Shown here: positions 1-64,000 of the stretch, piece after piece
How the letters are laid out: each line of letters opens with the position of its first letter
How positions within the stretch are numbered: the stretch's first letter is position 1
Source of the DNA: an uncultured virus (IMG/VR IMGVR_UViG_3300002175_000051)
Taxonomy: Duplodnaviria; Heunggongvirae; Uroviricota; Caudoviricetes
DNA: 64,000 nt
Virus record (IMG/VR): IMGVR_UViG_3300002175_000051
Strand: one strand, 5' to 3'
Notes under the pieces: model-generated
Databases searched by the model: none
What the model saw: the letters and a program-made list of their open reading frames with translations, nothing else
What the model was told of the DNA's origin: nothing
Made by a program: the position numbers and the translations under genes

Positions 1-3000
1 CGTTGCGGTCCATCAGGTAGTCAATTACGCCGTCAAGCAACAGGTCCAGCGCTATCCCCACCGCAAACAGGACTATGCCGGCAACAAGGCCTATGCCTGT
101 GCCGGCGAAGATCCCGCCGCCGGACTTTATCGTATTTAAAGCCCCTTTTAGGGATTTTGCCGTCTTAAATACTTTAATCGCCTGCACAACATTCGTGCCG
201 GCGTTTTTTACATTGCCCCAAAGCTTGGCCCACCTGCCAAATTTAATAGACACGAAGATGCTTTTGCTTACGATAAACGCATTATACCCAGTTATAGCCA
301 TTTGGCTTGCGTCCCTGATTAAGTGGTTATACTTGACAATAAATTTATCGTAATAATCGTTTAGCGAATCCAACGCGCCGGCGTACTCGACATTTGTCTT
401 GAAACTTTCCAAAGCGGAAAACGCCCCGGCTATTTTCAATAAATTAGCATAAACCGTGCTTTTGCCTGTTTCGTTTATCGCCTGGAAGGTGCATAAGTCA
501 ACATATATGGAAGTCGCAAAGCCTTGTATGTTCAAGGTATGTATGACTTGCCTTACCTCAGCGAGACCTATCACATCGGCAAAATTGTCCACGATATAAA
601 TTACGTCGTGCGGTTTTATTTCCGCCGCGCCTAAAACTATGATGGGGTTTTGGTACATCATGGAAAGGGAATTCTGTAAATAGCGGGTTGACATCTGCCT
701 TATATTGTCTTCGGTAGGCGTCTGCCCGGTCAGCGCACCGCCTACATAGCGCACGCCGTCCTCTATGACGCCCGACACAAGCGGGATGTTGGTATATACG
801 CTGCTGTCTATGTTCCTTGTTTTTTGGAGGGACGGGTTTATGGTATTGTCCGCATACACAACGGACCCCATCTTAACGGTGCTTCCCTGTACATAGGAGC
901 ATATGCAAGCCGTAGCTTTTATCGCGTCCGCCGACGCCACTATCTGGTTGTCAATAATGCTTGTGCCCGAGGTCAATATATGGAACTGCGAAAAAGGCTT
1001 TACATGTTCAAAGACATGCATGTTGGAATTATTGTTTTTGTATGTTTTCCCTATTTGCGGCTCACGGTCGGTAAAAAATAATTTTTCCGGCGCCGTGCCA
1101 AACTGGAAATACAAATCCTGATCTAAAATATCAGGCGTAACCTTCCCCAGTGAGTGCTTATATTTAACATTCCAAAACGGCGAACCGAAAAATATCCTTG
1201 ACTCGAAATGATGGTAGTGCGGGTAGCAAATAAAATCAGGGATTACGGAAGTCGTTTCCTGGAATACGTCCCAAGGCGTTTTATTGTTCAAATAAACGCA
1301 TAAGTTTTTGTCGGCGCCGTCTTTATTTATCATGAAAAATTGTATTATATCCGCAGGGGGGAATATCGCGCTCAGCCATTGGTTTGAATTTTGGCTGTCC
1401 GGAAGCTCGAAGCCGAATATCTCGTTGCTGTTGCGCCAATTTTCGCTTAATGATTTTACTTCCCCGTTATTCGCGTGATATATGTTTTTGATAACGTCAT
1501 ATTCTTTATACCATTCCATTTGGGCAAATATCAGGTTCCGGTTCATTACATCCTGATCGCTGTCGCGTTGGCGGTCTGTCCTCGTCGCCTTTGTGACGCC
1601 TGACGCTATCCCGAAATGCTCAATGCCGAACTTGCTGTTCTCGCCCCAGGCAGATTCTATTAAATTCGACCACTTATTAGATATTGCCGTCATAACATGG
1701 CCGATGACGTTGGCAGGCTCCCTGCCATATTTAAAGGTGCCTGTATGGGCGTCTTCTTTGTCTTCCGTAAAAATATTGTTTATCAGTTCCATACCGTCTG
1801 ACTGGCAAACAATCTGCATGACAATGTCGGTATTTATTTGAGTTATATAGCCGTTGAAAACAGTAGGCAGGAGCGCGGCGTTATTCCCGTACCCTATCCT
1901 TATATGTACCCTTACCCCATCCTCAAGCTTTACGGATTCTAACAGGACCATGTGGTTCTCAAGCATCTTGCGGTCAAGGTTAGGGCTGCCGAAATCGAAC
2001 TTTTTATAATAGTCGGGGTTGACTAATTGATCTTTCCAGTTGGTATTGTATAAATTATTGAATGTGTTCGATAAAAGTATGGTTGCCGTATGGTTAGGGT
2101 ATTCGCGGCTTTGATGCACCTCAATTTCAAGCGCGGACGTAGTGATATAGTAGTTGCCCCACATCTTTCTGCCGTCCAGCCAGCTAGGCCCTTCGTCAAT
2201 AAATGAAATCAGGTATGTAGGGAAGGCCCTGTTCAGTTTGCCGCGCTTGCCGTATTTAATCATGTCGTGGCACATGCGCTCCGCTACAAATTGGAACACG
2301 GGCAGCGGCCTTTCGGTGCTTGTTAAATACTCGCTGGGGCTTTGTATGATGCAGTCGGCGCCAAGGGCCTTTAAAAACAACGGGCTGACCGTTTGCTTCC
2401 TTTTTTCTTTTTCATATCTTATATTTAAATCTTTTTCCGGGAACTTAAATAATTGCAATACGCTTTCCGCTTCGGGGAGCTTTTCAAAGCCTGACGTATC
2501 CAGGATGCTGTAGCCGATATAGAAATCAGGGTCAACATAACACGCGCCATTTGCCGCCCTTGTCTCCCGCAGCCCGCCATATATTTTATTCGCGGCCCTG
2601 AACGCGTTTATTGCCTTTAACACCTTATCGAAAGTTTTATACGACGGAAGCTCCAGGTCCTGATATAAATTAACGTTCAATAATTTCTGTTCCGCATAAC
2701 AGTCCTGCCTTGCTTTAGTCTGTATGCCCATATAAGTTTTCCAGATTACCTGCTCCGACGTGTCAGGGTTTAATACGTCCTGATCGCCGTCTTTTACCGT
2801 AAAGGGGTTAAAGGCGTACAGGCCTTCCTTAAACCTTTGGGTAGGCTCGTAGCTTATCAATTTCATGGCTATTGTATAGACATTAGGGAAATCAGGGACA
2901 GTGTCGATATTGATTGTCTCTATGAAAACGTAGTTGACGCCGAATAGCTGGAATATGTCATTGACAATTTTACAGAAGCCTACAAAATACTGCGCCTTGT

Positions 3001-4291
3001 ATTTTTTGGCGTTGTCGTCTATTATCTGCTTTATTATTGTGATCGCGGACGCCACCGCCTGGTTCGTGGTAACGGCATTTAAATTAAACACTATGTCCCC
3101 GGCCCCTATGAACTGGGATGTCGGCATGTTATAGTTGCTCATCTGTATATCCGGGATAATATTCATCAGGGACACGGCAATATATTGTATCTGCATGTCA
3201 ATTGCCGGGAGTACCCCTTCTTTTATATTGTCCTCTTCGTCGTTAAACAGCGTTAAAATATCCTCGTAATAGTCATGGAGGCTGCTTGGCTTTATGCCGC
3301 TTTCCAAAAGCCGGTCGATAATTTCACTGTTTAAAATTTGAATGGATATTTCTTTGCCGATAGTGTCCGAATGAATATTTTTCTTTACCGGCTCAAAATA
3401 AACAATGCTGTCGCGTTCCGGGCTGTCTATTATAAGCTGCTGGTAATACCACCTGAAGACATCCCAATCAAACATATCGTGGAACGAGTAGCTTATATTT
3501 TCAATGTAAGGGTCAACGTTAAATTCCCTGAGTACAAGCTCTACCTGTAGGCAATAAGGGAAATCCGGGACAGTGGATACGTTCATTGTGATAAGCGACA
3601 CATTCCATATCCCATATTCAAGGTTTAAAAGCTCGTTGCGTATAGGCAAAAAAGGCGTCCTTTTAAACTGCGCAAGGAGGCTCCTGAACCCGTCGATATA
3701 ATATTCCATGTCAGGCTGTCTGGTATTGCCCACTCTATTGGACCACCATGCGTTTCCCGTGGCCGCAAGTGAAAGGGAAAGGGCGGGGTCGCTGAACGGC
3801 GATTTTACCCTGTATCCGTTTATATCGTCCAGCCCGTTGAACCATAGCGGTATATGTATCGTCCTTGTCGAGTAGCCGTTGTTCTTTTTAATCGAGTTGG
3901 CCTGCCTAAGCCCGATTACGCTTTGTACGTTGGAAGACGTGGTAACGGATATGGAAAGCGGGGGGACTGTAAACTTACAGTCCCCTATGCGCATCTCGTT
4001 CATGTCCGGGACCCTGAAAGGCATAGGGACATCATTGTCGTAATCCCTTCGGGAATAGGAAAATTCAGATCCGATGTTATAGAATTTTCTATAAAGGTCG
4101 TCAATCTTCGGGGCCTCTATAGGGAAGCCGTCCTTTAAGTTATACCGGACGCCGTTTAGGTAAACGTCCAGCTTAGACTTGTCCCATTCTTTCCTTTCAG
4201 CTTCCGCCGCTTGCTTTCGGAGTTTTTCCTTTTCTTTCTCAAGCCTCTTTTGTTCCCTTGCCGTATATGTTTGAAAGCTTTGGCCCGCCAT
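1..4291 (-). CDS. Large baseplate hub/tail-associated protein, truncated by the left window edge (>1429 aa)
   Basis: Not in the ORF track because it is incomplete. ATG at 4291 after GAAGGA gives MAGQSFQTYTARE..., and the frame matches at the left edge (...GVIDYLMDRN); spot-checked, not every codon read. Contains hub-like segments (LEIEVHQSRE..HTATILLSN; RVHIRIGYG..TVFNGYITQI) and lies downstream of the tail genes. Confidence 0.7.
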   Translation of the reverse strand, partial: MAGQSFQTYTAREQKRLEKEKEKLRKQAAEAERKEWDKSKLDVYLNGVRYNLKDGFPIEAPKIDDLYRKFYNIGSEFSYSRRDYDNDVPMPFRVPDMNEMRIGDCKFTVPPLSISVTTSSNVQSVIGLRQANSIKKNNGYSTRTIHIPLWFNGLDDINGYRVKSPFSDPALSLSLAATGNAWWSNRVGNTRQPDMEYYIDGFRSLLAQFKRTPFLPIRNELLNLEYGIWNVSLITMNVSTVPDFPYCLQVELVLREFNVDPYIENISYSFHDMFDWDVFRWYYQQLIIDSPERDSIVYFEPVKKNIHSDTIGKEISIQILNSEIIDRLLESGIKPSSLHDYYEDILTLFNDEEDNIKEGVLPAIDMQIQYIAVSLMNIIPDIQMSNYNMPTSQFIGAGDIVFNLNAVTTNQAVASAITIIKQIIDDNAKKYKAQYFVGFCKIVNDIFQLFGVNYVFIETINIDTVPDFPNVYTIAMKLISYEPTQRFKEGLYAFNPFTVKDGDQDVLNPDTSEQVIWKTYMGIQTKARQDCYAEQKLLNVNLYQDLELPSYKTFDKVLKAINAFRAANKIYGGLRETRAANGACYVDPDFYIGYSILDTSGFEKLPEAESVLQLFKFPEKDLNIRYEKEKRKQTVSPLFLKALGADCIIQSPSEYLTSTERPLPVFQFVAERMCHDMIKYGKRGKLNRAFPTYLISFIDEGPSWLDGRKMWGNYYITTSALEIEVHQSREYPNHTATILLSNTFNNLYNTNWKDQLVNPDYYKKFDFGSPNLDRKMLENHMVLLESVKLEDGVRVHIRIGYGNNAALLPTVFNGYITQINTDIVMQIVCQSDGMELINNIFTEDKEDAHTGTFKYGREPANVIGHVMTAISNKWSNLIESAWGENSKFGIEHFGIASGVTKATRTDRQRDSDQDVMNRNLIFAQMEWYKEYDVIKNIYHANNGEVKSLSENWRNSNEIFGFELPDSQNSNQWLSAIFPPADIIQFFMINKDGADKNLCVYLNNKTPWDVFQETTSVIPDFICYPHYHHFESRIFFGSPFWNVKYKHSLGKVTPDILDQDLYFQFGTAPEKLFFTDREPQIGKTYKNNNSNMHVFEHVKPFSQFHILTSGTSIIDNQIVASADAIKATACICSYVQGSTVKMGSVVYADNTINPSLQKTRNIDSSVYTNIPLVSGVIEDGVRYVGGALTGQTPTEDNIRQMSTRYLQNSLSMMYQNPIIVLGAAEIKPHDVIYIVDNFADVIGLAEVRQVIHTLNIQGFATSIYVDLCTFQAINETGKSTVYANLLKIAGAFSALESFKTNVEYAGALDSLNDYYDKFIVKYNHLIRDASQMAITGYNAFIVSKSIFVSIKFGRWAKLWGNVKNAGTNVVQAIKVFKTAKSLKGALNTIKSGGGIFAGTGIGLVAGIVLFAVGIALDLLLDGVIDYLMDRN

Positions 4292-4336
4292 AAGCATTCC
4301 TTCTTTAAATTTAAATTTCTTTTTATTATTAATAAA

Positions 4337-7300
4337 TTAAATAATGTTTGAAATTTTATTTGAAATCCACCTGTCGTTAATGGCCGATCTTTGATTGACA
4401 AATGTTATGTTGCTGTTCCCGTCCATGCCGGCTTTTTGAAGCACGGTGTCCAGCTTGCTTTGGCTGTCTTCCTGTTTAGGCGAGGTTGCCGAAACGGAAG
4501 CGTTGACTTTATTGTTGTTGCGCATATATACAGTTTTGCCAAATGCCCCGCCCATAGGCGTAATATTTGAGGACGATTGTCCTTGCTGCCCGGCAACCAG
4601 GCTTTGGCTTTTTGGCTGCTCCTGCGGGCTGTCGGCTATCAGAGGGCCTTTGCCGGTCGAATTTGCCCCTATGATAAAAGCCACTACGCCAATCGCGCCG
4701 GCTGCCAGTAATAATGATTTGCTGTCAAATTTGGCGGCAGGCAATGAATCCAGCGTATCCGCCAATTGGCGCTTCTGCATACCCAAGCTGCCGTAAGCCC
4801 TGTTCAAAGCGCTTTGCCTTGCCGCCGGCGCGGCAGCTTTAGGGAGCGCCTCAAACTGTTTGGCGATTTCTTCGGCATCGCCCATCCTTAAATTTCTGCC
4901 TATCGAATCGATTGAACCAAGGAATGCGCGCTGCCAATCGTCAGCTTGGTCAAAAGCCGTACGCTGCGCGTTCGACAATTTTGCCATGTCGAGGTTGGCG
5001 GTTATTATCCTTTTTGAAGCGGCCGCCCGCGCCCCAGCATTTTTAAGGTTTTCGTTAAACTCGGCAAGCATTCCGCCTGTATCGGCATTGTCGTATAGGA
5101 GCCCTTTGGCTTTTAATATACCGATGTCGCGGTTAAAATTAACCATTGCTTGCCCGGCCGCGTCCAACGATCTAAAAGCAACGTCGTCAATAGTGTTTAA
5201 AGTCAGCCGCCTTGCCGTTTCCGAAACGGTAGGCAGCAGGCCCATGTCCTGTTTTATCAACTGTTCCGCGTCCGCAAGCATTTTAGCTGTATCGCCATAT
5301 GCAAGTTTCCTGCTCCTTGTCATGGCGTCGTCGAAATACTGGTTCAGAAGGGCCCTGTTACCCGGCGAATAAATATCCTCAAGGGTCCGCATGAAGAATC
5401 GGCTTTGATCCGTAAGGCCATCGACTAGGTTTGCTTCTTTCTCGTCTATCTGCCGGAGTATTCTCCTTACTTGCCCAAATGCCTCTTGGCGTTTTGCTTC
5501 TGACCCCATATGGAGGTTATTGATGGCGTCCCTGTATGCTTCGCCCCAGTGGGGCCCTATACTTTTGCCGACATGCTTGGTTGAGATAATATTCTGCTCT
5601 ATGGATTCAAGGGTATCCATGAAACGGAGCTTATTTAAGCCTTCTTCCGTATTGGTCCCGAAAATGCTTATGGCAAGCTCGCGGATGTTATAGTTGGGTA
5701 TGCTGGCAAGGCCTACGTTTGGCGTCAATGTGCCGTGTACTTGGGTCGCGAGTATTTTTTTGTCGCTCATGTATAAAGCGAACTCGTTTGCCCATTGTGC
5801 GTATGTCTGGCCTTCAGACTGCCTCCATTTAGGCAGATCTTTAAGCCAGCCTTCTTCTGTTTCCCTGATAAGGCGTGATACGTCGAAAGCGCTTGCCGTA
5901 GGATCTGTCAAACCCATTTTTACTTTGCCTTCAAGCACATCCGCATAGGCGGAAAGGTTGCCCCTTGCTTGCAAGTCTACAAGCGTCCTGAATTGATCCC
6001 GCAGATCAGGGCTGCCCTGCTTCTCGAACACTACGCCGAATATGTCCGTTATGTCGCCGTCCACGTCGCCCGCAAACTGCTTCATGGTCATGGCGAGGGA
6101 ATACATCGTATTGCCCTCTATGCCGCGGTCTAAGAGTATCCTGGACGCCTGCACGGACTTGGCGCCTATGACAGGGCGCCGCGCTGTAATGCCGAACGTG
6201 CCGTGCTGTTCCAAAAACCTAAGGTTCTCCTCTACGGCCAAGAAATCTTTTGAGAATCCCATGTCTTCGAATGTTTTGAGGCCTACGAAAGTAAGGTTGG
6301 GTATCTCCGCTTGCCCTTGTTTGTTGATCGTCATCCATTTGTTTATCTGATCCGCCAATTTAACATTGGTAGATTCAATCGCTGTTATATCAACACGATT
6401 GTGTTCGGCGTTCTTCCTGAGCAAATCAGCTATTTCGGACTGGTCTGTTATCCAGGCTTCGGATCCGGCTATTTTTAAGCGTAAATCAGGCGCTATACCG
6501 CGGTATGACATGCGGCCTGACTGCGCAAGGCGTTTGGTCCGCATTATTTCCCTGGCTTTGTCCTTGTCGGCATAGGCAGTTGTAAGCGCCTTCATGTATG
6601 AATCGTATGCTGCGCCTACCCGCGATACCTGGGTATCGGGTATTAGGCCTTCCTCGTATAGTTCAAGCTCGCCCAAGAACCTGTTCGCGGCAGTTTCAAT
6701 TTGTTTTGAGAATACCTCTTCCCCAAGGGTGGCCTTGGATATATTCGGGATATAAACGCGGTCTATATTTTTGCCGCCGTACCTAAAGCCCCGGGATAAA
6801 GTAATTTCAGCTAAACCGTCGTCAGTGCCGAAGAGCGAATATTTGAGCATATCAACGGATGAAGTAGGCGGCAATATAGTGGTCCTGGCCGTTTCTACCG
6901 ATATGTCGCGGAGGTTGCCAAAGTCAATCTCAACGCCTGATTTTACGCCGGTAAACACTTCCTTGTTGGCAAGGAGCGCTTTTTGCAGATTTTGATAGTC
7001 TTTTAAAGCATTGTTTTTATTAAGGGTCAGATCTTCTATCTGATCGGATTGAAGGAAATTAAGTATGCCCATGCGGGCTTCGTTCATCCGGCCTATTTCC
7101 GCTTTGCTTAATTCTGTGTCCGTTATGATTCCGAATACCTGCTCTTCGCGGGCAGTCCATTTTAGGCCTTTCTCGAAACTCAGGGACTCGATATTGGAAC
7201 CTTGGTTTATAGACAGCACGGCAACACGGCTGTCGTCCATATAGCTGATAAAATTCCTGGCGCGCCGCATCTCTTCCGCTGACCCGCTTTTTACGGCCTG

Positions 7301-10300
7301 CGCCATCGCGTCGGACTTTACTTTGTTTATCACGTCTTGCGTGGCCTGGGCAAACTCGGCCGGCCTCTCGGAGAAATAAGTAAAGGCGGACGATTGTCCA
7401 GTTCCGGCCCTTTCCATAAGCCTTTGATCGCCTGTAAGGCCCCTGTTGTATATTTCGTCCATTGCGTCGCTGAGTATGGAACGGTATGCCCCGCCTTCGA
7501 ATGTGGCGGCCTTAAATAAATTGCCCGTTATAATTTCCGACGTGGCTTCATGTTTCCCCAGTTCGCCAAATGACGAATATAAACCGATTTCGATTATGTT
7601 CCCATAGGCGTCCCTCGGGGCTAAATGGTATTGGGCTATCCTTTCCTGTATGTGGCTGCGGAGTACGGACGCCATGGATTTTTCGGCGCCGAGCATTGCT
7701 TTAATCCCGGCTTCTTCCTTTGTATTTACAATGCTCTCTAAAATTACTCGGCCGTCAGTTACGCCGCCGACTATCAGGCCTTTGCTTCTTTCAAAATCAG
7801 AGAGGCTGGAGAACGCGCCTTCTTGGATGTCAACGCCTAAATTGCGGAGCTGTGCTTCCGATAAAATCTTCCCGGTCATTGCTTCGGTAAAATTAGCGCT
7901 GCCAATCCTGAACTGCCTTTGTGAATACGGGGTTATTTGAAGCTTGTTCCCTAATATGCCGGTAATCCTTCCTGTAACCCTGTCATTCCGGATTACCATG
8001 TCTTCCGCGTCCAGGGATGTTACTATGTCTTCGCCTTTAAATACAGACCGGCCGATTAGGTTGTCTATGTCCTGCTGCGTTAAATTATCAAGCTGCTTTT
8101 GCGTAAGCTCTATCGAGATATGCTGGTTCATGCCCAACAGGCGCTGATCCGCAACCCTTTGCGACATTATGCTGGCGCCTTCGTGTACGTTAAATAAGGA
8201 CACAACGCCGAAGTCTTTGCGCACCTGATCCAGCAACTCCGCGCTTATATTTTTAGCGTCGCTTACGATACCCATTTCTACTATGAGTTTTTTAAGATCG
8301 CCTTCCCGGGTTAGGTCGGTAAATATATCAGCGTTTTTCCTAAACGCGTCTTGGATCTCGGTATCGCTGATAGCCATTACCGTTGTCAAAAGCTCGCCAG
8401 TGCCGCGCCCCATCAAGGATTTAGTGGCTTCGTCCAGGCCTGACTTTGCGGCAAAATCACTTACGATTTGGCTCAATGCCCTTTGGTTGTCCACTTGTTT
8501 TTTCGTCAATAAAAAATCGTTTAAAAATATATTTGACGATTCGCCCTGAACCTGCTCTATATTAGCCCGCAATAGGGGAAGCCTCTGCTGGCCCAAGACC
8601 GGGCGTTTCATGGAGTTATACTCGGCAAACGCATAATTGTCCGTAACGGCCGCGGCGGAAGCTATGCCGTCGTCCACATGCTGTTTTTTATTGTGGAACG
8701 AAAGGAGCAGTTTGCCATTATCATCCCTGACCATTTTTAACGCGCCCTCATAGCCTTCGCGGATATACCCCTCCGGGCTTATTTCCGCATGGTAGTCCAA
8801 AAGCCTTTCAAATAGGCCCTGGCCCTCAAACATGTTGCGGTCAAGGGCGACTTTTATGTTTGGGTTGGAGGCAAGGTTAAGATCCTTCCTCCTTGAAACA
8901 GGGTCATAAACCATGGACTTGCGCCAAACCCTCCGAGTAAAGTCTGCGCGCTCCGCCCTTGTCAGCCCGTCCTGCCCTTCCGTAAACAGATCCTCAATCG
9001 TCTCTATAAGCCGCCTTGCGTCGCTTGTAAGTCGGTTGGGCTCCTGCCTTTGGATTTCAAATAAATTGTCAATCATCGAGGCAGCCGCCGGCATGAATTT
9101 GACCTGATCGGCAAGCTCGTTTAAATGGCCGAACGTCCCCCTGACATACTGGTTGTTTATCATAAATTGCGTGGCGTCAATGCCTGATGTCTGGCTTATA
9201 ATGGAGTTTGCTATGCGGTTTACCCGATGCGTGGCGGCCAGCCCAAAACCGCTTTCCAATTGGGACACGATATCGTTCTGGATGGCCTTTGCGGCTTCGC
9301 CGTTTGCCCTGCGCAGGGCGCTTATCATCTCCATTACCGTATCGACCGGGGCCAGCACCAGCTCCCCGGTGCTAGGTTTCACATATGTGTTAAAGCCTGA
9401 CCGGTTCTGGCGTATCATATTGCCCCGCTTTACAAACCCGCCGAATGTATCCGTCCGGTTGACAAGGGTAGGCAGCTTATAAGTCAGGACATTGTCGCCG
9501 GCCTGGCTGATGTCCTGTGTTATCTGCAAATTGGACAGGGCGTTTTTATATTTGCTGCTTCCTATGGCAAGGAACACGTCGTCAGAATCAATGTCCTTAA
9601 AGACGGTAAATGCCGCGCCCTCTTTAAAATCGCGCATTATCCCGGAGCTTCCATATAAGACGCCGCTCAGCTCGTCCAAATGCTTTTGCTGCCACCCTGT
9701 TAAATTCTTAATCTCCTCGCCAATTATGCCTAAGCCCAATTGGTTGAAGCTGGGGCGGAACCTTGACTCCATAGGCAATGAGTCCAGCAGGGACGCGCTG
9801 GGGGCGTTAGCCACGAAGCTTTGCGCACGGCGGAGCTGCGCGTTAATCTCTTTATACGCGTCCTGCGTAAACATAGATTCACGGAATAATTGGCTGTAGC
9901 TATACGTATTTGCCGACAGGCTGTTTAAATTAAAATCCGAGCGCCTGCCAAGCCTGCCGGAAAGCCTGTCTTTATTGGCCATTAATAATTTTGCGAGTTC
10001 CGTCTGGTTCTCATAGACAGAAAATTTAATGTTATAGTTAAAGCTCCCTGTCTTTATCACGTCTTGTTTTTCAAGGTTGCTGACTAAATTCATAAAATTG
10101 AAATAGTCTTCCTGCTTGGATTTGTTGCTTCGCACCCTTTCGCTGTAGAGTACGCCAAGGCTCCTTTTGGCCGTATCAATATTTGATAGATTAAGGCCGA
10201 TCACATTCGTTGCGGATCCGCGCCTGCCATGGTCAATAAATATCGTTTCGGCGTCCCACAGATACCCTTCGTTTGCGCCTAGCAACTGGTTCCTCCCAAG

Positions 10301-12583
10301 GGCGGCGCCGCGCAACACGCTATCGGTCAATTCGTTTGTCTGGACGCCAAGGCGGCTGGCTACCTCCTGTTGCATAAGCCTGTTGGCGTTTACATTGCCG
10401 ATGAAATTTTGGACATAGGCGTCTTCCTGTCTGCGCAGCATCCTTGTGCGGTACAGGTTCGCTTCATACCCTTTTTGATAATCACTTAAGCCTGAAGGCA
10501 TATTGGCTTCAAGCTCGTTTGTGGCGTTTAAAATCTTTTTTATATTTTCCGTTTGGATATCATAAGTCTCGCCAAGGATATTCCTTAAGTGATATAAATT
10601 CTCAAACTGGGCCATTCTTACGTTGCCGGCCTTATTGCTGCCGACGAGGTTTTTTATCCCTTCTTGTGAAACCGCCCTGTTTTTATATAAGGACGAAAGG
10701 TATTCGGACACGCTAATGTCCCTGTTGCTGCTTAATGAAGCCTCCTGGGCGGCCGCACTGGCTTTGCCGTACATTTCGTAATAACGGCGCATTTCGTTAA
10801 AGCCGCCGGAATAGCCGGAACCGGGGGTTTGCGTAAACCCTTCGTACAGCCTGCGCGCACGGTCGGCCTGCCGGACGCCTTGCGTGGCCCGGAGCATATC
10901 GTCCGACACTTCGTTCCTGATATACATCTGGCCGAATTTTTGCAGCGATTCCCTGCCCAGCTCAGACTCGCCCATCGGGAGGGCCGTCTGGTTTAATGCC
11001 CGGTAAATAAAACTCCGGTTGCCGTCCGCGTCTTCGAATATATTTAGGCGCAAAGTTTTGTCGCTGTCGCTGAGCCTGTAATATTCCTTTATTTTTTGTA
11101 CGTCCACGCCGCGGATGTTTGACGCTATATGATCGAGCGACACGTCTACGGAGTTTACAAGCTTCATGGCGCTGCCGCGGCCTATCGTATAACCCCTGTA
11201 AAACTGCGGGTCCGGACGATTGTCCGCATCGACGCCGACGAATGCGTCGAGCAGGCCGGTAGGGACGGCTTTGTCAAAATAATAGGTTCCGCCGACGCGT
11301 AAATCGAATGTTTTGTAATTTTGGTTTATGCGTTCTAATGTAGTGTCGGCTAAGCTTGTGCCGAAAAATTTCATCATGTTGCGGTTAATATCCGCTATAG
11401 CCGAATGGCGTGCGCCAGCGTCCCGTATGCCTACAAACGAGTCTTGTATGATGTCATTCAAGGCGTCAAGGGTCATTGCGCCATGCCCCTGTATCTTGCC
11501 CTGCATGGTAGATATAATGCTCTGGGCATGGTTCGAATCCATATGCCCAAGGCGCACCTGGTTGTTTATGGATTCCCGTGCGACGTTTTGCAGCTCGTTA
11601 ATATAGCCCGTAAGATCCCCTGACCAGCCGGCGCGGATGAAATCCAGCGTGTCCGGGAGCATCTTTGAATCAAAGAAATTTGTTATGCCGGCATTTTCCA
11701 AAAACCTTCTTGCCAACGGCATATCAAAATTACGGACATTATGGCCTGAAATATATGTAGGGCTATGGGGGTCAACGACTTTCCTTAAGAGCTGTTTGAC
11801 ATTTTCAGAATTTTCGTTTTGGATCTCCCCGAGCCAAGCGCTGTTTTTGAGCCCCTGTTCCGCAAGGGTTATCGAAGTCGGGCTGCCGGCTATATTCAAT
11901 TCGCCGATGCCGTAATACTGGGTACCGTTATAGCTCCTGTTTACAAATACCTTATCGGTGTCGCCGGAAAGCATGACAAGCCTGGACATTACATTCCTTT
12001 CAGCAGGGGTAAGGCTGGAGAGGGCCTGTTCCGTATTGGCTAACGTACGCGCTTTGTCTATTATCTTTCTGATTTCATCATATTCGTCCGTTACCCCTAT
12101 AATTTTCCCGTTGAGATCCCGTTTATATTGTTCGATCCCAAGCGCTATATTAATTTCGTCGGTGGCCCGCAGCATCCTGGCAGGCGCCCCAGATCTCCCG
12201 GCATTGTTTTGTACCTGGTATTTAACTATCCCTAATTCAGTGAGTACGCCCTTTTCCGTGGCAAACGTTTCTGTGTCCAAGCCGTAAAAAGTGCCGCCTT
12301 TTTGCAGAACATCCTGGTTAAAGCGGTTGAACGTTTCGTATGTAGAAGCAATATCCACATTGGGGTTGCTTGAATTTTCAATCATCGTAACCATGCCGGG
12401 CGCGACGTTGAAGACATTTGAATTTTCAAAATTGGAGCCATTGGCCTTTAAGACAGCGCTAGTCAAATTTGTTTTCGTCTCATTGTCGGCATAATTAGAA
12501 AGCGCATGGTTAAATGCGCTTGAACTGGATCTTTTAGATTTGTTCCCAATGCCTACGCCGACGCCCGTTGTTATAAGATCCAT
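4337..12583 (-). CDS. 2748-aa virion protein: N-terminal DEDDh exonuclease plus putative single-chain double-psi-beta-barrel RNA polymerase
   Basis: DEDDh motifs GLDTET, GHNVRNFD and HSAIAD. Beta-like two-lysine motif GIKAMLGAEKS at ~7680-7712. Beta'-like RRP at 6173-6181 and DVDGD at 6053-6067. C-terminal hydrophobic helix. Confidence 0.7.
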   Translation of the reverse strand: MDLITTGVGVGIGNKSKRSSSSAFNHALSNYADNETKTNLTSAVLKANGSNFENSNVFNVAPGMVTMIENSSNPNVDIASTYETFNRFNQDVLQKGGTFYGLDTETFATEKGVLTELGIVKYQVQNNAGRSGAPARMLRATDEINIALGIEQYKRDLNGKIIGVTDEYDEIRKIIDKARTLANTEQALSSLTPAERNVMSRLVMLSGDTDKVFVNRSYNGTQYYGIGELNIAGSPTSITLAEQGLKNSAWLGEIQNENSENVKQLLRKVVDPHSPTYISGHNVRNFDMPLARRFLENAGITNFFDSKMLPDTLDFIRAGWSGDLTGYINELQNVARESINNQVRLGHMDSNHAQSIISTMQGKIQGHGAMTLDALNDIIQDSFVGIRDAGARHSAIADINRNMMKFFGTSLADTTLERINQNYKTFDLRVGGTYYFDKAVPTGLLDAFVGVDADNRPDPQFYRGYTIGRGSAMKLVNSVDVSLDHIASNIRGVDVQKIKEYYRLSDSDKTLRLNIFEDADGNRSFIYRALNQTALPMGESELGRESLQKFGQMYIRNEVSDDMLRATQGVRQADRARRLYEGFTQTPGSGYSGGFNEMRRYYEMYGKASAAAQEASLSSNRDISVSEYLSSLYKNRAVSQEGIKNLVGSNKAGNVRMAQFENLYHLRNILGETYDIQTENIKKILNATNELEANMPSGLSDYQKGYEANLYRTRMLRRQEDAYVQNFIGNVNANRLMQQEVASRLGVQTNELTDSVLRGAALGRNQLLGANEGYLWDAETIFIDHGRRGSATNVIGLNLSNIDTAKRSLGVLYSERVRSNKSKQEDYFNFMNLVSNLEKQDVIKTGSFNYNIKFSVYENQTELAKLLMANKDRLSGRLGRRSDFNLNSLSANTYSYSQLFRESMFTQDAYKEINAQLRRAQSFVANAPSASLLDSLPMESRFRPSFNQLGLGIIGEEIKNLTGWQQKHLDELSGVLYGSSGIMRDFKEGAAFTVFKDIDSDDVFLAIGSSKYKNALSNLQITQDISQAGDNVLTYKLPTLVNRTDTFGGFVKRGNMIRQNRSGFNTYVKPSTGELVLAPVDTVMEMISALRRANGEAAKAIQNDIVSQLESGFGLAATHRVNRIANSIISQTSGIDATQFMINNQYVRGTFGHLNELADQVKFMPAAASMIDNLFEIQRQEPNRLTSDARRLIETIEDLFTEGQDGLTRAERADFTRRVWRKSMVYDPVSRRKDLNLASNPNIKVALDRNMFEGQGLFERLLDYHAEISPEGYIREGYEGALKMVRDDNGKLLLSFHNKKQHVDDGIASAAAVTDNYAFAEYNSMKRPVLGQQRLPLLRANIEQVQGESSNIFLNDFLLTKKQVDNQRALSQIVSDFAAKSGLDEATKSLMGRGTGELLTTVMAISDTEIQDAFRKNADIFTDLTREGDLKKLIVEMGIVSDAKNISAELLDQVRKDFGVVSLFNVHEGASIMSQRVADQRLLGMNQHISIELTQKQLDNLTQQDIDNLIGRSVFKGEDIVTSLDAEDMVIRNDRVTGRITGILGNKLQITPYSQRQFRIGSANFTEAMTGKILSEAQLRNLGVDIQEGAFSSLSDFERSKGLIVGGVTDGRVILESIVNTKEEAGIKAMLGAEKSMASVLRSHIQERIAQYHLAPRDAYGNIIEIGLYSSFGELGKHEATSEIITGNLFKAATFEGGAYRSILSDAMDEIYNRGLTGDQRLMERAGTGQSSAFTYFSERPAEFAQATQDVINKVKSDAMAQAVKSGSAEEMRRARNFISYMDDSRVAVLSINQGSNIESLSFEKGLKWTAREEQVFGIITDTELSKAEIGRMNEARMGILNFLQSDQIEDLTLNKNNALKDYQNLQKALLANKEVFTGVKSGVEIDFGNLRDISVETARTTILPPTSSVDMLKYSLFGTDDGLAEITLSRGFRYGGKNIDRVYIPNISKATLGEEVFSKQIETAANRFLGELELYEEGLIPDTQVSRVGAAYDSYMKALTTAYADKDKAREIMRTKRLAQSGRMSYRGIAPDLRLKIAGSEAWITDQSEIADLLRKNAEHNRVDITAIESTNVKLADQINKWMTINKQGQAEIPNLTFVGLKTFEDMGFSKDFLAVEENLRFLEQHGTFGITARRPVIGAKSVQASRILLDRGIEGNTMYSLAMTMKQFAGDVDGDITDIFGVVFEKQGSPDLRDQFRTLVDLQARGNLSAYADVLEGKVKMGLTDPTASAFDVSRLIRETEEGWLKDLPKWRQSEGQTYAQWANEFALYMSDKKILATQVHGTLTPNVGLASIPNYNIRELAISIFGTNTEEGLNKLRFMDTLESIEQNIISTKHVGKSIGPHWGEAYRDAINNLHMGSEAKRQEAFGQVRRILRQIDEKEANLVDGLTDQSRFFMRTLEDIYSPGNRALLNQYFDDAMTRSRKLAYGDTAKMLADAEQLIKQDMGLLPTVSETARRLTLNTIDDVAFRSLDAAGQAMVNFNRDIGILKAKGLLYDNADTGGMLAEFNENLKNAGARAAASKRIITANLDMAKLSNAQRTAFDQADDWQRAFLGSIDSIGRNLRMGDAEEIAKQFEALPKAAAPAARQSALNRAYGSLGMQKRQLADTLDSLPAAKFDSKSLLLAAGAIGVVAFIIGANSTGKGPLIADSPQEQPKSQSLVAGQQGQSSSNITPMGGAFGKTVYMRNNNKVNASVSATSPKQEDSQSKLDTVLQKAGMDGNSNITFVNQRSAINDRWISNKISNII

Positions 12584-12595
12584 ATGATCACCCGT

Positions 12596-15500
12596 CTATG
12601 CAAATAAATTAGCGCGTTTATTCTTTATATACCTTTCTATTTCCCTGTATTGGTCATATTTGAGGTTCATGCTTGTATCGTCCTGGTGCGACGGCAGGGT
12701 GTTGATCGCAATATCCATGTACCCCTCGCGTGAAAGGAGTTCCGTCAGCCGCCGGCGTACGTCGTCCGCCTTGGTCTTATACGAAATATGGGGCATGGGG
12801 ATGTTGGTCTGCGCTGCGGCGTCCTCATCGCCTTGCCAAATATTAAAATCAGACCTGGACAGGGACTCGTCCATCTTGACAAGCTTGATTTTAACGTCCT
12901 CCATATTGACTTGCTCCTGCCATCCTATCCAGTCCTCGCCCGGCAACTGATGCTCCATGAAGTATTTGACCGGGTCCAGCTTGTCCTCTACGGGGAGCCC
13001 CCATAGGGACTCAAGCGGCCGCCTTAGGTAACGGGGCACTAGCTGCAATATTTCGCCGCGCTCTTCTTCCGGCGCGTCTATAAAATGGCTGAAGTATAGT
13101 TTCTCCGTCTTTGGCAGCGCGGCCATTATATTCTCCACGGGGTCGCCGCGGTCATAGCCCTGCATGGTCTGTTCGGACTGCTGGTAATAGGCAAGCGCCC
13201 TCATGGCGTTTTGCGGCAACTGGTCTATCTCGCGGTAATTATTAATTATATCGATTGCCTTGTTCGTATTTCTCGCTGCTTCTTTCTCGGGCTTGGGGAA
13301 AAGGTTCAAAAAGCCGCCCTTCATGGATTCCTTGCCTTCAAGGTAGGCCATTTTGTTTACTTCTTTTTGCCCGCCGAACTTGATCCTTCTCTTGGTTTCC
13401 TTCAATGCGTTTGCCGTTGCTTTGCGTTTTTGCCCTTCCTCCCGGCGCTGGCGTATATATTCGCGAACGTCAAATTGATCCTGCTCTAAAGCCTGATCGG
13501 CATAATAGTTATAAAGCCTTTGCGCTTTGATATATTTAAGCATATCGACGTATTCGTTTATCTCGCGCTCTTTTTGGCGGCGCTCCGGTATCCAGCGCTC
13601 ATTGTTTGCCCTTTGGCGCAGCGCCTTGTTGCCCTGCATGACGGCAACCGCGGAAGCCGACACGATAGCCCCCGCCGCTTTCCCAAGGCTGCCGCGGCCA
13701 AACATTGAGCCTACCCACGCGCCGATGGCTATACCTACCACGGGGTTCCTTACCGCGAGGCTTTCATAGCCGGGGATTAGATAATCTTTTATGGGGTTGT
13801 CCCAAACCTGAAAATCTTTCGAAAACAGATGCCGTCTCTTATAAGACTCCAAAGGCGAACGGACTTGAAGCAGCTTGGTATGGAATATCGTGTCCATATG
13901 GGAAAAGCGCTCCATGGCCGCGCCCATCCGGATCTCGGAAGGCGTGAACCGTGCGTGGACTGACGCCGGGGAATAATCGTCTTCCCGTTCCTTTCCATAT
14001 CCTTCGTCCAAAAGCATTTTATTTACATTGACGCTGCCCCTATAGACGACAGCGGATATAGTTTTATAAGTATCTTTATTCATAACGTTTATAGGGTCGG
14101 GATCATAGCCGATAGTGAGCCTTGCGCCCGCATAAAATATCATGCCCGTCCTTTCCTCGTCTTCTTTCAGCAGGTTGATCCCCGCGAGTTTGACGGGGGT
14201 GTCGCCTAGCTCTTTCGTTAAAAACATATCTGAATCAAGCATTTTGGTTATTGTCACGTCACGCTTAGTTATATTGGCCGTTTTGAATCGGTAGTCATAT
14301 AAACGCAGCGGGTTCTTCTGTTCGCTTACCTGCTTGAGTATCTGCTTGTATTCGGCTTTTTGCTGTTCATCCATTTGGATGCCGGACATTTGGGACTTAT
14401 AAAATTTAAATTCATCGGAATACGGCGCAACGTCCGCAAGTATCTTAAAACGGTCAAAATACGGGTACATGTCGCCGGGCGTTATCTCGCCGGAGTCAAG
14501 TTTCGCTTGTACCCCTGCCCTCGCGTCCTGAAGCTTCGATATTGTTTCGCGGTAGAGCTTAGGGTCGTAGGTAAACCTTACGGTATATTCCCTTTCAGGC
14601 GGCTCCTGTTTAAGCCTGCGGAAGAAGCCAGTTACGGCGCCGGCGTTATCATCAAACAAATATCTCGTAACTTTCTGTGTATCGCGTTTAGTCATGAAAG
14701 TACCGACTTTGTTTAAAAATGTTTCCTCTTGTTTTTCCGCCTCGCCGCGGCGAATCTTATAATGGATATAGCCAACTTTTTCACCCATCTCGTGCAGGTA
14801 CCAATTGACCTGCGCCTTATGCTCGTAAAAGGCCTCGCCCGTCTTTTTGACCTCGTCAAACTTTGCCTGGTTGACCGTCTTAAGGTCCACGACGGCCCTG
14901 CCGGTAGGGGAGCTGTCGTCGAAGACCAAAGCGTCATACCAGCCTTCTATGCGCAGTTTCCTGTCTTCTATATGACCTTCGGTGTTTATCGCTATGCCGC
15001 TCTGTATAAGCTCCTGTTCAAATTTTTCGTGTTCTTTGGTGCCCATTTCCGTTATGCGCAATACGCGTTCCGGCATAACGTCGTCCTCGTTCATTAAGTG
15101 CGCCATTATCTCATCTTTTGTTTTGCCAAGCGAAGACGACCCGATTTGCATAAGCGTAGGGTCCTTAAGGTTATTAATGCGTTCATAGGCAGCCCCTGGC
15201 AGCCTTATCTCGCCCATCTTAATTGTTGTGTTGTGAGTAACAAAACCCATAACGCTGAATGTGTTATCACTATCTACTTCAAATCCATATACATAATCTA
15301 TATCAATTTCTTTTATTGATTTAATGGTACTATAAATGTATTGACTATCTGTCCATGATTCAACATGAGGGATATTATTATTGATATAGTCAAAATTTAT
15401 AAGTTTTTCTTTATAAAGTAATCCTGATAAATTATAATTCCTGAGATGAATAGAGTGTATTGTTACAATATAGCAATCCCTTTGATTATGTTTTTTGTAT

Positions 15501-18500
15501 TGTGCTGGTATACCGCTTTCCATAGAAAGACGATATATATCTTGCGCTAATAATTCATTTGCAGATGACATTATAAGTAATCTATTTTTTTCTATGTAGC
15601 CATCACCAAGGCAATACGCTAAAATAGCTTCTCTCTTTATGTCATTTGGTGCTTCATAAAGAATTTGGGGAACACGTTTATCATATAGATTTCCAGGTAT
15701 TATATAATCAAATATTCGTGCTATTTTTGCGTTATTGATAATAACTTCTGTATTATTGTTTTTTATATCCAATGAGATATTTTGATTAAAGTATTTTTTA
15801 AAATATTCTTCTAATTTTGAAATTATATCATTTTCGGTAGAACCTAAAGAAAACACAAGCCTTACCGGTAAATTGTCTTTCCCTTTTTTCCCTGTAGAAC
15901 CTTCAGAAAGATATAAACCTATCAACCATGCTGTTTCTTTATTAAGTGGCAAATATCCATTTATAAAATTTGGTTTCCATTTGTCTTTTCCATAAATTAA
16001 ATATTCATAATAAATTTCTGTTTGAAAATTAGAGTAAATAGGTATTGGATAGACAACATAATCAGTTTTAGGGTTAATATCTTTTGCTTTTATAAATTCT
16101 ACTTTGTCATGCCATTTTGGGTTACAGTATTTATATGTATCGCAAAAACCATTGATATTTCTAATATGTGGTCTGCATATAGATGAAGAATTAAGAGAAC
16201 ACCTTCCTGTAATTCTTTTGATTAAAATAGGATGATCTTCTGAAAATATGAAATCTATTTTCTTATCTATCCCTGCAACCTCAAATTTATATGCTTTTTC
16301 ATTAGGTAATAATGGTCTTTTCATAATATTAGTAATAGGCATACGATTCCCCTTATGAGTTAATATAATATCGCCTTTTTTTACATCTTTCGCTATTATA
16401 TACCCATGGGTTGTGTCTATCAACGTATCTTCTGAAACACAGTACGGGTCCCCGCGCCGGAAATTATAGAAAGCCCCGTCGCCGGGCAGCCATGCGGGCA
16501 TTTTATTCAGTATTGGGTTATAGGACTGGTCCTCGTACCTTGTTTTTGGTATGAACCTGCGGAACACTTCGGAAAGCTCCCCGCCAAGGCCGCCAAGATC
16601 CCGGCTCCAGAAGCTGTGCTTAAAAGAGCCCAAAGGCGTTGCGGATTCTATTGTCTGGGTTTTGAGGAAAGGGTCCTCGGCCGCCTGGCTTACTATGAAC
16701 CCGTACATGCCATACATATCCGTCCATTGGCGGTATACTTGGCTAAGCGTATGCTGCGCCCCATAAGGGGCCTTTGTCTGTATTAGGTTGTTGGGGTACA
16801 CGGAAATGCTTGTGCCGGTCGGGGCCCCCGGGCCCATTGGCGCTTCCCCGGTTTCCCTTTGTGTTGCCATGGCAGTCTGCCCTTCGGGCGATTGGCCTGA
16901 CACAATCGTGGACATGTTCATGTCCAATCGCCCGGCCATAAAAAAATCCTCTGAAAAAGGATCGCGGAGCCTCATTGCGTCCGGTTTTGTTTTTTCAAGG
17001 GACTTGCTCTTAATCTGCCGGTTCAATTCTTCCAAATCAAATACAGTGCCTGATCCGTATAGCCGCTGACCGCCTGATTTTGTCGTCAGCACGGCATATT
17101 CGCGCCCGCTTCTTGCAGCGCCGGGCTGTATGCCCAGCCTCCCGCCTTTTGCTATAGGCGACGCTACGCCATGCATACCGGCCGGTATGGATCCGGCGCC
17201 TTGCACGAACCCGATTTCAGGCACATATACAATTGGCTCAGGTTTTTGCCCCGCAGAGGACAATTGTCCTGACGTTCGCCCCGCAGGCGACGTTCGCCCA
17301 GCCGGCTGCCCTTCTTCCGCCGCGCCGTAGTTTGGGCCCTGCCAATACTCCAAGTGCATTTTTCTTGCCGGCTTTATTATTTTGCCTACAGTCCCGGCTA
17401 CAATCGGGCCTATGAACGGTATCTCTTCGCCGAAAGTAGATGTCATCATATACGGGCGGTCTTCATAATGCTTGCGTTCATAATGATAGCGGTCAAAAAT
17501 GAAATGGTTGAGCGGTGCAAGGGGGTAACGCGGGGTAGGGAACCAGGCGTTTTTAAAATACTCTTTTTCCGATCCGTATAGCGTGTCCGTATACTGCCAG
17601 TTGGATTTGGTCTCGCGGTACCAGTTGTCGCGCCAGTAGGATATACGCCCGCCCGAAAAGGGGGTGTTCCCGAGCCCCCAGTACCGGCCTTTCCGGATTG
17701 GGTCTTTTCCGTACAAATAATAGTTTTCTTTTTCTTCCCGCGTCTTGGACATATCCAAAAAACCAAGCATAGGAATTTCGGATATCTGCTCAAAACCAGG
17801 CATTAGCTTATTCATTCTTTTCGCCCGTTCGGTCAGGCCAATCCTGTCCTTTAATCCGTGCCAAGCCAGGTTAGTGTTTACGCGGGCGTCGGCTATAACG
17901 TTTTCCGGGCGCTTCCCAAAAAAGTTCTCGGATTCGAAATTTATATAGTCCCAAGCCTTAAGCCCTAAATAAACAGGCAAAAACCGTTTGATCAACAAAT
18001 TTGCGACAATCGACTGGGCAGAGCCAGTGCTTTTTGTGCTGAAGCCGAGCCCAAAAGCGGCGAAAAAATTACTTATGCTTGTTGTCCTTGAATAAAGCTC
18101 TAACCCAATAGTGGTAACGTTATGCAAATTATCCGCGCCAAAATGCTCACCGGCCTGCTTTACCCATCTAATGCCGCTCCTGCGCATAGCGTCGCCAAAA
18201 GCCTTGTCGATGGCCTTTTCGATGCCGCCCCTGCGCCCTGCGGTAAACTGGCCTAAAAGGTCGGGGAGGTCTGCCTCGCGGCGGAACACGTCTAACGGGG
18301 TTACGCTTTTTTTTATGCCAATATAATTGGAAACGGCATAGCCGGGCGCGTTCCTGCCATAATCATAAAAACTGAAAGCCTGGTTTATTGTCCGTTTGCT
18401 TATTTGCTCCGCAAATTTTAAACGGTCCATTATAGGGTCAGTGATAAGGTGCGGCAGCGATGTCATATCGTCCAGCTCAAACCCGGACATCCTGGATTCC

Positions 18501-19843
18501 TGGAAGCCTATGTCTAATTTACGGCCGATCTTGTTTAACGATCCTTTTATAAACCCGTCGTCCTTATAAGTAAAATCGCGGAATTCGTTTATATCTATCC
18601 CTTGCAGTTTACGGCTGGCGTCAATGGTTGCCCAGTTCCCGCCCCTGTTTATGTCCCCGGCCTTTATACCGGCGTGGAGCAGGGTTACGTTGCTGTCCAT
18701 CAGTTCGCCGGTCGTTGTGTTATATACGTTTCCGCTTATAAACGCCAATGGGTTCTTCCTAAGGTCTATATTTGCCGCCCCGGCTATAAACCTCTGCTCG
18801 CCGGTAAGGAGCGCAAAATTAGTTTGGTTATGCGCAAGCTTGTCTATATGAAAGAACCGCAGCGGGTTAAAATTAATAAACGGCGTATTAAAATCATAGG
18901 ACGCCGACATCAGCAATTCCTTCATATCGGAAGTAAACCGCCTGGCGTCCAGGACTTCCGTAAAACCCCTGTCTACATATATATTGCTGTCTATTTTAAG
19001 GTGCTTAATGTCGTCCCAATTAAATGTGGGGGTTTTGTTGCTTAACAAAACATTCTCAATATTCTGCCTGAGCGCGCTATATTGGAACGTGCCGGCTTCG
19101 GTGGCATAGCCTTCAAACAGGCGGGCAAGCTTCGGGTCCATTTGGCTTATTTTATTGAACCCGCTGGTCATGCTTACCTGGTTGTCGCCGCTAAGCCTAT
19201 ACACGTCGCCAATTTCCAAATGCCTGTACCCAGTGCGCCTTAGCATTGTTTCGGCCTGTCCGGCCGTCTGGTTATGGATCCTTTGTATGCCGCGGATATA
19301 TTCGTCGTGGAGCTTTGCCTGGACCGCGTCCGAAGCGTTCCTATGTATGTTTTTCGTTAAGTTTTGCGCTGTGTTTATTTGCGTTAAATCGGCCAGAAGC
19401 TCTAAATTCCTGTTTTCCATCGCGTCACGGTTAAAATCAAAAGCTTTCTTGACTTCCGTCCGGATATTTTTAATGTCCTTTAAAGTAGATTTATATATGT
19501 CCGAATGATGGGTGGCGCCTATATTCGAAAAGAACCCTTTTATGCCTTCCTGCCTGAATATGCTTGCCTTTACGTCAGGGTCGAATATGCCTTCCGTATC
19601 GAACCACGACGACAGGCCGGAGCGGACGCTTTTAAAATCCGCGCCATACGAAGCCGCGCTTTTAATCCCGCGCTTCATGATAGGCTCCAGCGCTCCGGAT
19701 TTATAAGCCGCTACACCGAGCAGGGCGGCGGCCGTTATACCTAAGATAACCCCCAGCGTGTTGTCTTTTTCAAACTGCGGGTCTTTTAAATAAGCCTCTT
19801 CGTCAGGGGATCCGGACCCCTTGTATCTGCCTTGCAATGGCAT
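12596..19843 (-). CDS. 2415-aa virion protein in the tape-measure position, with an intein, a PD-(D/E)XK (RecB/Cas4-like) nuclease and an SNase-like domain
   Basis: Follows the tail chaperones and has an N-terminal hydrophobic segment. Nuclease motifs GTKEHE..EGWYDAL..VDLKT..QVNWY. SNase-like DSDM..VKLAGI..KDTYK..VNKMLLDEGYG. Confidence 0.75.
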   Translation of the reverse strand: MPLQGRYKGSGSPDEEAYLKDPQFEKDNTLGVILGITAAALLGVAAYKSGALEPIMKRGIKSAASYGADFKSVRSGLSSWFDTEGIFDPDVKASIFRQEGIKGFFSNIGATHHSDIYKSTLKDIKNIRTEVKKAFDFNRDAMENRNLELLADLTQINTAQNLTKNIHRNASDAVQAKLHDEYIRGIQRIHNQTAGQAETMLRRTGYRHLEIGDVYRLSGDNQVSMTSGFNKISQMDPKLARLFEGYATEAGTFQYSALRQNIENVLLSNKTPTFNWDDIKHLKIDSNIYVDRGFTEVLDARRFTSDMKELLMSASYDFNTPFINFNPLRFFHIDKLAHNQTNFALLTGEQRFIAGAANIDLRKNPLAFISGNVYNTTTGELMDSNVTLLHAGIKAGDINRGGNWATIDASRKLQGIDINEFRDFTYKDDGFIKGSLNKIGRKLDIGFQESRMSGFELDDMTSLPHLITDPIMDRLKFAEQISKRTINQAFSFYDYGRNAPGYAVSNYIGIKKSVTPLDVFRREADLPDLLGQFTAGRRGGIEKAIDKAFGDAMRRSGIRWVKQAGEHFGADNLHNVTTIGLELYSRTTSISNFFAAFGLGFSTKSTGSAQSIVANLLIKRFLPVYLGLKAWDYINFESENFFGKRPENVIADARVNTNLAWHGLKDRIGLTERAKRMNKLMPGFEQISEIPMLGFLDMSKTREEKENYYLYGKDPIRKGRYWGLGNTPFSGGRISYWRDNWYRETKSNWQYTDTLYGSEKEYFKNAWFPTPRYPLAPLNHFIFDRYHYERKHYEDRPYMMTSTFGEEIPFIGPIVAGTVGKIIKPARKMHLEYWQGPNYGAAEEGQPAGRTSPAGRTSGQLSSAGQKPEPIVYVPEIGFVQGAGSIPAGMHGVASPIAKGGRLGIQPGAARSGREYAVLTTKSGGQRLYGSGTVFDLEELNRQIKSKSLEKTKPDAMRLRDPFSEDFFMAGRLDMNMSTIVSGQSPEGQTAMATQRETGEAPMGPGAPTGTSISVYPNNLIQTKAPYGAQHTLSQVYRQWTDMYGMYGFIVSQAAEDPFLKTQTIESATPLGSFKHSFWSRDLGGLGGELSEVFRRFIPKTRYEDQSYNPILNKMPAWLPGDGAFYNFRRGDPYCVSEDTLIDTTHGYIIAKDVKKGDIILTHKGNRMPITNIMKRPLLPNEKAYKFEVAGIDKKIDFIFSEDHPILIKRITGRCSLNSSSICRPHIRNINGFCDTYKYCNPKWHDKVEFIKAKDINPKTDYVVYPIPIYSNFQTEIYYEYLIYGKDKWKPNFINGYLPLNKETAWLIGLYLSEGSTGKKGKDNLPVRLVFSLGSTENDIISKLEEYFKKYFNQNISLDIKNNNTEVIINNAKIARIFDYIIPGNLYDKRVPQILYEAPNDIKREAILAYCLGDGYIEKNRLLIMSSANELLAQDIYRLSMESGIPAQYKKHNQRDCYIVTIHSIHLRNYNLSGLLYKEKLINFDYINNNIPHVESWTDSQYIYSTIKSIKEIDIDYVYGFEVDSDNTFSVMGFVTHNTTIKMGEIRLPGAAYERINNLKDPTLMQIGSSSLGKTKDEIMAHLMNEDDVMPERVLRITEMGTKEHEKFEQELIQSGIAINTEGHIEDRKLRIEGWYDALVFDDSSPTGRAVVDLKTVNQAKFDEVKKTGEAFYEHKAQVNWYLHEMGEKVGYIHYKIRRGEAEKQEETFLNKVGTFMTKRDTQKVTRYLFDDNAGAVTGFFRRLKQEPPEREYTVRFTYDPKLYRETISKLQDARAGVQAKLDSGEITPGDMYPYFDRFKILADVAPYSDEFKFYKSQMSGIQMDEQQKAEYKQILKQVSEQKNPLRLYDYRFKTANITKRDVTITKMLDSDMFLTKELGDTPVKLAGINLLKEDEERTGMIFYAGARLTIGYDPDPINVMNKDTYKTISAVVYRGSVNVNKMLLDEGYGKEREDDYSPASVHARFTPSEIRMGAAMERFSHMDTIFHTKLLQVRSPLESYKRRHLFSKDFQVWDNPIKDYLIPGYESLAVRNPVVGIAIGAWVGSMFGRGSLGKAAGAIVSASAVAVMQGNKALRQRANNERWIPERRQKEREINEYVDMLKYIKAQRLYNYYADQALEQDQFDVREYIRQRREEGQKRKATANALKETKRRIKFGGQKEVNKMAYLEGKESMKGGFLNLFPKPEKEAARNTNKAIDIINNYREIDQLPQNAMRALAYYQQSEQTMQGYDRGDPVENIMAALPKTEKLYFSHFIDAPEEERGEILQLVPRYLRRPLESLWGLPVEDKLDPVKYFMEHQLPGEDWIGWQEQVNMEDVKIKLVKMDESLSRSDFNIWQGDEDAAAQTNIPMPHISYKTKADDVRRRLTELLSREGYMDIAINTLPSHQDDTSMNLKYDQYREIERYIKNKRANLFA
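15230..16441 (-). mobile_element. Intein (404 aa) with LAGLIDADG homing endonuclease
   Basis: Begins CVSEDTLI after GDPY and ends VYGFEVDSDNTFSVMGFVTHN followed by T. Block-B-like FSEDHPIL. LAGLIDADG-like motifs WLIGLYLSEG and ILAYCLGDG. The segment is sharply AT-rich relative to its flanks. Confidence 0.93.
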
Positions 19844-20525
19844 CTATAATCCCCTCGTCTTTCCAGTGGTAGCTGCCTATAAACGGGCGGGGGAGTTCGT
19901 CTTTGCCGCGTCTTTGCAGCCCCCATAATGACGTGATAGGGTCAATGCCTTTTTGTATCAGTTCCCAGCTAACCCTATTTATTTCGTCTGTTTCATTCTG
20001 AATTTTATTTTCTTTTGCGCCTTCTTCTTTATCGTCAACGATGGTAAGGGAGGCGTTTTCTTTTTCTTGGATTTTAGTAAGTATGAATTCGGCGCGCGCA
20101 AGGTATAAAACAAATTTATTGTATGTCCATGTGTTCATGACATCGTATGAGAATTCGGGGAACGCCGATTTTATTATCGCCTTTTGCTGTTCGTCAGGGG
20201 AATTATTCATGATCTGCTGGTATACCAAAAGCTTTTTTTCAAAAAGCTTCCCTTCCAGGTCCGAATTTTCTATGATCAAAGGGAACAGGGTAGCCGAAAG
20301 GCCGCCCATGCCTGTGTTATAATAATCAATATTGTCCGGCGCCAAGGTTGCGAGCTGGCATACGAGGTCTTCAAAATCCATCGTGTTCAGCGCAAGCTCT
20401 TTTAGATCCATGAATTCTTTTTTGGTTATGTCACGGAAAACGAACTCATTATTGCCGAACCTGACATAAAATATCCGATTGTCGGGGTAGGCCATCTTAT
20501 ATTGTTTGCGGAAATTCAAATCCAT
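19803..20525 (-). CDS. Tail assembly chaperone-like protein 2
   Basis: Lies between the tube genes and the giant proteins. Shares FVFR..(K/Y)E..E..C...L.P..G with 21178..21756. Confidence 0.6.
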   Translation of the reverse strand: MDLNFRKQYKMAYPDNRIFYVRFGNNEFVFRDITKKEFMDLKELALNTMDFEDLVCQLATLAPDNIDYYNTGMGGLSATLFPLIIENSDLEGKLFEKKLLVYQQIMNNSPDEQQKAIIKSAFPEFSYDVMNTWTYNKFVLYLARAEFILTKIQEKENASLTIVDDKEEGAKENKIQNETDEINRVSWELIQKGIDPITSLWGLQRRGKDELPRPFIGSYHWKDEGIIDAIARQIQGVRIP

Positions 20526-20531
20526 TTTTAT

Positions 20532-21161
20532 TTAACCTAGCTTTCCGAGCGTATGCGCAATGATTTCTCGTCTATTGCCAAAATCATTAAAGTTTAAAAC
20601 ATCAGGCCATCTTGCGATTATGTAATTTGTTATCTCGTGTATTTTTCGTATATCATCGTGCAGTTCTATTGCAATTATTTTTGTGTTTTCAGAAATAGAA
20701 GCAAAATCATATTCCAACTCTGCGCCTTCTACGTCTATCTTTATAATTTCTGGTTTTATCGTGCTGACTAAATCATTAAACCATATGGTTTCAACCTCGT
20801 AAGAATCGCAGGACATCATATTATTTCTATGATAAATGCCGCTTATTCCAGTATTGTATTGAGTTTCCTCAAAGAACCTAATTATCTTTTTATTCTTGTC
20901 CCCAATTACCGCCTTATTTAAATATTCTATTTTGCTATTGAAATAATGACTAAAAGGCTGATTCATTAAAAAATTGAAATTATTCCTGCCAGCTTCAACC
21001 GCCGTTACATGACTGGCGCCAGACATTAAAGACCTAAAAGTAAAAGCCCCGCTGTTTGCGCCTATGTCTAAAACTTTTTTATTGGCGATAAAACTATATA
21101 TTGATTCATAATGGGATACTTCCTGAAGCATATCAAATTCTGTTTGATGCAAGTAATGCAT
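20532..21161 (-). CDS. FkbM-family SAM-dependent methyltransferase (moron)
   Basis: VLDIGANSG, AVEA and IIKIDVEGAE motifs. AT-rich relative to the flanking genes. Confidence 0.85.
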   Translation of the reverse strand: MHYLHQTEFDMLQEVSHYESIYSFIANKKVLDIGANSGAFTFRSLMSGASHVTAVEAGRNNFNFLMNQPFSHYFNSKIEYLNKAVIGDKNKKIIRFFEETQYNTGISGIYHRNNMMSCDSYEVETIWFNDLVSTIKPEIIKIDVEGAELEYDFASISENTKIIAIELHDDIRKIHEITNYIIARWPDVLNFNDFGNRREIIAHTLGKLG

Positions 21162-21177
21162 AGGATCACCTTGTTTG

Positions 21178-21756
21178 CTATAATTCCGTTATGCTGAACT
21201 CCTTAACGAACCCGCTCTCCTGCATTATGATGTTCGCGTATGTGGCCGGTATCCCGGCGCGGCCGTGGGCCATCGCCTTATGCGTATAGTCGAACGGCCA
21301 TAGCGTGCATGTATTGCATATGGCTTCCTCCCGGCCTGTAGCGGACATATTCATGTTTATTATTTGCTTGTATTCGTAGCGGTTTAAGGTACGGAAAACA
21401 AAATATAAATCGTCTATCTGTGTGACACATACTTTGTATTGTTCCGATACTGGGTATTCAATCTTCCAGTCCTCCACGTCGGACAAAACGGGGCCTCCGG
21501 GGAATATTGCCTCGTTGGATGAATAAACAGGCTCGGGCTCGTTTTCGACCGGCTCGTTGGGCACTTTGTATTCAACTACCTTATCGGGCCTATGCTTAAT
21601 TTTTGGCATTGCTTCCGCTGAGCTTTCATCCGGGTGTTTCTTAAGGCGGCCCATATTGCCTTCATGATCGCCGCCCTCCCCGGCAATTTTCCTTGCCAGA
21701 TCGGAATAATAATCTTCTTTCACCGACATGTCGCTGTCGCTATATAAATTAGGCAT
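21178..21756 (-). CDS. Tail assembly chaperone-like protein 1
   Basis: FVFRTLNRYEY..EEAICNTCTLWP..GIPAT; immediately downstream of the tube paralogs. Confidence 0.6.
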   Translation of the reverse strand: MPNLYSDSDMSVKEDYYSDLARKIAGEGGDHEGNMGRLKKHPDESSAEAMPKIKHRPDKVVEYKVPNEPVENEPEPVYSSNEAIFPGGPVLSDVEDWKIEYPVSEQYKVCVTQIDDLYFVFRTLNRYEYKQIINMNMSATGREEAICNTCTLWPFDYTHKAMAHGRAGIPATYANIIMQESGFVKEFSITEL

Positions 21757-21766
21757 TTTATTTCCC

Positions 21767-22540
21767 CTATATAAGATCTTTGGCTATAAATTCGTATTTT
21801 TCGTATACGGTGTCATTAAACGATATTGTTTTGTCATGGCCCCTTAAATGTATCCCGGATATGGCCTCTACGCCGCGCAGCAGCACGTCGTTAATGGAAT
21901 TGTCCGGGGTAAAGGTAGAATTGGCGTAAACCTCGGCTATGTCCTGGGTAGTGCGCACGCCATAGCTTACGTATATATCGAAACCGTGCTGTATAAGCCT
22001 CACGCGGTCCAAGTCGGTTAAGCCGTCAGGGATATACGCCGGGATATTTTTCCTTTCCATATCTGCCGTTTCCGTAACGGCGTCGTCGTCAAAAATGCCC
22101 CTTGCGGATAAATACGATAGGGCCAAATCATTCGGCGCGCCTATTTGGCCGGAGGGGGCCGTGCTTCCTCCGCCGCTTTCTTCGGGAGCGGCCAGGAAAT
22201 TATATAGATAATTTTTCTTTAAAAACGGAATTAAAAATTCGCCGACAATTATCCGGTTCCCGACTGCCATTTTATCGTAGGTATAGCTTTTATACCCGTA
22301 TATCGGCTTCAGGTTCTGGCGCAGGGAAAAGAATATGTTTGAAACGTCTACTATGTGGCGGTTGTTGATATAAATGCTTGTGTCGCACCCGGAGAAATAA
22401 AGATCGGGGACAAAAAAAATATCCGAGTCCCGGTCCTTCCAGCGCTTGTATGTATGCAGGCGGCTTTGTTTATACTGCGTCATATTGTTGGTTGTATTAT
22501 CCGGAGATCCGCCGCCACCGGCGCCGGCAACAAAGGCCAT
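21767..22540 (-). CDS. Tail tube-like protein, paralog 3
   Basis: FSGCD..PIYGY..GNRIIVG..FDI..FIAKD pattern shared with the other two paralogs. Start moved to the ATG after AAAGGGG. Confidence 0.65.
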   Translation of the reverse strand: MAFVAGAGGGGSPDNTTNNMTQYKQSRLHTYKRWKDRDSDIFFVPDLYFSGCDTSIYINNRHIVDVSNIFFSLRQNLKPIYGYKSYTYDKMAVGNRIIVGEFLIPFLKKNYLYNFLAAPEESGGGSTAPSGQIGAPNDLALSYLSARGIFDDDAVTETADMERKNIPAYIPDGLTDLDRVRLIQHGFDIYVSYGVRTTQDIAEVYANSTFTPDNSINDVLLRGVEAISGIHLRGHDKTISFNDTVYEKYEFIAKDLI

Positions 22541-22559
22541 AACAAAGGCCCCCTTTCTT

Positions 22560-23450
22560 TTAATAACTAAGCAGAGCATCAATGGTTATTTGAATATTAT
22601 TTATTTTTGATTTTTTTATTTCTTGGCTGCGGGTTAAAGCAAGCCCGTATTTATCGGCGTTGTCAAATGATATTGATTGCAATATGTTCCCGGGTTTTTT
22701 AAATACAATTTCATTTTCATAATAATCGCAGTCAATTTTAAAATAGTTTAAAACATATTCTAAAGTGGCGCCGTTATCCGGGAACGGCAATGATAACGAT
22801 GGCCTAAAAATATTGTAATCGTCGTCGGAGATATGGTCTTGTTCGAATATAAATACATCTTCCAAGCCGACGCCGGTCATAGGGTCATAACTCGCAAAAG
22901 GTTTTACGTCCCTTGCCAGATACGAAGTCTGGGTCTCCGTAATGATGTCATTGATAGAGACAATCCCCGCCTCGTCAGTAAAGGTTACATTGTCTAAAGT
23001 CATGTGTGACGCAGCCCCGTATTCATTAGCTGCTATGATGATTAAGTTGAATGGCGGCAGCTCGTCTAAACGCCAATTACGCCTGTCCCTCGGTATAGAC
23101 TCATGCAAAAGGGCTTCAAATTCTTTCACGATATTTTGATCTATCATAGAAAAAAACATGCTGCCCGCTACAAATGAGGGGCCTTTGGTAAACCCGCGGA
23201 TTTTATTTTTACCCAGTACGTTTACGGGCTGCGTGCTTCTTCTTATGGAATAACTGACAGTAGTTATCTGCCCCATAAGTTTTGGGATAAACCCTCTTAT
23301 ATGAATAAAACATAATGCGTCGCTTCCGGAAAACGTCCTGTAAGACTGCGAAATACTACGCGACGGAAACCGGTTCATAAATTGCTGATCCTGCCAATAT
23401 TGCCCTTCTTCCGGATTTGTTGTTTCAGACCGTAAAGGCATAAAAACCAC
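22560..23450 (-). CDS. Tail tube-like protein, paralog 2
   Basis: FSGSD..SYSI.R..PV..LG..KG...AGS..LPPFNL...ANEYG..SYLAR, collinear with 26350..27519. Confidence 0.7.
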   Translation of the reverse strand: MVFMPLRSETTNPEEGQYWQDQQFMNRFPSRSISQSYRTFSGSDALCFIHIRGFIPKLMGQITTVSYSIRRSTQPVNVLGKNKIRGFTKGPSFVAGSMFFSMIDQNIVKEFEALLHESIPRDRRNWRLDELPPFNLIIIAANEYGAASHMTLDNVTFTDEAGIVSINDIITETQTSYLARDVKPFASYDPMTGVGLEDVFIFEQDHISDDDYNIFRPSLSLPFPDNGATLEYVLNYFKIDCDYYENEIVFKKPGNILQSISFDNADKYGLALTRSQEIKKSKINNIQITIDALLSY

Positions 23451-23708
23451 CTGCTTCTTAAAATTCTATATACTATATATTTGTCTTAATGATATAAGCA
23501 GCAAGCCTAGAAAAACTGTAATATTAATAAACAGCCTTGAGGTTGCAGGCAATTTATTTTTTATTTATAATATATTTCATAAAAATACAAAATCAGGCGT
23601 GATTATCATGATTTTTTTTAATTACTAAAGACAGGGCTGTTTTTTGACGAATTTTTTACAGCGACGATATGAAAATCGAAGTGGCCATATTTTGAGGGGG
23701 TTTGGATT

Positions 23709-26240
23709 ATAACTAGCAATCTGTGTTTAAACAACCCAGATTATTTAATCCGACCGCGTATCAATGCGCTCCTTGCTTCCGCTGTTAAAAAGCCGCTCAC
23801 AATCGTTTGTGCTGGGGCAGGATATGGAAAAACGCTTGCAGTATCTGATTTCACTAAATTGTCCGGAATCCGTACCGTCTGGTTGCAGTTAACGAAGCAG
23901 GATAATGTCGGAACACGTTTCTGGGAGAAATACATCACTAATGTATCGCAGGTTGTCGATTTATCCATCGCGGATATCAAGAAACTAGGTTTCCCTGATA
24001 CCGAAGATAAATTTGGCATGTTTGTTTGCCTGCGGAATCACCGCCTGCCAAACCGTCATTTTTTGTTTGTGATAGACGATGTTCATTTAATAACCGACAC
24101 CGGTGTACTATTTTTCGTAGAAAAGCTCATACATAACATCCCAGGAAATATTTCATTAATCTTGATATGCAGGGAAATGCCAAAAATCGTTTTTACAGAC
24201 CTAGCGGCAAATAATAGCTTGACTTATGTTAATGAAAAGGAACTGAAATTTACTGAAAATGAAATAGCCCAATATCTGCTGCAACAAGGATTACAGATTG
24301 ATCCGAAAACCATACGGCAAATTTGTCAAGACACGGCCGGTTGGGCGTTTTCGCTCAACCTTGTAATGAATTCATTGCAAAAAATGCCCAGGTACGTGGG
24401 CTATGTTCAAATGGCCGTAAAACAAAATGTCTTTAAACTGATGGAGTCTGTGGCATGGGTTGAGGTTTCCGAGCGGCTACGAAATTTTATGCTTCGCATT
24501 TCCCTGATTGATCACCTTTCCGCGAATTTGGTCTACATTTTGGCCGACGGGAATGACAGCCTTATAGATGAGTTGAAGAAACAAAACGCTTACATCCGTT
24601 TCGACAGCTATACAAACTCATATTTAATCCATCATTTGTTCCTTGATTTTTTGCATACCAAACTAGAACTCCTGAATCCCGATGAAAAGCTTGGGACATA
24701 TAAAATTGCAGCGGATTGGTGTCGGCATAATGGGTTTATAGTAGATGCCCTGGATTATTACGAAAGGGTAGGGGATTATGGATCGATTGTATCCATTTTT
24801 ATAGAATCCCTCCTATATATACCGAATGATATCGCACAACGCGCTTTGGGGATTTTCGAGCGCGCCCCTTCGGATACTTTCGCCCATATAAAATACTTTG
24901 CTGTCATGCATCTGGACACAGTTATTAGCGCAGGGCTTTGGCAGGAGTTTTACAGATTGGCGGAATATTACGAGCAAATGTTCCTAACACTGCCCGTTGA
25001 CAGTGATTTCAAAAATCATTCGCTGGGAGGATTATACCTATACTGGGGGCTCATACGGGTATTGATGTGTACGATTGAGGATATTTATGATTACGATGTG
25101 TATTATGGCAAGATGGCAGATTGCTTTATCGAAATCCCTCCGGAACTTATTAATAGGGTACAGGCTATCCTGATACCATGGTTAAATCTGACGGGTTCAG
25201 CCAGAAAAGGCTCGCTGATGGAATTCGTGGAGGCCATGGCCAGGACAGTGAATCATTTTGCGCGCTGCTCTGACATCATAACGGGACATGCCGATTTAAC
25301 TTTGGGCGAGCTGTTATTTTACAAGGACGACGTTAATGCTGCGGAACACTTGTTCGCTAAGGTTTTGAATTATGCGCGTAAAAACCGGCAGTTTCAAGTC
25401 GTGTACTATGCGTTATTCTATATCGTGCGAATAGCGGTATCGCAAGGAAACCGAGATAAAGCGGAACAAGCGTTAAGTGAAATGGAAACACAGCTTATTG
25501 AAGAAAATTACCCCCAGAGTTTTTACAACTATGATATTGCCATTGGGTGGTATTATTATGTTCTTCATCAGCCGGAGAGGCTGCCGGACTGGCTCAAGGA
25601 AAAATTCGCGCCGTACAGCCACGCATATTTTGCCGCCAATTTTGGGAACCACATGAAAGCCCGGTATCATTACCTGACGAAAAACTACGTACCCCTTTTA
25701 GAATATATCAATGGGGTAAAACAGCGTGAATCGATTCTGTACGGCCGCGTGGAATTGCTGGCAATGGAAGCCAGCGTTTACTATCAAAAAAAAGATAAAA
25801 CGGCGGCATTCGCCGCGCTGAGGGATGCTTATGAAACGGCGTACCCCAATGATATTTTGATGCCTTTTATAGAACTGGGTAGTGATATGCGTAACCTTGC
25901 CTTAGCTGCACTGCGTAAAGCGGACATTAATATTCCGCGGGAATGGCTAGAGACGGTTAGGCGCAGATCCGCCACCTACGCTAAAAATCATTCGTTATTG
26001 CTAACCGATTATGCGAAGGCCAGCGGCAAAAACGACGGCACGGTTTTGTCTGCCCGCGAAAATGATGTTCTTATTGATCTTTACAAAGGGTTTAACCGCC
26101 AGGAAATTGCCGCGAATAAGCACCTGTCGCTTAATACGATTAATTCTGTTATCAGCAGCATTTTTAATAAGCTGGGCGCTCAAAGCATAGTCGATGTCAT
26201 CCGAATCGCGACAGAGCGGAATTTGCTAAAAAAGGGGTAG
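23709..26240 (+). CDS. MalT-like STAND ATPase/LuxR transcriptional regulator, antisense insertion in the tail operon
   Basis: Walker A GAGYGKT at ~23813-23834, upstream of the track start. Walker B FVIDDVH, TAGW and HHLF motifs, a helical region, and a C-terminal LuxR HTH (LSARE..G...QEIA...LSLNT..IFNKLG). Confidence 0.9.
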   Translation: MTSNLCLNNPDYLIRPRINALLASAVKKPLTIVCAGAGYGKTLAVSDFTKLSGIRTVWLQLTKQDNVGTRFWEKYITNVSQVVDLSIADIKKLGFPDTEDKFGMFVCLRNHRLPNRHFLFVIDDVHLITDTGVLFFVEKLIHNIPGNISLILICREMPKIVFTDLAANNSLTYVNEKELKFTENEIAQYLLQQGLQIDPKTIRQICQDTAGWAFSLNLVMNSLQKMPRYVGYVQMAVKQNVFKLMESVAWVEVSERLRNFMLRISLIDHLSANLVYILADGNDSLIDELKKQNAYIRFDSYTNSYLIHHLFLDFLHTKLELLNPDEKLGTYKIAADWCRHNGFIVDALDYYERVGDYGSIVSIFIESLLYIPNDIAQRALGIFERAPSDTFAHIKYFAVMHLDTVISAGLWQEFYRLAEYYEQMFLTLPVDSDFKNHSLGGLYLYWGLIRVLMCTIEDIYDYDVYYGKMADCFIEIPPELINRVQAILIPWLNLTGSARKGSLMEFVEAMARTVNHFARCSDIITGHADLTLGELLFYKDDVNAAEHLFAKVLNYARKNRQFQVVYYALFYIVRIAVSQGNRDKAEQALSEMETQLIEENYPQSFYNYDIAIGWYYYVLHQPERLPDWLKEKFAPYSHAYFAANFGNHMKARYHYLTKNYVPLLEYINGVKQRESILYGRVELLAMEASVYYQKKDKTAAFAALRDAYETAYPNDILMPFIELGSDMRNLALAALRKADINIPREWLETVRRRSATYAKNHSLLLTDYAKASGKNDGTVLSARENDVLIDLYKGFNRQEIAANKHLSLNTINSVISSIFNKLGAQSIVDVIRIATERNLLKKG

Positions 26241-26261
26241 ATTCTGATCTATAAACCAGGG

Positions 26262-26314
26262 AAATATAAAAAACAAGCTGAAACATGCTTAAATTCGGCT
26301 TGTTTTTTATATTT
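26262..26314. terminator. Bidirectional intrinsic terminator between convergent genes
   Basis: Inverted repeat AAATATAAAAAACAAGCTGAA...TTCGGCTTGTTTTTTATATTT. Confidence 0.8.
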
Positions 26315-26349
26315 ATCGTATAATTAGACCAATGAACGCATATCAGACA

Positions 26350-27519
26350 TTAAGGGAGCTGGATATAGCTGTCCCCAGCCGGGCCGCGGTATCCATAGTT
26401 GGACGAAAAGCCGGGATCCACCACCGGCGGAATACCCTTAACCATTCCGCCAGATTCACGGGTATACACTCCGCGGGTAAGAGGGGAGACGCGCCTGGCT
26501 ATGTACGAAAACTGCTGTTCCATGACGACCGTGTCCACGGAAACGCCGGATCCCTCGTTTAATATGTCGCAGTCGTATATCTTTTTGAACGCGCACTGAC
26601 CATATTCATTGGCGAAGGTTAAAGTAATATCAAATGGCGGGATGATATCAGCATAGGTCACGTTCTGCCCGCGGATGGCCGCGAATCCCTGTGGGACCTT
26701 GATTGCCGCGTTAGAAGCCTCCCATGTGTCGTTGCGCCAGTTCCATCTATTATTGGAGCCGCTGGTTGTAACAAGCTGCTTGAGTTCCGTATCGCCGGAG
26801 AAACCAGCCATAAAGCCGGTAACGGCGTCTTGGTTGGGCCCTGCCTGTATATGCGTCACAAGCTCGTCCATTACTTGCAAAAACGATTTGCCGCCCTGGG
26901 AAGGGCTGATATTGGTGCCTACGGCCTGTGAGCCGGGATCCATGTAGATAGTGCGCATCCAGTCCCATAGCGCCGAATTGAGCTTTAGTTGCTCAATGCC
27001 GGCAGTAATCTCGCCGGAGTCCATGTTATGCACGCCGACAAGGATCCTGTCGAATGCCTGGCGCTCATTGATGGTAATCCGGCCGTTTTGGTTCTGGTTT
27101 ATATAGGCATAGAAGACATTCAAAATCCCGGAAAACTCATTGTAGTTTATAAACGACAGCTCGCCGGCCGCGTTCCAGCGCGCCATATCCATAGCCCTTT
27201 GAAAATCCTCGCTGTTTACAAGCGCTAGGTTCCCGGCCGCGGTAAACATGGCGGGCGGCGCTATGATATGCCATACTTCTTTCATTGCCTGCAATAACGC
27301 GTCATGGTCGAACGCGGCAAATATCAGGGAGCCGCCGACTGCCCTCTTGCCCCTGGAAATGGAGCGGGCGTCCGGGGAACCTAAGGTGAAAACTGGAACT
27401 TTTTCCCTTTGTATCCCCCACGATATCTGCTGGCAGTTCCCTAAAACTTTGTTTGCAAAAGACACCACAAGGTCTGATCCGGAGAAGCTGGACAATGTAT
27501 GTATATAGCTACTTGGCAT
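26350..27519 (-). CDS. Tail tube protein, paralog 1, with a central insertion
   Basis: Directly after the sheath gene; SFSGSD..REKVPVFTLG..RGKRAVGGS..PPFDITLTFANEYG..FSYIAR. Confidence 0.75.
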   Translation of the reverse strand: MPSSYIHTLSSFSGSDLVVSFANKVLGNCQQISWGIQREKVPVFTLGSPDARSISRGKRAVGGSLIFAAFDHDALLQAMKEVWHIIAPPAMFTAAGNLALVNSEDFQRAMDMARWNAAGELSFINYNEFSGILNVFYAYINQNQNGRITINERQAFDRILVGVHNMDSGEITAGIEQLKLNSALWDWMRTIYMDPGSQAVGTNISPSQGGKSFLQVMDELVTHIQAGPNQDAVTGFMAGFSGDTELKQLVTTSGSNNRWNWRNDTWEASNAAIKVPQGFAAIRGQNVTYADIIPPFDITLTFANEYGQCAFKKIYDCDILNEGSGVSVDTVVMEQQFSYIARRVSPLTRGVYTRESGGMVKGIPPVVDPGFSSNYGYRGPAGDSYIQLP

Positions 27520-27550
27520 TCTATTTTCACTCCTTATTTTTTAGGGTAAA

Positions 27551-27579
27551 CCGGGCTAACACGACTGTGTTCAGCCCGG
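27551..27579. other. Intergenic hairpin between sheath and tube genes
   Basis: CCGGGCT-AACAC-GACT-GTGTT-C-AGCCCGG. Confidence 0.55.
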
Positions 27580-27587
27580 CTATTTTA

Positions 27588-30500
27588 TTACAGCAGGCTG
27601 ATAACCGTCGTTACGCGGCGCAATTCGTCATAAGTCTTGATGGCAAGCTGCACCTGGGCGTCCCTAAAATGCCTTGCGGTCGATTTAAACAGGATTTCAA
27701 AGTCGTATGACTCTTGTTCTATATCTTTCAATTCGTCGTTTATCATCGAGGTTATGGCGGTCTGATCCTCCGTGCTGATGCTGCGTCCGAGGAAAGGCTT
27801 GGCTACACGGCGTATCGCGGCTACGTTCTCGCGGATGGTTTTCATGACCGACAGCCTGTTATATTCGCTCCCCGGCGCCGCGGATGTCGGCCCGTCCCAT
27901 ACGATCATGAAGCCGTCCTCGTCCACTCCGAATGTAGTTATGCGGGATGAAAGTATCCGGTTGACCTGCGGGAGGTTAAACGAGAAATTCAGCGAGCTTA
28001 CGTTTGAAGGCAGCCTCCACCTGGTCCCCGATTCCCTATAGGGCATCGTGGCCTGCATGGCGGCGAGCATAACCGACTTGCTGCCCCTTATAAGGCCAGC
28101 GGTGGGGCTCATGACAATGGGGTTCGGCCCGGCGATTATCGTTATGAATTTGCCTACGTCTTGCGGCTGGTTCCGGTCGTTTTTCCATATTGCGCCGTTA
28201 GCCATGCGGATAAACCATTCGTTTTCAAAATTAAGCACATGGTCTACATAGTTATTCAGGCCCTGGTATGTCATATCCCTGGCGTCGCGCATCTCAATGA
28301 TGCCGTGCGTCATGACATTGTTTGTGGACGCCGTGGCGCAGAACATGCACAGCTCATAAGCAAAATTGTCAAAACGGCCTGGGAGCATGTCATCGGCAAA
28401 CACGCCAAGCGGCACAACAAAGTCGGCCCTTATGGCTTCAAGCTCATGGAATATGCCGCGGGTAATTAAAATGCCGTCCGCGTCCCTTTCCCCGGCAAAG
28501 AGCTTAAACAATTCCTGCCTGTTGTTCGTTATCCCGTCTTCGCCGCCGCTGAAATTAGTTTGAGCGGAAGCAAGGAGGCTTACGGAGTACACGGTTTCGC
28601 GGTTGGTCTGTGCCCGTAGGAACTGCCCAAGCGCGCCGTTGATGGCATTTACCATCTGACCCAGTGTCGGGAAGTTGATGGAGCTGAATATAAAGCGCGA
28701 CGCCTCATTCTGTTCGCGTTTTGATTCAGGTTTTGTAATAATAAGCTCTTTCGCGATAATATTGCCCACTATATCGAATACGTTGCGCACCTCGGCCATT
28801 GTTTCGTTATAAAGGTACCCTGCGCCTATTGTGGTAAGCCCGATCATAGGCGTGACGTTGGATATGCGTTCATGTTCAAACCTAACCTCAACGTCGGCGC
28901 CCTCGTTGATAAACGCCCTATGTACCTGGATCTGGTTTTGGTTGATTATGCGGAACGCCCCGGTATTTAATATCTGGTTCTTGTTCGCGTATAAAGTCAG
29001 CCTGCCGGGGATGGGGGCATATTCAAGCGTATAAACCTGCGTCCTGTCCCCAATGGTTAAAACAGGCGCGACTTCCCCGTCTTTTACGCCATTGGTAGTA
29101 AAGTAGCCTATGTCTAAATTCGGGATGCTGTTGAACCGTACCCTTACTGTTGTTTCGTCGCCAAGGGCATCGGCTGCGTCGGTTATATCAACATAGTGGA
29201 ATCCGCCTGGCTGGCCGGCGGCGCCGCTGTATTGGATGTCGAAAGATCCGATTACGACATCCGCCGTTGCGTATCCTTTGTCATGGAACAGGCGGGCCCG
29301 GCCGTCCGGGGTGCCGGTAGTACAGACTAACTTTACTATGACGCGCCCTGGGTATGTGGTTTTGTCGAGCGCTATGCCCGGCTGGTTATTTGTAGTAAGG
29401 GGTATATTTTCGGGGCGCGTAAAAATAATATCTTTACCGTAAATATCTATAGAATCCACGGGGATTACGACGCCTTTTTCCGAAACCATTTTAGGGACCA
29501 AAGCGGCGGTATAGCTGAACGGCACGAATGTAGAGGCTATGGACAGGGTATCGCGCCCATAGATTGTAATAGACTTCACCTCTATCGGGTCCTTTTCACC
29601 GGATGTTAGTATCTCGTCTATTATAAACGGCACTTCGGACAGGGTGGCCTTAAGCGTGCCATTGGCGAGCCGTACAAGGGGTACGTCCTTTTCTACTTTT
29701 GGGCTGTTCGTTAAATATGTGACCGTTATGAACGGTATCGTATTATAGCGGACGCTTACTATAGTCTCTTCATCAACCGTTACGGCCGACCCAAGGTTAG
29801 CGCTTTCTGCTACATCTGTAAGGTCGATAAAATAGAATGAGTTATTATCGTCAAATTCTATTGGGAATTTGCCAATTTCCGCGCCAGCGGTAAGATACGT
29901 CGAGTGATGCGTGACGGTAGCGACGCCGAAAGGCACGCCGCTTGCGGCTTCGATTATTACAATAATTCTCCCAGCGGATTTGGCAATCACAGGCAGGCTG
30001 ACTGGCTTGTCAATTATAGGTGCGTTGGGGTTATTGTTTACATCCTGCGGCAGCTTGATAATAGGGATTTGCAATCCGCGGCCGGTTACGGATATATCTT
30101 CTAACGGTATAATTTCGCCGGAGCCCATCTTTACTTCGGAAAGGCTTTGAATGGTATTGGCCGTTGTTACGGTTATATTTACGCTGTCTACCGTAAAGCT
30201 TAGGTCATTTTCCGTAACAGAAACGGATGTGCTATTCGGGTCGCTCCCGACAAGGTTGTTATATTGAAACCTGATTATTATATCTTCGCTATCGGAGAAC
30301 GCCGGGCCGTTAATGACCAGCAGGTCGTTGCCGGTCGTGGAGCCTTGAGGTATAAGGCGGTACCTGTCCCTTTGTATAATGCGTTGTATGCCTATCGTGT
30401 TATGCGTAGCGGTAATCTCGATACTCTCAAAATCAACGAAACGCTGCCCAAGGTCTACGCTGTACCCCTGCATGACCCCAAGGTATTGCTCATGGATTTC

Positions 30501-30869
30501 GTTTACCCTTTCAATGACCGTTTGCGCGCCTAATTCCATAGAGGCGGCGGCGCCGCCTATCCGCACGCCGATTATGCGCTCTACGCCCGCGTTTGCAAGC
30601 GTTTCGCCGGCAAAGCTTAACGTGGCGCCATTTAACTGCCCGTCCGGGCGGACAAACCCGCCAAAGACCCTTTCCATGCCGATAGACGAAACGTCTACAG
30701 GCGTGGCGATTGGGCCGTCTACAGCAGTGCCTATAATAAGGACCGACCTGTTCGTCAGATCTGTAACTAAGCCTTGCGTCATTGGCGTGAGGACGCCATT
30801 TTCAAAAATCATCTGCATTCCTGATAAATTTGGGTACTCGGGGATAGAGCTTGTCGGCATTTTTTTCAC
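27588..30869 (-). CDS. Contractile tail sheath protein with inserted beta-rich domains
   Basis: N-terminal VLIIGTAVDGP..P, FSGGEDG, and C-terminal YNRLSV..IRRVAKPFLG..ELRRVTTVISL. Confidence 0.85.
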   Translation of the reverse strand: MKKMPTSSIPEYPNLSGMQMIFENGVLTPMTQGLVTDLTNRSVLIIGTAVDGPIATPVDVSSIGMERVFGGFVRPDGQLNGATLSFAGETLANAGVERIIGVRIGGAAASMELGAQTVIERVNEIHEQYLGVMQGYSVDLGQRFVDFESIEITATHNTIGIQRIIQRDRYRLIPQGSTTGNDLLVINGPAFSDSEDIIIRFQYNNLVGSDPNSTSVSVTENDLSFTVDSVNITVTTANTIQSLSEVKMGSGEIIPLEDISVTGRGLQIPIIKLPQDVNNNPNAPIIDKPVSLPVIAKSAGRIIVIIEAASGVPFGVATVTHHSTYLTAGAEIGKFPIEFDDNNSFYFIDLTDVAESANLGSAVTVDEETIVSVRYNTIPFITVTYLTNSPKVEKDVPLVRLANGTLKATLSEVPFIIDEILTSGEKDPIEVKSITIYGRDTLSIASTFVPFSYTAALVPKMVSEKGVVIPVDSIDIYGKDIIFTRPENIPLTTNNQPGIALDKTTYPGRVIVKLVCTTGTPDGRARLFHDKGYATADVVIGSFDIQYSGAAGQPGGFHYVDITDAADALGDETTVRVRFNSIPNLDIGYFTTNGVKDGEVAPVLTIGDRTQVYTLEYAPIPGRLTLYANKNQILNTGAFRIINQNQIQVHRAFINEGADVEVRFEHERISNVTPMIGLTTIGAGYLYNETMAEVRNVFDIVGNIIAKELIITKPESKREQNEASRFIFSSINFPTLGQMVNAINGALGQFLRAQTNRETVYSVSLLASAQTNFSGGEDGITNNRQELFKLFAGERDADGILITRGIFHELEAIRADFVVPLGVFADDMLPGRFDNFAYELCMFCATASTNNVMTHGIIEMRDARDMTYQGLNNYVDHVLNFENEWFIRMANGAIWKNDRNQPQDVGKFITIIAGPNPIVMSPTAGLIRGSKSVMLAAMQATMPYRESGTRWRLPSNVSSLNFSFNLPQVNRILSSRITTFGVDEDGFMIVWDGPTSAAPGSEYNRLSVMKTIRENVAAIRRVAKPFLGRSISTEDQTAITSMINDELKDIEQESYDFEILFKSTARHFRDAQVQLAIKTYDELRRVTTVISLL

Positions 30870-30895
30870 TCCTTATTTTTTTGCTTCTGTGTTAT

Positions 30896-31711
30896 TTACT
30901 GGTTGGTAACGGTATTAATAGCCCTTAGCGTGCTTGCCCGCTCAAGGATTACCCGTTCAAGGGTAACTTGGTAGACAATGCAGCGCGAAGCCATTTGGGG
31001 GATTATGTCCTGGTACCGCCTTGCGTTTAGCGGGTCTATTTCCCCGGCAAATTTAATCTGTTGCACGCCGGATTTTTTTAAGCGGGCCTTTGACGACTCA
31101 ACTATCCCCTCGAATACTTTCATCAGCCCGCGGGCCTTAATCATGTCTTTGTGGAAAATATCAAAAATCATATCGTAGTCGAACCATTGCCTGAATACCC
31201 TGAACACGTCGCCTGTCTTTTTCCCGCCAACCACTTCTTCTATAACGTTAAAGAGCGTGGGCTTTGGCACATGGATATTTATTATCCTTGACGTATAGTC
31301 GTATACGATCTGCGGCAGCATTACTTCGGGCGGGTTCCCGGACGCCTCGGCCATTCCGGCGGGCGTTATGAAATCAGCGGTGAACCGCCCCCAGCCTACG
31401 CCCATTATGGTGTCCATTATTTCCCCAAGCTCGGCGGCCATAATGTCTATGTCGTCGATATTGGCGTCGGCGGTAAAAAAATGATCCTTCCCCTCAAATA
31501 TTTTTTTAATCGAATATGTATTTTCCATTTCCGGCCATGGGATGCCCGCATCATTGTTTTGCAGGATATTGTGGGTGAAATCCCTTTCAGCCGTTTGGGC
31601 TATCTCGCTCCTTGTTAGCTGGTTAAAAAAATCCTTGTCAGCTATGCTTTTGCTGTCAGCGCTTTCGCCAAAATAATCTTCAAAACTGCTAATAAAACCA
31701 CCGCCCGTCAA
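30896..31711 (-). CDS. Tail terminator/neck-like protein
   Basis: Position upstream of the sheath gene; RQWFDYDMIFDIF segment. Confidence 0.45.
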   Translation of the reverse strand: MTGGGFISSFEDYFGESADSKSIADKDFFNQLTRSEIAQTAERDFTHNILQNNDAGIPWPEMENTYSIKKIFEGKDHFFTADANIDDIDIMAAELGEIMDTIMGVGWGRFTADFITPAGMAEASGNPPEVMLPQIVYDYTSRIINIHVPKPTLFNVIEEVVGGKKTGDVFRVFRQWFDYDMIFDIFHKDMIKARGLMKVFEGIVESSKARLKKSGVQQIKFAGEIDPLNARRYQDIIPQMASRCIVYQVTLERVILERASTLRAINTVTNQ

Positions 31712-33234
31712 TTGATAGGGGCAGACGCTTTTGCCCTTATATAGTGCGTGTTGTCAAGCGTCCTGACGCCAAACGGGACAGTGACGCTGTGCCTTGTCAA
31801 ATTGATTGAAAATTCATATTCATTAAAAAAGATGTTTTGCATACTTTTGAAGATTTCCTCAATGCCCCTTGGAAGGGTATGCGAATCTATCACTTCTTTG
31901 ATATTTTTCCCCAAGTGTTTTTTAAGGAAGGTATTTACCCTTGTCGCGACGAGGAAGCAGATTTTATAATCGTCAAAATAAAAATAGCTGCTTTCCGGCG
32001 TTGTAAACGTAACATTGTTAAATAAGACAAAATCATTTAAGAAGCTGTACCTATATGTCGTTATGCCGTTTTCAAACATAAAAGCCAGCTCTTTGTCCGG
32101 GAAGTTGTCTAAATATTTCAAATGTTTCGGCAATTCGTAATTTGTAAGGCTCGCGGCAGGGGGTGCGACCCCTGCGAGGGGTGCGACCCCTGCGAGGGGT
32201 GCGACCCCTGCGACCGGAGCGTCCGGTGCGAGGGGCAGGGCGCTTTGCGAAACTATCAACAGCCCGCCGTACAGGACATAGAAGCTGTCTATCTTATTGG
32301 CGTATTGTACGTTCCCGTATACCGCCGACAATAAAAAGCTTGACCTCTCGATGTCTTTTATGTATAGGTTCGAGACTTTTTTAATGACCCCGTCATTCGA
32401 ATAATACTCATTAAACGACTGCGAGAACCCCATAATGGCCGTCGTCATGATCCCGACGTTAAGCTGCGCTAAGCAGAAGTCATGGATCTGCTTATAGAAC
32501 CTGTATGGCACGCCGTCTGAATCTACATATGTAAGGTAGTCTTTTTCGTTTGACAGGATCGCTTTTTTGACGCTCTCTTCAAAATCAGAAAATACGAACG
32601 ACGGGTGGTGGCTGTCCATGTAAGCCTCAAGGGGGATTAAATACTGTACCCTCATCCCTTCAAGGACGTTGTATGTTTGGCCCAGTTTTATAAACAATTC
32701 ATTTTTTGTAAGCGTAATTTGCGGGTCCGGGTCGGAAAAATAATAAGCCCCTTCGTTCAATTCAAAGCCGTCTTCCCATGCCATTACATAGGCGGGGTTT
32801 GACAGGTCGTTATTTATTTCTTCTATCAGATTTGCGCTATATATATAATATACTGCCGTAATACCGAGGCCCGGATACATGAAGGCCATGCTATCGTTTT
32901 TTATTTCAACGTAAGAGCCGGAAAGCCTGGCGTCGGTTGTTATGGCAGAGACAAAAAATTGCCCGTTGATGTTTACGCTGGCATATTCGCCGCTGCATTT
33001 GACCAGAAAAATATGCATGTTATAAATATCATTATTAAATGCCTCTTTTAATTCCAGCACCGCGTCTATCAGGGAGCCCTCTCCGCCAAATATGCCCTCG
33101 GCCCCTATTTCGTTTAATTCGATTGGCGTGTTTATAGGGCCCTTGTCGCTTGTCCCGATTAAAAATAAATTTTTTTCCGGGTCGATGTTAAAATGCTGGG
33201 GCGAGGTATACCTTGGTTTATAATTAAATTTCAC
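31708..33234 (-). CDS. Second sheath-like protein
   Basis: LFLIGTSDKGPINTP and LEGMRVQYLIPLEAYMD parallel IIGTAVDGPIATP and LEAIRADFVVPLGVFAD of the main sheath. Confidence 0.7.
   Translation of the reverse strand: MKFNYKPRYTSPQHFNIDPEKNLFLIGTSDKGPINTPIELNEIGAEGIFGGEGSLIDAVLELKEAFNNDIYNMHIFLVKCSGEYASVNINGQFFVSAITTDARLSGSYVEIKNDSMAFMYPGLGITAVYYIYSANLIEEINNDLSNPAYVMAWEDGFELNEGAYYFSDPDPQITLTKNELFIKLGQTYNVLEGMRVQYLIPLEAYMDSHHPSFVFSDFEESVKKAILSNEKDYLTYVDSDGVPYRFYKQIHDFCLAQLNVGIMTTAIMGFSQSFNEYYSNDGVIKKVSNLYIKDIERSSFLLSAVYGNVQYANKIDSFYVLYGGLLIVSQSALPLAPDAPVAGVAPLAGVAPLAGVAPPAASLTNYELPKHLKYLDNFPDKELAFMFENGITTYRYSFLNDFVLFNNVTFTTPESSYFYFDDYKICFLVATRVNTFLKKHLGKNIKEVIDSHTLPRGIEEIFKSMQNIFFNEYEFSINLTRHSVTVPFGVRTLDNTHYIRAKASAPIN
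32160..32213. repeat. 18-bp tandem repeat x3, in frame (encodes AGVAPL-type units)
   Basis: GGGGTGCGACCCCTGCGA x3; each unit contains the inverted repeat GGGGT-GCG-ACCCC. Confidence 0.9.
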
Positions 33235-33800
33235 AGCACGCCGCCCCTCAGGAAGAAATTGCGGTTATAGTATTTGAAGTTCCGGATAAATTTCTGCTGC
33301 GCGAGGCGCAGGTTCCTATTTTGCTTTTGGCATAAAACTAACAGGTAGTCTACCCTCCCGCCGCTGCCCCTTGTATAGATCGGGTTTTTGACGCTGTAAA
33401 TATTATGGAGCGATACCGGTATCTGATCGGTTTTTAAAGGCCGCTTGCTGATGACAATGTCTGCCCACCCGACTTCGTAAATTAAATCGTTTTTTTGGAC
33501 AGGGACAAAATAATCAAAATAAAAATCATTTATTTGGGAATTGTCTATACCCAGCGCGGTAAAATCAAAGATTGTTGGATCATGCTCGCATTTGAGCGTC
33601 TTTTGCTTATCCAGCTTTATTACCTTCCCGGTATTATTGCATAGCCTGCAAAAATTATCGGTATTGTTATAAAGCTGCTCTTTCCGGCCGTAGGCGCATG
33701 AACACGGGAATATGCTTGAGGACCGCTGGATTAAAAGATGGAAGCCGAAACTGTCAATCATGTCCGGGACTTCTTCCCTAAAGTCAATCGCTACATCCAT
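33231..33800 (-). CDS. Head closure/neck protein
   Basis: CSC...CRLC..TG motif, located in the neck module. Confidence 0.55.
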   Translation of the reverse strand: MDVAIDFREEVPDMIDSFGFHLLIQRSSSIFPCSCAYGRKEQLYNNTDNFCRLCNNTGKVIKLDKQKTLKCEHDPTIFDFTALGIDNSQINDFYFDYFVPVQKNDLIYEVGWADIVISKRPLKTDQIPVSLHNIYSVKNPIYTRGSGGRVDYLLVLCQKQNRNLRLAQQKFIRNFKYYNRNFFLRGGVL

Positions 33801-33801
33801 A

Positions 33802-34749
33802 TTAAGTCACTTCCTCCCAAGGCCGCGGCGTCAGGCGCGGATATGGGGTATCCCCGGCTTTCAGCGTCTCATGGGCTATAATCCTGGAGCCGAATATCTC
33901 TTTCTCTATTTCAAGCAGGCGCTTGCGCAGTTCGTCAAGCAGGTCTTTTAAATACGGAAGCTTTGTGCCCTTTGATACATTGACCGTGCCAATGCGCTTG
34001 CTTATATCCCCAAGGTTCGTGGCAATCCCGTAATAGACTGCCATAAGCAAATCAATGGCTGTTTTGAACCGCACCCACTGATGCATATTGGTAAACACAG
34101 TGCCCGTAGTGCTGCCGGCCGGCGTCAGGAAAGGCCTTGTCGTGGACGTTACCCTGCGGCCATATGAATAGTCTGTCTGATCCATCATTGCGGCGCCGCC
34201 TAGCTCGTCGCTGTTTAAAATATTCCACGACTCCAATGCCAGTATGCTGTTATGGTGGATCGTGTCGGCTATGGTTTCGTCGGTAACGCCGTCCAGGGCT
34301 ACGCCGGTGTCTTGCCGTATTTGCCTTACCGTTGCAAAAAAGGGGTCAAGCTCGGTTTTAAATTCTGTTTCAAACACTACGTCGTCGGAAAAAAAATTAA
34401 ACCGGTAAACAGAATTTTTTTCAAGCGGCGGGTCAAGATCCTGTTTAATTAGCGCACGCCCGGTATTGCCGATTATCCTGGATATTCTCCGTTCGTCTAT
34501 ATTAAAGTCCAAAATGATGGTTTCGGCGCCTCTTGCTATGTGTCTAAATATGATTTGATTTTGATTGAAACTTACCGTGTTTATATCAATCCCCTCGCCG
34601 GTGTCAAAAACGCCGGACAATAAATTGGGGGCTGTTTTAAAGACGTTCCGATAAGTATGCAGTTTGCTTGGGTCATCCTCGGACAATCGAGAGGACGATT
34701 GTCCTCGATTGCCCTCGGAGCCGCTGCCGGCCCTTACCCGCAATGGCAT
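33802..34749 (-). CDS. Head-tail connector-like protein
   Basis: FATVRQIR.D..ISKRIGTVNVS..LLDEL pattern and position; the true start is uncertain. Confidence 0.5.
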   Translation of the reverse strand: MPLRVRAGSGSEGNRGQSSSRLSEDDPSKLHTYRNVFKTAPNLLSGVFDTGEGIDINTVSFNQNQIIFRHIARGAETIILDFNIDERRISRIIGNTGRALIKQDLDPPLEKNSVYRFNFFSDDVVFETEFKTELDPFFATVRQIRQDTGVALDGVTDETIADTIHHNSILALESWNILNSDELGGAAMMDQTDYSYGRRVTSTTRPFLTPAGSTTGTVFTNMHQWVRFKTAIDLLMAVYYGIATNLGDISKRIGTVNVSKGTKLPYLKDLLDELRKRLLEIEKEIFGSRIIAHETLKAGDTPYPRLTPRPWEEVT

Positions 34750-34901
34750 GGGGCCGGGGCCGCGGACAAGCGGTATCTTGTCCAGGCCCTCTATGTCTAT
34801 GCCCTTGACCGGGACGAAAGATTCATCGGGCCTTATTTTAATGGTATGGGTTATTTCTATCAGGCCGATTGTAACCGCCCCCTTTAATTGACATTAAAAA
34901 A

Positions 34902-35114
34902 CTATTCTTTTTCATTCCTGGCTATTGCCGCATTGGCCCACATGACGCATTCCTCTAATTTTGTAAAGGCGATAGACCTCTCGCGGCTGTTGGGGCAAAA
35001 TTTATCTATTAATTCCGCCAGCTCCTTTGCCTGCATCCGCAGCAGGTTATAGCGCCGCGGCTGGTCCCCTATGGGCTTGTGGTACGTGAAATTATTTTCT
35101 ATTTGGCCGTTCAT
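34902..35114 (-). CDS. Acb2/Tad1-like helical hairpin protein (candidate cyclic-nucleotide sponge)
   Basis: FTYH..CPNSRERSIAFTKLEECVMWANAAIARNE resembles the Tad1 SRENACALTHVEEALMW segment (recalled, not aligned by software). Confidence 0.65.
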   Translation of the reverse strand: MNGQIENNFTYHKPIGDQPRRYNLLRMQAKELAELIDKFCPNSRERSIAFTKLEECVMWANAAIARNEKE

Positions 35115-35126
35115 AATAAGCCCCCT

Positions 35127-36125
35127 TTATTCGCCTTCTATAATCGGGTAGACAATTATATATGTAGAGTCTTCCGACGGCACATAGACGACGGTAAAAT
35201 CAAAATCTATTTCGATTATGCTTTCATCGTCGTTTCCAGGGAGGCGCGCAAAGACTATATCTATAATGCTGTCTGGGCCTACCCTGCCGTTCAGCTTTAA
35301 ATAAACCGCTTCGTTTATGCTTGCAAGGTACCCGCTGACGTTATTTTCCGTAACCTCGATAATACTGTTTTGGTTCAAATAATCCATTATCGCGGCGTCC
35401 CGGTATACAATGTCTTCTTTCGTTACAGGCACTATGTTTATTGGCTGAAAATAAAATGAATTGATTGTACTCCATACCCCGGGCACGGCCCGTACGCGCC
35501 AATAATACGTGCCCTCGTCCATTATGACCTCAGGCGTTATCTGGACCGTGTTTATTTCGGCTTCGGTTTCTTCATGCCGGATGGATCGCTCAAATGTAAT
35601 CTCATCAAAAGAAGGGGACATGGAAATCTGGATTATGTATTCATTGACAGGCTGCCGGATCCATTTGAATTCCGGCATCTGCTGAAGGATAGACCTGTCG
35701 CCCGGGAATACTAATTCGCTCCCGCGCTGTACCCCTTCCGTATTGGTATCAAAAAAAGAAAAATAAAATTCAGTTTGCGGGCTTTCAAAAACATCCACCA
35801 GCCCGTTTATTAAAAGCAGATATTTTGTATCGGTATCCAGGAAGCTGCGGGGCTCCATCGTGATTTCCATCCTGTTGCTTGAAAAGGTCAAGATGCATTC
35901 AATCCCCGGCGTCTTTTCAAATATGTCGTCAAAATGGTCCTCTACCAGATCCGGCGTAAAATTATTTGCAGTGACAAGTTTAACGGAAGGCTCTATGCTT
36001 GAAAGCTTAATGGGGCTGTTCGCCCGGATGGTTATTTTTGTATCGACAGCTACACCGTTTTGCGACGGATAAGGGCTTGTCTCAATAATCCTTAAATTCT
36101 TTTCTACGAAAGTTTGATTAACCAT
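35127..36125 (-). CDS. Ig-like plus Fn3-like virion protein
   Basis: IIETSP..NGVAVDTKITI..P.SFL..DTKY.L.INGL.D (SbsA-type Ig). FKW..YIIQIS..F..EGTYYWRVRA (Fn3-like). Confidence 0.7.
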   Translation of the reverse strand: MVNQTFVEKNLRIIETSPYPSQNGVAVDTKITIRANSPIKLSSIEPSVKLVTANNFTPDLVEDHFDDIFEKTPGIECILTFSSNRMEITMEPRSFLDTDTKYLLLINGLVDVFESPQTEFYFSFFDTNTEGVQRGSELVFPGDRSILQQMPEFKWIRQPVNEYIIQISMSPSFDEITFERSIRHEETEAEINTVQITPEVIMDEGTYYWRVRAVPGVWSTINSFYFQPINIVPVTKEDIVYRDAAIMDYLNQNSIIEVTENNVSGYLASINEAVYLKLNGRVGPDSIIDIVFARLPGNDDESIIEIDFDFTVVYVPSEDSTYIIVYPIIEGE

Positions 36126-36178
36126 GCGCCCCATCCTTTATTTATCGCTTCGGGGGATAATGCCCCAAAGCTAATAAT

Positions 36179-36640
36179 TTACTCTTCTTTGCTTGCCTTG
36201 ACAGGCCGGCTTTTTGCCTTCCTTGGCTCAGGCTGCCCGGCGTCGCTTTGCGGCCGCCTTGTCGGCGCGGCCGGTGCGGCCGGGTTTTCGGGCGGCTTTT
36301 CTATAACGGTCTGCTTTTGTCCGGGCGCCGGGCGGGATACCTGCATTTTAGGCTCAACTAGCGTGTCAGTGTTGGCATATGGCTTATTGTCTGGCGGCAT
36401 ATTTGAAGCCGGACGATTGCCCGCGGCTGTATTTCCAATCATTTCAACCTCCATGGTTTCCAGGTTCACCCTGAAATTTAAAGGCACAATGGTCCCGTTT
36501 TTAAGCGCGTTAAAAATGAAAGGGTTTAATTCCTTGATTGAGCCGTGCATTTTCCTTACAGTTAAATGAAGGCCGGAATTAGGTTCGAAATAAGCGTAGC
36601 AGCCTTGCTTTTTAGGGTTCAGCATCACGTTTAGCGGCAT
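36179..36640 (-). CDS. Small head-associated protein with Pro-rich tail
   Basis: AGGAGG ribosome binding site; directly after the capsid gene. Confidence 0.55.
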   Translation of the reverse strand: MPLNVMLNPKKQGCYAYFEPNSGLHLTVRKMHGSIKELNPFIFNALKNGTIVPLNFRVNLETMEVEMIGNTAAGNRPASNMPPDNKPYANTDTLVEPKMQVSRPAPGQKQTVIEKPPENPAAPAAPTRRPQSDAGQPEPRKAKSRPVKASKEE

Positions 36641-36680
36641 AATAAATAACCTCCTGTTTTATTTAAAAAGGTATCAATAA

Positions 36681-36711
36681 AGGGGAATATCTGCAAAAGC
36701 GATATTCCCCT
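36681..36711 (-). terminator. Hairpin/terminator after the major capsid gene
   Basis: AGGGGAATATC-N9-GATATTCCCCT. Confidence 0.65.
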
Positions 36712-36734
36712 TATGTATATACAAACAAATAATT

Positions 36735-37934
36735 TTACAGGTGCGATGGAGGGGGCACTTCCGTAGTTCTTTCGGCAATCGGCCAGCTCCTGGCGAGGCT
36801 GATGTTCCTGGCTATACATACGCCGCGGCCCTGATCGTTGGTACGCAGCCCATAACGCTCACGGCACTTGACGTTATGTATGTCAACGCGGGGATCCGTG
36901 AACCTATCGGTTGTAAGCTTCTCGCGCATCAGGACTTCGCCAATATTATTCCTGTCGATGCAGAAAAAATCATAGGTCCTCGCTTCTTTGTCAATAGGCG
37001 CAAAAGGCGACAGGTTCACTGTAAACGAAAATGGTAGCCTGCCGTTCATGCTGCCGGGGCCCAACTGGAACGAGGCGTTAGGCGACTCGGGCGCCCTGCC
37101 CATAGACCCTACCAAGCCGTTAAAAGCCATAAGCGGCCAAACAAGCGGGTGGAAGAAAAGGTCCGTCGGCACATGCTCGTTATTCATTACGGTAATGATC
37201 AAATCCAAAAGGTCGTCAACCGAAAGCGTGTCGTTAAGCTGGTTGTGGAAGTCCACGCCGGTCGTCCCGGCTTCCGGATGCTCGTCGCGGATCGCGTTGT
37301 CAAAGACCGTCCAGCCGTGCTTGCGCCATTCGTAGAAAATCTTTTCTTCTTTATGCCGGGCCATGGCCTTGCCCTGTTCCTCGGTCATAATGGATATAAT
37401 CGCCCATTCGGCGTCCTGCAAAAGCTCCTCGGTATAAGCCACGCGCAGGCCCACTTTTAAAATGCTGACCGTGTCGGTCTGGTGGGTCTGGATCGCTAGG
37501 CCCTCTTCGGGGTACTCCATGCCTTCGGCCAGGTCGTGTGCGCGGATCGTGCCAATGGACGGGAATACAACGATATTTGCGCTGCGGACAGGGATTTCTT
37601 TATACAGCTTGCTTACGAAATTCTCCACCTGCTGCGCCCTGCGCATTGCGCCTATAATGGTCTGCGGCATAAGGATCTTTGCCTGCGGCGTCGCGAGGAA
37701 ATCGTGAAAATTAAACCCTGGGACAAACTCGCCCTTTGTATACTTCTCAAATGCGTCGTTGATTACCCTGTCGTCGTCATTAAGCTCGTAAAGCGAAGCT
37801 TCATGGTACGGGATCTCCTCTTTGCTGTCCGATGTTATTATCCGCTGCAAATTTGATTGCAGCCTGTCTTGGGCGGCAGTCATGGAAGTAATTATATTTT
37901 TTACGTTATCGCCGTATTTTAAAGTATTAGCCAT
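36735..37934 (-). CDS. Major capsid protein (HK97 fold)
   Basis: Size and position; AEGMEYPE..KVGLRVAYTEELLQD..MARHKE..RERYG; strong AAGGAGTG ribosome binding site. Confidence 0.85.
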   Translation of the reverse strand: MANTLKYGDNVKNIITSMTAAQDRLQSNLQRIITSDSKEEIPYHEASLYELNDDDRVINDAFEKYTKGEFVPGFNFHDFLATPQAKILMPQTIIGAMRRAQQVENFVSKLYKEIPVRSANIVVFPSIGTIRAHDLAEGMEYPEEGLAIQTHQTDTVSILKVGLRVAYTEELLQDAEWAIISIMTEEQGKAMARHKEEKIFYEWRKHGWTVFDNAIRDEHPEAGTTGVDFHNQLNDTLSVDDLLDLIITVMNNEHVPTDLFFHPLVWPLMAFNGLVGSMGRAPESPNASFQLGPGSMNGRLPFSFTVNLSPFAPIDKEARTYDFFCIDRNNIGEVLMREKLTTDRFTDPRVDIHNVKCRERYGLRTNDQGRGVCIARNISLARSWPIAERTTEVPPPSHL

Positions 37935-37966
37935 TTATATCTCACTCCTTTTATAGTTAGTCAGGC

Positions 37967-39334
37967 CTAATGCGGGATCATCTGTATCTTAACGGTGCCG
38001 ACCACGCCGACGAAATCGGCATATGTCGGGACGCCAACAAAAGCTTTCCTAAGCTCCGCGTGCAACATGCCGGCGGGCACGCCGCTTAACGCGCCGCTGT
38101 CTACCACTATCGTGACCCTGCCGCGGAAATGGTCCACAAATACCTGTATGCCATTGCCGGGGCTAACTAAATCGGAGCCGCCTGTAACCTGGATAATATT
38201 ATTGTTCGGATCTAATACGCCGCCGGTCTTCATTGTGACGGAGCCTTCGACCAGCCTGCCCACATCCTCGCCGTAAGGGCCGCGGAACGTAAACGTGGCG
38301 GCGTTTCCAGGGGCTATGCCGGGGAATGTAGCGTCAACAAGGTTGTCATCGGAATCAAAAAGCTGGCACGAATAGAACGTGTCGTTTATGCCGAAGCCCA
38401 TGGTTGCGCCCGTGCCGTCATGCAGGCCTGGGATACCGGTCATTTCGCGCTCGGTCATGTAAGGGGAAATATAGCCTGCGCGCTTGGTCAAAACTTCGTG
38501 TACGCTCGGGTCGTATGGCCACGCTATGCCGTAGGCGTTCCTCTGGTTTATATCGTCCCCGGGGAAACCGGCGCGGTTATAAGGCGCGTCTTCGTGCATC
38601 TCGTTCATGCCCCATAAAATCCAGTTAAGTAAGCCGTGCTTTTTCTGGTTCCAATCGCATGACAAAATTTTGCCTACGCGCAAGTCGGGGTCGTCCGTGC
38701 CGCGGATCCATTTGCAGAAACGGCCCGACGGGGTCATGCGCACATAGTCGCCGGCCCTGACCTGGATGCCTTCAATGGAGTCCGGGTTATTGATAAGCGC
38801 GCCCCAAGGATTTTTAAGTGCGCGGGTCATTACGGCCTCTTCCTGCACCATTTGCGCCTTGGCTAATGCCGGGTTAAAGAAATCAGCCGATGTCGCGGTT
38901 ATAATCTGGGGGGTATAAGGGATCTCTATTACCGGGTTGGTCCTTATGCCGGGCTGGTTCCCGCCAAATTGATTTTCTTGGAATGCCGGGTCGATGAGGT
39001 TATACGGCGCTATGCCGAACCAGTTCGGGTATTGCGTCTGATACATGCCAGGCAGGATTATGGTATTAACGAACTGCTCCATGATATAGTCGTTGGTCGG
39101 CTCGCCGAGGGCCACGATCCTGCCCATAGGTATGACTACATCCTCGTTTTTGAGGCCGCCCCACTGGTGTTTGAACATAATGCCGTTTTCCCAGATAGAA
39201 GCGAGGTCAGGATCCCTTTTAAAAAGGGGGGAGGTGATCCACTTTATAGCGGGCGCGTAATCGTCCGAGACGATTAAGTGCATGGCGGCGTTACGTTCAT
39301 CTTCTCTGCGGATAGTCGGGTTTTGCATTGCCAT
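37967..39334 (-). CDS. Capsid decoration/stabilising protein
   Basis: Between protease and capsid genes; VVIPMGRIVA..GIAPYN..AGDYV..GRF. Confidence 0.6.
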   Translation of the reverse strand: MAMQNPTIRREDERNAAMHLIVSDDYAPAIKWITSPLFKRDPDLASIWENGIMFKHQWGGLKNEDVVIPMGRIVALGEPTNDYIMEQFVNTIILPGMYQTQYPNWFGIAPYNLIDPAFQENQFGGNQPGIRTNPVIEIPYTPQIITATSADFFNPALAKAQMVQEEAVMTRALKNPWGALINNPDSIEGIQVRAGDYVRMTPSGRFCKWIRGTDDPDLRVGKILSCDWNQKKHGLLNWILWGMNEMHEDAPYNRAGFPGDDINQRNAYGIAWPYDPSVHEVLTKRAGYISPYMTEREMTGIPGLHDGTGATMGFGINDTFYSCQLFDSDDNLVDATFPGIAPGNAATFTFRGPYGEDVGRLVEGSVTMKTGGVLDPNNNIIQVTGGSDLVSPGNGIQVFVDHFRGRVTIVVDSGALSGVPAGMLHAELRKAFVGVPTYADFVGVVGTVKIQMIPH

Positions 39335-39337
39335 TAG

Positions 39338-40721
39338 GTTTCGCGCTAAGAACCCCTAGTTTAGCTATGAGGAGGAAAGCGCTTCTCTCCTTTATATTGA
39401 ATTTTTGGACAAAATATGATATATTATCACTGTAGGAGGTGATATTATTAAGCTTGTTATAGCCGCAAAAATTAAGATCTTGCCTACCCTAGATCAAATA
39501 GATAGTTTGAAAATAACTATGGACGCCTATAAAAACGCTTGTAATTATGTTTCCGAATACATTTGGGTAATTAGAAACCTTAATTTTTATATTATTAACG
39601 ACGCGCTTTACTATGATTTGCGGACACGGTTTAATCTTAGAGCGAATATGGCGCAATCAGTTATTAAAACCGTTATCGCTAAATATAAAACTATACAAAC
39701 AAACGAAAACGAATGGATACAGCCATATTTTAAAAAGCCACAATATGAGCTTGTTTTTGGTGAAGATTATAGTATCGTAAAAGGACTTTTTAATATAAAC
39801 ACTGTAAACGGCCGCATTAAGAAAATACCGTTTGAAGTTAAATCAATGAGACAATATTTTGACGGCACATGGAAATTCGGGACCGCAAAGCTAATTTATA
39901 AGCACGGCAAATGGTTCTTGCATATCTCGTGTTCAAAAGAAATAGATTTGCCTGAAAAATGCTATATCAATAATATCGTTGGCATTGACCTTGGCGTTAA
40001 TTTTACTGCTGTTTCTTATGATTCAAATTCCAATACTATTTTTTATAGCGGGAAGCCAATAAAACATAGGCGCGCCAAATGCAAAGCAGTCCGGCAAGAG
40101 ATTCAGAACCGCCAAACTCCAAGCGCACGTCGCAGGCTTAAGAAAATCGGCTCAAGAGAAAACCGTTGGATACAGGATGTTAACCATCAGGTATCTAAGG
40201 CACTCGTTGAAAACCAGCCAAAAGGCACCCTTTTCATGTTAGAAGATTTAACCGGCATCCGTGGGGCAACTGAAAAAGTAAAGTTAGAACATCGTTATGT
40301 CATAGTTAGCTGGGCATTTTATGACCTGCGGAAAAAGATTGAATATAAAGCTATAAAATATAATTCTAAATCAATTGCCGTAGATCCTAAATATACATCC
40401 CAGGAATGTCCAATGTGTGGCTATACGAAAAGTTCCAACCGCAATAAAAAATTACATAAGTTTCAATGCACAAAATGCGGTTATAAATCCAACGACGACC
40501 GTGTTGGCGCAATGAACCTTTATAACAAGGGAATAGAGTACCTTGCAAACCCGCAAACAGCATAGCGGTTAATATAGGGCATGTCCCTGTATTAAGGGGC
40601 GCGGTCAATCGCCCCGCAATGTAACGCCACTGCTGGAAAATCGGCAAGCCAAAGGTAGGAGGTATAACAACCGTCCGTACTACCGGGCGGTTATAAGCTT
40701 TGTTTTAACATAGCAATTGAC
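39338..40721 (+). mobile_element. IS200/IS605-family (IS1341-type, tnpB only) element
   Basis: Left-end hairpin-like AACCCCTAGTTTAGCTATGAGG just after TTAG (39334-39337). Right end terminates in TTGAC (40717-40721). AT-rich interior, no tnpA. Confidence 0.8.
39447..40565 (+). CDS. tnpB: RNA-guided endonuclease TnpB
   Basis: RuvC motifs GIDLG, MLEDL and NDDRVGAMN; zinc ribbon CPMC/CTKC. The N-terminus extends in frame to KLVIAAKIKILPT after AGGAGGT. Confidence 0.93.
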   Translation: MKLVIAAKIKILPTLDQIDSLKITMDAYKNACNYVSEYIWVIRNLNFYIINDALYYDLRTRFNLRANMAQSVIKTVIAKYKTIQTNENEWIQPYFKKPQYELVFGEDYSIVKGLFNINTVNGRIKKIPFEVKSMRQYFDGTWKFGTAKLIYKHGKWFLHISCSKEIDLPEKCYINNIVGIDLGVNFTAVSYDSNSNTIFYSGKPIKHRRAKCKAVRQEIQNRQTPSARRRLKKIGSRENRWIQDVNHQVSKALVENQPKGTLFMLEDLTGIRGATEKVKLEHRYVIVSWAFYDLRKKIEYKAIKYNSKSIAVDPKYTSQECPMCGYTKSSNRNKKLHKFQCTKCGYKSNDDRVGAMNLYNKGIEYLANPQTA

Positions 40722-40740
40722 GTTTACTCACTCCTTGTTT
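40566..40740 (+). ncRNA. Putative omega RNA (reRNA) of TnpB with flank-derived guide
   Basis: Structured region downstream of tnpB (hairpin GGGGCG-CGGTCAAT-CGCCCC) up to the right end. The guide would start at 40722; the 5' boundary is unknown. Confidence 0.6.
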
Positions 40741-42187
40741 TCTTTTTTTCAATTATTGCGTCGGCATATTCTTGGACCGTTTTCTTTTTGTTCGGCGCAT
40801 TAGACGCCCCTAGGACGATTGTCCTCGATTCAGGGTCAACACCTGCTGCGTTGTTGTTGACAAGCCCTGGGGGGCTTACCGGGGGGACTGCCGTAGACAC
40901 GCGGTTCACGATACCGTCAAATTCTTTTTTGATATCGAGAATTGTTTTTTCGGCATATACGGCGTCGTCTATTTTTTGCCTGCCAAGCGTAGCGATGGTA
41001 TTTTTCATGATTTCTTTAAGCTGGCGCCCAAGCGAAAGCGTCTGGTTCGTGCGGGTGCTTAGCTGTTTCGTTAAAACTTCATTTGAATCTTTTAGTTCTT
41101 TATTTTCAGCCGACAGCTTTTCATTTTCAATTTGAAGCGCGGCATTGGTCGTCGCCAATAGTTCATTGTCGGTTTTCAACCGGTTGGCCTCTTCTTCCAG
41201 CTCTTTTATTTTTTTGATGTTTTCTTGCCCTGCGCCTTCTTCGGGGCCCGTGGCTTCGCTATCTGCATTTTCCTCATCCCCAGGCTCTTCGCCATCGGCG
41301 TCGCTATCGGCATTTTGCTCATCGCCTTCATCTTTATTTTGGGCGTCCGTATCTTCCGAACCGGACGATTGTGTTTGATTGCCCGCGCTGTCGAGGAAGT
41401 CCGCTATTTCATCGATACCGGCGGAGCTGTCTTTGCCTGGGCTATTATCCGCCGAATCGCTTGCTGAACCGTCAGCCGTCTTCTTGATCATTTGAAGGGG
41501 GCCGGTCTGCTTTTTGTCCGCGGGGGTATTGACAACGGAGACTTCGTAATATGTACATTCCCCTATGGTCCAATAGCAAGTGACCATTTCTTCTTTGTCT
41601 TTGCCCGCCGGCGTTTTGGTCACTTTTTTATATTTCTCGCCGAGCCAGTGGCCGCAAAAGCCTTCTTTGAGGATCTGCCTGTCGCAGATCTGGCAGGTAA
41701 GCTCCTTTACCCTCGCGCCGATGGAGACTGTTGAAAAACGCCCGTCCAGGAATTTATCGATGGCGTCCTCTTCGGTTATCTCCATTGTCAAAAATATTGT
41801 TTTCGAATCCGGGTTTGTTACCGAATCGCCGTACTCCGCTTTAATTACCCTGCCGATTGGGTCCCCGCTATATGAGTTATGGTGCTTTAGGACTGGCTTG
41901 TTATGTGGGCTTGTCCATGTAGGCGTAGACTTTCGCATTTTTTCGCCGATATACTCGGTGAAATTTTCTGTCTTGCCATCATGGGTAGCTTCAATGATAA
42001 CGAGGAGGCTTTCTACATCGGCGTTCCTTGCGTCTGTTACGGTAATGAATTTAGTTTCTCTATTTTTGCCGTCATAGAGGGAAGCATTTTTATATACGCC
42101 TTGCTTATTGTCAAAAATAAGATCTATAGAATCAAAAAAATGATCCATTGCGGACGGATCGAATTCCCGCGTTTTATTTTCACCCAT
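40724..42187 (-). CDS. Prohead protease with C-terminal scaffold
   Basis: PVLKHHN..PIGRV..TVSIG..CQIC..CGH..YEVSVVNTPAD, then an acidic linker and coiled coil. Confidence 0.85.
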   Translation of the reverse strand: MGENKTREFDPSAMDHFFDSIDLIFDNKQGVYKNASLYDGKNRETKFITVTDARNADVESLLVIIEATHDGKTENFTEYIGEKMRKSTPTWTSPHNKPVLKHHNSYSGDPIGRVIKAEYGDSVTNPDSKTIFLTMEITEEDAIDKFLDGRFSTVSIGARVKELTCQICDRQILKEGFCGHWLGEKYKKVTKTPAGKDKEEMVTCYWTIGECTYYEVSVVNTPADKKQTGPLQMIKKTADGSASDSADNSPGKDSSAGIDEIADFLDSAGNQTQSSGSEDTDAQNKDEGDEQNADSDADGEEPGDEENADSEATGPEEGAGQENIKKIKELEEEANRLKTDNELLATTNAALQIENEKLSAENKELKDSNEVLTKQLSTRTNQTLSLGRQLKEIMKNTIATLGRQKIDDAVYAEKTILDIKKEFDGIVNRVSTAVPPVSPPGLVNNNAAGVDPESRTIVLGASNAPNKKKTVQEYADAIIEKKKTRSE

Positions 42188-44339
42188 TTATCTCTGGCGC
42201 TCCTTTCGTTAAGTTATAGTATTCAATTTTGATATTGTCGCTGAATAAGTCGAAGACAACGGAAACGTCATTGATAAAATCAATCTTATTATTATATACT
42301 GACGCGGAATATTGGATTGTCCTAAACAATTCATCGAATAAACAGGATATGAATATATTCTTCTGTTCCGGGCATGTATTGCCTATCATGTTTAAATCAA
42401 ATATTTTTTCTTTTACGGCATGAAGCGCGTCGGTTATCTCCCCGTAATATACGAGGAGGTATTTTTGCGGATCGTACGGCCTTAATGAAAAATTACTGTC
42501 AGGCCATAATTTGCGGCTGATATTTAAAACATTTTCTTTCGCGCTATAAAGCTCCTCTATTACAAGCGGCAATATTTCATCAATTTGGTTAGCCTTTGCC
42601 CCGGCTTCCCCGCTGTCTGGCGAAACGCTGTTTGTCCGCCGCTTGGCGCTGGGGTTTTTACCGTGTTGGTTGGCTGGCTGAGTTTTGTTCCCGGCCGTCC
42701 CGTCGGGCTGTTTTGTTTCGGCGTATTCGGCTTTAATTTCAGCCTGCCGCCTTTGGACGACTTCGATGTACATTTTGTCGCGCTTGTCCTGGTCTTCCAT
42801 CTCAATCGGGTCGCGGCCTATCTCTTCGCGCATCTCGTCTTCCGTGATGGCGTGCTTTTCGTATTTCATGATTGCCTGGTTCTCTAATTTTTGCTGGCGG
42901 TCAAGGTCGGTGTTTCTAAATATAAAAAATACTTTGTCGTCGTCGTTTAATATAGGGTCGTAGCCGCCCTCTATTAAAAGTTCCTTTATGATTTTATCGA
43001 AGATAAAAATTTGCTGGACGCGCTGGTAAGCGGTTATCTTGTCCGAGACGGTGCCCATCATGTTGTCGGCGGTCGATCTGTTGGCCGTGTCCCCGCGGCC
43101 GAAATACAGTTCAGGCAACCCTATGCCGGTAAATATCCTCTGTTCCCAGTACCTTAAATACGGCTCGCCGTTTATTACCTGATCGGCGGCGACAGACTTG
43201 ATATCAACATTATGTGTGGTTACTACGCCGCCTTCCCGGTCCATCCTTTGGATCGTGTTTTCCACACGCGTTACGTCCTGATCATTCGCGGGGTATTCGT
43301 CGGTGCCTACCTTTACATGGTAGTAGGGGAAAATATTGCGCCAGATTAAACGCAGCACGCTTTCCTCCGCCTCGCGCAAGGACAGAACGTCTTCAAGCAC
43401 GGGGACCAGGAAAGGCTTGCCCCAAAGCTCGTCCTTTTCTTTGCGGTAATAAATATGTATAACGTCTTCCGGGCGGAAGGTTTTTTCGGCGCTTTCGTCC
43501 CTAGACGACTGCTTCCACTGCTTCACCGTGCCGAACTGGTCCCGCCTTGCCTGGAACGTGGCAGCCGGCGCTGTAAAATACCCGGCCACCGGCTGGAGGC
43601 CTGCACGGCCGGCAATAGAATAACCAGGCGGCAACTGCAACGGGTTATTCATCCTGGCTTTTAGAATCATAACGTTGTGGTATTTTATTAAATCTTCCGT
43701 TATATCATAAAAAAACTGATCTATCGGCACCTGGGTAGTTTCGGCCATATACGCGAAACGGTCTTTTATATATTTAACGGCGTCCTGGTTCCTGCCGGTA
43801 ATTACATAGCCCTCTTTCCACATCAGGTCGATGTACTTGTCTATGCCGGCCCTTACGTAAGAGTCTGTGTCATAGGCAAGCATTATTTCGGCGAAATTAA
43901 TTTCCTGCTCCTCAAAGTCAGTATCGGTAACGTCGCCGCTGCGGAACCCGATCCTACGCGCAAGTATTTGCTTCGGATCGGTGTTCAGCGGGTTAAACCC
44001 GCTGCCGCCGCCACTTCCGGACCTTGTGCCCGTTGGCGCGTCGCGTATGATTATGTCTGGTTTTTTAGGCTTGCTTTCAGCGCCGTCTTTCCGTGGCCTG
44101 CCGGGCCCGCGCTTGACGGGCTGGGCGCCGTTATCCCCGGTCTGCGTGGGTTCTTTTTTTTCGGGCGGGATATTTTTATTTTTTGGCGGCCGGCCCTCGG
44201 ATGGGGGCCTGCCGCGCTTCTTTTTTTGTTCCGAGGACGACCGGACAATGTCCGGGCCTGACGATTGTCCAGACGATTGGACATGATCATGTCCACGATT
44301 GTGTTCGGAAGCTTGGTTTTTTTTGTTGTTTGTAGGCAT
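42180..44339 (-). CDS. Portal protein
   Basis: Between terminase and protease genes; FRPEDVIHI..WGKP..GDTANRSTAD..ITEDEMREEIG. Confidence 0.85.
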   Translation of the reverse strand: MPTNNKKNQASEHNRGHDHVQSSGQSSGPDIVRSSSEQKKKRGRPPSEGRPPKNKNIPPEKKEPTQTGDNGAQPVKRGPGRPRKDGAESKPKKPDIIIRDAPTGTRSGSGGGSGFNPLNTDPKQILARRIGFRSGDVTDTDFEEQEINFAEIMLAYDTDSYVRAGIDKYIDLMWKEGYVITGRNQDAVKYIKDRFAYMAETTQVPIDQFFYDITEDLIKYHNVMILKARMNNPLQLPPGYSIAGRAGLQPVAGYFTAPAATFQARRDQFGTVKQWKQSSRDESAEKTFRPEDVIHIYYRKEKDELWGKPFLVPVLEDVLSLREAEESVLRLIWRNIFPYYHVKVGTDEYPANDQDVTRVENTIQRMDREGGVVTTHNVDIKSVAADQVINGEPYLRYWEQRIFTGIGLPELYFGRGDTANRSTADNMMGTVSDKITAYQRVQQIFIFDKIIKELLIEGGYDPILNDDDKVFFIFRNTDLDRQQKLENQAIMKYEKHAITEDEMREEIGRDPIEMEDQDKRDKMYIEVVQRRQAEIKAEYAETKQPDGTAGNKTQPANQHGKNPSAKRRTNSVSPDSGEAGAKANQIDEILPLVIEELYSAKENVLNISRKLWPDSNFSLRPYDPQKYLLVYYGEITDALHAVKEKIFDLNMIGNTCPEQKNIFISCLFDELFRTIQYSASVYNNKIDFINDVSVVFDLFSDNIKIEYYNLTKGAPEING

Positions 44340-44354
44340 GGGTACACCTTCAAT

Positions 44355-45323
44355 CTAATCAAAATTAAAAAGTGCCTGTTCCGTCTCTGCGAATTCCTTG
44401 AACCTTAAATAAAACAGTTTGAAATTTACTTCATCCAAATATTGATATTTAAAATATTCTTTGTTTTCATTTTCTAAGACAGCCTTTGATTTTGATTTTA
44501 TTTTAATTGCGGATTTTTGCGTCACAGGGTTATTTGACGCCAATAAACCAGTAGACCGGAATATCCTTTCCTGTGCGCCATAGATATTATTCAGGAGGTT
44601 GACGGGGGCATCGGAAAATGTGTTTTGGTCAAGCCCGTTTTTGGCTTGGGCCATCATGGCGGAATTTTCAAAATTGGCCTCGCGGATAATATCCATTTCA
44701 TTTTGATCGAACACAAAGCCCTTAGGGCTGCCGGCTTCCGCCCGGACCGCCGAGACAAGCCTGCCCAGGTGGAACAGCCGCCTGTCAAGAAGTTTTTGGG
44801 TTATGTAATTTGTCTTTAAATCGGCGTTTAAAATATCATAGTTTATCGTATTGAGGTTTTTTTCGTGTTCGGCCATAAATGAGTCCATGAAGGAGTCTAT
44901 CTGGTTCAGGATTTCATAGTAGTCGGTTTGGACCGCGCCAAAGTTTTTAACCCTAAATAAATCGAAAATCTTTTCAACCTGTACGACGGATTTATATAAA
45001 ACATCGCCAAGGGCAGTTTTTAATGCTGGCGATGTATCTATCGAATTCATTTCGTTAATTAAATTGCCTGTTGCTTTTATGTTATCGACAAAGGATTCTT
45101 GCGTAACAAAAGGGCTGTACGCTACGGTATTTTTAAACTCAGATAATAGTGTTTCAGCGGCGGCGGCTTCTTCGGTAAAAGACTCCGCGATTTTATTGAA
45201 ACGCGAAAAAATATAATACCGCAGGGAGTCGGGGCGGAACTTTAAAATATCAAAAATACGGTTGTCAGGACGGCTGTCCGGGACATGATCGCCTTCGCGT
45301 TTAATATTTTTCATTTCCGCCAA
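44355..45323 (-). CDS. Hypothetical helical protein
   Basis: 322-aa ORF with AGGAGG ribosome binding site, overlapping the terminase end. Confidence 0.6.
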   Translation of the reverse strand: MAEMKNIKREGDHVPDSRPDNRIFDILKFRPDSLRYYIFSRFNKIAESFTEEAAAAETLLSEFKNTVAYSPFVTQESFVDNIKATGNLINEMNSIDTSPALKTALGDVLYKSVVQVEKIFDLFRVKNFGAVQTDYYEILNQIDSFMDSFMAEHEKNLNTINYDILNADLKTNYITQKLLDRRLFHLGRLVSAVRAEAGSPKGFVFDQNEMDIIREANFENSAMMAQAKNGLDQNTFSDAPVNLLNNIYGAQERIFRSTGLLASNNPVTQKSAIKIKSKSKAVLENENKEYFKYQYLDEVNFKLFYLRFKEFAETEQALFNFD

Positions 45324-47119
45324 CTCCTCCTTTTAGGGGTTTTCTTATTGACAAGGCTCCGCCCGGAATTGCGGCCATATGTGCCGGTAGCCTTTTCTTC
45401 GGCATATTCGGGGTCAAACGGGTTATGTTCCGCATGTTTAAGCATTTCGCGTACTATAAATTCATTGTGGGCGGCGGCGTCGTTTTTTTCTTTCTCTTTT
45501 TTATCGCCGCCTAGCGTCGGGCGGGCCTGCGAAACGTCTACGCCGTTAATATATTTGACTTTCGTAGACACGGTAACTTTAAACAGCTCGTCATACTGTT
45601 TCGCAAAGCCAAACAGGGCGCGGGCGAGGGCGTCAACAAAATGATCGTTGCCGTCTTCGTATACCGGGACGCCCGCCTGGGTAATCCTTTTGATCCGGTA
45701 TTCTTCCAATTGCGACCTGAGCTTTTTGTCCTCGGGGATTAAAATGGATTTACGTTCAAAAACCAAAACCGCGTTATTGATCATCGTCGGTTTAAGCGGG
45801 TGCTTAATGCGCTTCTTTGTAAAGATGTCGATTATGTTTGTCTTCTCCGAGAGGGAGTTTGCAACGACTTTCTTCTGGAGCCCGGACTCCGGGTACTGTC
45901 GGCCGTATTTCGCAAGCATTTCGGCCTGCACGTCGCCCGCGCCGCGGTCTATATAAATCCAGTCGGGGTCTATTTCGTTGTTCCATTTGATTACTTCGTT
46001 TACGGCGTTTATATATGTAAATTCTGTGCGGGGTAGTTCTATCCGCAAGAAGACTTTAAATTTAAAATCGCTTTCATCGAACATCACTCCGACAAGCGAC
46101 GGGCCCGCCGCCGTTTTGTCCCAGTCAACCCCGAAGATCTTTTTATGCAGCACATGGCGCCTCTTCCATTCGGCGCGCTCGTCAATGGACATGCGGTTAT
46201 AGTATTTTTGGTATTTCCCGGCGGCGAACGCATAGTCAAGGTAGTCTTTGTTAAACACGCCAAGGGACTCCACGCCGAACAGCGCCATCACTTCCTGTTC
46301 AAAGCGCTCTTCCGTTAATTCGTCGCGGAAATCGTCTATATAGGACTGGCCCGTGTCCGGGTTTATTTTCACCAGTTCCTTGTTGACGGTAGAGGGCGCG
46401 TAAAAAGCGATCCACCCGTTGCCTTCGCCCTTTGGCTTTGCCTTTTTCGCAAATTTTACTTTGTAGTTGACATTGATTGCGTCAACGAGGGCCTCATAGG
46501 CCCATGAGGCCTGTGTACACCATTTATAATAAGAGCCGCGTTTCCCGCATGGCGTAGAGGCCGATATTATGCGTATAGTTTCCGGCGACTCGTTCCGGAG
46601 GTTCAGTATATTGGTTATTTCTTTTTCCCCCATATAATCCGCTTCGTCGAGGATAATCAGGTCTGCGCGCTGCCCGCGTGTATTGTCCGCGCCGGACGCA
46701 TTCTTGGAGCCCACCGTCATCCCGGTGATTACCGTGCCGTTGGACAGCTCAATCCTATGGTGGACATCGCGAGTGATGCTTTTTAGCAAAACGGGGGACC
46801 TGTTCAAGAGTTCGTGCAGCCGGTCAAAGTGTAGGTCCACCTGGGCGTCATATGGGCATAAAATTAAGATATTGTATTTGTCCTGGTGGATTTTGTTCGG
46901 CTGGCAGAACCCGTGCCACAAGACGGCAATATCTATAATCTCCGATTTGCCAAGGCGGCGGCCGAACCGCAGGACGGTCTGCCTGGAATTTTTAACGCTT
47001 TGAAGGGGGGCTACCTGATAATCCCGCGCTACCCAGGCGAAGTTCTTCTCTGCCCATAAAACGGGATTGTTTAAGATAGCCAGCTCTATGCGCTGCTCTT
47101 TTGTGCTTGCCTGGGCCAT
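45311..47119 (-). CDS. terL: Terminase large subunit
   Basis: GRRLGKS Walker A, LIILDEAD Walker B, STP coupling motif, and nuclease motifs GVDWD and DHFVDA. Confidence 0.93.
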   Translation of the reverse strand: MAQASTKEQRIELAILNNPVLWAEKNFAWVARDYQVAPLQSVKNSRQTVLRFGRRLGKSEIIDIAVLWHGFCQPNKIHQDKYNILILCPYDAQVDLHFDRLHELLNRSPVLLKSITRDVHHRIELSNGTVITGMTVGSKNASGADNTRGQRADLIILDEADYMGEKEITNILNLRNESPETIRIISASTPCGKRGSYYKWCTQASWAYEALVDAINVNYKVKFAKKAKPKGEGNGWIAFYAPSTVNKELVKINPDTGQSYIDDFRDELTEERFEQEVMALFGVESLGVFNKDYLDYAFAAGKYQKYYNRMSIDERAEWKRRHVLHKKIFGVDWDKTAAGPSLVGVMFDESDFKFKVFLRIELPRTEFTYINAVNEVIKWNNEIDPDWIYIDRGAGDVQAEMLAKYGRQYPESGLQKKVVANSLSEKTNIIDIFTKKRIKHPLKPTMINNAVLVFERKSILIPEDKKLRSQLEEYRIKRITQAGVPVYEDGNDHFVDALARALFGFAKQYDELFKVTVSTKVKYINGVDVSQARPTLGGDKKEKEKNDAAAHNEFIVREMLKHAEHNPFDPEYAEEKATGTYGRNSGRSLVNKKTPKRRSWRK

Positions 47120-47137
47120 GGCTTGTCTTAATACCGA

Positions 47138-47377
47138 TTAGCTGCGCGGCGCCGGGACGAGGTTGTTATACATGCGCAAAAATTTGCGCGCAAAAATATT
47201 GGGTTCGTTGTCCAATGCCTGGTTTTGGCTTAGCAAAAACAGATCCGCGTTCCTAAAGAACCATTTGCTTGTGGCAATTTCACGTTTATGGTTTTTTGTC
47301 TCAAAATTTGCATGGGGGAAACGCGGGGGCAGGTTTAAGCCCTCCAATCTCGGTGATATCCTTGGCGATGGGTTCAT
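47138..47377 (-). CDS. Hypothetical protein
   Basis: AAGGAG ribosome binding site; fits the operon. Confidence 0.55.
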   Translation of the reverse strand: MNPSPRISPRLEGLNLPPRFPHANFETKNHKREIATSKWFFRNADLFLLSQNQALDNEPNIFARKFLRMYNNLVPAPRS

Positions 47378-47406
47378 ATATAAAAACTCCTTTTTTAAAA
47401 TTGTTT

Positions 47407-47850
47407 TTATTGAACGTATTTCCTTACTTCCGATCCGAGGACGGATCTCAGGTTATAACCGTTTTCATTTATTGCCCGCATCCCGGCGTCCCGCATTGTC
47501 GCGGCCGTCTGCGACATTTGGAAGCCACCGCCGAACGAGCCGAGATATGCCTGGTTCCTGACGCCCGCGGTCTGGACGGCGGATTGGTAAAGCGCAGGCG
47601 CCATCGCGCCAACAAGGGTCGCGCCGGTAAGCGCCATCATAGGCCCCGTGCCAAGCACCGCGGACCCTATATTCCATGCCACCATTGAGCCTATGTCGCC
47701 CCAGCCGGATCTGCCTTCCTGCCTTGCCCCGGCAAATGTCAGCCCATAGGCCGCCGCGTCCCCGGCAAGCTTGACGCCTTTCGGGAGGTTTTTGCCGAAT
47801 ACGCCCAACGCTATCTGCCCCGCTATTGCGGCCGTCATATAAGCGGACAT
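47407..47850 (-). CDS. Gly/Ala-rich hydrophobic protein
   Basis: AAAGGGG ribosome binding site; operon packing. Confidence 0.65.
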   Translation of the reverse strand: MSAYMTAAIAGQIALGVFGKNLPKGVKLAGDAAAYGLTFAGARQEGRSGWGDIGSMVAWNIGSAVLGTGPMMALTGATLVGAMAPALYQSAVQTAGVRNQAYLGSFGGGFQMSQTAATMRDAGMRAINENGYNLRSVLGSEVRKYVQ

Positions 47851-47869
47851 ATTATATTAAATCCCCTTT

Positions 47870-48481
47870 CTAAATAAACCGCTGCTGGCCCGTGCCGTAC
47901 AGCCTATGCAGTGACATCGCAAGCTCGCCGTCCGCGCCGGAGTTCCGTATCGAGCGCCTCCGTTGGCTTGCCATCGCCTCGCCAATGCCTTCTTCCGACA
48001 TATTGACTGGGGAGGCATTGGAGGACACCTTATTTGGCAGGCCTTCCAGATCGGCGTCGATATTCCCCATTATTACACGGTTATTGCCTGTGCTGTACCC
48101 TTTGTACATTCCGTAAGCCGCAATTCCGCCGGCCGCAGTATAAGCGAGCGCTTTGCCGCCCCCGGAAAACTCCCGCCCGCCTAAAGCTTTATAGCCTTCC
48201 CATATAAGGCCGAAATCCCTGTCGGTGTCTTTGATGTTTTGAAAAAGGGAAGAATTATAAATATTCTTTATATCCCTGGCTAATTCGGGTATTTCATCGG
48301 TAACTAAAGTTTTTGTCCTTGCGCCGGCCCATTTGCCTGTACCCGCAGCTACGCCCCATGCCCCTTTCGCGGTGCCTGCGGCGGCTGCTTTGGCTGCGGA
48401 TTTTGGGGTAATTTTGGAAGTGGATTTAAATACTCCTTTAGTTACGTCTACTAAGTCTTGAATTAAATTTACAGTAGGCAT
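47870..48481 (-). CDS. Gly/Ala-rich hypothetical protein
   Basis: Operon packing; one hydrophobic segment. Confidence 0.65.
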   Translation of the reverse strand: MPTVNLIQDLVDVTKGVFKSTSKITPKSAAKAAAAGTAKGAWGVAAGTGKWAGARTKTLVTDEIPELARDIKNIYNSSLFQNIKDTDRDFGLIWEGYKALGGREFSGGGKALAYTAAGGIAAYGMYKGYSTGNNRVIMGNIDADLEGLPNKVSSNASPVNMSEEGIGEAMASQRRRSIRNSGADGELAMSLHRLYGTGQQRFI

Positions 48482-48507
48482 GTTTGACCAACCTTTAAAT
48501 AATCGAA

Positions 48508-49089
48508 TTAATATCCGTACCCGCCCGTGGCCCTTTGCACATTCCTTTGCATACGCCTGTCTTCGCTTGAATTCATTAAGCCTATGGCTGCCAGGGATCC
48601 GGCAACGGCCCCTCCGGCAATGGCATACCTGCTTCCCATTTGCCTTCTAAAATCCGCGGCCCCTTCGATATCGGCGCCGGTATAATAATCCCTCGTTTTT
48701 TCCCAAAGGCTTCTTGCACCCCGTTTTATATCGCCGCCTACGTCTCTGACCCCGCCCCAATATGTATTTGTAGCGCCGGCAATCCTCCCTGCCGTGTCGC
48801 CCACAGGGGAGCCTACTAAGCCCGCCGCCGGCATAGCGGCGGCGCTTCCCGCACCGCCTGCCGCGGCGGAAAGAACTGGGTCAATTGTACCTGCGGCTAA
48901 TGATCTTGTTGTTGCGGCAGGCGCAAGCCCTGCAACAGATGAAGCAGCCCTAGCTCCTATCGGCAGCCCCGGGTCAATGTTTTTTACAATTACATTCCCG
49001 GAAACCATATTTGCATTAATTGAATTTTGAATGAACTTCCCGGCCATTTTATTTTCATTTATTATTGCTCTACCTAAGCCTTTAGCCAT
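48508..49089 (-). CDS. Gly/Ala-rich hypothetical protein
   Basis: Operon packing; C-terminal hydrophobic segment; start placed at the ATG of MAKG. Confidence 0.6.
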   Translation of the reverse strand: MAKGLGRAIINENKMAGKFIQNSINANMVSGNVIVKNIDPGLPIGARAASSVAGLAPAATTRSLAAGTIDPVLSAAAGGAGSAAAMPAAGLVGSPVGDTAGRIAGATNTYWGGVRDVGGDIKRGARSLWEKTRDYYTGADIEGAADFRRQMGSRYAIAGGAVAGSLAAIGLMNSSEDRRMQRNVQRATGGYGY

Positions 49090-49134
49090 TATTCTCACCG
49101 GCTTCCTATAAAGTTTATGATATATAAATAAAAC

Positions 49135-49869
49135 TTAAATAAATGGCACGAGGGCTATGTCTTTCCTGCCAACTTCGTCGGTTGTCAAAGTCCTGTTCCC
49201 GAACAACAAGCCCCCTGCGTCCCCAAGCGCGTTTAGCCCTACGGCCCCGCCTACTGTCAATCCAGCGGCGTCCCGTGCGGCCGCGCCCCAGTTTAAATTG
49301 CCTTCAACGTTCTGATACGAGTTCATAAGCCCGGTAAACCCGCCGGCTTTAAAAGCTTTTTTTCTATCACTGCCTATAGGCGCCCAATTAATAGCTTCCC
49401 GTCTTTTCGTAACTTCCGCGTTTATGGCGGCGGCTTCGTCTTGGAATGTCGCCCTTGCCTGTACATCCGGGGTTGTGCTTCGGAATTCCGCTATGCCCCT
49501 TTTTTGGGCGTCTATTTTATTTTGGAGGCCTTTCCTGCTCATGTTGTTTCTTGCATTGCCTACAATATTTAGAATACCTTCTTTGTTGTCAGATACGGCA
49601 GCCAACTGGTTTTCAAGATCCGTCAGCCTGTTATTCGCCGCGCCAAGCATATCGGATCGGGCTTCCAAAGAAGCCATAGACTGCATACGGCTCATATAGA
49701 GGTTTTGCAAATATTCTTGGTGCCTTGCCAATTCCGCGCCTGTTTTTGGTATTTTAGGGTTTATTTTCGCCCCGGCCCTTTTTAGCGCGGAACAAACAAA
49801 CCCGGTAGTCCCCTCTTTTGCAACCTTATTTGCTATAATCCCGGCAGCGTCGCCTGTCATCATTGCCAT
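49135..49869 (-). CDS. Coiled-coil, Gly/Ala-rich hypothetical protein
   Basis: Start overlaps the stop of the upstream gene (TAATG). Confidence 0.65.
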   Translation of the reverse strand: MAMMTGDAAGIIANKVAKEGTTGFVCSALKRAGAKINPKIPKTGAELARHQEYLQNLYMSRMQSMASLEARSDMLGAANNRLTDLENQLAAVSDNKEGILNIVGNARNNMSRKGLQNKIDAQKRGIAEFRSTTPDVQARATFQDEAAAINAEVTKRREAINWAPIGSDRKKAFKAGGFTGLMNSYQNVEGNLNWGAAARDAAGLTVGGAVGLNALGDAGGLLFGNRTLTTDEVGRKDIALVPFI

Positions 49870-50708
49870 TACCCTTCACCGCCTTCCGCAAATTTACTTA
49901 TGATATTAAAGTTAATGGAGCCGTCGTCATTGACAAGCTCGTCTTCTTCCAAATTAACGTTTATAATGTCCTCCTCCTTAAGCTCCTTGATCTTCCGCAT
50001 TAATTCGGAAGCCTGCACGGAAGCGTCGGACACGGCGATATTTACTTTGTCCTTCCGTGTAGCCGCCAATAGTTGAAGGATTTTATTATGCTTGTTATAC
50101 AGTTCAAGTTTGAACGCGGTGGCAGGGGACACTTTATCTTCGTATATCAAAAGCCCGCTTTTTTTCGTCTCGTCGATCAAGTTCCGTACGATAAAATCGC
50201 CGTCAATGGCTATTTTATTGTCTGCCCTGAGTATCTGTATCTCCAAATCGCAAAGCTGCCTGATAAGCGTCAGGTCAGTGACCTCTTCCGGAAGCACATC
50301 GTCCCCGACGCCTACCTCAAAATGGCGGCAGTAGTATTCGAACCGGGATATCAACGCCGCTATCTCCATGGGGCAGCGCATTTTCTTCCGCCTATATAAT
50401 TTATCCACCGTGCATACGTCGATAAAACTACATTTCTCGTCTTTGCATATCAAAGGCACGCCGGCAAGCATCCCATGTTTCATCGAAAACATCCTGGCGT
50501 TCCTATTTGTTTCCTCTATCTCGCCTTTGCGGAGGCCCCATATAAGCTCGACCGGGTGCTTGCCGGCGTGCGGGTCGATAAGCTCCTTAGGTATGTCCCG
50601 GAGTGTTTTCCTGTTTTTTTCAACCTCTAATAAATCATCGTCCTCGTCCCATAAATCGAACTCTTCTTCCGGCTGTGCCGCGGGTTTTTTTCTTTTTTTA
50701 TTTGGCAT
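49869..50708 (-). CDS. Cys-containing protein, possible terminase small subunit
   Basis: C-x4-C-x5-C...CPME and a helical C-terminus; upstream of terL. Confidence 0.4.
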   Translation of the reverse strand: MPNKKRKKPAAQPEEEFDLWDEDDDLLEVEKNRKTLRDIPKELIDPHAGKHPVELIWGLRKGEIEETNRNARMFSMKHGMLAGVPLICKDEKCSFIDVCTVDKLYRRKKMRCPMEIAALISRFEYYCRHFEVGVGDDVLPEEVTDLTLIRQLCDLEIQILRADNKIAIDGDFIVRNLIDETKKSGLLIYEDKVSPATAFKLELYNKHNKILQLLAATRKDKVNIAVSDASVQASELMRKIKELKEEDIINVNLEEDELVNDDGSINFNIISKFAEGGEG

Positions 50709-50758
50709 TCATACTTTCCGTTCCTACAAAAATAAATATTTTTTATTAAATAAAATAA

Positions 50759-51088
50759 TTAATTAATAACAAAAGGGTTTTTGGTATTACGCATATTGTC
50801 TGTCCCGGTACCAAACATCTGCTGATGCTTAAGCTTGATGTTGTCTACGGCCCCGCGCCTGTCGGTACGGTTGCTTAATACGGTGGACCCATACGAGGCG
50901 CCGGCATTTCGCGCCAAACCTACCGACCTGGATTTAGGGATAGTCGCATTTATAGTCCCGACATTGTTTCCGAAGCTGCTTTTCGGTATATCGGTGTTGC
51001 TTATTACGGCATTAGAACTGTTGCTCCTGAGCCGGCTGGCAGATCCCGGTATAGTGCCCTTATTTGAATTAACCAAATTTATATCCAT
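50759..51088 (-). CDS. Hypothetical Asn/Ser-rich protein
   Basis: AGAGGTG ribosome binding site. Confidence 0.55.
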   Translation of the reverse strand: MDINLVNSNKGTIPGSASRLRSNSSNAVISNTDIPKSSFGNNVGTINATIPKSRSVGLARNAGASYGSTVLSNRTDRRGAVDNIKLKHQQMFGTGTDNMRNTKNPFVIN

Positions 51089-51159
51089 TAAAAAAACACC
51101 TCTTTAGAAAAGGTTTATTTGAAATATAATATACAGGCGGGGATATTGAATGTAGAGGC

Positions 51160-51209
51160 AATAAAAAATGAAGGCGCGTAAGAAAGGCTACGCGCCTTCA
51201 TTTTTTATT
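51160..51209. terminator. Bidirectional terminator
   Basis: Perfect 21-bp inverted repeat AATAAAAAATGAAGGCGCGTA with an 8-nt loop. Confidence 0.85.
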
Positions 51210-51392
51210 TTAAATCCCTATTTTCTTAATGCTCACCCTTTGCGCCGCAAATTCGTATGAAAGGCTTATTCTTTAAAATTTATTAAAATAACTATATTTA
51301 TAATCCGCCGCTTTTTTTTTGCCCTTTCAATATCCATTCAATTGGATTCTATAGTAAAGCCGACCCATCCATTTCCCCAGTCGCTAAAAATA

Positions 51393-51641
51393 TTATACTC
51401 CTTTGAAAAAGTCTGTAATTGTCGATTTTACAAGTGATTCCGGCACCAGGAACGGCTTTTCGGTAATGGTAATCGAGATTTGGTCTCCGACCGCATATGT
51501 GCCCTTGACGCCGTTTCCGGTGAAACCGCCGTATTCTTCAGTTCCGGAGAATGTTCCGCCGCCGTCTCGAATGGTCTTCGATGTCTGTACCAACACTTGG
51601 CCCAGGTTTTTTGGTTTTGGAATTTGAAAAGAAAAAGCCAT
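51393..51641 (-). CDS. Small hypothetical protein
   Basis: AAGGAGTG ribosome binding site; 82 aa. Confidence 0.7.
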   Translation of the reverse strand: MAFSFQIPKPKNLGQVLVQTSKTIRDGGGTFSGTEEYGGFTGNGVKGTYAVGDQISITITEKPFLVPESLVKSTITDFFKGV

Positions 51642-51995
51642 CAGTCAACACTCCTTTTTTATCAATATATGATTTGATAAAAAAGAAGTGTTCCTGACGG
51701 CAATTACTATATTCCTTACGCAGAGGTACTACTGTAATACAAAAAAATTTATATTTTAATTTTTATTTTAAAATTATATTCAAAAAAAAATCGATACCGG
51801 ATAAAAATATATAAATTTTCCAGGCGGTAATAATATTGATCTTTGTAAACTCAAAATCGTTTCATGCCCATGGGGTCTTAGATCTGGGCGGCGGAAGCGA
51901 TTGGGGGTTTATTTTTTTCAAGAGGATTTTAATCTGGTATGCGAGGACGATTGTCCTGGGACACGCATAAAAAAAATAAAAAGGAGATGTTGTAA

Positions 51996-52868
51996 ATGGC
52001 AAAAGCACTGACAAACGAAGAGAGGATAGACCTGCTTGAGATGGTCTGTAACAACCTGGACACCGAAGCGTTCAATAATTTATTAAACAACGCGTTAGAC
52101 GAGGAAATCGAAGCGAAGGTACAGCGGTACATCATTGAAAATAAAAAGGAGGAAGTAAAGATGAGTATCACAATTAAAACTGGCAATGAAATTTTAACGG
52201 CTGATATGGATGACACAAGCCTGTATACAAGCGCGCTTCATCAGGGGGCCCTGTTTATTTCTGTGGATCTGCCTGAGGAAGTAAAGTATCAAAACGCGCA
52301 CGCTGTTAACGCTGCACAAATCAACAGGGACGGTTTCGTTTCCGCTCAGATGAGCAGGCTGTTCGTGGCTGATATAGACGCTGATTTGTCAGGCGTAGTT
52401 GACGCCAGGGAGGTAGCGCCTGGGTCAGAAGAGAGCGAAAAGTTCTCGCTTGAGTATCTGAACGGCAAATGGGCCCCCTTCAAGCCCGATCCCCTTGTTG
52501 GCCCGGCAAAAGAGGATGCGGCCGCGCCGGAATACCATCTCACACATGGCATAGGGCGCAACGGCATGGATTTTATCAACCTGTACGCAGGAAAGGCGCA
52601 GGTGGCGTACGCATATCAGGTGCAGAGGAACAACTCGTGGGATGTGAAGGTCAAAGACCACGCGCTCATGGAGAAATTGCAGATTGAAAAGGCCCAGTTT
52701 GCCGGTATGGCTGCTGAGGCCTTAATTTTTTTCTCGAAATACAACAAGGTCAAAGCGGGCCTCGTTGCGTCAAGGAAAGAGAAAGACAGCGGGAAGCTGG
52801 CTGTATGGGAGGCGCAGAAGGCAAAGGCCCTTATAATTGCAAAAGAAATGCGCGTTAAAGTTGCATAA
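51996..52868 (+). CDS. Hypothetical protein, first gene of the rightward region
   Basis: AAGGAG ribosome binding site; a second internal AGGAGG precedes MSITIKT at 52161. Confidence 0.75.
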   Translation: MAKALTNEERIDLLEMVCNNLDTEAFNNLLNNALDEEIEAKVQRYIIENKKEEVKMSITIKTGNEILTADMDDTSLYTSALHQGALFISVDLPEEVKYQNAHAVNAAQINRDGFVSAQMSRLFVADIDADLSGVVDAREVAPGSEESEKFSLEYLNGKWAPFKPDPLVGPAKEDAAAPEYHLTHGIGRNGMDFINLYAGKAQVAYAYQVQRNNSWDVKVKDHALMEKLQIEKAQFAGMAAEALIFFSKYNKVKAGLVASRKEKDSGKLAVWEAQKAKALIIAKEMRVKVA

Positions 52869-52897
52869 GGGCAACAGTCCTGGCAAATCGTCCGAAC

Positions 52898-52932
52898 AGG
52901 CATGGGTGACGTTAAACTATGCCTTTTTTTTA
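52898..52932 (+). terminator. Intrinsic terminator
   Basis: AGGCAT...ATGCCT followed by a T-run. Confidence 0.6.
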
Positions 52933-52969
52933 TTGCTTTAAAAATAAAATTATGAAAGGTGTGTTTTTA

Positions 52970-55900
52970 GTGTATCAGATCGAAAAGAGGCAGCCTTGGT
53001 CGTTCGTATTTGACGTGTTCGGCAAAACGATTTTAAACGATGGAACAGAAGTAAACAACGCCTTTATCTACAAGAACCGCGAAGGCAAGGATTTTGTAAT
53101 GGTAAACCCGGATGTTATCGAGCTTAGGCCTGAACACAAAAGGTTCTACTTTGAGAACGGCAGGGGCTATACGCGCCCGTCAGTAGTGAAAACAGTAAAA
53201 GGCGGCATGTCGTTTGGCGCTTACAAGTGCGCGGAAGAAATTGACGGCGAACTTTGGATGCAGAATGTCGTCCAGGCCGATGCGTCTGGCGGCAACGATA
53301 ACAACGAAGACGACGTGGCGATGAAAAATGCCCTGTGTTACAGCGGCCTATTGTTCCCGGTTGCGGCTTTTGAGGAAATCGGCGTAATGCCGCAAGGGAC
53401 GTTTGTAAAGTGCAAGGTTGAAGGCCGTGAGAAACTGGAAAAGTTCGCTATCTATAGGGTAAGCGATCAAACCAGTAGCAAAAACCGCCTTTGCAAAGTC
53501 GATATGTCAACGCTCGATTTCGACGATACGGCAGTAACGCTTACCTGCAACGCCAAGTACCTGCGCGAAGAATTCCAGCCTGTACACAAGAGCATTTCGC
53601 GCAAAGGACTGTCCGGTACGAACGGCACAATCATAAAGGGCTTTGATTTTACTTTTGCCCGCGCCGACGATTTAGAAATCGAGAAAGAATTCACCGCCCT
53701 GACCTATTACGATTCCAAAGACAATGAAAAGTTTGAAGGATTATATAAAGGGGTTATGGATACAGGTACCGATGAAGAGAAGGCAATGGCTAAACTTCAA
53801 GTGTTTAAGCAACAAATGAGGAAAACCGTATCGGCTAATGACGGCATGGGGTTCATGCTTCCCTGTACGGCCAAGAGGCTCGCAAAAGCTATGGGCTTAA
53901 AGCGCCTCCCGTCAATGTTTCAGATCAGGTACGGCCAGGTTAAAGGCATTTTGGTTGTATTTGACTTTCGTTCCTATACCAAGAACGCCGTATGCGAAGA
54001 CGTTATTTTCACAGGCGGCATGTGGAAGTCGGATTTCGACCCCACAATGGCGGAATTCTTGGTAGCCAACATCTCCAAGCAGCCGACCGAGTTTGTGTCT
54101 TGGAACTACCAGATGATCACAACCCTTAACAACCAACTGGGACCTGATCATTTCACGCCATACCTGGAGCGTATTAAAGACCTGATCCTTAATTGCACGT
54201 CATCAATAGAGAACGCGCTGGCGTTCCTCCAAATCGTCCCCTATGTATATACCGATGAAAACTCCATCGAAATCGTAGAGGACGAGGAAGAGAATATAAC
54301 CACGGACAAACTGCGTGAATTCATATTAGCCAACCCCGCCACAGCGCTTACGGTTTCATGGGTTGTACGCAGCATCATGCGCAGGAAAGAGACAATAGAA
54401 AAGAATATGCTCAACGGCCATGTGCCAATGCCGGGCAGCATTCACATTATGGCGTGCGATCCCGTTGAATATTTCAACAACCTCAGGGTTAAGAAATATA
54501 TAGATGGGGATGGGAAAGTGACCCGCAAGTACACGTTCAATGAAAGCGACACACCGGTTATGAAAGAGCCTGACAAAGAGCAGGGGCTCAAATCCGGAGA
54601 GTTTTATCTTGGCGGCTATGCGGGACATGCCCTTGCTATGCGTACGCCCCTTACCAACTGGAGGCAGATTAGGAAGCTTAACTGCATCCAGCCGGCATTC
54701 ACGCGAAAGGGCAAAGACGGTGTTGTTATTGACTGGTACCGTTTTATGAACGACCTTGTTGTATTCAACGCTTATGACTCGACTGCCCTTGGTATGGCAG
54801 GAGCTGATTTCGACGGAGACTTCTGTTTTGTAACAAAAATCTTTGTCGATGACTTTAAGGCATCCGACGTGATTATCTATAACGACAACCCAGGCGCTAA
54901 AGGGAACAACGTTGCCCTTAAGTATGACGTTTTTGTAGAGCAGATCCGCAAGAACCTCGTCAAGAGCCGCGTCGGTCTTATAATAAACGCCAATACTAAC
55001 GTGCTGGGTTTATTGAATGATGAGGAAGCGTTGACAGCGTACGTGAAATTCTCACAGTACGTTATCAATACGCCAAGCTGGTTCCATGAGGGCGAGAAGC
55101 CCCAGACGCCGTATAACAAATTTAGGAACCTGCGCAAACTTGCGAACGACCCCGTGGCGTACGCGGCCGCTGTAGCGGAAGCAAGGGCCTATTTCGATCT
55201 CTTGAGTGTTATCCTCACTACGATGAGCGAGCTTGAGATAGACAGCCCTAAGAGCGGCTATAAGCCTAATTTCGGGCCTGAACACCAGATACCGTTCGTG
55301 ACCCGCTGGTTTGCCGATATCAAAGGCAAGACGGAAAAGAAATTCGACATTGCTGAGGACAAAGATTATGAGGATAGGAATGGCAACCGCGTATCTGTCC
55401 GCGTACAGCGCTTCAACCACGGATCCAACGTGCCGCTTAAAACCGGTGGCCAGAGGGTCGGCATTGTTACCGATAAAGAGGTCGGCAAAAAGAAGTTGCG
55501 CAAGATCGACCTTATGTATGAAACTAACGACATCATGAGCCACATCCATGCGTTTGTCGCTAACGAAATCGCTACCATCGAACCGGATTATAGCTGCTGC
55601 TATAGCCTTGCGGAGTCTTACAAACAAAGCGAGCTTGTTGACATCAACGAATACGACAGGATCAAAGAAGAAGCGGCCGCCCTTGAGAGCGCCTATGCGT
55701 CCGACATCAGGGCAATATTCTCGTCTCGCGCCCTTTCTAAGGAAGAGATGATGGGGCTGCGTAAAGAGGTCATTGCGGAGTATACGGACAAGCTTGCCGC
55801 TTTGTCAGGCGACAGGTATAGCTTGGCACTTGCCGCCTATTGCGTAGGCGAAGAACGCCTGATGAGGAAAGGGCACAATAACCAAGGCATCAACAGCTTT

Positions 55901-56737
55901 GTGTTTATGTGCTGTTTTGACGGCATCCATGCGGTCGCTAAGAGCATCAGCAATACGGACTACCGTGTGCTGAGTATAAATGTGCCTCCCGATACGGCCC
56001 GCGTAGTAGTGGAAGACGGCAAGTGCAGAGCCGAAGGCATCGGGCAGCCGTTCCTAGACAAGGTTTCCGGTATCGCCGATGGGCTGTATGAAGTCAACGG
56101 GACAACTAACGGCAGTGTAAAGCTTATCGTGCCTGTAATGAAGAAGGCCAATAAGAAGGCCGCCGAGGGCGAGTACAACATCAAGGTATCCTGGAAAACA
56201 TCCGAGATTGCGGAAGGCGCCAAGGATTCCCGCTATGCCGTTACGCGTATGCAGGCCGAGGGAAGCGTGACAACCATCGCGCCGACAACCATGAATGGCA
56301 ATTTGAAGTATGTCCTCATGGTAAACGGCGAGTGGGTCGGTACAATATTCGACGCAGACAAAAACGTTTCCACTATGAGCGATATCGCCGCGCTTATCGG
56401 TAAAGAGCTTAAGTTTGTCTGCATCCCGGTATTCGGCAAAAGCAACACAGAATATTACACAAAGAAGGATGAAAATGGAAAGGAATTCAGGGTTTATCGC
56501 ACCGCAAACATCGTGACGTTCATTAATACCGGCAGGGATACCGGTTATGGCGTCATGGCTGAAACCGCTGGGGATAACATCCCTGGCGGTTCTTTTTTTA
56601 TGGACGATAATAATTCCAATTGGTATGCCGCCGATGAAGCCAATTACGAAGATATGGCCGCCGACATGGGCTATACGGTTGTCTTAACACAAGAAGAAAT
56701 AGACGGGCTTGAAGATCTGTCTGCTTATGACTTCTAG
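52970..56737 (+). CDS. Single-subunit RNA polymerase of the YonO/QDE-1 (RdRP-like, two-barrel) family
   Basis: DGMG, FQIRYGQVKG, MRTP (RTP 54641-54649), GADFDGD (DFDGD 54806-54820), VGLI.N and EIDSPKSG in RdRP-family order. Start moved to the GTG after AAAGGTG. Confidence 0.9.
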   Translation: MYQIEKRQPWSFVFDVFGKTILNDGTEVNNAFIYKNREGKDFVMVNPDVIELRPEHKRFYFENGRGYTRPSVVKTVKGGMSFGAYKCAEEIDGELWMQNVVQADASGGNDNNEDDVAMKNALCYSGLLFPVAAFEEIGVMPQGTFVKCKVEGREKLEKFAIYRVSDQTSSKNRLCKVDMSTLDFDDTAVTLTCNAKYLREEFQPVHKSISRKGLSGTNGTIIKGFDFTFARADDLEIEKEFTALTYYDSKDNEKFEGLYKGVMDTGTDEEKAMAKLQVFKQQMRKTVSANDGMGFMLPCTAKRLAKAMGLKRLPSMFQIRYGQVKGILVVFDFRSYTKNAVCEDVIFTGGMWKSDFDPTMAEFLVANISKQPTEFVSWNYQMITTLNNQLGPDHFTPYLERIKDLILNCTSSIENALAFLQIVPYVYTDENSIEIVEDEEENITTDKLREFILANPATALTVSWVVRSIMRRKETIEKNMLNGHVPMPGSIHIMACDPVEYFNNLRVKKYIDGDGKVTRKYTFNESDTPVMKEPDKEQGLKSGEFYLGGYAGHALAMRTPLTNWRQIRKLNCIQPAFTRKGKDGVVIDWYRFMNDLVVFNAYDSTALGMAGADFDGDFCFVTKIFVDDFKASDVIIYNDNPGAKGNNVALKYDVFVEQIRKNLVKSRVGLIINANTNVLGLLNDEEALTAYVKFSQYVINTPSWFHEGEKPQTPYNKFRNLRKLANDPVAYAAAVAEARAYFDLLSVILTTMSELEIDSPKSGYKPNFGPEHQIPFVTRWFADIKGKTEKKFDIAEDKDYEDRNGNRVSVRVQRFNHGSNVPLKTGGQRVGIVTDKEVGKKKLRKIDLMYETNDIMSHIHAFVANEIATIEPDYSCCYSLAESYKQSELVDINEYDRIKEEAAALESAYASDIRAIFSSRALSKEEMMGLRKEVIAEYTDKLAALSGDRYSLALAAYCVGEERLMRKGHNNQGINSFVFMCCFDGIHAVAKSISNTDYRVLSINVPPDTARVVVEDGKCRAEGIGQPFLDKVSGIADGLYEVNGTTNGSVKLIVPVMKKANKKAAEGEYNIKVSWKTSEIAEGAKDSRYAVTRMQAEGSVTTIAPTTMNGNLKYVLMVNGEWVGTIFDADKNVSTMSDIAALIGKELKFVCIPVFGKSNTEYYTKKDENGKEFRVYRTANIVTFINTGRDTGYGVMAETAGDNIPGGSFFMDDNNSNWYAADEANYEDMAADMGYTVVLTQEEIDGLEDLSAYDF

Positions 56738-56754
56738 GATCTGCGCTTTGCTAG

Positions 56755-56836
56755 GGCTTACGGGATCCCGTAAGCCTTCGGTATCATTCCTATCCTGTAC
56801 CTTCGGTATCATTCCTATTCCGTCCCTTCGGTGTAC
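56755..56836. repeat. 22-bp palindrome followed by direct repeats with a 25-nt period
   Basis: GGCTTACGGGATCCCGTAAGCC; CCTTCGGTATCATTCCTAT at 56775 and 56800, partial copy at 56825. Confidence 0.85.
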
Positions 56837-56905
56837 CCAGCCTAGATAGACGCGGCGGCAAAGCCGCCTTATGCGCGAAATAATAAAATCCAAAGGGGTG
56901 TCTAT

Positions 56906-57163
56906 ATGTACAAGGTTATAGGGAAGCACCGTTATTACGATGTCAGCGATGTTTTGGTTGACCGATACTTAAGTGAGAAAGACGCCACCCAGCTTGCCAA
57001 TGATATAAACGAGAGAATTTCACTCTGGGCTGAAGACGACCCGTATCATTACGTGGCCGTAGCAGACAACACGGACGAATGCTCTGGTGATTGCGCTGGT
57101 TGCGTGGACGGCGGTTTCTTAGGGGCCGCCGACGGCTCATGCGCCATTTACCGCAAAGATTAA
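56906..57163 (+). CDS. Small protein with CSGDCAGC cluster
   Basis: AGGGGTG ribosome binding site; terminator follows. Confidence 0.7.
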   Translation: MYKVIGKHRYYDVSDVLVDRYLSEKDATQLANDINERISLWAEDDPYHYVAVADNTDECSGDCAGCVDGGFLGAADGSCAIYRKD

Positions 57164-57167
57164 TACC

Positions 57168-57196
57168 GCCGGGGGTTTTATGCCCCGGCTTTTTTT
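57168..57196 (+). terminator. Intrinsic terminator
   Basis: GCCGGGG-loop-CCCCGGC followed by T7. Confidence 0.8.
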
Positions 57197-57234
57197 AAAA
57201 ATTAAATTTTGATCTAAAATATAGGGGGTTTATT

Positions 57235-57765
57235 ATGTTCAAGAATACTTGGAACGCGTTAAAAAGTGATTTATCCGGTATTAAAGATAGCGCTGGCCCT
57301 GCCATTACAAAAGCTAAAATCAGCGCTTTGCAAAAGACCTCGGATTTATTAGGTATGGCTTCCGAAAAACTGGACAATATCGCCTCCGGGGTCAAAGAGT
57401 TCAAATACAGCGTCCTGCAATTTGACTATAGCAAGCACGAGGATTTATTCTTTACGGTCATGTTCCTATGTGATTTAAACGTAATACAAAATGAGATGCT
57501 TAAGCGCACGTATGAAATCACTGCTACCGGATCCGTAAAGGCCGAGTCCGAAGAGGACGCGCTTGAAGTTATTTTCGCGAAAGAGAACGGCGCGCACGAA
57601 GAGTATAGCCGTAGCGAGACCTTGCTTCATTCGGTATCCGTCGGGGATCTCGTTTTAATGAATAGAAAGATATTTGTTTGCCGGCCTACCGGATGGGCGC
57701 GCATCGATGCTGAGGCCCACCAGGAGAGCATCCTTAATAGGAGGGTTATGTATACCGGCAGTTAA
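57235..57765 (+). CDS. YodL-like domain protein
   Basis: HSVSVGDLVL....FVC..TGW resembles the YodL HSLSVSDVV motif. Confidence 0.55.
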   Translation: MFKNTWNALKSDLSGIKDSAGPAITKAKISALQKTSDLLGMASEKLDNIASGVKEFKYSVLQFDYSKHEDLFFTVMFLCDLNVIQNEMLKRTYEITATGSVKAESEEDALEVIFAKENGAHEEYSRSETLLHSVSVGDLVLMNRKIFVCRPTGWARIDAEAHQESILNRRVMYTGS

Positions 57766-57842
57766 TTTTAATTAAAACCTTACGGCTTCGCTGAATTTAT
57801 GGCGAAGCCATTTTATTTTTGAATGTGAGGGGTGTCCCGGTT

Positions 57843-57986
57843 ATGGACTGTAAAGGCATTTTCTGCGAGATGTGTTTCGAATGCAAAAGTTATGTTGTCA
57901 CTGACACGGAAGATGTAATCTGCACGCTCTGGAACCCGGAAAATCCGGAGGCGGATTATTTAATCATTAAAACTAAAAGCGCATAG
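57843..57986 (+). CDS. 47-aa Cys-rich small protein (below ORF-track cutoff)
   Basis: GAGGGGTG ribosome binding site; MDCKGIFCEMCFEC... Confidence 0.5.
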   Translation: MDCKGIFCEMCFECKSYVVTDTEDVICTLWNPENPEADYLIIKTKSA

Positions 57987-57996
57987 GGGGTTTATT

Positions 57997-58194
57997 ATGA
58001 AGATATTAAAGGCGTGTATTACAATGGCCTTTTGGGCTACAGGCATGTGTTTTACCGTGAACGGGTATAAGAATTATTACAGTGGGGACACAGAGGCCGC
58101 CAACTCCAATTTTAAAAAATCATATTTCTTCCATGTGCCGGCCATCATTTTAGGCTGTGCCGGATGGAACGTTAAAAATGCATTAGCGAAATAA
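57997..58194 (+). CDS. Small membrane protein
   Basis: TAGGGGGTTTATT leader identical to that of 57235; two hydrophobic segments. Confidence 0.6.
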   Translation: MKILKACITMAFWATGMCFTVNGYKNYYSGDTEAANSNFKKSYFFHVPAIILGCAGWNVKNALAK

Positions 58195-58302
58195 TTTATT
58201 TACATTACCTATGAGACAGATGCCCGCGCTGCCGATACCGGACAATCATCCGGGCCGGCGCGGGCATATATTTTTTATTTCCCCTGCGGGGCTTATTAGG
58301 GG

Positions 58303-58380
58303 TATCTGATCGACGTGGGCATATCTGATCGACGTGGGCTTTTTATTGCCAGATCGGCCTGGCCCTCTAATCGACGTAGC
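58303..58380. repeat. Direct repeats upstream of a toxin-antitoxin module
   Basis: TATCTGATCGACGTGGGC at 58303 and 58322, degenerate copy at 58366. Confidence 0.8.
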
Positions 58381-58423
58381 CGGAGTATATTAATAATCCG
58401 TATTGGATTATTAAATTCCGGAG

Positions 58424-58765
58424 ATGATCGGTTTGATAATAAAGCCCAGCAGCGATTTAAGGAAGAATTACAATAGCGTAGCGCAGGTAGCCATAGAGAC
58501 AGGCGAACCCATATTTTTGACCCTAAACGGCGAGGGCCACACGGTACTTCAAAGCGTCACGGCCTTTAATAAACGCGATGAAAATTTAAAGATAGCGGAA
58601 CAATTAATAGCCGCGGAACGCGGCCGCGCAGCGGCCGCCATATTTAATGGACCAGAAAACTGTGTCCGCTATGGACACAGTATCCCGGATTTTGAGCGTG
58701 CGGTAAAATCCGGGATAGAGGGGGAGGGGCTGCCGGAATATGATCAGCTTTCTCTTGACGATTGA
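58424..58765 (+). CDS. Phd/YefM-family antitoxin
   Basis: IKPSSDLRKNY....ETGEPIFLTLNG. Confidence 0.85.
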   Translation: MIGLIIKPSSDLRKNYNSVAQVAIETGEPIFLTLNGEGHTVLQSVTAFNKRDENLKIAEQLIAAERGRAAAAIFNGPENCVRYGHSIPDFERAVKSGIEGEGLPEYDQLSLDD

Positions 58766-59057
58766 CCCTAATGTAACGGAGTCCATGGTTACGCATTTCA
58801 AAAAGGTCGCGGGCAAAAATAAGGCGGCCGCATTAAACCTATTGGCAGAGTTAATATCGGATCTAAATTTAATTCTAAACAACCCGTTCGACCGGCCGCC
58901 ATATAACGGCCCGTACATACCCATAGGCAAATACGCGTACGTACTATCAAATAAATCGGCGCGCTACAAAATTATTTATCAAGTAGAAAAAAATAATGCC
59001 GAAGGCGCGTTCCGCATATATGTTGACTGCATATTGGACACGCTGTATATAAAATAA
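58740..59057 (+). CDS. RelE/ParE-like toxin
   Basis: Overlaps the antitoxin gene; NPF..RYKIIYQVE..IYVDCILD. Confidence 0.7.
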   Translation: MISFLLTIDPNVTESMVTHFKKVAGKNKAAALNLLAELISDLNLILNNPFDRPPYNGPYIPIGKYAYVLSNKSARYKIIYQVEKNNAEGAFRIYVDCILDTLYIK

Positions 59058-59724
59058 TGTATGTGGATCTACCATATGCGTGTATACCCCCTTCCCTTTA
59101 GTGCAATGCCCGGCCGGCTGATCCTACTTCCCGGCCGGGCATTCCCTATTTTAGCATACCCTCCAAATGGGCTGAAAATAGCGATCTCGGTATTTTGCCC
59201 GAAATGCTTGATAAACGCTTGGTTTGCCCATACAAACGGTTCAAAACCGTGCGCAAATGGCAGGAATGTTTATGGTTTTGGCGGGTTATATGCGCAAAAG
59301 CCGCGAAATCTTCGCGGCGGGGCGATGGCAGTCCCGTTGTCTCTTTTATGCCCTATTTTTAGCATTTCCGGTTATTCCGATTGACCTTCGGGGAAATTTA
59401 ATTTATTATAGACCTAGTTTACCTAATGATAACGGTTACTGTTTTATTATACGTAATTCCCTTATTTCCCGTGGTTTATATGGTTATAGTTTTTCTTTCT
59501 TAATGCTTTTCGATAAATTTTCATTTACAGGATATACGGTTTTATTTATGTGTGTTTTTGGTATTTTATCCTTTAAGGTTTATAAATATTGATTTATAGA
59601 CCTTTTTTATTAAAAATTTATTTAATCAAACTACATAGTATAGTGTGTATTCTTTGATTTGCTTAGAGCTTACAGTGAAATATGCGTTTGGCTTCAATTT
59701 ATATTTTCGTTGGGGAGGTTTTAC

Positions 59725-60441
59725 GTGAGCAATTCTAATCAGGATGTCAATTCTTTATTTACCGGGCTGCCTCCTGGGTATAGTTATAGGCTTGACAAGA
59801 CGTTTACGTATAGCAATGGGTATGCCTCCTACCGTGTCATATTAATAACGCCTGAGGGCAAGGAAATCCCTCTTGTTGGCGAGAACGACAGCCCAATAAG
59901 TTTTCCGAATGCTCCGGGCAGTGTTTATTCGTTGAGAAGTGTTTGTGATACGTTAATCAAAATGGAAATAGGGTCAGGCGAAGCGTATTATTATCATGTC
60001 CACGGATACGGGGAGCGTACCGGAGAGTATCTCAACGCCTGTAAAGAAGATCTATTATTGAGCGATATAACCGTTACCGGAGACTTGTCTGATTTTAATG
60101 ACGGATGGACTCAAATAGACGGCGGGTTTAACCAAAACGAAATATTTATTAAGCCTGAAAGCCCGTTCCATTATATCGCGGCCTTTCAGGTAAGGGCGGA
60201 TAATGATACAACATTAGAATATCGTTATACGTTTAACAAACGTCCGACTATTGATAATGTAATGACCGCGCAGTTAATCTATAATATCCAGAAGGATTTC
60301 AGGCTGGGCAAATATACCGAGAGTTATTTTTGCTGGGAGTGCGGAAATAAGGTAATGAATTGGATCGACACAGACGGCGGGCTGAGGGAGAAATGGGACT
60401 GCCTGAAAGAGAAATACTGCGGGTGTAAAAAGTATGTTTGA
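59725..60441 (+). CDS. Hypothetical protein with C-terminal CWEC/CGC
   Basis: GGAGG ribosome binding site before the GTG at 59725. Confidence 0.65.
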   Translation: MSNSNQDVNSLFTGLPPGYSYRLDKTFTYSNGYASYRVILITPEGKEIPLVGENDSPISFPNAPGSVYSLRSVCDTLIKMEIGSGEAYYYHVHGYGERTGEYLNACKEDLLLSDITVTGDLSDFNDGWTQIDGGFNQNEIFIKPESPFHYIAAFQVRADNDTTLEYRYTFNKRPTIDNVMTAQLIYNIQKDFRLGKYTESYFCWECGNKVMNWIDTDGGLREKWDCLKEKYCGCKKYV

Positions 60442-60444
60442 TTA

Positions 60445-61189
60445 GGATGCGTTATGTTACATAAAGGGATTGAACAATACGTTATATTTCCTTAACGTGC
60501 GAACAATCTTTCTTTATTGAGTAAAATTCTCCTTAACGTGCGTTATCCGCGTTTTGCTGGCGGTAACTCAATATAAAAAACTCGAAAAAAGCTTAAACGA
60601 AAGCAAAGGAGTCCAATCTGAAATATGAGATCAAAAAATAAAAGAAAGGAGGGGCTAACTAAAAGGTCTGCCTGTATAGAAAAGAATGTACTTAGAGTGC
60701 AGAAATTTATATGACGCACTTTCAAGGTATAGACAGGAATAGCCAGGTATCTGGCATGATTAAGGATAATGATCTGTCTAAAGCAATTGCCGGCCAGGGC
60801 TTCTATTATTTCCGTAAATGGCTTGTATCTTGAATTCCCGTTTAACATAACGGGGATCAACTAAAAACCTTCAGGGATCGAACTAAGTATGGCCAACTGG
60901 TTCTATCCGAGCTGTAGAGCCTGCTGCATATGGAAAGATAAAAACTGTTCTCAGGCTAAAATATAGGGGTATGTCTGTGATTGTGGTAATCCGATAGATA
61001 GGGATTTAAACGCTGCCATCAACCTTGACAGATGCAGCTAATATAAAATAATTAAGCGAATGTACCGTAGGGTAATACGTGGAAACCTGGGGGCGCTAAC
61101 TTATACTAAAGCAGCCATAGCAAAATCGGGTACGTTGAACCAGGTATACTCTAAATACATATTCTATATGTATTAGTTAGCAGAACAGG
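60445..61189 (+). pseudogene. tnpB: Decayed tnpB element (IS607-like right end)
   Basis: Frameshifted fragments KKLEK/KLKRKQR, WFYPS and CDCGNPIDRDLNAAINL, followed by an omega-RNA-like tail ending in GG. Boundaries are approximate. Confidence 0.7.
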
Positions 61190-61516
61190 ATGCCGAATAA
61201 CAGAAGGCCAGAAGTAGTACGCGAAGACAAGGCTATGGATATAGCTAAATTAATAGACAGGGCCATGTTTGAAATTATAAAAGCTGAAATGACCGCCGAA
61301 GAGCTTGAGGGTAAATTCGATTCCGTATTGGGCGATTACCGGGGGCTCCCGACTGACGGAATTAAAAAAGCATTCATAGGCTTATGCAATTACATAAATC
61401 ATTTCCGCCCGTGCCCGGAATGCTTTAAATGCGAACATTACAACAATGCGGACAATATTTGCCTTCTTGAGAAAGCGGGGTGCCTAGACAGGGCAGTTCA
61501 TGCAGGCATACTGTAA
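61190..61516 (+). CDS. Hypothetical Cys-rich protein
   Basis: CPECFKC..C; start uncertain. Confidence 0.55.
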   Translation: MPNNRRPEVVREDKAMDIAKLIDRAMFEIIKAEMTAEELEGKFDSVLGDYRGLPTDGIKKAFIGLCNYINHFRPCPECFKCEHYNNADNICLLEKAGCLDRAVHAGIL

Positions 61517-61659
61517 ATGAAACGGAAATGCCATTAATTTCCTCGAAATATTGTTTGACTAATTTTTAATATGGTTTTATAATGGATTTAATCATAATCA
61601 ATATCATTTTGCCGAAGGCTTTTTATATGCCTCCGGTATTTTTTTTGATATAGTGGTAC

Positions 61660-63147
61660 ATGCGTAATTTACATAAGAGAGATGGGTTTTTTAAAATGAT
61701 GATTGAAGGCTCTGTATCAACAACCGACATGATATATTTCGTAGCGGAGGCAATGGCCCTTGACCCCTCGCACCTTAAAGAGCTTGACGACCTTTACCAG
61801 ATGAACAAGCTTTTATTTAATAAAGCCGCAATGACTTCTAAATATTACGACAGTTTCATAATAAAGCAAAATTCAATCGTAAAAATGGAGTATACCCGGA
61901 AAGCGCTGGGCATCCTTACGTATACGATGGATCATGCGGGGGAGCCTTGCGAATATTACCAGAACCTAATTGAATTTATTAAAAAATCCTACCCGTACGC
62001 ATTCCAATACGTAAAAAATACCGAACAGGTAAGCTTTGACGATTTTATTTTCCGCTTTGTAAAAAAGAAAAAGGGTATAGGGAACGTATCGGACGACGAG
62101 CTTAACAGCACGCTCGTGATGCTCGTGTACCTATGCAAGTGCTTCGAGAAAGATATCCCCAATGACTTTACGTTATGCACGCTTATGGAAGACTATGTGA
62201 TGTCAAGGATTGAGCTGTGCGGCGAGGGGGTAAACAGCGCCCTGCATTCCGACGCCCTTAACAAGGTCGCAAGGATCATAATTAAAAAGTATTGTGAGGG
62301 CTATTCTGTTGACGGGATAAACAACGGGGAGTTTTTGCGCGAGCTGGGCGATGACCATACCAGAAGGTTTTTTGTCCTATTCGATTTTATACCAATTGAC
62401 ATAGTTTCCCTTATAGAGTCAACGTCATACGACAAAGACATTTTAATGAACATCGTAAAAGGCTATATCTGCTATAAAGAGATAGACGGCAATGAAAAAA
62501 TAGACGGCATAGACGTGCGCGACCTCCGTGAGTACATTGTGTACGGGGCCCTTTACTATAAGCTCGCCCAGGCATACGGCGAGGTACGCGACTATTATTT
62601 CAAGAACAATAAAGAGACGCTGCTGCTTGAGATTGAAAACGTAAAAAAAGGCATAGCCGAAATAGAATTAAAATACAAGAATTTAAACGGCGCCAAGAAG
62701 GACACGGAAGCTAGGCTTATTGAGGCGGAGCGCGTAAACAAGAGGCTCCGCAAAGAGGTAATGGAGCTTAAAAGGAACCAGACGGACTTGGCCGGCCTCC
62801 GGAAGCTCGCCTTCTCATTGAAGTCAGACGAAATAGTCGAGCCGAACGAACCTGTGCGCTTTGATTCCCTCAAAGGCGTCAAGGCCGTCATAGTTGGCGG
62901 CCAGGATAGCTGGCAAGCGAAGATGAAAGAGCATCTGCCGGACTGCGTATTTATCGGGATAGGCGCGGAAAAATTTGACGTGCGGCTGCTTAGCGGCTGC
63001 CGGGACATATTTTTAAACACCAGGCACATGACCCATAAATTATACTATAGGGTCATCGAGAACCTGGACAAGGGCGCCCGCGTACATTATTTCAGCCGGG
63101 ACAATATTCATTTGTGTTTGATAGATATAGCGAACTCAAAAAGCTAG
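61660..63147 (+). CDS. Coiled-coil protein with DUF2325-like C-terminal domain
   Basis: VIVGG..W..KMK..LP..IFLNT..MTH.LYY. Confidence 0.7.
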   Translation: MRNLHKRDGFFKMMIEGSVSTTDMIYFVAEAMALDPSHLKELDDLYQMNKLLFNKAAMTSKYYDSFIIKQNSIVKMEYTRKALGILTYTMDHAGEPCEYYQNLIEFIKKSYPYAFQYVKNTEQVSFDDFIFRFVKKKKGIGNVSDDELNSTLVMLVYLCKCFEKDIPNDFTLCTLMEDYVMSRIELCGEGVNSALHSDALNKVARIIIKKYCEGYSVDGINNGEFLRELGDDHTRRFFVLFDFIPIDIVSLIESTSYDKDILMNIVKGYICYKEIDGNEKIDGIDVRDLREYIVYGALYYKLAQAYGEVRDYYFKNNKETLLLEIENVKKGIAEIELKYKNLNGAKKDTEARLIEAERVNKRLRKEVMELKRNQTDLAGLRKLAFSLKSDEIVEPNEPVRFDSLKGVKAVIVGGQDSWQAKMKEHLPDCVFIGIGAEKFDVRLLSGCRDIFLNTRHMTHKLYYRVIENLDKGARVHYFSRDNIHLCLIDIANSKS

Positions 63148-63200
63148 TATGAGTTTGCTTCCGTTAAATTTTTATGATATCCTAGTGAAGGAGGCCGTTT

Positions 63201-63515
63201 ATGAGAGATTATAAAGACTATAAATACACTTGGGATCCTGATAAAAATAGGAAAAATATTGATAGACATAGAGTCTCATTCTCAGAAGCAAAGACTGCGT
63301 TCTTCGACAAAAATGTTGTTACAATTAAAGATTTAACGCATTCAACACATGATGAAGATAGATTGTTAATAATTGGCAACAGCAGGAAATCTCAAATTTT
63401 GTTAGTTTGCTTTTGTATTAGATATGAAGATACAATAAGAATATTTTCCGCAAGGGTAGCAGGGCCGGATTGGGTACAAGTATATGAGAACGGAGGTCTT
63501 GATCTATATGAGTAA
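63201..63515 (+). CDS. brnT: BrnT-family toxin
   Basis: WDPDKNRKNIDRHRVSFSEA..F.D..H...EDR..IG..IRIFSAR. Confidence 0.88.
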   Translation: MRDYKDYKYTWDPDKNRKNIDRHRVSFSEAKTAFFDKNVVTIKDLTHSTHDEDRLLIIGNSRKSQILLVCFCIRYEDTIRIFSARVAGPDWVQVYENGGLDLYE

Positions 63516-63768
63516 TTCACAATTAGATTATCAAAGGAAATATATTACAAAAGAAGAGGTCAAGCATTTTGGGGACGAAAAAATATTTGCAGTAACCAGA
63601 TACTATGATTTAACAAAAGAAACTGAAGAAGACGAGCTTCGGGATATTATTGAATATGATGTTGATGTTATAAGGGAACTGCTCTTTAATAAATTCAAAG
63701 ACATACCGCGTGGGGAGCAATATAATAAAAAGATGAACGAAATTTTTAACTATCTAAAAATATGTTGA
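63508..63768 (+). CDS. Hypothetical protein between toxin and antitoxin
   Basis: GGAGG ribosome binding site inside brnT; overlaps both neighbours. Confidence 0.6.
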   Translation: MSNSQLDYQRKYITKEEVKHFGDEKIFAVTRYYDLTKETEEDELRDIIEYDVDVIRELLFNKFKDIPRGEQYNKKMNEIFNYLKIC

Positions 63769-63971
63769 TTCGTGAATTAACCGAGGAAGATTTTGCCCGC
63801 GGGGTTAAAAACCCATATTTTGATAAGCTTATGACAAAAATAGAAATAGCCTTAAGAAATGAAGACTACGCTACATTTTGCGAAACAGCGGAAATTAACG
63901 GCGTCCCGGTAGATATCGTTATACGCAACTGTTTGGCTGATTTGGCAAAAAAGTTTCGGGAAAATGAGTAA
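63762..63971 (+). CDS. BrnA-like antitoxin
   Basis: DFARGVKNPY..KIEIAL..F...A...GVP...IRNCL, a ribbon-helix-helix-like pattern. Confidence 0.65.
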   Translation: MLIRELTEEDFARGVKNPYFDKLMTKIEIALRNEDYATFCETAEINGVPVDIVIRNCLADLAKKFRENE

Positions 63972-64000
63972 AATTATAAAAAGATGAACCGCCCTCTTTT

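Follow-up and report, generated by a model that had tools for sequence, protein, structure and literature searches.

The giant open reading frame in the tape-measure position of this uncultured virus (4337..12583, minus strand; ORF list and translation) encodes a protein of 2,748 amino acids, P0001, the C-terminal half of which has a predicted catalytic double-psi-barrel region homologous to the beta' subunit of RNA polymerase. The reading favoured here, with a probability of roughly 0.55, is that P0001 is a giant modular protein with a beta'-type core and would act as the injected polymerase of a jumbo myovirus of the 0305phi8-36 type. The window, i.e., the whole stretch of DNA that was analysed, is 64,000 nucleotides long, and coordinates refer to its minus strand unless stated otherwise.

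The P0001 locus was found by blastp to be syntenic with gp135-gp147 of Bacillus phage 0305phi8-36, with the gene order kept. P0001 is flanked by homologues of gp145 and of the baseplate hub gp147 and occupies the slot of gp146, which follows the tail chaperonin genes and precedes the hub gene; the order is identical around its homologues in phages WH1, Edson and KLEB27-3. The neighbour upstream (12596..19843) is also a giant open reading frame, of 2,415 amino acids, which is homologous to the virion protein gp145 (blastp E 5e-170 and 5e-102) and contains an intein (Pfam LAGLIDADG_3, Intein_splicing and Hint_2). These intein parts are all that Pfam gives for it, to which PHROGs add a Cas4-like nuclease. 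The tail chaperonin pair (19803..21756) consists of homologues of gp144 (19803-20525) and gp143 (21178-21756), with blastp E values of 4e-22 and 2e-25; a methyltransferase-like ORF (Pfam Methyltransf_21) sits between the two genes. On the other side, the baseplate hub or lysin gene (2..4297), which is open at the window edge, was identified as a gp147 homologue by tblastn to ORF147 (93% covered, E 2e-121) and belongs to PHROG 20474. The nearest genome record (G001) is without the P0001 gene. The initial annotation had assigned the protein to the tail module of a Firmicute myovirus and had expected annotation by position to name it a tape measure. Both statements were borne out: the synteny is of the 0305phi8-36 type, the relatives of the source myovirus infect Firmicutes, and the counterpart gp146 is labelled "hypothetical tape measure".

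P0001 belongs to a family of seven distinct members, which share 17-30% identity: P0001, a second protein (P0002), KLEB27-3 gp034, WH1 gp095, Edson 0920 and two ORFs from viral contigs. The records of KLEB27-3 gp034 and WH1 gp095 annotate them as virion structural proteins, and a literature search on phages KLEB27-3 and vB_BceM_WH1 found no paper. In a full scan of 1.84 billion representatives, P0002 was the sole relative of P0001, and searches of viral contigs with alignments A5 and A16 returned the same five contigs, encoding two distinct proteins. Nothing was found in viral contigs with alignments A1 and A4 or in genome contigs with A5 and A1, and the only match among metagenome contigs was the window's own contig. 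No match was obtained on comparing P0001 with 50,697 phage records by tblastn, and in word-index searches P0001, P0002 and alignment A2 retrieved nothing but the query itself. When P0001 alone was searched against Pfam, PHROGs and PDB sequences, nothing relevant and no polymerase match was found. MAFFT alignments of a P0001 segment with full-length relatives were scrambled and were left out of the evidence.

The beta'-type catalytic barrel region spans residues 2005-2195 (5999..6571) and is collinear with residues 327-465 of E. coli beta', as found by comparison with E. coli rpoC in hmmsearch and hhalign. Within this region, the KRLAQSGR block (residues 2017-2024; 6512..6535) is aligned to K345-R-V-D-Y-S-G-R352 of beta', R2135-R-P2137 (6173..6181) to R425-A-P427, and D2173-V-D-G-D2177 (6053..6067), the putative metal-binding triad, to D460-F-D-G-D464. 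In all seven members, R2135, P2137, D2152, T2166, D2173, D2175, G2176 and D2177 are invariant; so is G2023 of the KRLAQSGR block, where R2024 is kept in six of the seven (serine in P0002). The triad of P0002 stands in the context NADVDGD. According to the accessible text of PMC2919709, the two-barrel superfamily has an invariant Arg and Pro some 35-45 residues before the triad (R446 and P448 in Rpb1). R2135 and P2137, which lie 38 residues before D2173, agree with this arrangement, and DVDGD agrees with the D-x-D-x-D pattern. It was from the string RRPVIGAKSVQ...GDVDGD (residues 2135-2177) that a likeness to beta' had initially been proposed, and that string is indeed present with its R-x-P and D-x-DGD invariant in 7/7; the spacing from R to the first D was recounted and again gave 38 residues, against 35 between R425 and D460 of E. 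coli beta'. When P0001 was shuffled 20,000 times, D.DGD occurred in 1,122 shuffles and the composite pattern R.P.{28,50}D.DGD in 37. As judged from the sequences, the beta'-like motif is more than a product of chance. The conservation of the barrel region (0.56-0.60) is among the best in the protein and is equalled only by that of the C-terminal domain.

Comparison of profiles points in the same direction. A seven-sequence profile of residues 2005-2195 was aligned by hhalign to residues 326-465 of E. coli beta' with a probability of 79.9-91.4% (P 1.4e-5 to 8.9e-7) over 133-136 columns, the reversed controls giving 0.1-0.3% and E. coli beta 0.4%. The signal is strong in the combined profile only: the probability was 0.2% for P0001 alone, 1.6% for P0001 with P0002, and 2.9% for the five Bacillus-type sequences. 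In searches of the PDB with three family profiles, the largest subunits of RNA polymerases made up 32/33, 18/19 and 13/15 of the matches, with best E values of 0.024, 0.037 and 0.00099, and all of them align at the catalytic loop. The Pfam domain RNA_pol_Rpb1_2 (PF00623) scores 13.5-21.8 bits in the family, everywhere below the cut-off of 25.3 bits, and hmmscan did not report it for P0001, P0002 and Edson. A six-frame search for the same domain in the five Bacillus-type genomes or contigs gave a single match in each (16.7-21.8 bits), located every time at the P0001-type ORF. In an ESM Atlas feature search, the core lay nearest to clusters carrying the RdRP family PF05183 (scores 0.86-0.87), the two best named clusters carrying it at 0.86; these are taken as leads only.

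In the superfamily, a second barrel supplies two basic residues and one Asp, which are K979, K987 and D837 in Rpb2. The initial annotation had proposed the string GIKAMLGAEKS (residues 1626-1636; 7676..7708) as the two-lysine motif of a beta-like barrel. The string is present, but the assignment could not be sustained, as K1628 is kept in only two of the seven members and no profile signal to beta accompanies it. Of the elements examined for conservation among the homologues, DxDGD, RxP and K1635 held in 7/7, while K1628 did not. A PDB profile search of residues 1575-1720 returned no RNA polymerase beta subunit, its eight matches all being to T-complex protein 1 alpha at E 0.24 or worse. No signal of a beta-type barrel was obtained from a PDB profile search of residues 1940-2135 or from hmmsearch against E. 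coli beta, and none of the hhalign sliding windows of the P0001 family against E. coli beta rose above the reversed-sequence controls. A Pfam search for RNA_pol_Rpb2_6 (PF00562) in the genomes of five related phages, with E values of up to 10 allowed, gave no match. It has been reported that in sequence comparisons highly diverged phage polymerases commonly show no more than the DxDxD region and that their second barrel is often missed (PMC10770324, available sections).

The same phage encodes another candidate polymerase, P0003 (52919..56737, plus strand), a protein of 1,272 amino acids of the YonO/QDE-1 type with the motif ADFDGD, which matches the Pfam RdRP family PF05183 (E 2e-15; 56.9 bits with a cut-off of 23.8). 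Membership of P0001 itself in the YonO/QDE-1 family was considered and rejected, the PF05183 match belonging to P0003 and not to P0001; a profile comparison of the P0001 family with P0003 aligned eight columns only. No YonO-type polymerase was found in KLEB27-3, WH1, Edson and the complete contig G002, and in KLEB27-3-type phages the P0001-type gene is the only polymerase-like gene found.

Several further modules can be discerned in P0001. An exonuclease-like domain with DEDDh motifs lies near the N-terminus (residues ~90-400; 11384..12316), with D103, E105, N282, D287, H393 and D398 invariant in all seven members; these residues agree with motif I (D-x-E), motif II with its Asp, and motif III (H-x4-D). 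Its database matches are weak, comprising motif II of the RB69 DNA polymerase exonuclease (E ~0.08) and Exonuclease I (E 1.4) in the PDB, and DNA_pol_B_exo1 (E 0.015) and, in two of five members, RNase_T (best E 0.057) in Pfam. On comparison with E. coli DnaQ by hhalign, motif I only was aligned, with a probability of 0.8%. Past the barrel, the conserved blocks VGLASIPNYNIR ... IISTKHVG (residues 2290-2339; 5567..5716) contain G2291, I2333, S2334 and K2336, which are invariant in 7/7; these blocks gave no match to E. coli beta'. A single hydrophobic segment resembling a membrane helix (residues 2622-2642; 4658..4720) is the one place in P0001 where 19-residue windows of a Kyte-Doolittle scan exceed 1.6, and its position is conserved across the family. 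It is followed by a C-terminal domain (4340..4657) common to gp146 of 0305phi8-36, which the family profile matches at residues 2385-2528 (E 3e-6 in a set of eight proteins) and which P0002 matches by blastp (E 0.001).

Several other explanations can be offered for these observations. P0001 may be a tape measure or ejection protein that captured a beta'-type barrel, which no longer polymerises and serves as a structural or nucleic-acid-binding module. The failure to find a second barrel is consistent with this, as are the existence of relatives without the core (0305phi8-36 and the Moorella phage) and the very fast evolution of the rest of P0001, with its one relative among 1.84 billion representatives. 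A relic would, however, be expected to lose the residues of its catalytic loop, and the three Asp, the Gly, the R and the P are invariant in 7/7 at 17-30% identity, in a barrel that is one of the best-conserved regions of P0001; such a capture is regarded as unlikely. It is quite improbable that the enzyme is split, with a beta-type barrel contributed by another virion protein (e.g., the gp145 homologue) or by the beta subunit of the host. That arrangement could account for the lack of a recognised beta-like barrel in the same chain and for a barrel far more like bacterial beta' (80-91%) than gp96 of Thermus phage P23-45 (5.6%) or the YonO-type protein (4.3%). Against it stand the absence of RNA_pol_Rpb2_6 from the five related genomes, the gp145 homologue with intein parts and a Cas4-like nuclease only, and the fact that diverged phage polymerases commonly reveal no more than their DxDxD region (PMC10770324, available sections).

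The exonuclease-like domain brings in a further possibility, that P0001 is a two-barrel polymerase of other specificity with its own 3'-5' exonuclease, i.e., a DNA polymerase or primase acting on the entering genome. The DEDDh-like residues of the same chain are invariant throughout the family, the weak exonuclease matches fall on DNA polymerase proofreading domains, and archaeal PolD, a two-barrel enzyme, makes DNA (PMC10770324, accessible text). This possibility is given little credence, since nearly all matches of the barrel profile are to RNA polymerase largest subunits, the exonuclease assignment is weak (0.8% with DnaQ), and the exonuclease-like domain is also present in two proteins without a polymerase core, gp146 and the Moorella protein. 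From the latter it follows that the two modules are not tied to each other. Finally, the motif could have arisen by chance in a fast-evolving structural protein without any polymerase homology; the composite motif does turn up in 37/20,000 shuffles, and P0001 alone has no polymerase match in Pfam, PHROGs or the PDB and reaches only 0.2% in hhalign. This is considered highly improbable in view of the conservation in 7/7, the collinearity over 133-136 columns including a third block, K-R..S-G-R, to which the initial annotation had not pointed, and the predominance of RNA polymerases in three PDB profile searches.

Returning to the injected polymerase as the preferred reading, the tape-measure position taken together with the catalytic barrel of cellular RNA polymerases suggests that P0001 is probably an enzyme that is injected together with the DNA. 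By analogy with gp96 of P23-45, it would lie in the tail tube and be expelled on contraction of the sheath. Its C-terminal end may be anchored at or in the membrane, and the polymerase core would transcribe the first genes of the incoming DNA with no need of the host enzyme; the YonO-type polymerase gene at 52919-56737 may be one of them. As KLEB27-3, WH1, Edson and G002 are without a YonO-type polymerase, such a relay of two polymerases would not be general. Catalysis would demand basic residues from a second barrel or some equivalent, which was not found by sequence. A bolder and more tentative proposal, held with clearly less than even confidence, is that contractile-tailed jumbo phages of Firmicutes gained a beta'-derived polymerase in the tape-measure position independently of the Thermus siphoviruses and joined it to an exonuclease-like domain. 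The product would be injected as a polymerase-nuclease machine and would start infection alone, with a second barrel either diverged beyond recognition or lacking.

One demonstration exists of a tape measure protein that doubles as a virion RNA polymerase, and it comes from Thermus siphoviruses. If P0001 is such a protein, it would add a second case that looks unrelated, this one from contractile-tailed jumbo phages, and would suggest that a polymerase threaded through the tail recurs as a means of starting transcription independently of the host. The "structural" or "hypothetical" proteins of three cultured Bacillus phages (KLEB27-3, WH1 and Edson), of which KLEB27-3 infects Bacillus australimaris, would then need to be re-annotated. 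The general idea has already been published, for a different phage lineage, with the tape-measure-fused polymerase gp96, and a search of the literature from 2023 on for two-barrel RNA polymerases together with phage tape measure proteins found PMC10770324 only. In the accessible part of that paper, the table of two-polymerase genomes has the gp96 profile in Thermus phages only, and 0305phi8-36, WH1 and KLEB27-3 are not in the table.

The initial annotation had taken gp66 of phi14:2, a crAss-like phage, as the comparator. It resembles P0001 as a large virion-packaged protein recognised by an aspartate motif, but it is described as a cargo protein of a podovirus outside the tape-measure position, with the motif DFDxD (bioRxiv 10.1101/2020.03.07.982082, available text; compared by description only), and among the matches of PDB searches with P0001 and the family profiles no chain bore the name gp66 or crAss-like. 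Of the known systems, the closest is instead gp96 of P23-45, a tape measure protein with an active two-barrel RNA polymerase as its N-terminal part, which was recognised through its DFDGD motif alone (PMC10770324, available sections). Both gp96 and P0001 are giant proteins in the tape measure position with one or more membrane segments and a catalytic loop of the two-barrel type (R-N-P ... DFDGD in the gp96 record), and P23-45 likewise encodes a second, non-virion two-barrel polymerase (PMC10770324, available sections). In contrast to the contractile-tailed jumbo phage, P23-45 is a siphovirus, and its polymerase is at the N-terminus, with DFDGD at position 779 of 5,002, whereas the motif of P0001 is at 2173 of 2,748. 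The two share no significant sequence similarity: hhalign gave 5.6% over 48 columns, covering the motif only, and hmmsearch with the family profile gave E 0.057 among four sequences. The P0001 family also differs from gp96 in its exonuclease-like domain, and Pfam found no metallopeptidase domain in P0001.

The counterpart gp146 of 0305phi8-36 (EF583821.1; PMC2147016), which its record gives as a virion protein identified by mass spectrometry, has the same genomic position and C-terminal domain and an exonuclease-like module (E 2.9e-5 in the set of eight proteins). This module lies mid-protein in gp146 (residues ~1205-1539) but is N-terminal in P0001, and gp146 lacks a D-x-D-x-D and is not matched by the core profile. 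The Moorella phage counterpart, too, has the exonuclease-like domain without the polymerase core; hence the core is not needed for building the tail. The YonO/QDE-1-type enzymes (PF05183) are predicted to belong to the same superfamily as P0001, though they differ from it in their Pfam match. With the bacterial beta' barrel (PF00623), P0001 shares the collinear K-R..S-G-R, R-x-P and (N)A-D-x-D-G-D over ~135 columns, but its scores are under the Pfam cut-off, other beta' domains and a beta partner were not detected, and it is otherwise a single chain of unrelated sequence. On comparing the barrel profile with each of these by hhalign, beta' reached 80-91%, gp96 5.6% and the phage's own YonO-type protein 4.3% (misplaced). 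For the evolution of two-barrel polymerases, the family offers a barrel nearer to bacterial beta' than to the known single-chain phage enzymes, together with sister phages that are without the module.

The minus strand of the window carries a tailed-phage structural module, with PHROG matches to large terminase, portal, head proteins and tail sheath. The sheath gene (27588-30869, minus) and the hub/lysin gene, open at the window edge (2-4297, minus), are most similar to those of Bacillus phage 0305phi8-36, Moorella phage MTATph1 and three Bacillus jumbo phages. By blastp, the gene row corresponds to that of 0305phi8-36: gp135, gp136, gp137, sheath, tube, tube paralogue, gp142, the chaperonins gp143 and gp144, and gp145. 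P0001, the 2,748-aa protein under study (4337-12583, minus), is flanked by the gp145 homologue and the hub, in the place of gp146, whose record reads 'hypothetical tape measure protein; identified as virion protein by mass spectrometry'. In passages of Hardies et al., this assignment is based chiefly on length and the long tail (PMC2147016). Given this position, gene order and sheath gene, the initial annotation was right to speak of a Firmicute myovirus and to expect a tape measure label from position.

The sheath, of 1,093 aa, matches that of 0305phi8-36 (717 aa) only in its last ~500 and first ~130 residues, and thus contains a large insertion. Between the tube gene and the tube paralogue, the row of tail genes includes an opposite-strand ORF of 793 aa (23859-26240, plus); this ORF has a sub-threshold MalT-like TPR region (36.4 bits, cut-off 45) and a LuxR/GerE DNA-binding end. 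An FkbM-type methyltransferase-like ORF (20532-21161, minus) separates the two tail chaperonin genes, which are adjacent in 0305phi8-36, and a TnpB-like gene (39480-40565, plus; OrfB_IS605 and Cas12f1-like TNB domain) forms an opposite-strand insertion in the head gene region. The gp145 homologue (2,415 aa; 12596-19843, minus) contains an intein (15227-16438, minus; aa 1136-1539) with Hint parts, a LAGLIDADG endonuclease and the boundaries GDPY/C ... THN/T; in 0305phi8-36 gp145, the site is continuous, uninterrupted sequence. PHROG matches to Cas4-like or PD-(D/E)XK nucleases directly after the intein (aa 1559-1697) suggest that this 'structural' giant has an enzymatic site.

Both strings quoted by the initial annotation were found in P0001. 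Searched alone, the protein gave no relevant match in Pfam, PHROGs, PDB sequences or 50,697 phage records. D.DGD appeared in 1,122 of 20,000 shuffles of P0001 and R.P.{28,50}D.DGD in 37, and the motif by itself, without other evidence, is not overwhelming; among the window's 117 open stretches of at least 100 aa, D.DGD occurs only in P0001 and a separate polymerase gene. Among 1.84 billion representative proteins scanned, the sole relative was P0002 (3,111 aa), which aligns collinearly from end to end at about 23-30% identity and has the motif RHP ... NADVDGD. The equivalent gene of related phages (KLEB27-3 gp034, WH1 gp095, Edson 0920) encodes R-Y-P ... A-D-(Y/H)-D-G-D; gp034 and gp095 are structural proteins according to their records. 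Two further distinct ORFs from viral contigs complete a family of seven, and the invariant residues in its L-INS-i alignment include R2135, P2137, D2152, T2166, D2173, D2175, G2176 and D2177. With a conservation of 0.56-0.60, the barrel region (aa 2005-2195) ranks with the best-conserved parts of P0001 and is equalled only by the C-terminal domain.

When three family profiles were searched against 177,635 distinct PDB sequences, RNA polymerase largest subunits made up 32 of 33 matches (best E 0.024), 18 of 19 (best E 0.037) and 13 of 15 (best E 0.00099; 22.6 bits over 78 residues), aligned each time at the catalytic loop; these matches are homologous among themselves and count as one observation in all. 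By hmmsearch, the profile of aa 2005-2195 aligned in one piece with residues 327-465 of E. coli beta' (rpoC). R-x-P and the aspartate loop were paired with beta', as was K-R-L-A-Q-S-G-R (aa 2017-2024), a block that the initial annotation did not mention, with K345-R-V-D-Y-S-G-R352. The seven-sequence profile reached hhalign probabilities of 79.9% against full-length beta' and 91.4% against beta' 300-500 (133-136 columns), compared with 0.1-0.3% for reversed sequences and 0.4% for beta. This signal requires the entire family: P0001 alone gave 0.2%, P0001 with P0002 1.6% (26 columns) and the five Bacillus-type sequences 2.9% (60 columns), the latter two in the correct place. Pfam RNA_pol_Rpb1_2 was below cut-off everywhere; even so, its only match in each of five related genomes or contigs, searched in six frames, was at the P0001-equivalent ORF (16.7-21.8 bits). 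From these comparisons, aa ~2005-2195 are very probably homologous to the beta' catalytic barrel, and the proposed beta'-like active-site motif, with R-x-P and D-x-DGD invariant in all seven members, has held.

The second motif that had been proposed, the beta-type GIKAMLGAEKS with its two lysines, is not supported: K1635 is invariant but K1628 is found in two of seven members, and profiles of aa 1575-1720 and aa 1940-2135 matched no beta chain in the PDB. Sliding hhalign windows over aa 1100-2725 reached at most 1.7% against E. coli beta, below the reversed control (2.7%), and Pfam RNA_pol_Rpb2_6 had no match in five related phage genomes. These negative searches are compatible with a second barrel, because in many phage polymerases the DxDxD region alone is recognisable from sequence, as stated in a section of PMC10770324. 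The absence of a detected second barrel remains the main gap in reading P0001 as a putative polymerase.

D-x-E, N-x4-D and H-x4-D motifs are present in the N-terminal ~400 residues, and D103, E105, N282, D287, H393 and D398 are invariant in 7/7 members. This exonuclease-like region matched exonuclease motif II of RB69 polymerase (E 0.079) and Exonuclease I in the PDB, and DNA_pol_B_exo1 and RNase_T below threshold in Pfam; hhalign against DnaQ aligned motif I alone. Database support for a putative exonuclease fold is weak but consistent. Residues 2622-2642 form one membrane-type helix. In a set of 8 proteins, the exonuclease-like and C-terminal profiles matched 0305phi8-36 gp146 (E 2.9e-5 and 3e-6) and the exonuclease-like profile also matched its Moorella counterpart, CDS0027 (E 9e-14); the core profile matched neither, and both lack R-x-P ... 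D-x-DGD. Because relatives without the core are matched in this way, the tape-measure-position protein is modular in this lineage, with the polymerase-like core in some branches only. In gp146 (24624-32237 of the phage sequence) and CDS0027 (11513-15442), the exonuclease-like module, with D-[IL]-E-T-T at aa 1223 and 870, lies mid-chain and not at the N-terminus. A transposase gene comes after the CDS0027 ORF, so the Moorella gene may be interrupted.

The phage of the window has two polymerase-like genes. The other (52919-56737, plus) encodes a predicted YonO-type single-chain polymerase of 1,272 aa (Pfam RdRP E 2e-15, ADFDGD), the counterpart of 0305phi8-36 orf99, which is described as YonO-like in passages of PMC2147016, PMC2919709 and PMC7824862. 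The tape-measure core is present and the YonO-type gene absent in KLEB27-3, WH1, Edson and a complete related contig (G002); the reverse holds for 0305phi8-36, and MTATph1 has neither. A near-relative fragment (G001, 42% complete) has the YonO-type gene, its tape-measure gene not being on the fragment.

The closest precedent for P0001 is P23-45 gp96, a tape measure protein of 5,002 residues with an active two-barrel RNA polymerase as its N-terminal part. Among the pre-early genes that this enzyme transcribes is that of a second, non-virion polymerase (sections of PMC10770324). By analogy, P0001 would be carried in the tail, expelled upon contraction and held at the membrane via its C-terminal helix, there transcribing the first genes of the DNA as it enters, possibly including the polymerase gene at 52919-56737. 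We infer every step of this mechanism past the sequence homology, and give the reading as a whole a probability of roughly 0.55.

A search of the literature from 2023 on for two-barrel RNA polymerases and phage tape measure proteins found the P23-45 paper alone, and one for KLEB27-3 or WH1 found none. In that paper's table of two-polymerase genomes, the gp96 profile occurs only in Thermus phages and 0305phi8-36, WH1 and KLEB27-3 are not listed (PMC10770324); for 0305phi8-36, Iyer et al. (2021) mention the YonO-like enzyme alone. The P0001 family has no relatedness to gp96 detectable by hmmsearch or hhalign, and is closer to bacterial beta' than to known single-chain phage enzymes. The polymerase is N-terminal in gp96, whereas the core lies in the C-terminal half of the P0001 family, which has an extra exonuclease-like domain and is found in contractile-tailed jumbo phages. 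In view of these differences and the literature, the family would be a variation on a known type: the tape-measure-fused virion RNA polymerase is known from P23-45 gp96, and what appears to be new is a separate, beta'-like family in contractile-tailed jumbo phages.

What the first reader, a model, noticed from the sequence alone, without database searches (positions are those of the whole stretch)
11388..12290. DEDDh 3'-5' exonuclease fused N-terminally to the candidate RNA polymerase
Seen: all DEDDh motifs appear intact (LDTET, HNVRNFD, HSAIAD). I know of no characterised two-barrel RNA polymerase with a DnaQ-like fusion. Inference: it could proofread or trim RNA, or resect the injected DNA end to create single-stranded template.
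Basis: partly seen in the sequence, partly recalled or inferred. Interest (0 to 1): 0.72.

Follow-up and report, generated by a model that had tools for sequence, protein, structure and literature searches.

The report
Exonuclease domain in giant phage tail protein
A 2,748-residue protein of a jumbo phage, sitting where the tail tape-measure gene normally lies, starts with a DnaQ-like 3'-5' exonuclease domain and carries an RNA-polymerase-like catalytic barrel far downstream, a combination not described in the papers searched.

Summary
The motifs are real. LDTET, HNVRNFD and HSAIAD lie at residues 102-106, 281-287 and 393-398 of ORF 4337-12583 (minus strand, 2748 aa).

No HMM library recognises this protein directly. 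Five distant full-length relatives (17-27% identity) keep all DEDDh residues. A profile of the family matches, at hhalign E 9.5e-8, the equivalent domain of Moorella phage MTATph1. That domain passes Pfam RNase_T's curated cut-off.

A second AlphaFold model is partly confident. Its alpha/beta core best matches Exonuclease I, PolC exonuclease, DinG and REXO2 (Z 6.1-7.2).

The "RNA polymerase" part is only partly supported:
- One beta'-type barrel (KR..SGR, RxP, invariant DxDGD) lies about 1,700 residues downstream.
- A second barrel was not detected.
- A clear QDE-1/YonO-like RNA polymerase is encoded separately at 52919-56737.

By synteny the protein occupies the tape-measure slot of 0305phi8-36-like jumbo myophages, between the gp145-like protein and the hub. 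Relatives there are annotated as virion proteins. Two relatives keep the exonuclease but lack the barrel, so the exonuclease is not simply an RNAP accessory.

Most likely it is an ejected tail-lumen protein whose exonuclease acts on DNA 3' ends at entry. This is a new variant of the tape-measure-fused virion RNAP theme (P23-45 gp96).

The parts
4337..12583 (-). ORF for P0001, 2748 aa: a giant protein in the tape-measure slot
   Evidence: ORF list and translation. An identical gene lies on a second metagenome contig, L003. It sits between the gp145 homologue and the hub/lysin gene, as gp146 does in 0305phi8-36.
11354..12322 (-). DnaQ-like DEDDh exonuclease domain, residues about 88-410, with inserts between the motifs
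   Evidence: hhalign of family alignment A6 against the MTATph1 exonuclease domain: probability 94%, E 9.5e-8, 155 columns. That domain passes Pfam RNase_T. ESM Atlas lists RNase_T clusters at 0.89-0.90. VIA-align Z 6.1-7.2 to ExoI, PolC exonuclease, DinG and REXO2.
12266..12280 (-). Exo I motif LDTET (D103, E105)
   Evidence: Invariant D and E in A4, A6 and A12.
11723..11743 (-). Exo II motif HNVRNFD (N282, D287)
   Evidence: Invariant N and D in all alignments. Profile hits to the exonuclease region of family-B polymerases and to DEDDh chains.
11390..11407 (-). Exo III motif HSAIAD (H393-x4-D398)
   Evidence: Aligned with the Hx4D of relatives in A4 and A7 and shifted in A8, A11 and A12. It is preceded by a 'MTLDAL' helix, as in the relatives (read).
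6044..6556 (-). beta'-type double-psi beta-barrel-like module, residues about 2010-2180 (K2017-R2018..S2022-G2023-R2024; R2135-x-P2137; DVDGD 2173-2177)
   Evidence: Invariant S2022, G2023, R2135, P2137, D2173, D2175, G2176 and D2177 in A7. hhalign to E. coli beta' 333-465, E 0.01 and 0.0075. hhalign to P23-45 gp96 733-784, E 0.004. Pfam RNA_pol_Rpb1_2 below cut-off in relatives.
5567..5590 (-). IISTKHVG motif (residues 2332-2339), a possible start of a bridge helix
   Evidence: The I-S-S/T-K motif is kept in all members. It is the second, collinear hhalign hit to beta' 762-773, but at E 0.2 only. Weak.
4664..4717 (-). Hydrophobic, membrane-type segment (residues 2623-2640) ahead of a conserved C-terminal tail
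   Evidence: Regular-expression scan. The C-terminal region of P0003 matches the gp146 C-terminus at E 2e-4.
12596..19843 (-). Upstream neighbour P0002 (2415 aa): homologue of the virion protein gp145, carrying an intein and a Cas4/RecB-like nuclease domain
   Evidence: BLASTP to gp145 E 7e-171. Pfam LAGLIDADG_3 and Hint hits. PHROG Cas4-domain exonuclease E 1e-8 to 8e-10.
2..4297 (-). Downstream neighbour: hub/lysin giant protein, which runs off the window; 2074 aa on L003
   Evidence: phrog_20474 E 1e-209. Glucosaminidase domain on the full copy. Corresponds to gp147.
52919..56737 (+). Separate QDE-1/YonO-like two-barrel RNA polymerase (1272 aa, GADFDGD at residue 630)
   Evidence: Pfam RdRP PF05183 E 2e-15, 56.9 bits against a cut-off of 23.8. 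Motif found.

Best explanation
P0001 is the tape-measure-slot giant protein of a roughly 200 kb jumbo myophage distantly related to Bacillus phage 0305phi8-36.

Domain order:
- a low-complexity N-terminus
- a DnaQ-like DEDDh 3'-5' exonuclease domain (about residues 88-410) with family-specific inserts
- a long middle region with no recognised family
- a beta'-type catalytic barrel with DVDGD (about residues 2010-2180)
- a hydrophobic segment and a conserved C-terminal tail

Shown:
- the domain's homology to RNase_T-type exonucleases, and conservation of its five catalytic residues over very divergent relatives
- the gene's position in the tail module
- co-occurrence of the exonuclease and DxDGD modules in six proteins

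Inferred:
- The protein is packed in the tail and ejected ahead of the DNA, like tape-measure proteins and like the tape-measure-fused RNAP of P23-45.
- The exonuclease is active.
- It acts on DNA 3' ends at the entry site. Most likely it resects the leading end of the incoming linear genome, exposing single strand for terminal-repeat annealing and/or for a virion polymerase that prefers single-stranded template. It is probably not proofreading RNA.

Rough odds:
- DEDDh-fold domain: 0.9
- catalytically active: 0.7
- virion or ejected protein: 0.75
- beta'-like polymerase barrel: 0.75
- DNA-end processing as the exonuclease's job: 0.4
For: Homology:
- hhalign of A6 (5 family N-termini including P0001) against the MTATph1 domain: probability 94%, E 9.5e-8 over Exo I to Exo II.
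- BLASTP of the KLEB27-3 N-terminus against that domain: E 2e-11.
- That domain scores 24.2 and 25.5 bits against the RNase_T cut-off of 24.
- P0001 against KLEB27-3 gp034: E 4e-6. P0001 against P0003: E 1e-40.
- Profile A4 against PDB sequences: 54 of 56 hits at E<=10 are exonuclease-bearing chains, best polymerase hit E 0.0024.
- Full-length profile A7: 33 of 33 hits are family-B polymerases (29), RNAP beta'/gamma (3) or a DEDDh chain (1).
- ESM Atlas: several RNase_T clusters at 0.89-0.90 among the top 30.

Structure:
- Second AlphaFold model has pLDDT 77-94 over residues 80-210 of the model.
- In an all-against-48,161-chain search, the 5 rows aligned to model residues 31-246 are ExoI, PolC exonuclease, DinG, REXO2 and one uncharacterised protein, Z 6.1-7.2.

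Catalytic residues are invariant.

Synteny and virion status:
- The order tail chaperonins, gp145-like protein, this gene, hub holds in 0305phi8-36, WH1, KLEB27-3 and L015.
- gp146 is noted as found in virions by mass spectrometry. WH1 gp095 and KLEB27-3 gp034 are annotated as structural.

Independence from the barrel: gp146 and MTATph1 CDS0027 have exonuclease motifs but no RxP...DxDGD.

Precedents:
- P23-45 gp96 together with the non-virion RNAP gp64 (PMC10770324, passages read).
- crAss-like gp66 transcribes single-stranded DNA far better than double-stranded DNA (bioRxiv 10.1101/2020.03.07.982082, passages).
Against: - P0001 itself gets no exonuclease or RNAP hit in Pfam, NCBIfam or PHROGs, even at E<=10.
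- hhalign of the family against E. coli DnaQ, RNase T, ExoX and Orn aligns only Exo II, at E 0.14.
- The first AlphaFold model was useless (pLDDT 43). The second has mean pLDDT 55.8, with the Exo II strand and the whole Exo III half below 50.
- Foldseek gives 0 matches at E<=0.001, and its top rows are Hsp70 ATPase domains.
- VIA Z of 6-7 lies in the range the tool calls middling, and most listed rows are generic helical matches.
- The AlphaFold alignment contained the RNase_T-like MTATph1 row, so the model is not fully independent of that link.
- The Exo III register is ambiguous.
- There are no virion, expression or activity data for this phage.
- The substrate (DNA or RNA) and the target (phage end, host or defence nucleic acid) are inference only.
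- The head-proximal placement of a tape-measure N-terminus is recalled knowledge, not tested here.
Confidence: 0.6

Rival explanations
1. The exonuclease serves the polymerase module of the same protein. It would trim or proofread the 3' end of the nascent RNA, or rescue backtracked complexes, as nsp14 ExoN does for coronavirus RdRp (the ExoN comparison is recalled).
For: The two modules co-occur in all 6 distinct full-length family proteins. DEDDh enzymes include RNases such as RNase T, Orn and REXO2; REXO2 is among the structural matches.
Against: About 1,700 residues separate the modules. The exonuclease persists in gp146 and MTATph1 CDS0027, which lack RxP...DxDGD. No known two-barrel RNAP uses a DnaQ-type proofreader (recalled). 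The closest sequence and profile hits are DNA-side enzymes: PolB and PolC exonuclease domains, ExoI, TREX1-like.
Confidence: 0.12
2. The exonuclease is an ejected weapon or counter-defence. It would degrade host nucleic acids or defence molecules at the moment of entry, for example host DNA ends, retron or CRISPR RNAs, or small signalling oligonucleotides. It could work together with the Cas4/RecB-like nuclease of the neighbouring giant protein.
For: Two adjacent tail-module giant proteins each carry a nuclease domain. The exonuclease is independent of the polymerase barrel in two relatives. Orn/REXO2-type enzymes degrade short oligonucleotides, and REXO2 appears at Z 6.1.
Against: There is no hit to any defence or counter-defence family; the PADLOC library was not searched. 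Copy number in a tail lumen is low (recalled: a few copies per virion), which fits poorly with bulk degradation. No direct evidence.
Confidence: 0.15
3. The domain is a degenerate, catalytically silent DnaQ-like fold kept as a structural or nucleic-acid-binding part of a tape measure.
For: Large inserts lie between the motifs. No direct HMM hit. The catalytic half is modelled with low confidence. 0305phi8-36 gp146 has an A in place of the F/Y of Exo II and about 475 residues between Exo I and Exo III, and is not hit by PF00929.
Against: All of D, E, N, D, H and D are kept at 17-27% overall identity across six to eight proteins. That is hard to explain without selection for catalysis.
Confidence: 0.1

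Closest known systems
Thermus phage P23-45 gp96, a tape-measure protein fused to a virion two-barrel RNAP (PMC10770324)
   Same: Both are giant tail tape-measure-slot proteins with a DxDGD catalytic motif. Both phages also encode a separate non-virion two-barrel RNAP (gp64 there; ORF 52919-56737 here). hhalign aligns the DxDGD-bearing strand region at E 0.004.
   Different: gp96 belongs to a siphovirus, and its RNAP is N-terminal (DFDGD at residue 779). Its paper mentions no exonuclease (0 occurrences). Here the phage has a tail sheath, the barrel is C-terminal-proximal, the N-terminus is a DEDDh exonuclease, and the second barrel is not detected.
DnaQ-like DEDDh exonucleases (Pfam RNase_T PF00929: DNA pol III epsilon, PolC exonuclease, ExoI, ExoX, RNase T, Orn/REXO2, TREX1)
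   Same: It has Exo I D-x-E, Exo II N-x4-D and Exo III H-x4-D. It links by profile to a domain that passes PF00929. Its core matches ExoI, PolC exonuclease, DinG and REXO2 structurally.
   Different: It lies inside a 2748-aa tail-module protein. It has about 60-100 extra residues in each inter-motif segment, including a conserved 'LT..ER....L.LYSGD' insert. PF00929 does not recognise it directly.
Bacillus phage 0305phi8-36 gp146, 'hypothetical tape measure protein' (PMC2147016)
   Same: Same gene slot between gp145 and the gp147 hub. It is a virion protein by mass spectrometry according to the record's note. The C-terminal tail is similar (E 2e-4 with P0003). It contains DEDDh-like motifs.
   Different: No BLAST similarity over the rest of the protein. 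Its exonuclease-like motifs are internal (about residues 1217, 1445 and 1690). It has no RxP...DxDGD. The paper describes neither feature in the passages read.
crAss-like phage phi14:2 gp66 and N4 virion RNAPs
   Same: They are large virion-packaged polymerases delivered with the DNA. gp66 prefers single-stranded template, which gives an exonuclease a plausible job.
   Different: They belong to podovirus-type virions, are not in a tape-measure slot, and have no exonuclease domain in the passages read (0 occurrences). No sequence similarity to gp66 was tested or found here.

Membership tests
DnaQ-like DEDDh 3'-5' exonuclease (RNase_T, PF00929) | Exo I: D-x-E on the first strand | tested here: met
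   D103 and E105 are invariant in A4 (7 sequences), A6 (5) and A12 (6).
DnaQ-like DEDDh 3'-5' exonuclease (RNase_T, PF00929) | Exo II: N/D-x3-4-D at the start of a helix | tested here: met
   N282 and D287 are invariant in A4, A6, A7 and A12. The model has strand 218-222 followed by helix 228-238.
DnaQ-like DEDDh 3'-5' exonuclease (RNase_T, PF00929) | Exo III: H-x4-D (the 'h' subtype) | tested here: met
   H393-x4-D398 is present and aligned with the Hx4D of relatives in A4 and A7. The register is shifted in A8, A11, A12 and local MAFFT runs, so the column assignment is not robust.
DnaQ-like DEDDh 3'-5' exonuclease (RNase_T, PF00929) | Family HMM match above the curated cut-off | tested here: not met
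   P0001's N-terminus gets no PF00929 hit at E<=10. It is met only transitively: MTATph1 scores 24.2 and 25.5 bits against a cut-off of 24, and family to MTATph1 is hhalign E 9.5e-8. P0024's N-terminus scores 14.2 bits, E 0.065.
DnaQ-like DEDDh 3'-5' exonuclease (RNase_T, PF00929) | DnaQ (RNase H-like) fold | tested here: inconclusive
   Model pLDDT is 55.8. VIA Z is 7.2 (ExoI, 117 aligned, rmsd 3.4), 6.8 (PolC exonuclease, 106 aligned, rmsd 3.0), 6.2 (DinG) and 6.1 (REXO2), covering Exo I to Exo II only. Foldseek gives nothing at E<=0.001.
DnaQ-like DEDDh 3'-5' exonuclease (RNase_T, PF00929) | Metal-dependent 3'-5' exonuclease activity | not testable with these tools
   Needs a biochemical assay.
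Two-barrel RNA polymerase | beta'-type barrel with the metal-binding DxDxD motif | tested here: met
   D2173, D2175, G2176 and D2177, plus R2135 and P2137, are invariant in A7. The pattern R.P.{25,45}D.D.D is present in P0001, P0003, P0008 and P0009 and is read in P0024.
Two-barrel RNA polymerase | Significant profile similarity to beta'/Rpb1 domain 2 | tested here: inconclusive
   PF00623 scores E 0.0043-0.015 (16-17.8 bits against a cut-off of 25.3) in 3 of 6 members, and not in P0001. hhalign to E. coli beta' 333-465 gives E 0.01 and 0.0075, against best controls of 0.089 and 0.059.
Two-barrel RNA polymerase | Second (beta-type) barrel supplying basic residues | tested here: inconclusive
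   hhalign of the 760 residues upstream, and of the gp145-like family, against rpoB, gp96 and the window's RdRP-like protein gave nothing better than reversed-sequence controls.
Two-barrel RNA polymerase | RNA synthesis on a DNA template | not testable with these tools
   Needs an assay.
Tail tape measure protein | Gene lies between the tail chaperone genes and the baseplate hub | tested here: met
   Same order as 0305phi8-36 orf143/144, 145, 146, 147, and as in WH1, KLEB27-3 and L015. The neighbours are homologous.
Tail tape measure protein | Present in virions, with length scaling with tail length | not testable with these tools
   Only annotation notes for relatives are available: gp146 by mass spectrometry, WH1 gp095 and KLEB27-3 gp034 as 'structural'.
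Tape-measure-fused virion RNAP (P23-45 gp96 type) | Partner non-virion two-barrel RNAP gene in the same genome | tested here: met
   ORF 52919-56737 hits PF05183 at E 2e-15.

The most novel reading that the evidence does not exclude
The two catalytic modules of this ejected tail protein work as one entry machine. The N-terminal DEDDh exonuclease is taken to be the part of a tape measure nearest the genome end in the virion. It would resect the leading 3' end as the DNA enters, and the beta'-type DxDGD polymerase module would then copy the exposed single strand. This would be a self-priming 'exonuclease plus barrel polymerase' start of infection in jumbo myophages. A bolder variant is that the barrel module is a PolD-like DNA polymerase with a DnaQ-type proofreader.
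Probability: 0.15. Interest if true: 0.85.

Novelty: new variant of a known kind. Interest (0 to 1): 0.62.

Why it matters
Tape-measure proteins were long seen as rulers and channel formers. P23-45 showed in 2024 that one can carry a virion RNA polymerase.

This family extends that idea in three ways:
- to contractile-tailed jumbo phages of Bacillus and uncultured hosts
- by adding a second enzyme, a DnaQ-type exonuclease, to the ejected protein
- by showing the exonuclease is the more widespread of the two modules in this lineage

If the exonuclease is active, it would be a nuclease delivered into the cell ahead of, or together with, the genome end. That bears on several open questions:
- how large linear phage genomes are started, protected or circularised
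- how virion polymerases that prefer single-stranded templates obtain them
- what the 'extra' mass of giant virion proteins is for

Cultured relatives exist (KLEB27-3, WH1, 0305phi8-36), so the question is directly testable.

Tried and rejected
Direct family searches of P0001 and its parts found nothing relevant:
- Pfam, NCBIfam and PHROGs.
- PDB sequence searches gave only sub-threshold Exo II hits.

Homologue hunts were almost empty:
- Word-index protein searches: self only, or nothing. The 'longer' setting reached only 2055 aa, so it could not see family members.
- Exhaustive representative search with the N-terminal 461 aa: only P0003 plus a low-complexity hit, P0004.
- tblastn of P0001 against phages: no match at 1e-5.
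- IMG/VR scans: one new contig, L015 (L016 is the same contig).
- Metagenome scan: the same phage again, L003.
- Genome-contig scans: nothing.
- The window's own assembly is not held, and the nearest record G001 lacks the gene.

Other tests:
- hhalign against four E. coli DEDDh enzymes: Exo II only, E 0.14.
- The first AlphaFold model (2 sequences) was unusable.
- Foldseek on the second model gave no row at E<=0.001. Its top rows are Hsp70/ParM ATPase domains, with RNase T (5 rows), PARN and TREX1 among the 50 listed at TM<=0.2.
- Search for a second, beta-like barrel in the upstream 760 residues and in the gp145-like neighbour: nothing above controls.
- Paralogy between the C-terminal module and the window's RdRP-like polymerase: hhalign E 0.22, not supported.
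- ESM Atlas on the C-terminal 501 aa: the top 30 clusters are unnamed and viral, and the nearest named cluster is PF05183 at 0.87. This is a lead only.
- MAFFT input variants to fix the Exo III register: none aligned it.

Literature:
- No paper held 'KLEB27-3', 'vB_BceM_WH1' or 'MTATph1'.
- The 4 papers holding 'tape measure protein', 'exonuclease domain' and 'phage' were seen only as a listing, and their titles do not concern such a fusion.
- The search of earlier findings returned nothing.

Full report
**What is at the coordinates.** The finding lies on the minus strand inside ORF 4337-12583, a 2748-residue protein, P0001.
- LDTET at residues 102-106
- HNVRNFD at residues 281-287
- HSAIAD at residues 393-398

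The quoted span is one base out of frame. An identical gene sits on a second metagenomic contig.

The window is part of a jumbo myophage:
- It carries terminase, portal, capsid, tail sheath and tube genes.
- The protein's own record notes a longest contig of 201,725 bases.
- Its terminase is 46% identical to that of Bacillus phage 0305phi8-36.

**Is the N-terminal region a DEDDh exonuclease?** Direct searches fail. Pfam, NCBIfam and PHROGs give nothing for P0001 or its N-terminus, apart from a sub-threshold DNA_pol_B_exo1 hit on Exo II at E 0.01-0.02. PDB sequence searches give only E 0.06-0.13 hits of the Exo II stretch to small DEDDh-type chains. A loose ordered motif pattern turns up in 104 of 2000 shuffles of P0001, so the motifs alone prove little.

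The case rests on relatives. An exhaustive search of 1.84 billion representatives found one homologue, P0003, 3111 aa. Working through the phage's known kin gave more:
- KLEB27-3 gp034 (P0008)
- WH1 gp095 (P0009)
- the Edson homologue
- an IMG/VR protein, P0024

At 17-27% identity to P0001, all keep D-x-E, G-[HYQ]-N-x3-[FY]-D and H-x4-D.

The same gene slot in Moorella phage MTATph1 holds a more compact version of the domain. It passes Pfam RNase_T's curated cut-off, at 24.2 and 25.5 bits against 24. A profile of the five N-termini that includes P0001 matches that domain with hhalign probability 94% and E 9.5e-8 over 155 columns, from Exo I to Exo II. KLEB27-3 against MTATph1 gives BLASTP E 2e-11.

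Independent leads agree:
- 54 of 56 PDB hits of the seven-sequence profile are exonuclease-bearing chains, best polymerase hit E 0.0024.
- The ESM Atlas places several RNase_T clusters at 0.89-0.90 in the top 30.

**Fold.** With two sequences AlphaFold gave pLDDT 43. With six sequences it gave 55.8, with residues 80-210 of the model at 77-94, but with the Exo II strand and the Exo III half below 50. Foldseek found nothing at E<=0.001.

An all-against-48,161-chain VIA-align search gave five rows covering model residues 31-246:

| Chain | Z | Aligned residues | rmsd |
|---|---|---|---|
| Exonuclease I | 7.2 | 117 | 3.4 |
| PolC exonuclease | 6.8 | 106 | 3.0 |
| uncharacterised M. tuberculosis protein | 6.7 | not recorded | not recorded |
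| DinG | 6.2 | not recorded | not recorded |
| REXO2 | 6.1 | not recorded | not recorded |

The other listed rows are generic helical matches to a low-confidence region. These Z values are in the range the tool calls middling. The alignment also contained the RNase_T-like MTATph1 row. I therefore score the fold test as inconclusive but pointing the right way.

One weakness remains. P0001's HSAIAD aligns with the relatives' Hx4D in A4 and A7, but not in A8, A11, A12 or any local MAFFT run. P0001 has a roughly 40-residue insert just before it.

**What the rest of the protein is.** By gene order, P0001 sits where 0305phi8-36 has gp146, the 'hypothetical tape measure protein':
- Upstream is P0002, 37% identical to virion protein gp145 (E 7e-171).
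- Downstream is the hub/lysin giant.
- WH1, KLEB27-3 and the IMG/VR contig have the same order.
- The records call the relatives virion or structural proteins; gp146 was identified by mass spectrometry.
- P0001 has a hydrophobic segment at residues 2623-2640.
- P0003's C-terminal tail matches gp146's C-terminus at E 2e-4.

**The polymerase claim.** All six full-length family proteins carry K-[RM]-x3-S-G-R, then R-x-P, then DxDGD, which is DVDGD at 2173-2177 in P0001. The supporting scores are modest:
- hhalign aligns this block to E. coli beta' 333-465, covering both halves of its catalytic barrel. E is 0.01 and 0.0075, against best controls of 0.089 and 0.059.
- hhalign to P23-45 gp96 733-784 gives E 0.004 in one run and 0.054 in the other.
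- Pfam RNA_pol_Rpb1_2 hits three of six members below cut-off, E 0.0043-0.015, and does not hit P0001.
- The full-length profile's only non-exonuclease PDB hits are three RNAP beta'/gamma chains at E 1.5-2.1.
- A conserved I-S-[ST]-K motif gives a collinear but weak second hit (E 0.2) near where I recall the beta' bridge helix begins.

No second, beta-type barrel was found in the protein or in its gp145-like neighbour. A beta'-type barrel is therefore likely. A complete two-barrel RNAP is not shown.

The window also encodes a clear QDE-1/YonO-type polymerase at 52919-56737 (PF05183, E 2e-15; GADFDGD at residue 630). It corresponds to the orf99 described for 0305phi8-36 (PMC2147016, passages).

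**Are the two modules tied together?** 0305phi8-36 gp146 and MTATph1 CDS0027 (the latter split by a transposase gene) carry exonuclease motifs in the tape-measure slot but lack RxP...DxDGD. In this lineage the exonuclease is the more widespread feature. This argues against a role only as the polymerase's proofreader.

**How it most likely works.** Shown here:
- a conserved DEDDh active site in a tail-module giant protein
- a beta'-type DxDGD block downstream in six proteins

Inferred:
- The protein is carried in the tail and ejected at infection, like tape-measure proteins and like P23-45 gp96. That paper proposes that gp96 transcribes pre-early genes at the entry pore (PMC10770324, passages).
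- I recall that the C-terminus of a tape measure sits at the tail tip. If so, the N-terminal exonuclease would lie next to the genome end and follow the rest of the protein into the cell just ahead of the DNA.
- My best guess (odds about 0.4) is that it resects the leading 3' end. The exposed single strand would serve terminal-repeat annealing and/or a virion polymerase. crAss-like gp66 transcribes single-stranded DNA far better than double-stranded DNA (bioRxiv 10.1101/2020.03.07.982082, passages).

The rivals are RNA 3'-end trimming for the polymerase, an ejected anti-host or anti-defence nuclease, and a silent structural fold.

**Novelty.**
- The P23-45 paper has no occurrence of 'exonuclease' or '0305'.
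- In the passages read, the 2021 jumbo-phage survey credits 0305phi8-36 only with the YonO-like enzyme (PMC7824862).
- The 2007 paper treats orf146 as a tape measure only.
- Searches for tape measure together with DnaQ, DEDD or exonuclease-domain terms, and for the three phage names, found no description of such a fusion.

These searches cover open-access papers only, and no supplements were opened. I rate this a new variant of a known kind: a tape-measure-slot virion protein carrying a polymerase barrel plus a DnaQ-type exonuclease, in contractile-tailed jumbo phages.

Noticed in passing
window 15230-16441 (-), inside ORF 12596-19843: P0002, the gp145 homologue, carries an intein: a Hint domain plus a LAGLIDADG homing endonuclease at residues about 1135-1538, running from C...HN to a following T. 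0305phi8-36 gp145 aligns across the junction without it. GC content drops to 0.40 in the 14001-16000 bin.
   Followed up: partly
window 14753-15169 (-), P0002 residues 1559-1697: A Cas4/RecB-like (PD-(D/E)xK) nuclease domain by PHROGs (phrog_1706 E 8e-10, phrog_1990 E 1e-8) lies directly after the intein. Two adjacent giant tail-module proteins therefore each carry a nuclease domain.
   Followed up: partly
window 52919-56737 (+): A 1272-aa QDE-1/YonO-like two-barrel RNA polymerase (Pfam RdRP E 2e-15; GADFDGD at residue 630). It is probably the non-virion polymerase, the counterpart of 0305phi8-36 orf99.
   Followed up: partly
window 39480-40565 (+): A transposase ORF (phrog_506, E 1e-44) sits on the opposite strand in the head module, between the ORF taken by synteny as the decoration-protein gene (37967-39334) and the one taken as the protease/scaffold gene (40724-42187).
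   Followed up: no
window 23859-26240 (+): A 793-aa LuxR/MalT-type regulator (GerE E 1.5e-10; MalT-like TPR) is inserted on the opposite strand between the tail-tube paralogues.
   Followed up: no
window 20532-21161 (-): An FkbM-type methyltransferase (E 8e-8) lies among the small genes between the tail tube and the giant proteins, where tail chaperonins are expected.
   Followed up: no
L004 9070-16426 (Moorella phage MTATph1): The tape-measure-slot gene appears interrupted. CDS0027 (1309 aa, with the RNase_T domain) is followed by a transposase and then by a 313-aa ORF with a membrane-like C-terminal part. The same 1309-aa protein also occurs on a 2.98 Mb Moorella contig, so the phage is also present as a prophage.
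   Followed up: partly
L002 6624-14237 (0305phi8-36 gp146): The published 'tape measure' has internal YLDIETTG (about residue 1217), GQNVADAD (about 1445) and HLARAD (about 1690) motifs. It looks like a stretched DEDDh-like domain. Neither Pfam nor the record's annotation recognises it.
   Followed up: partly
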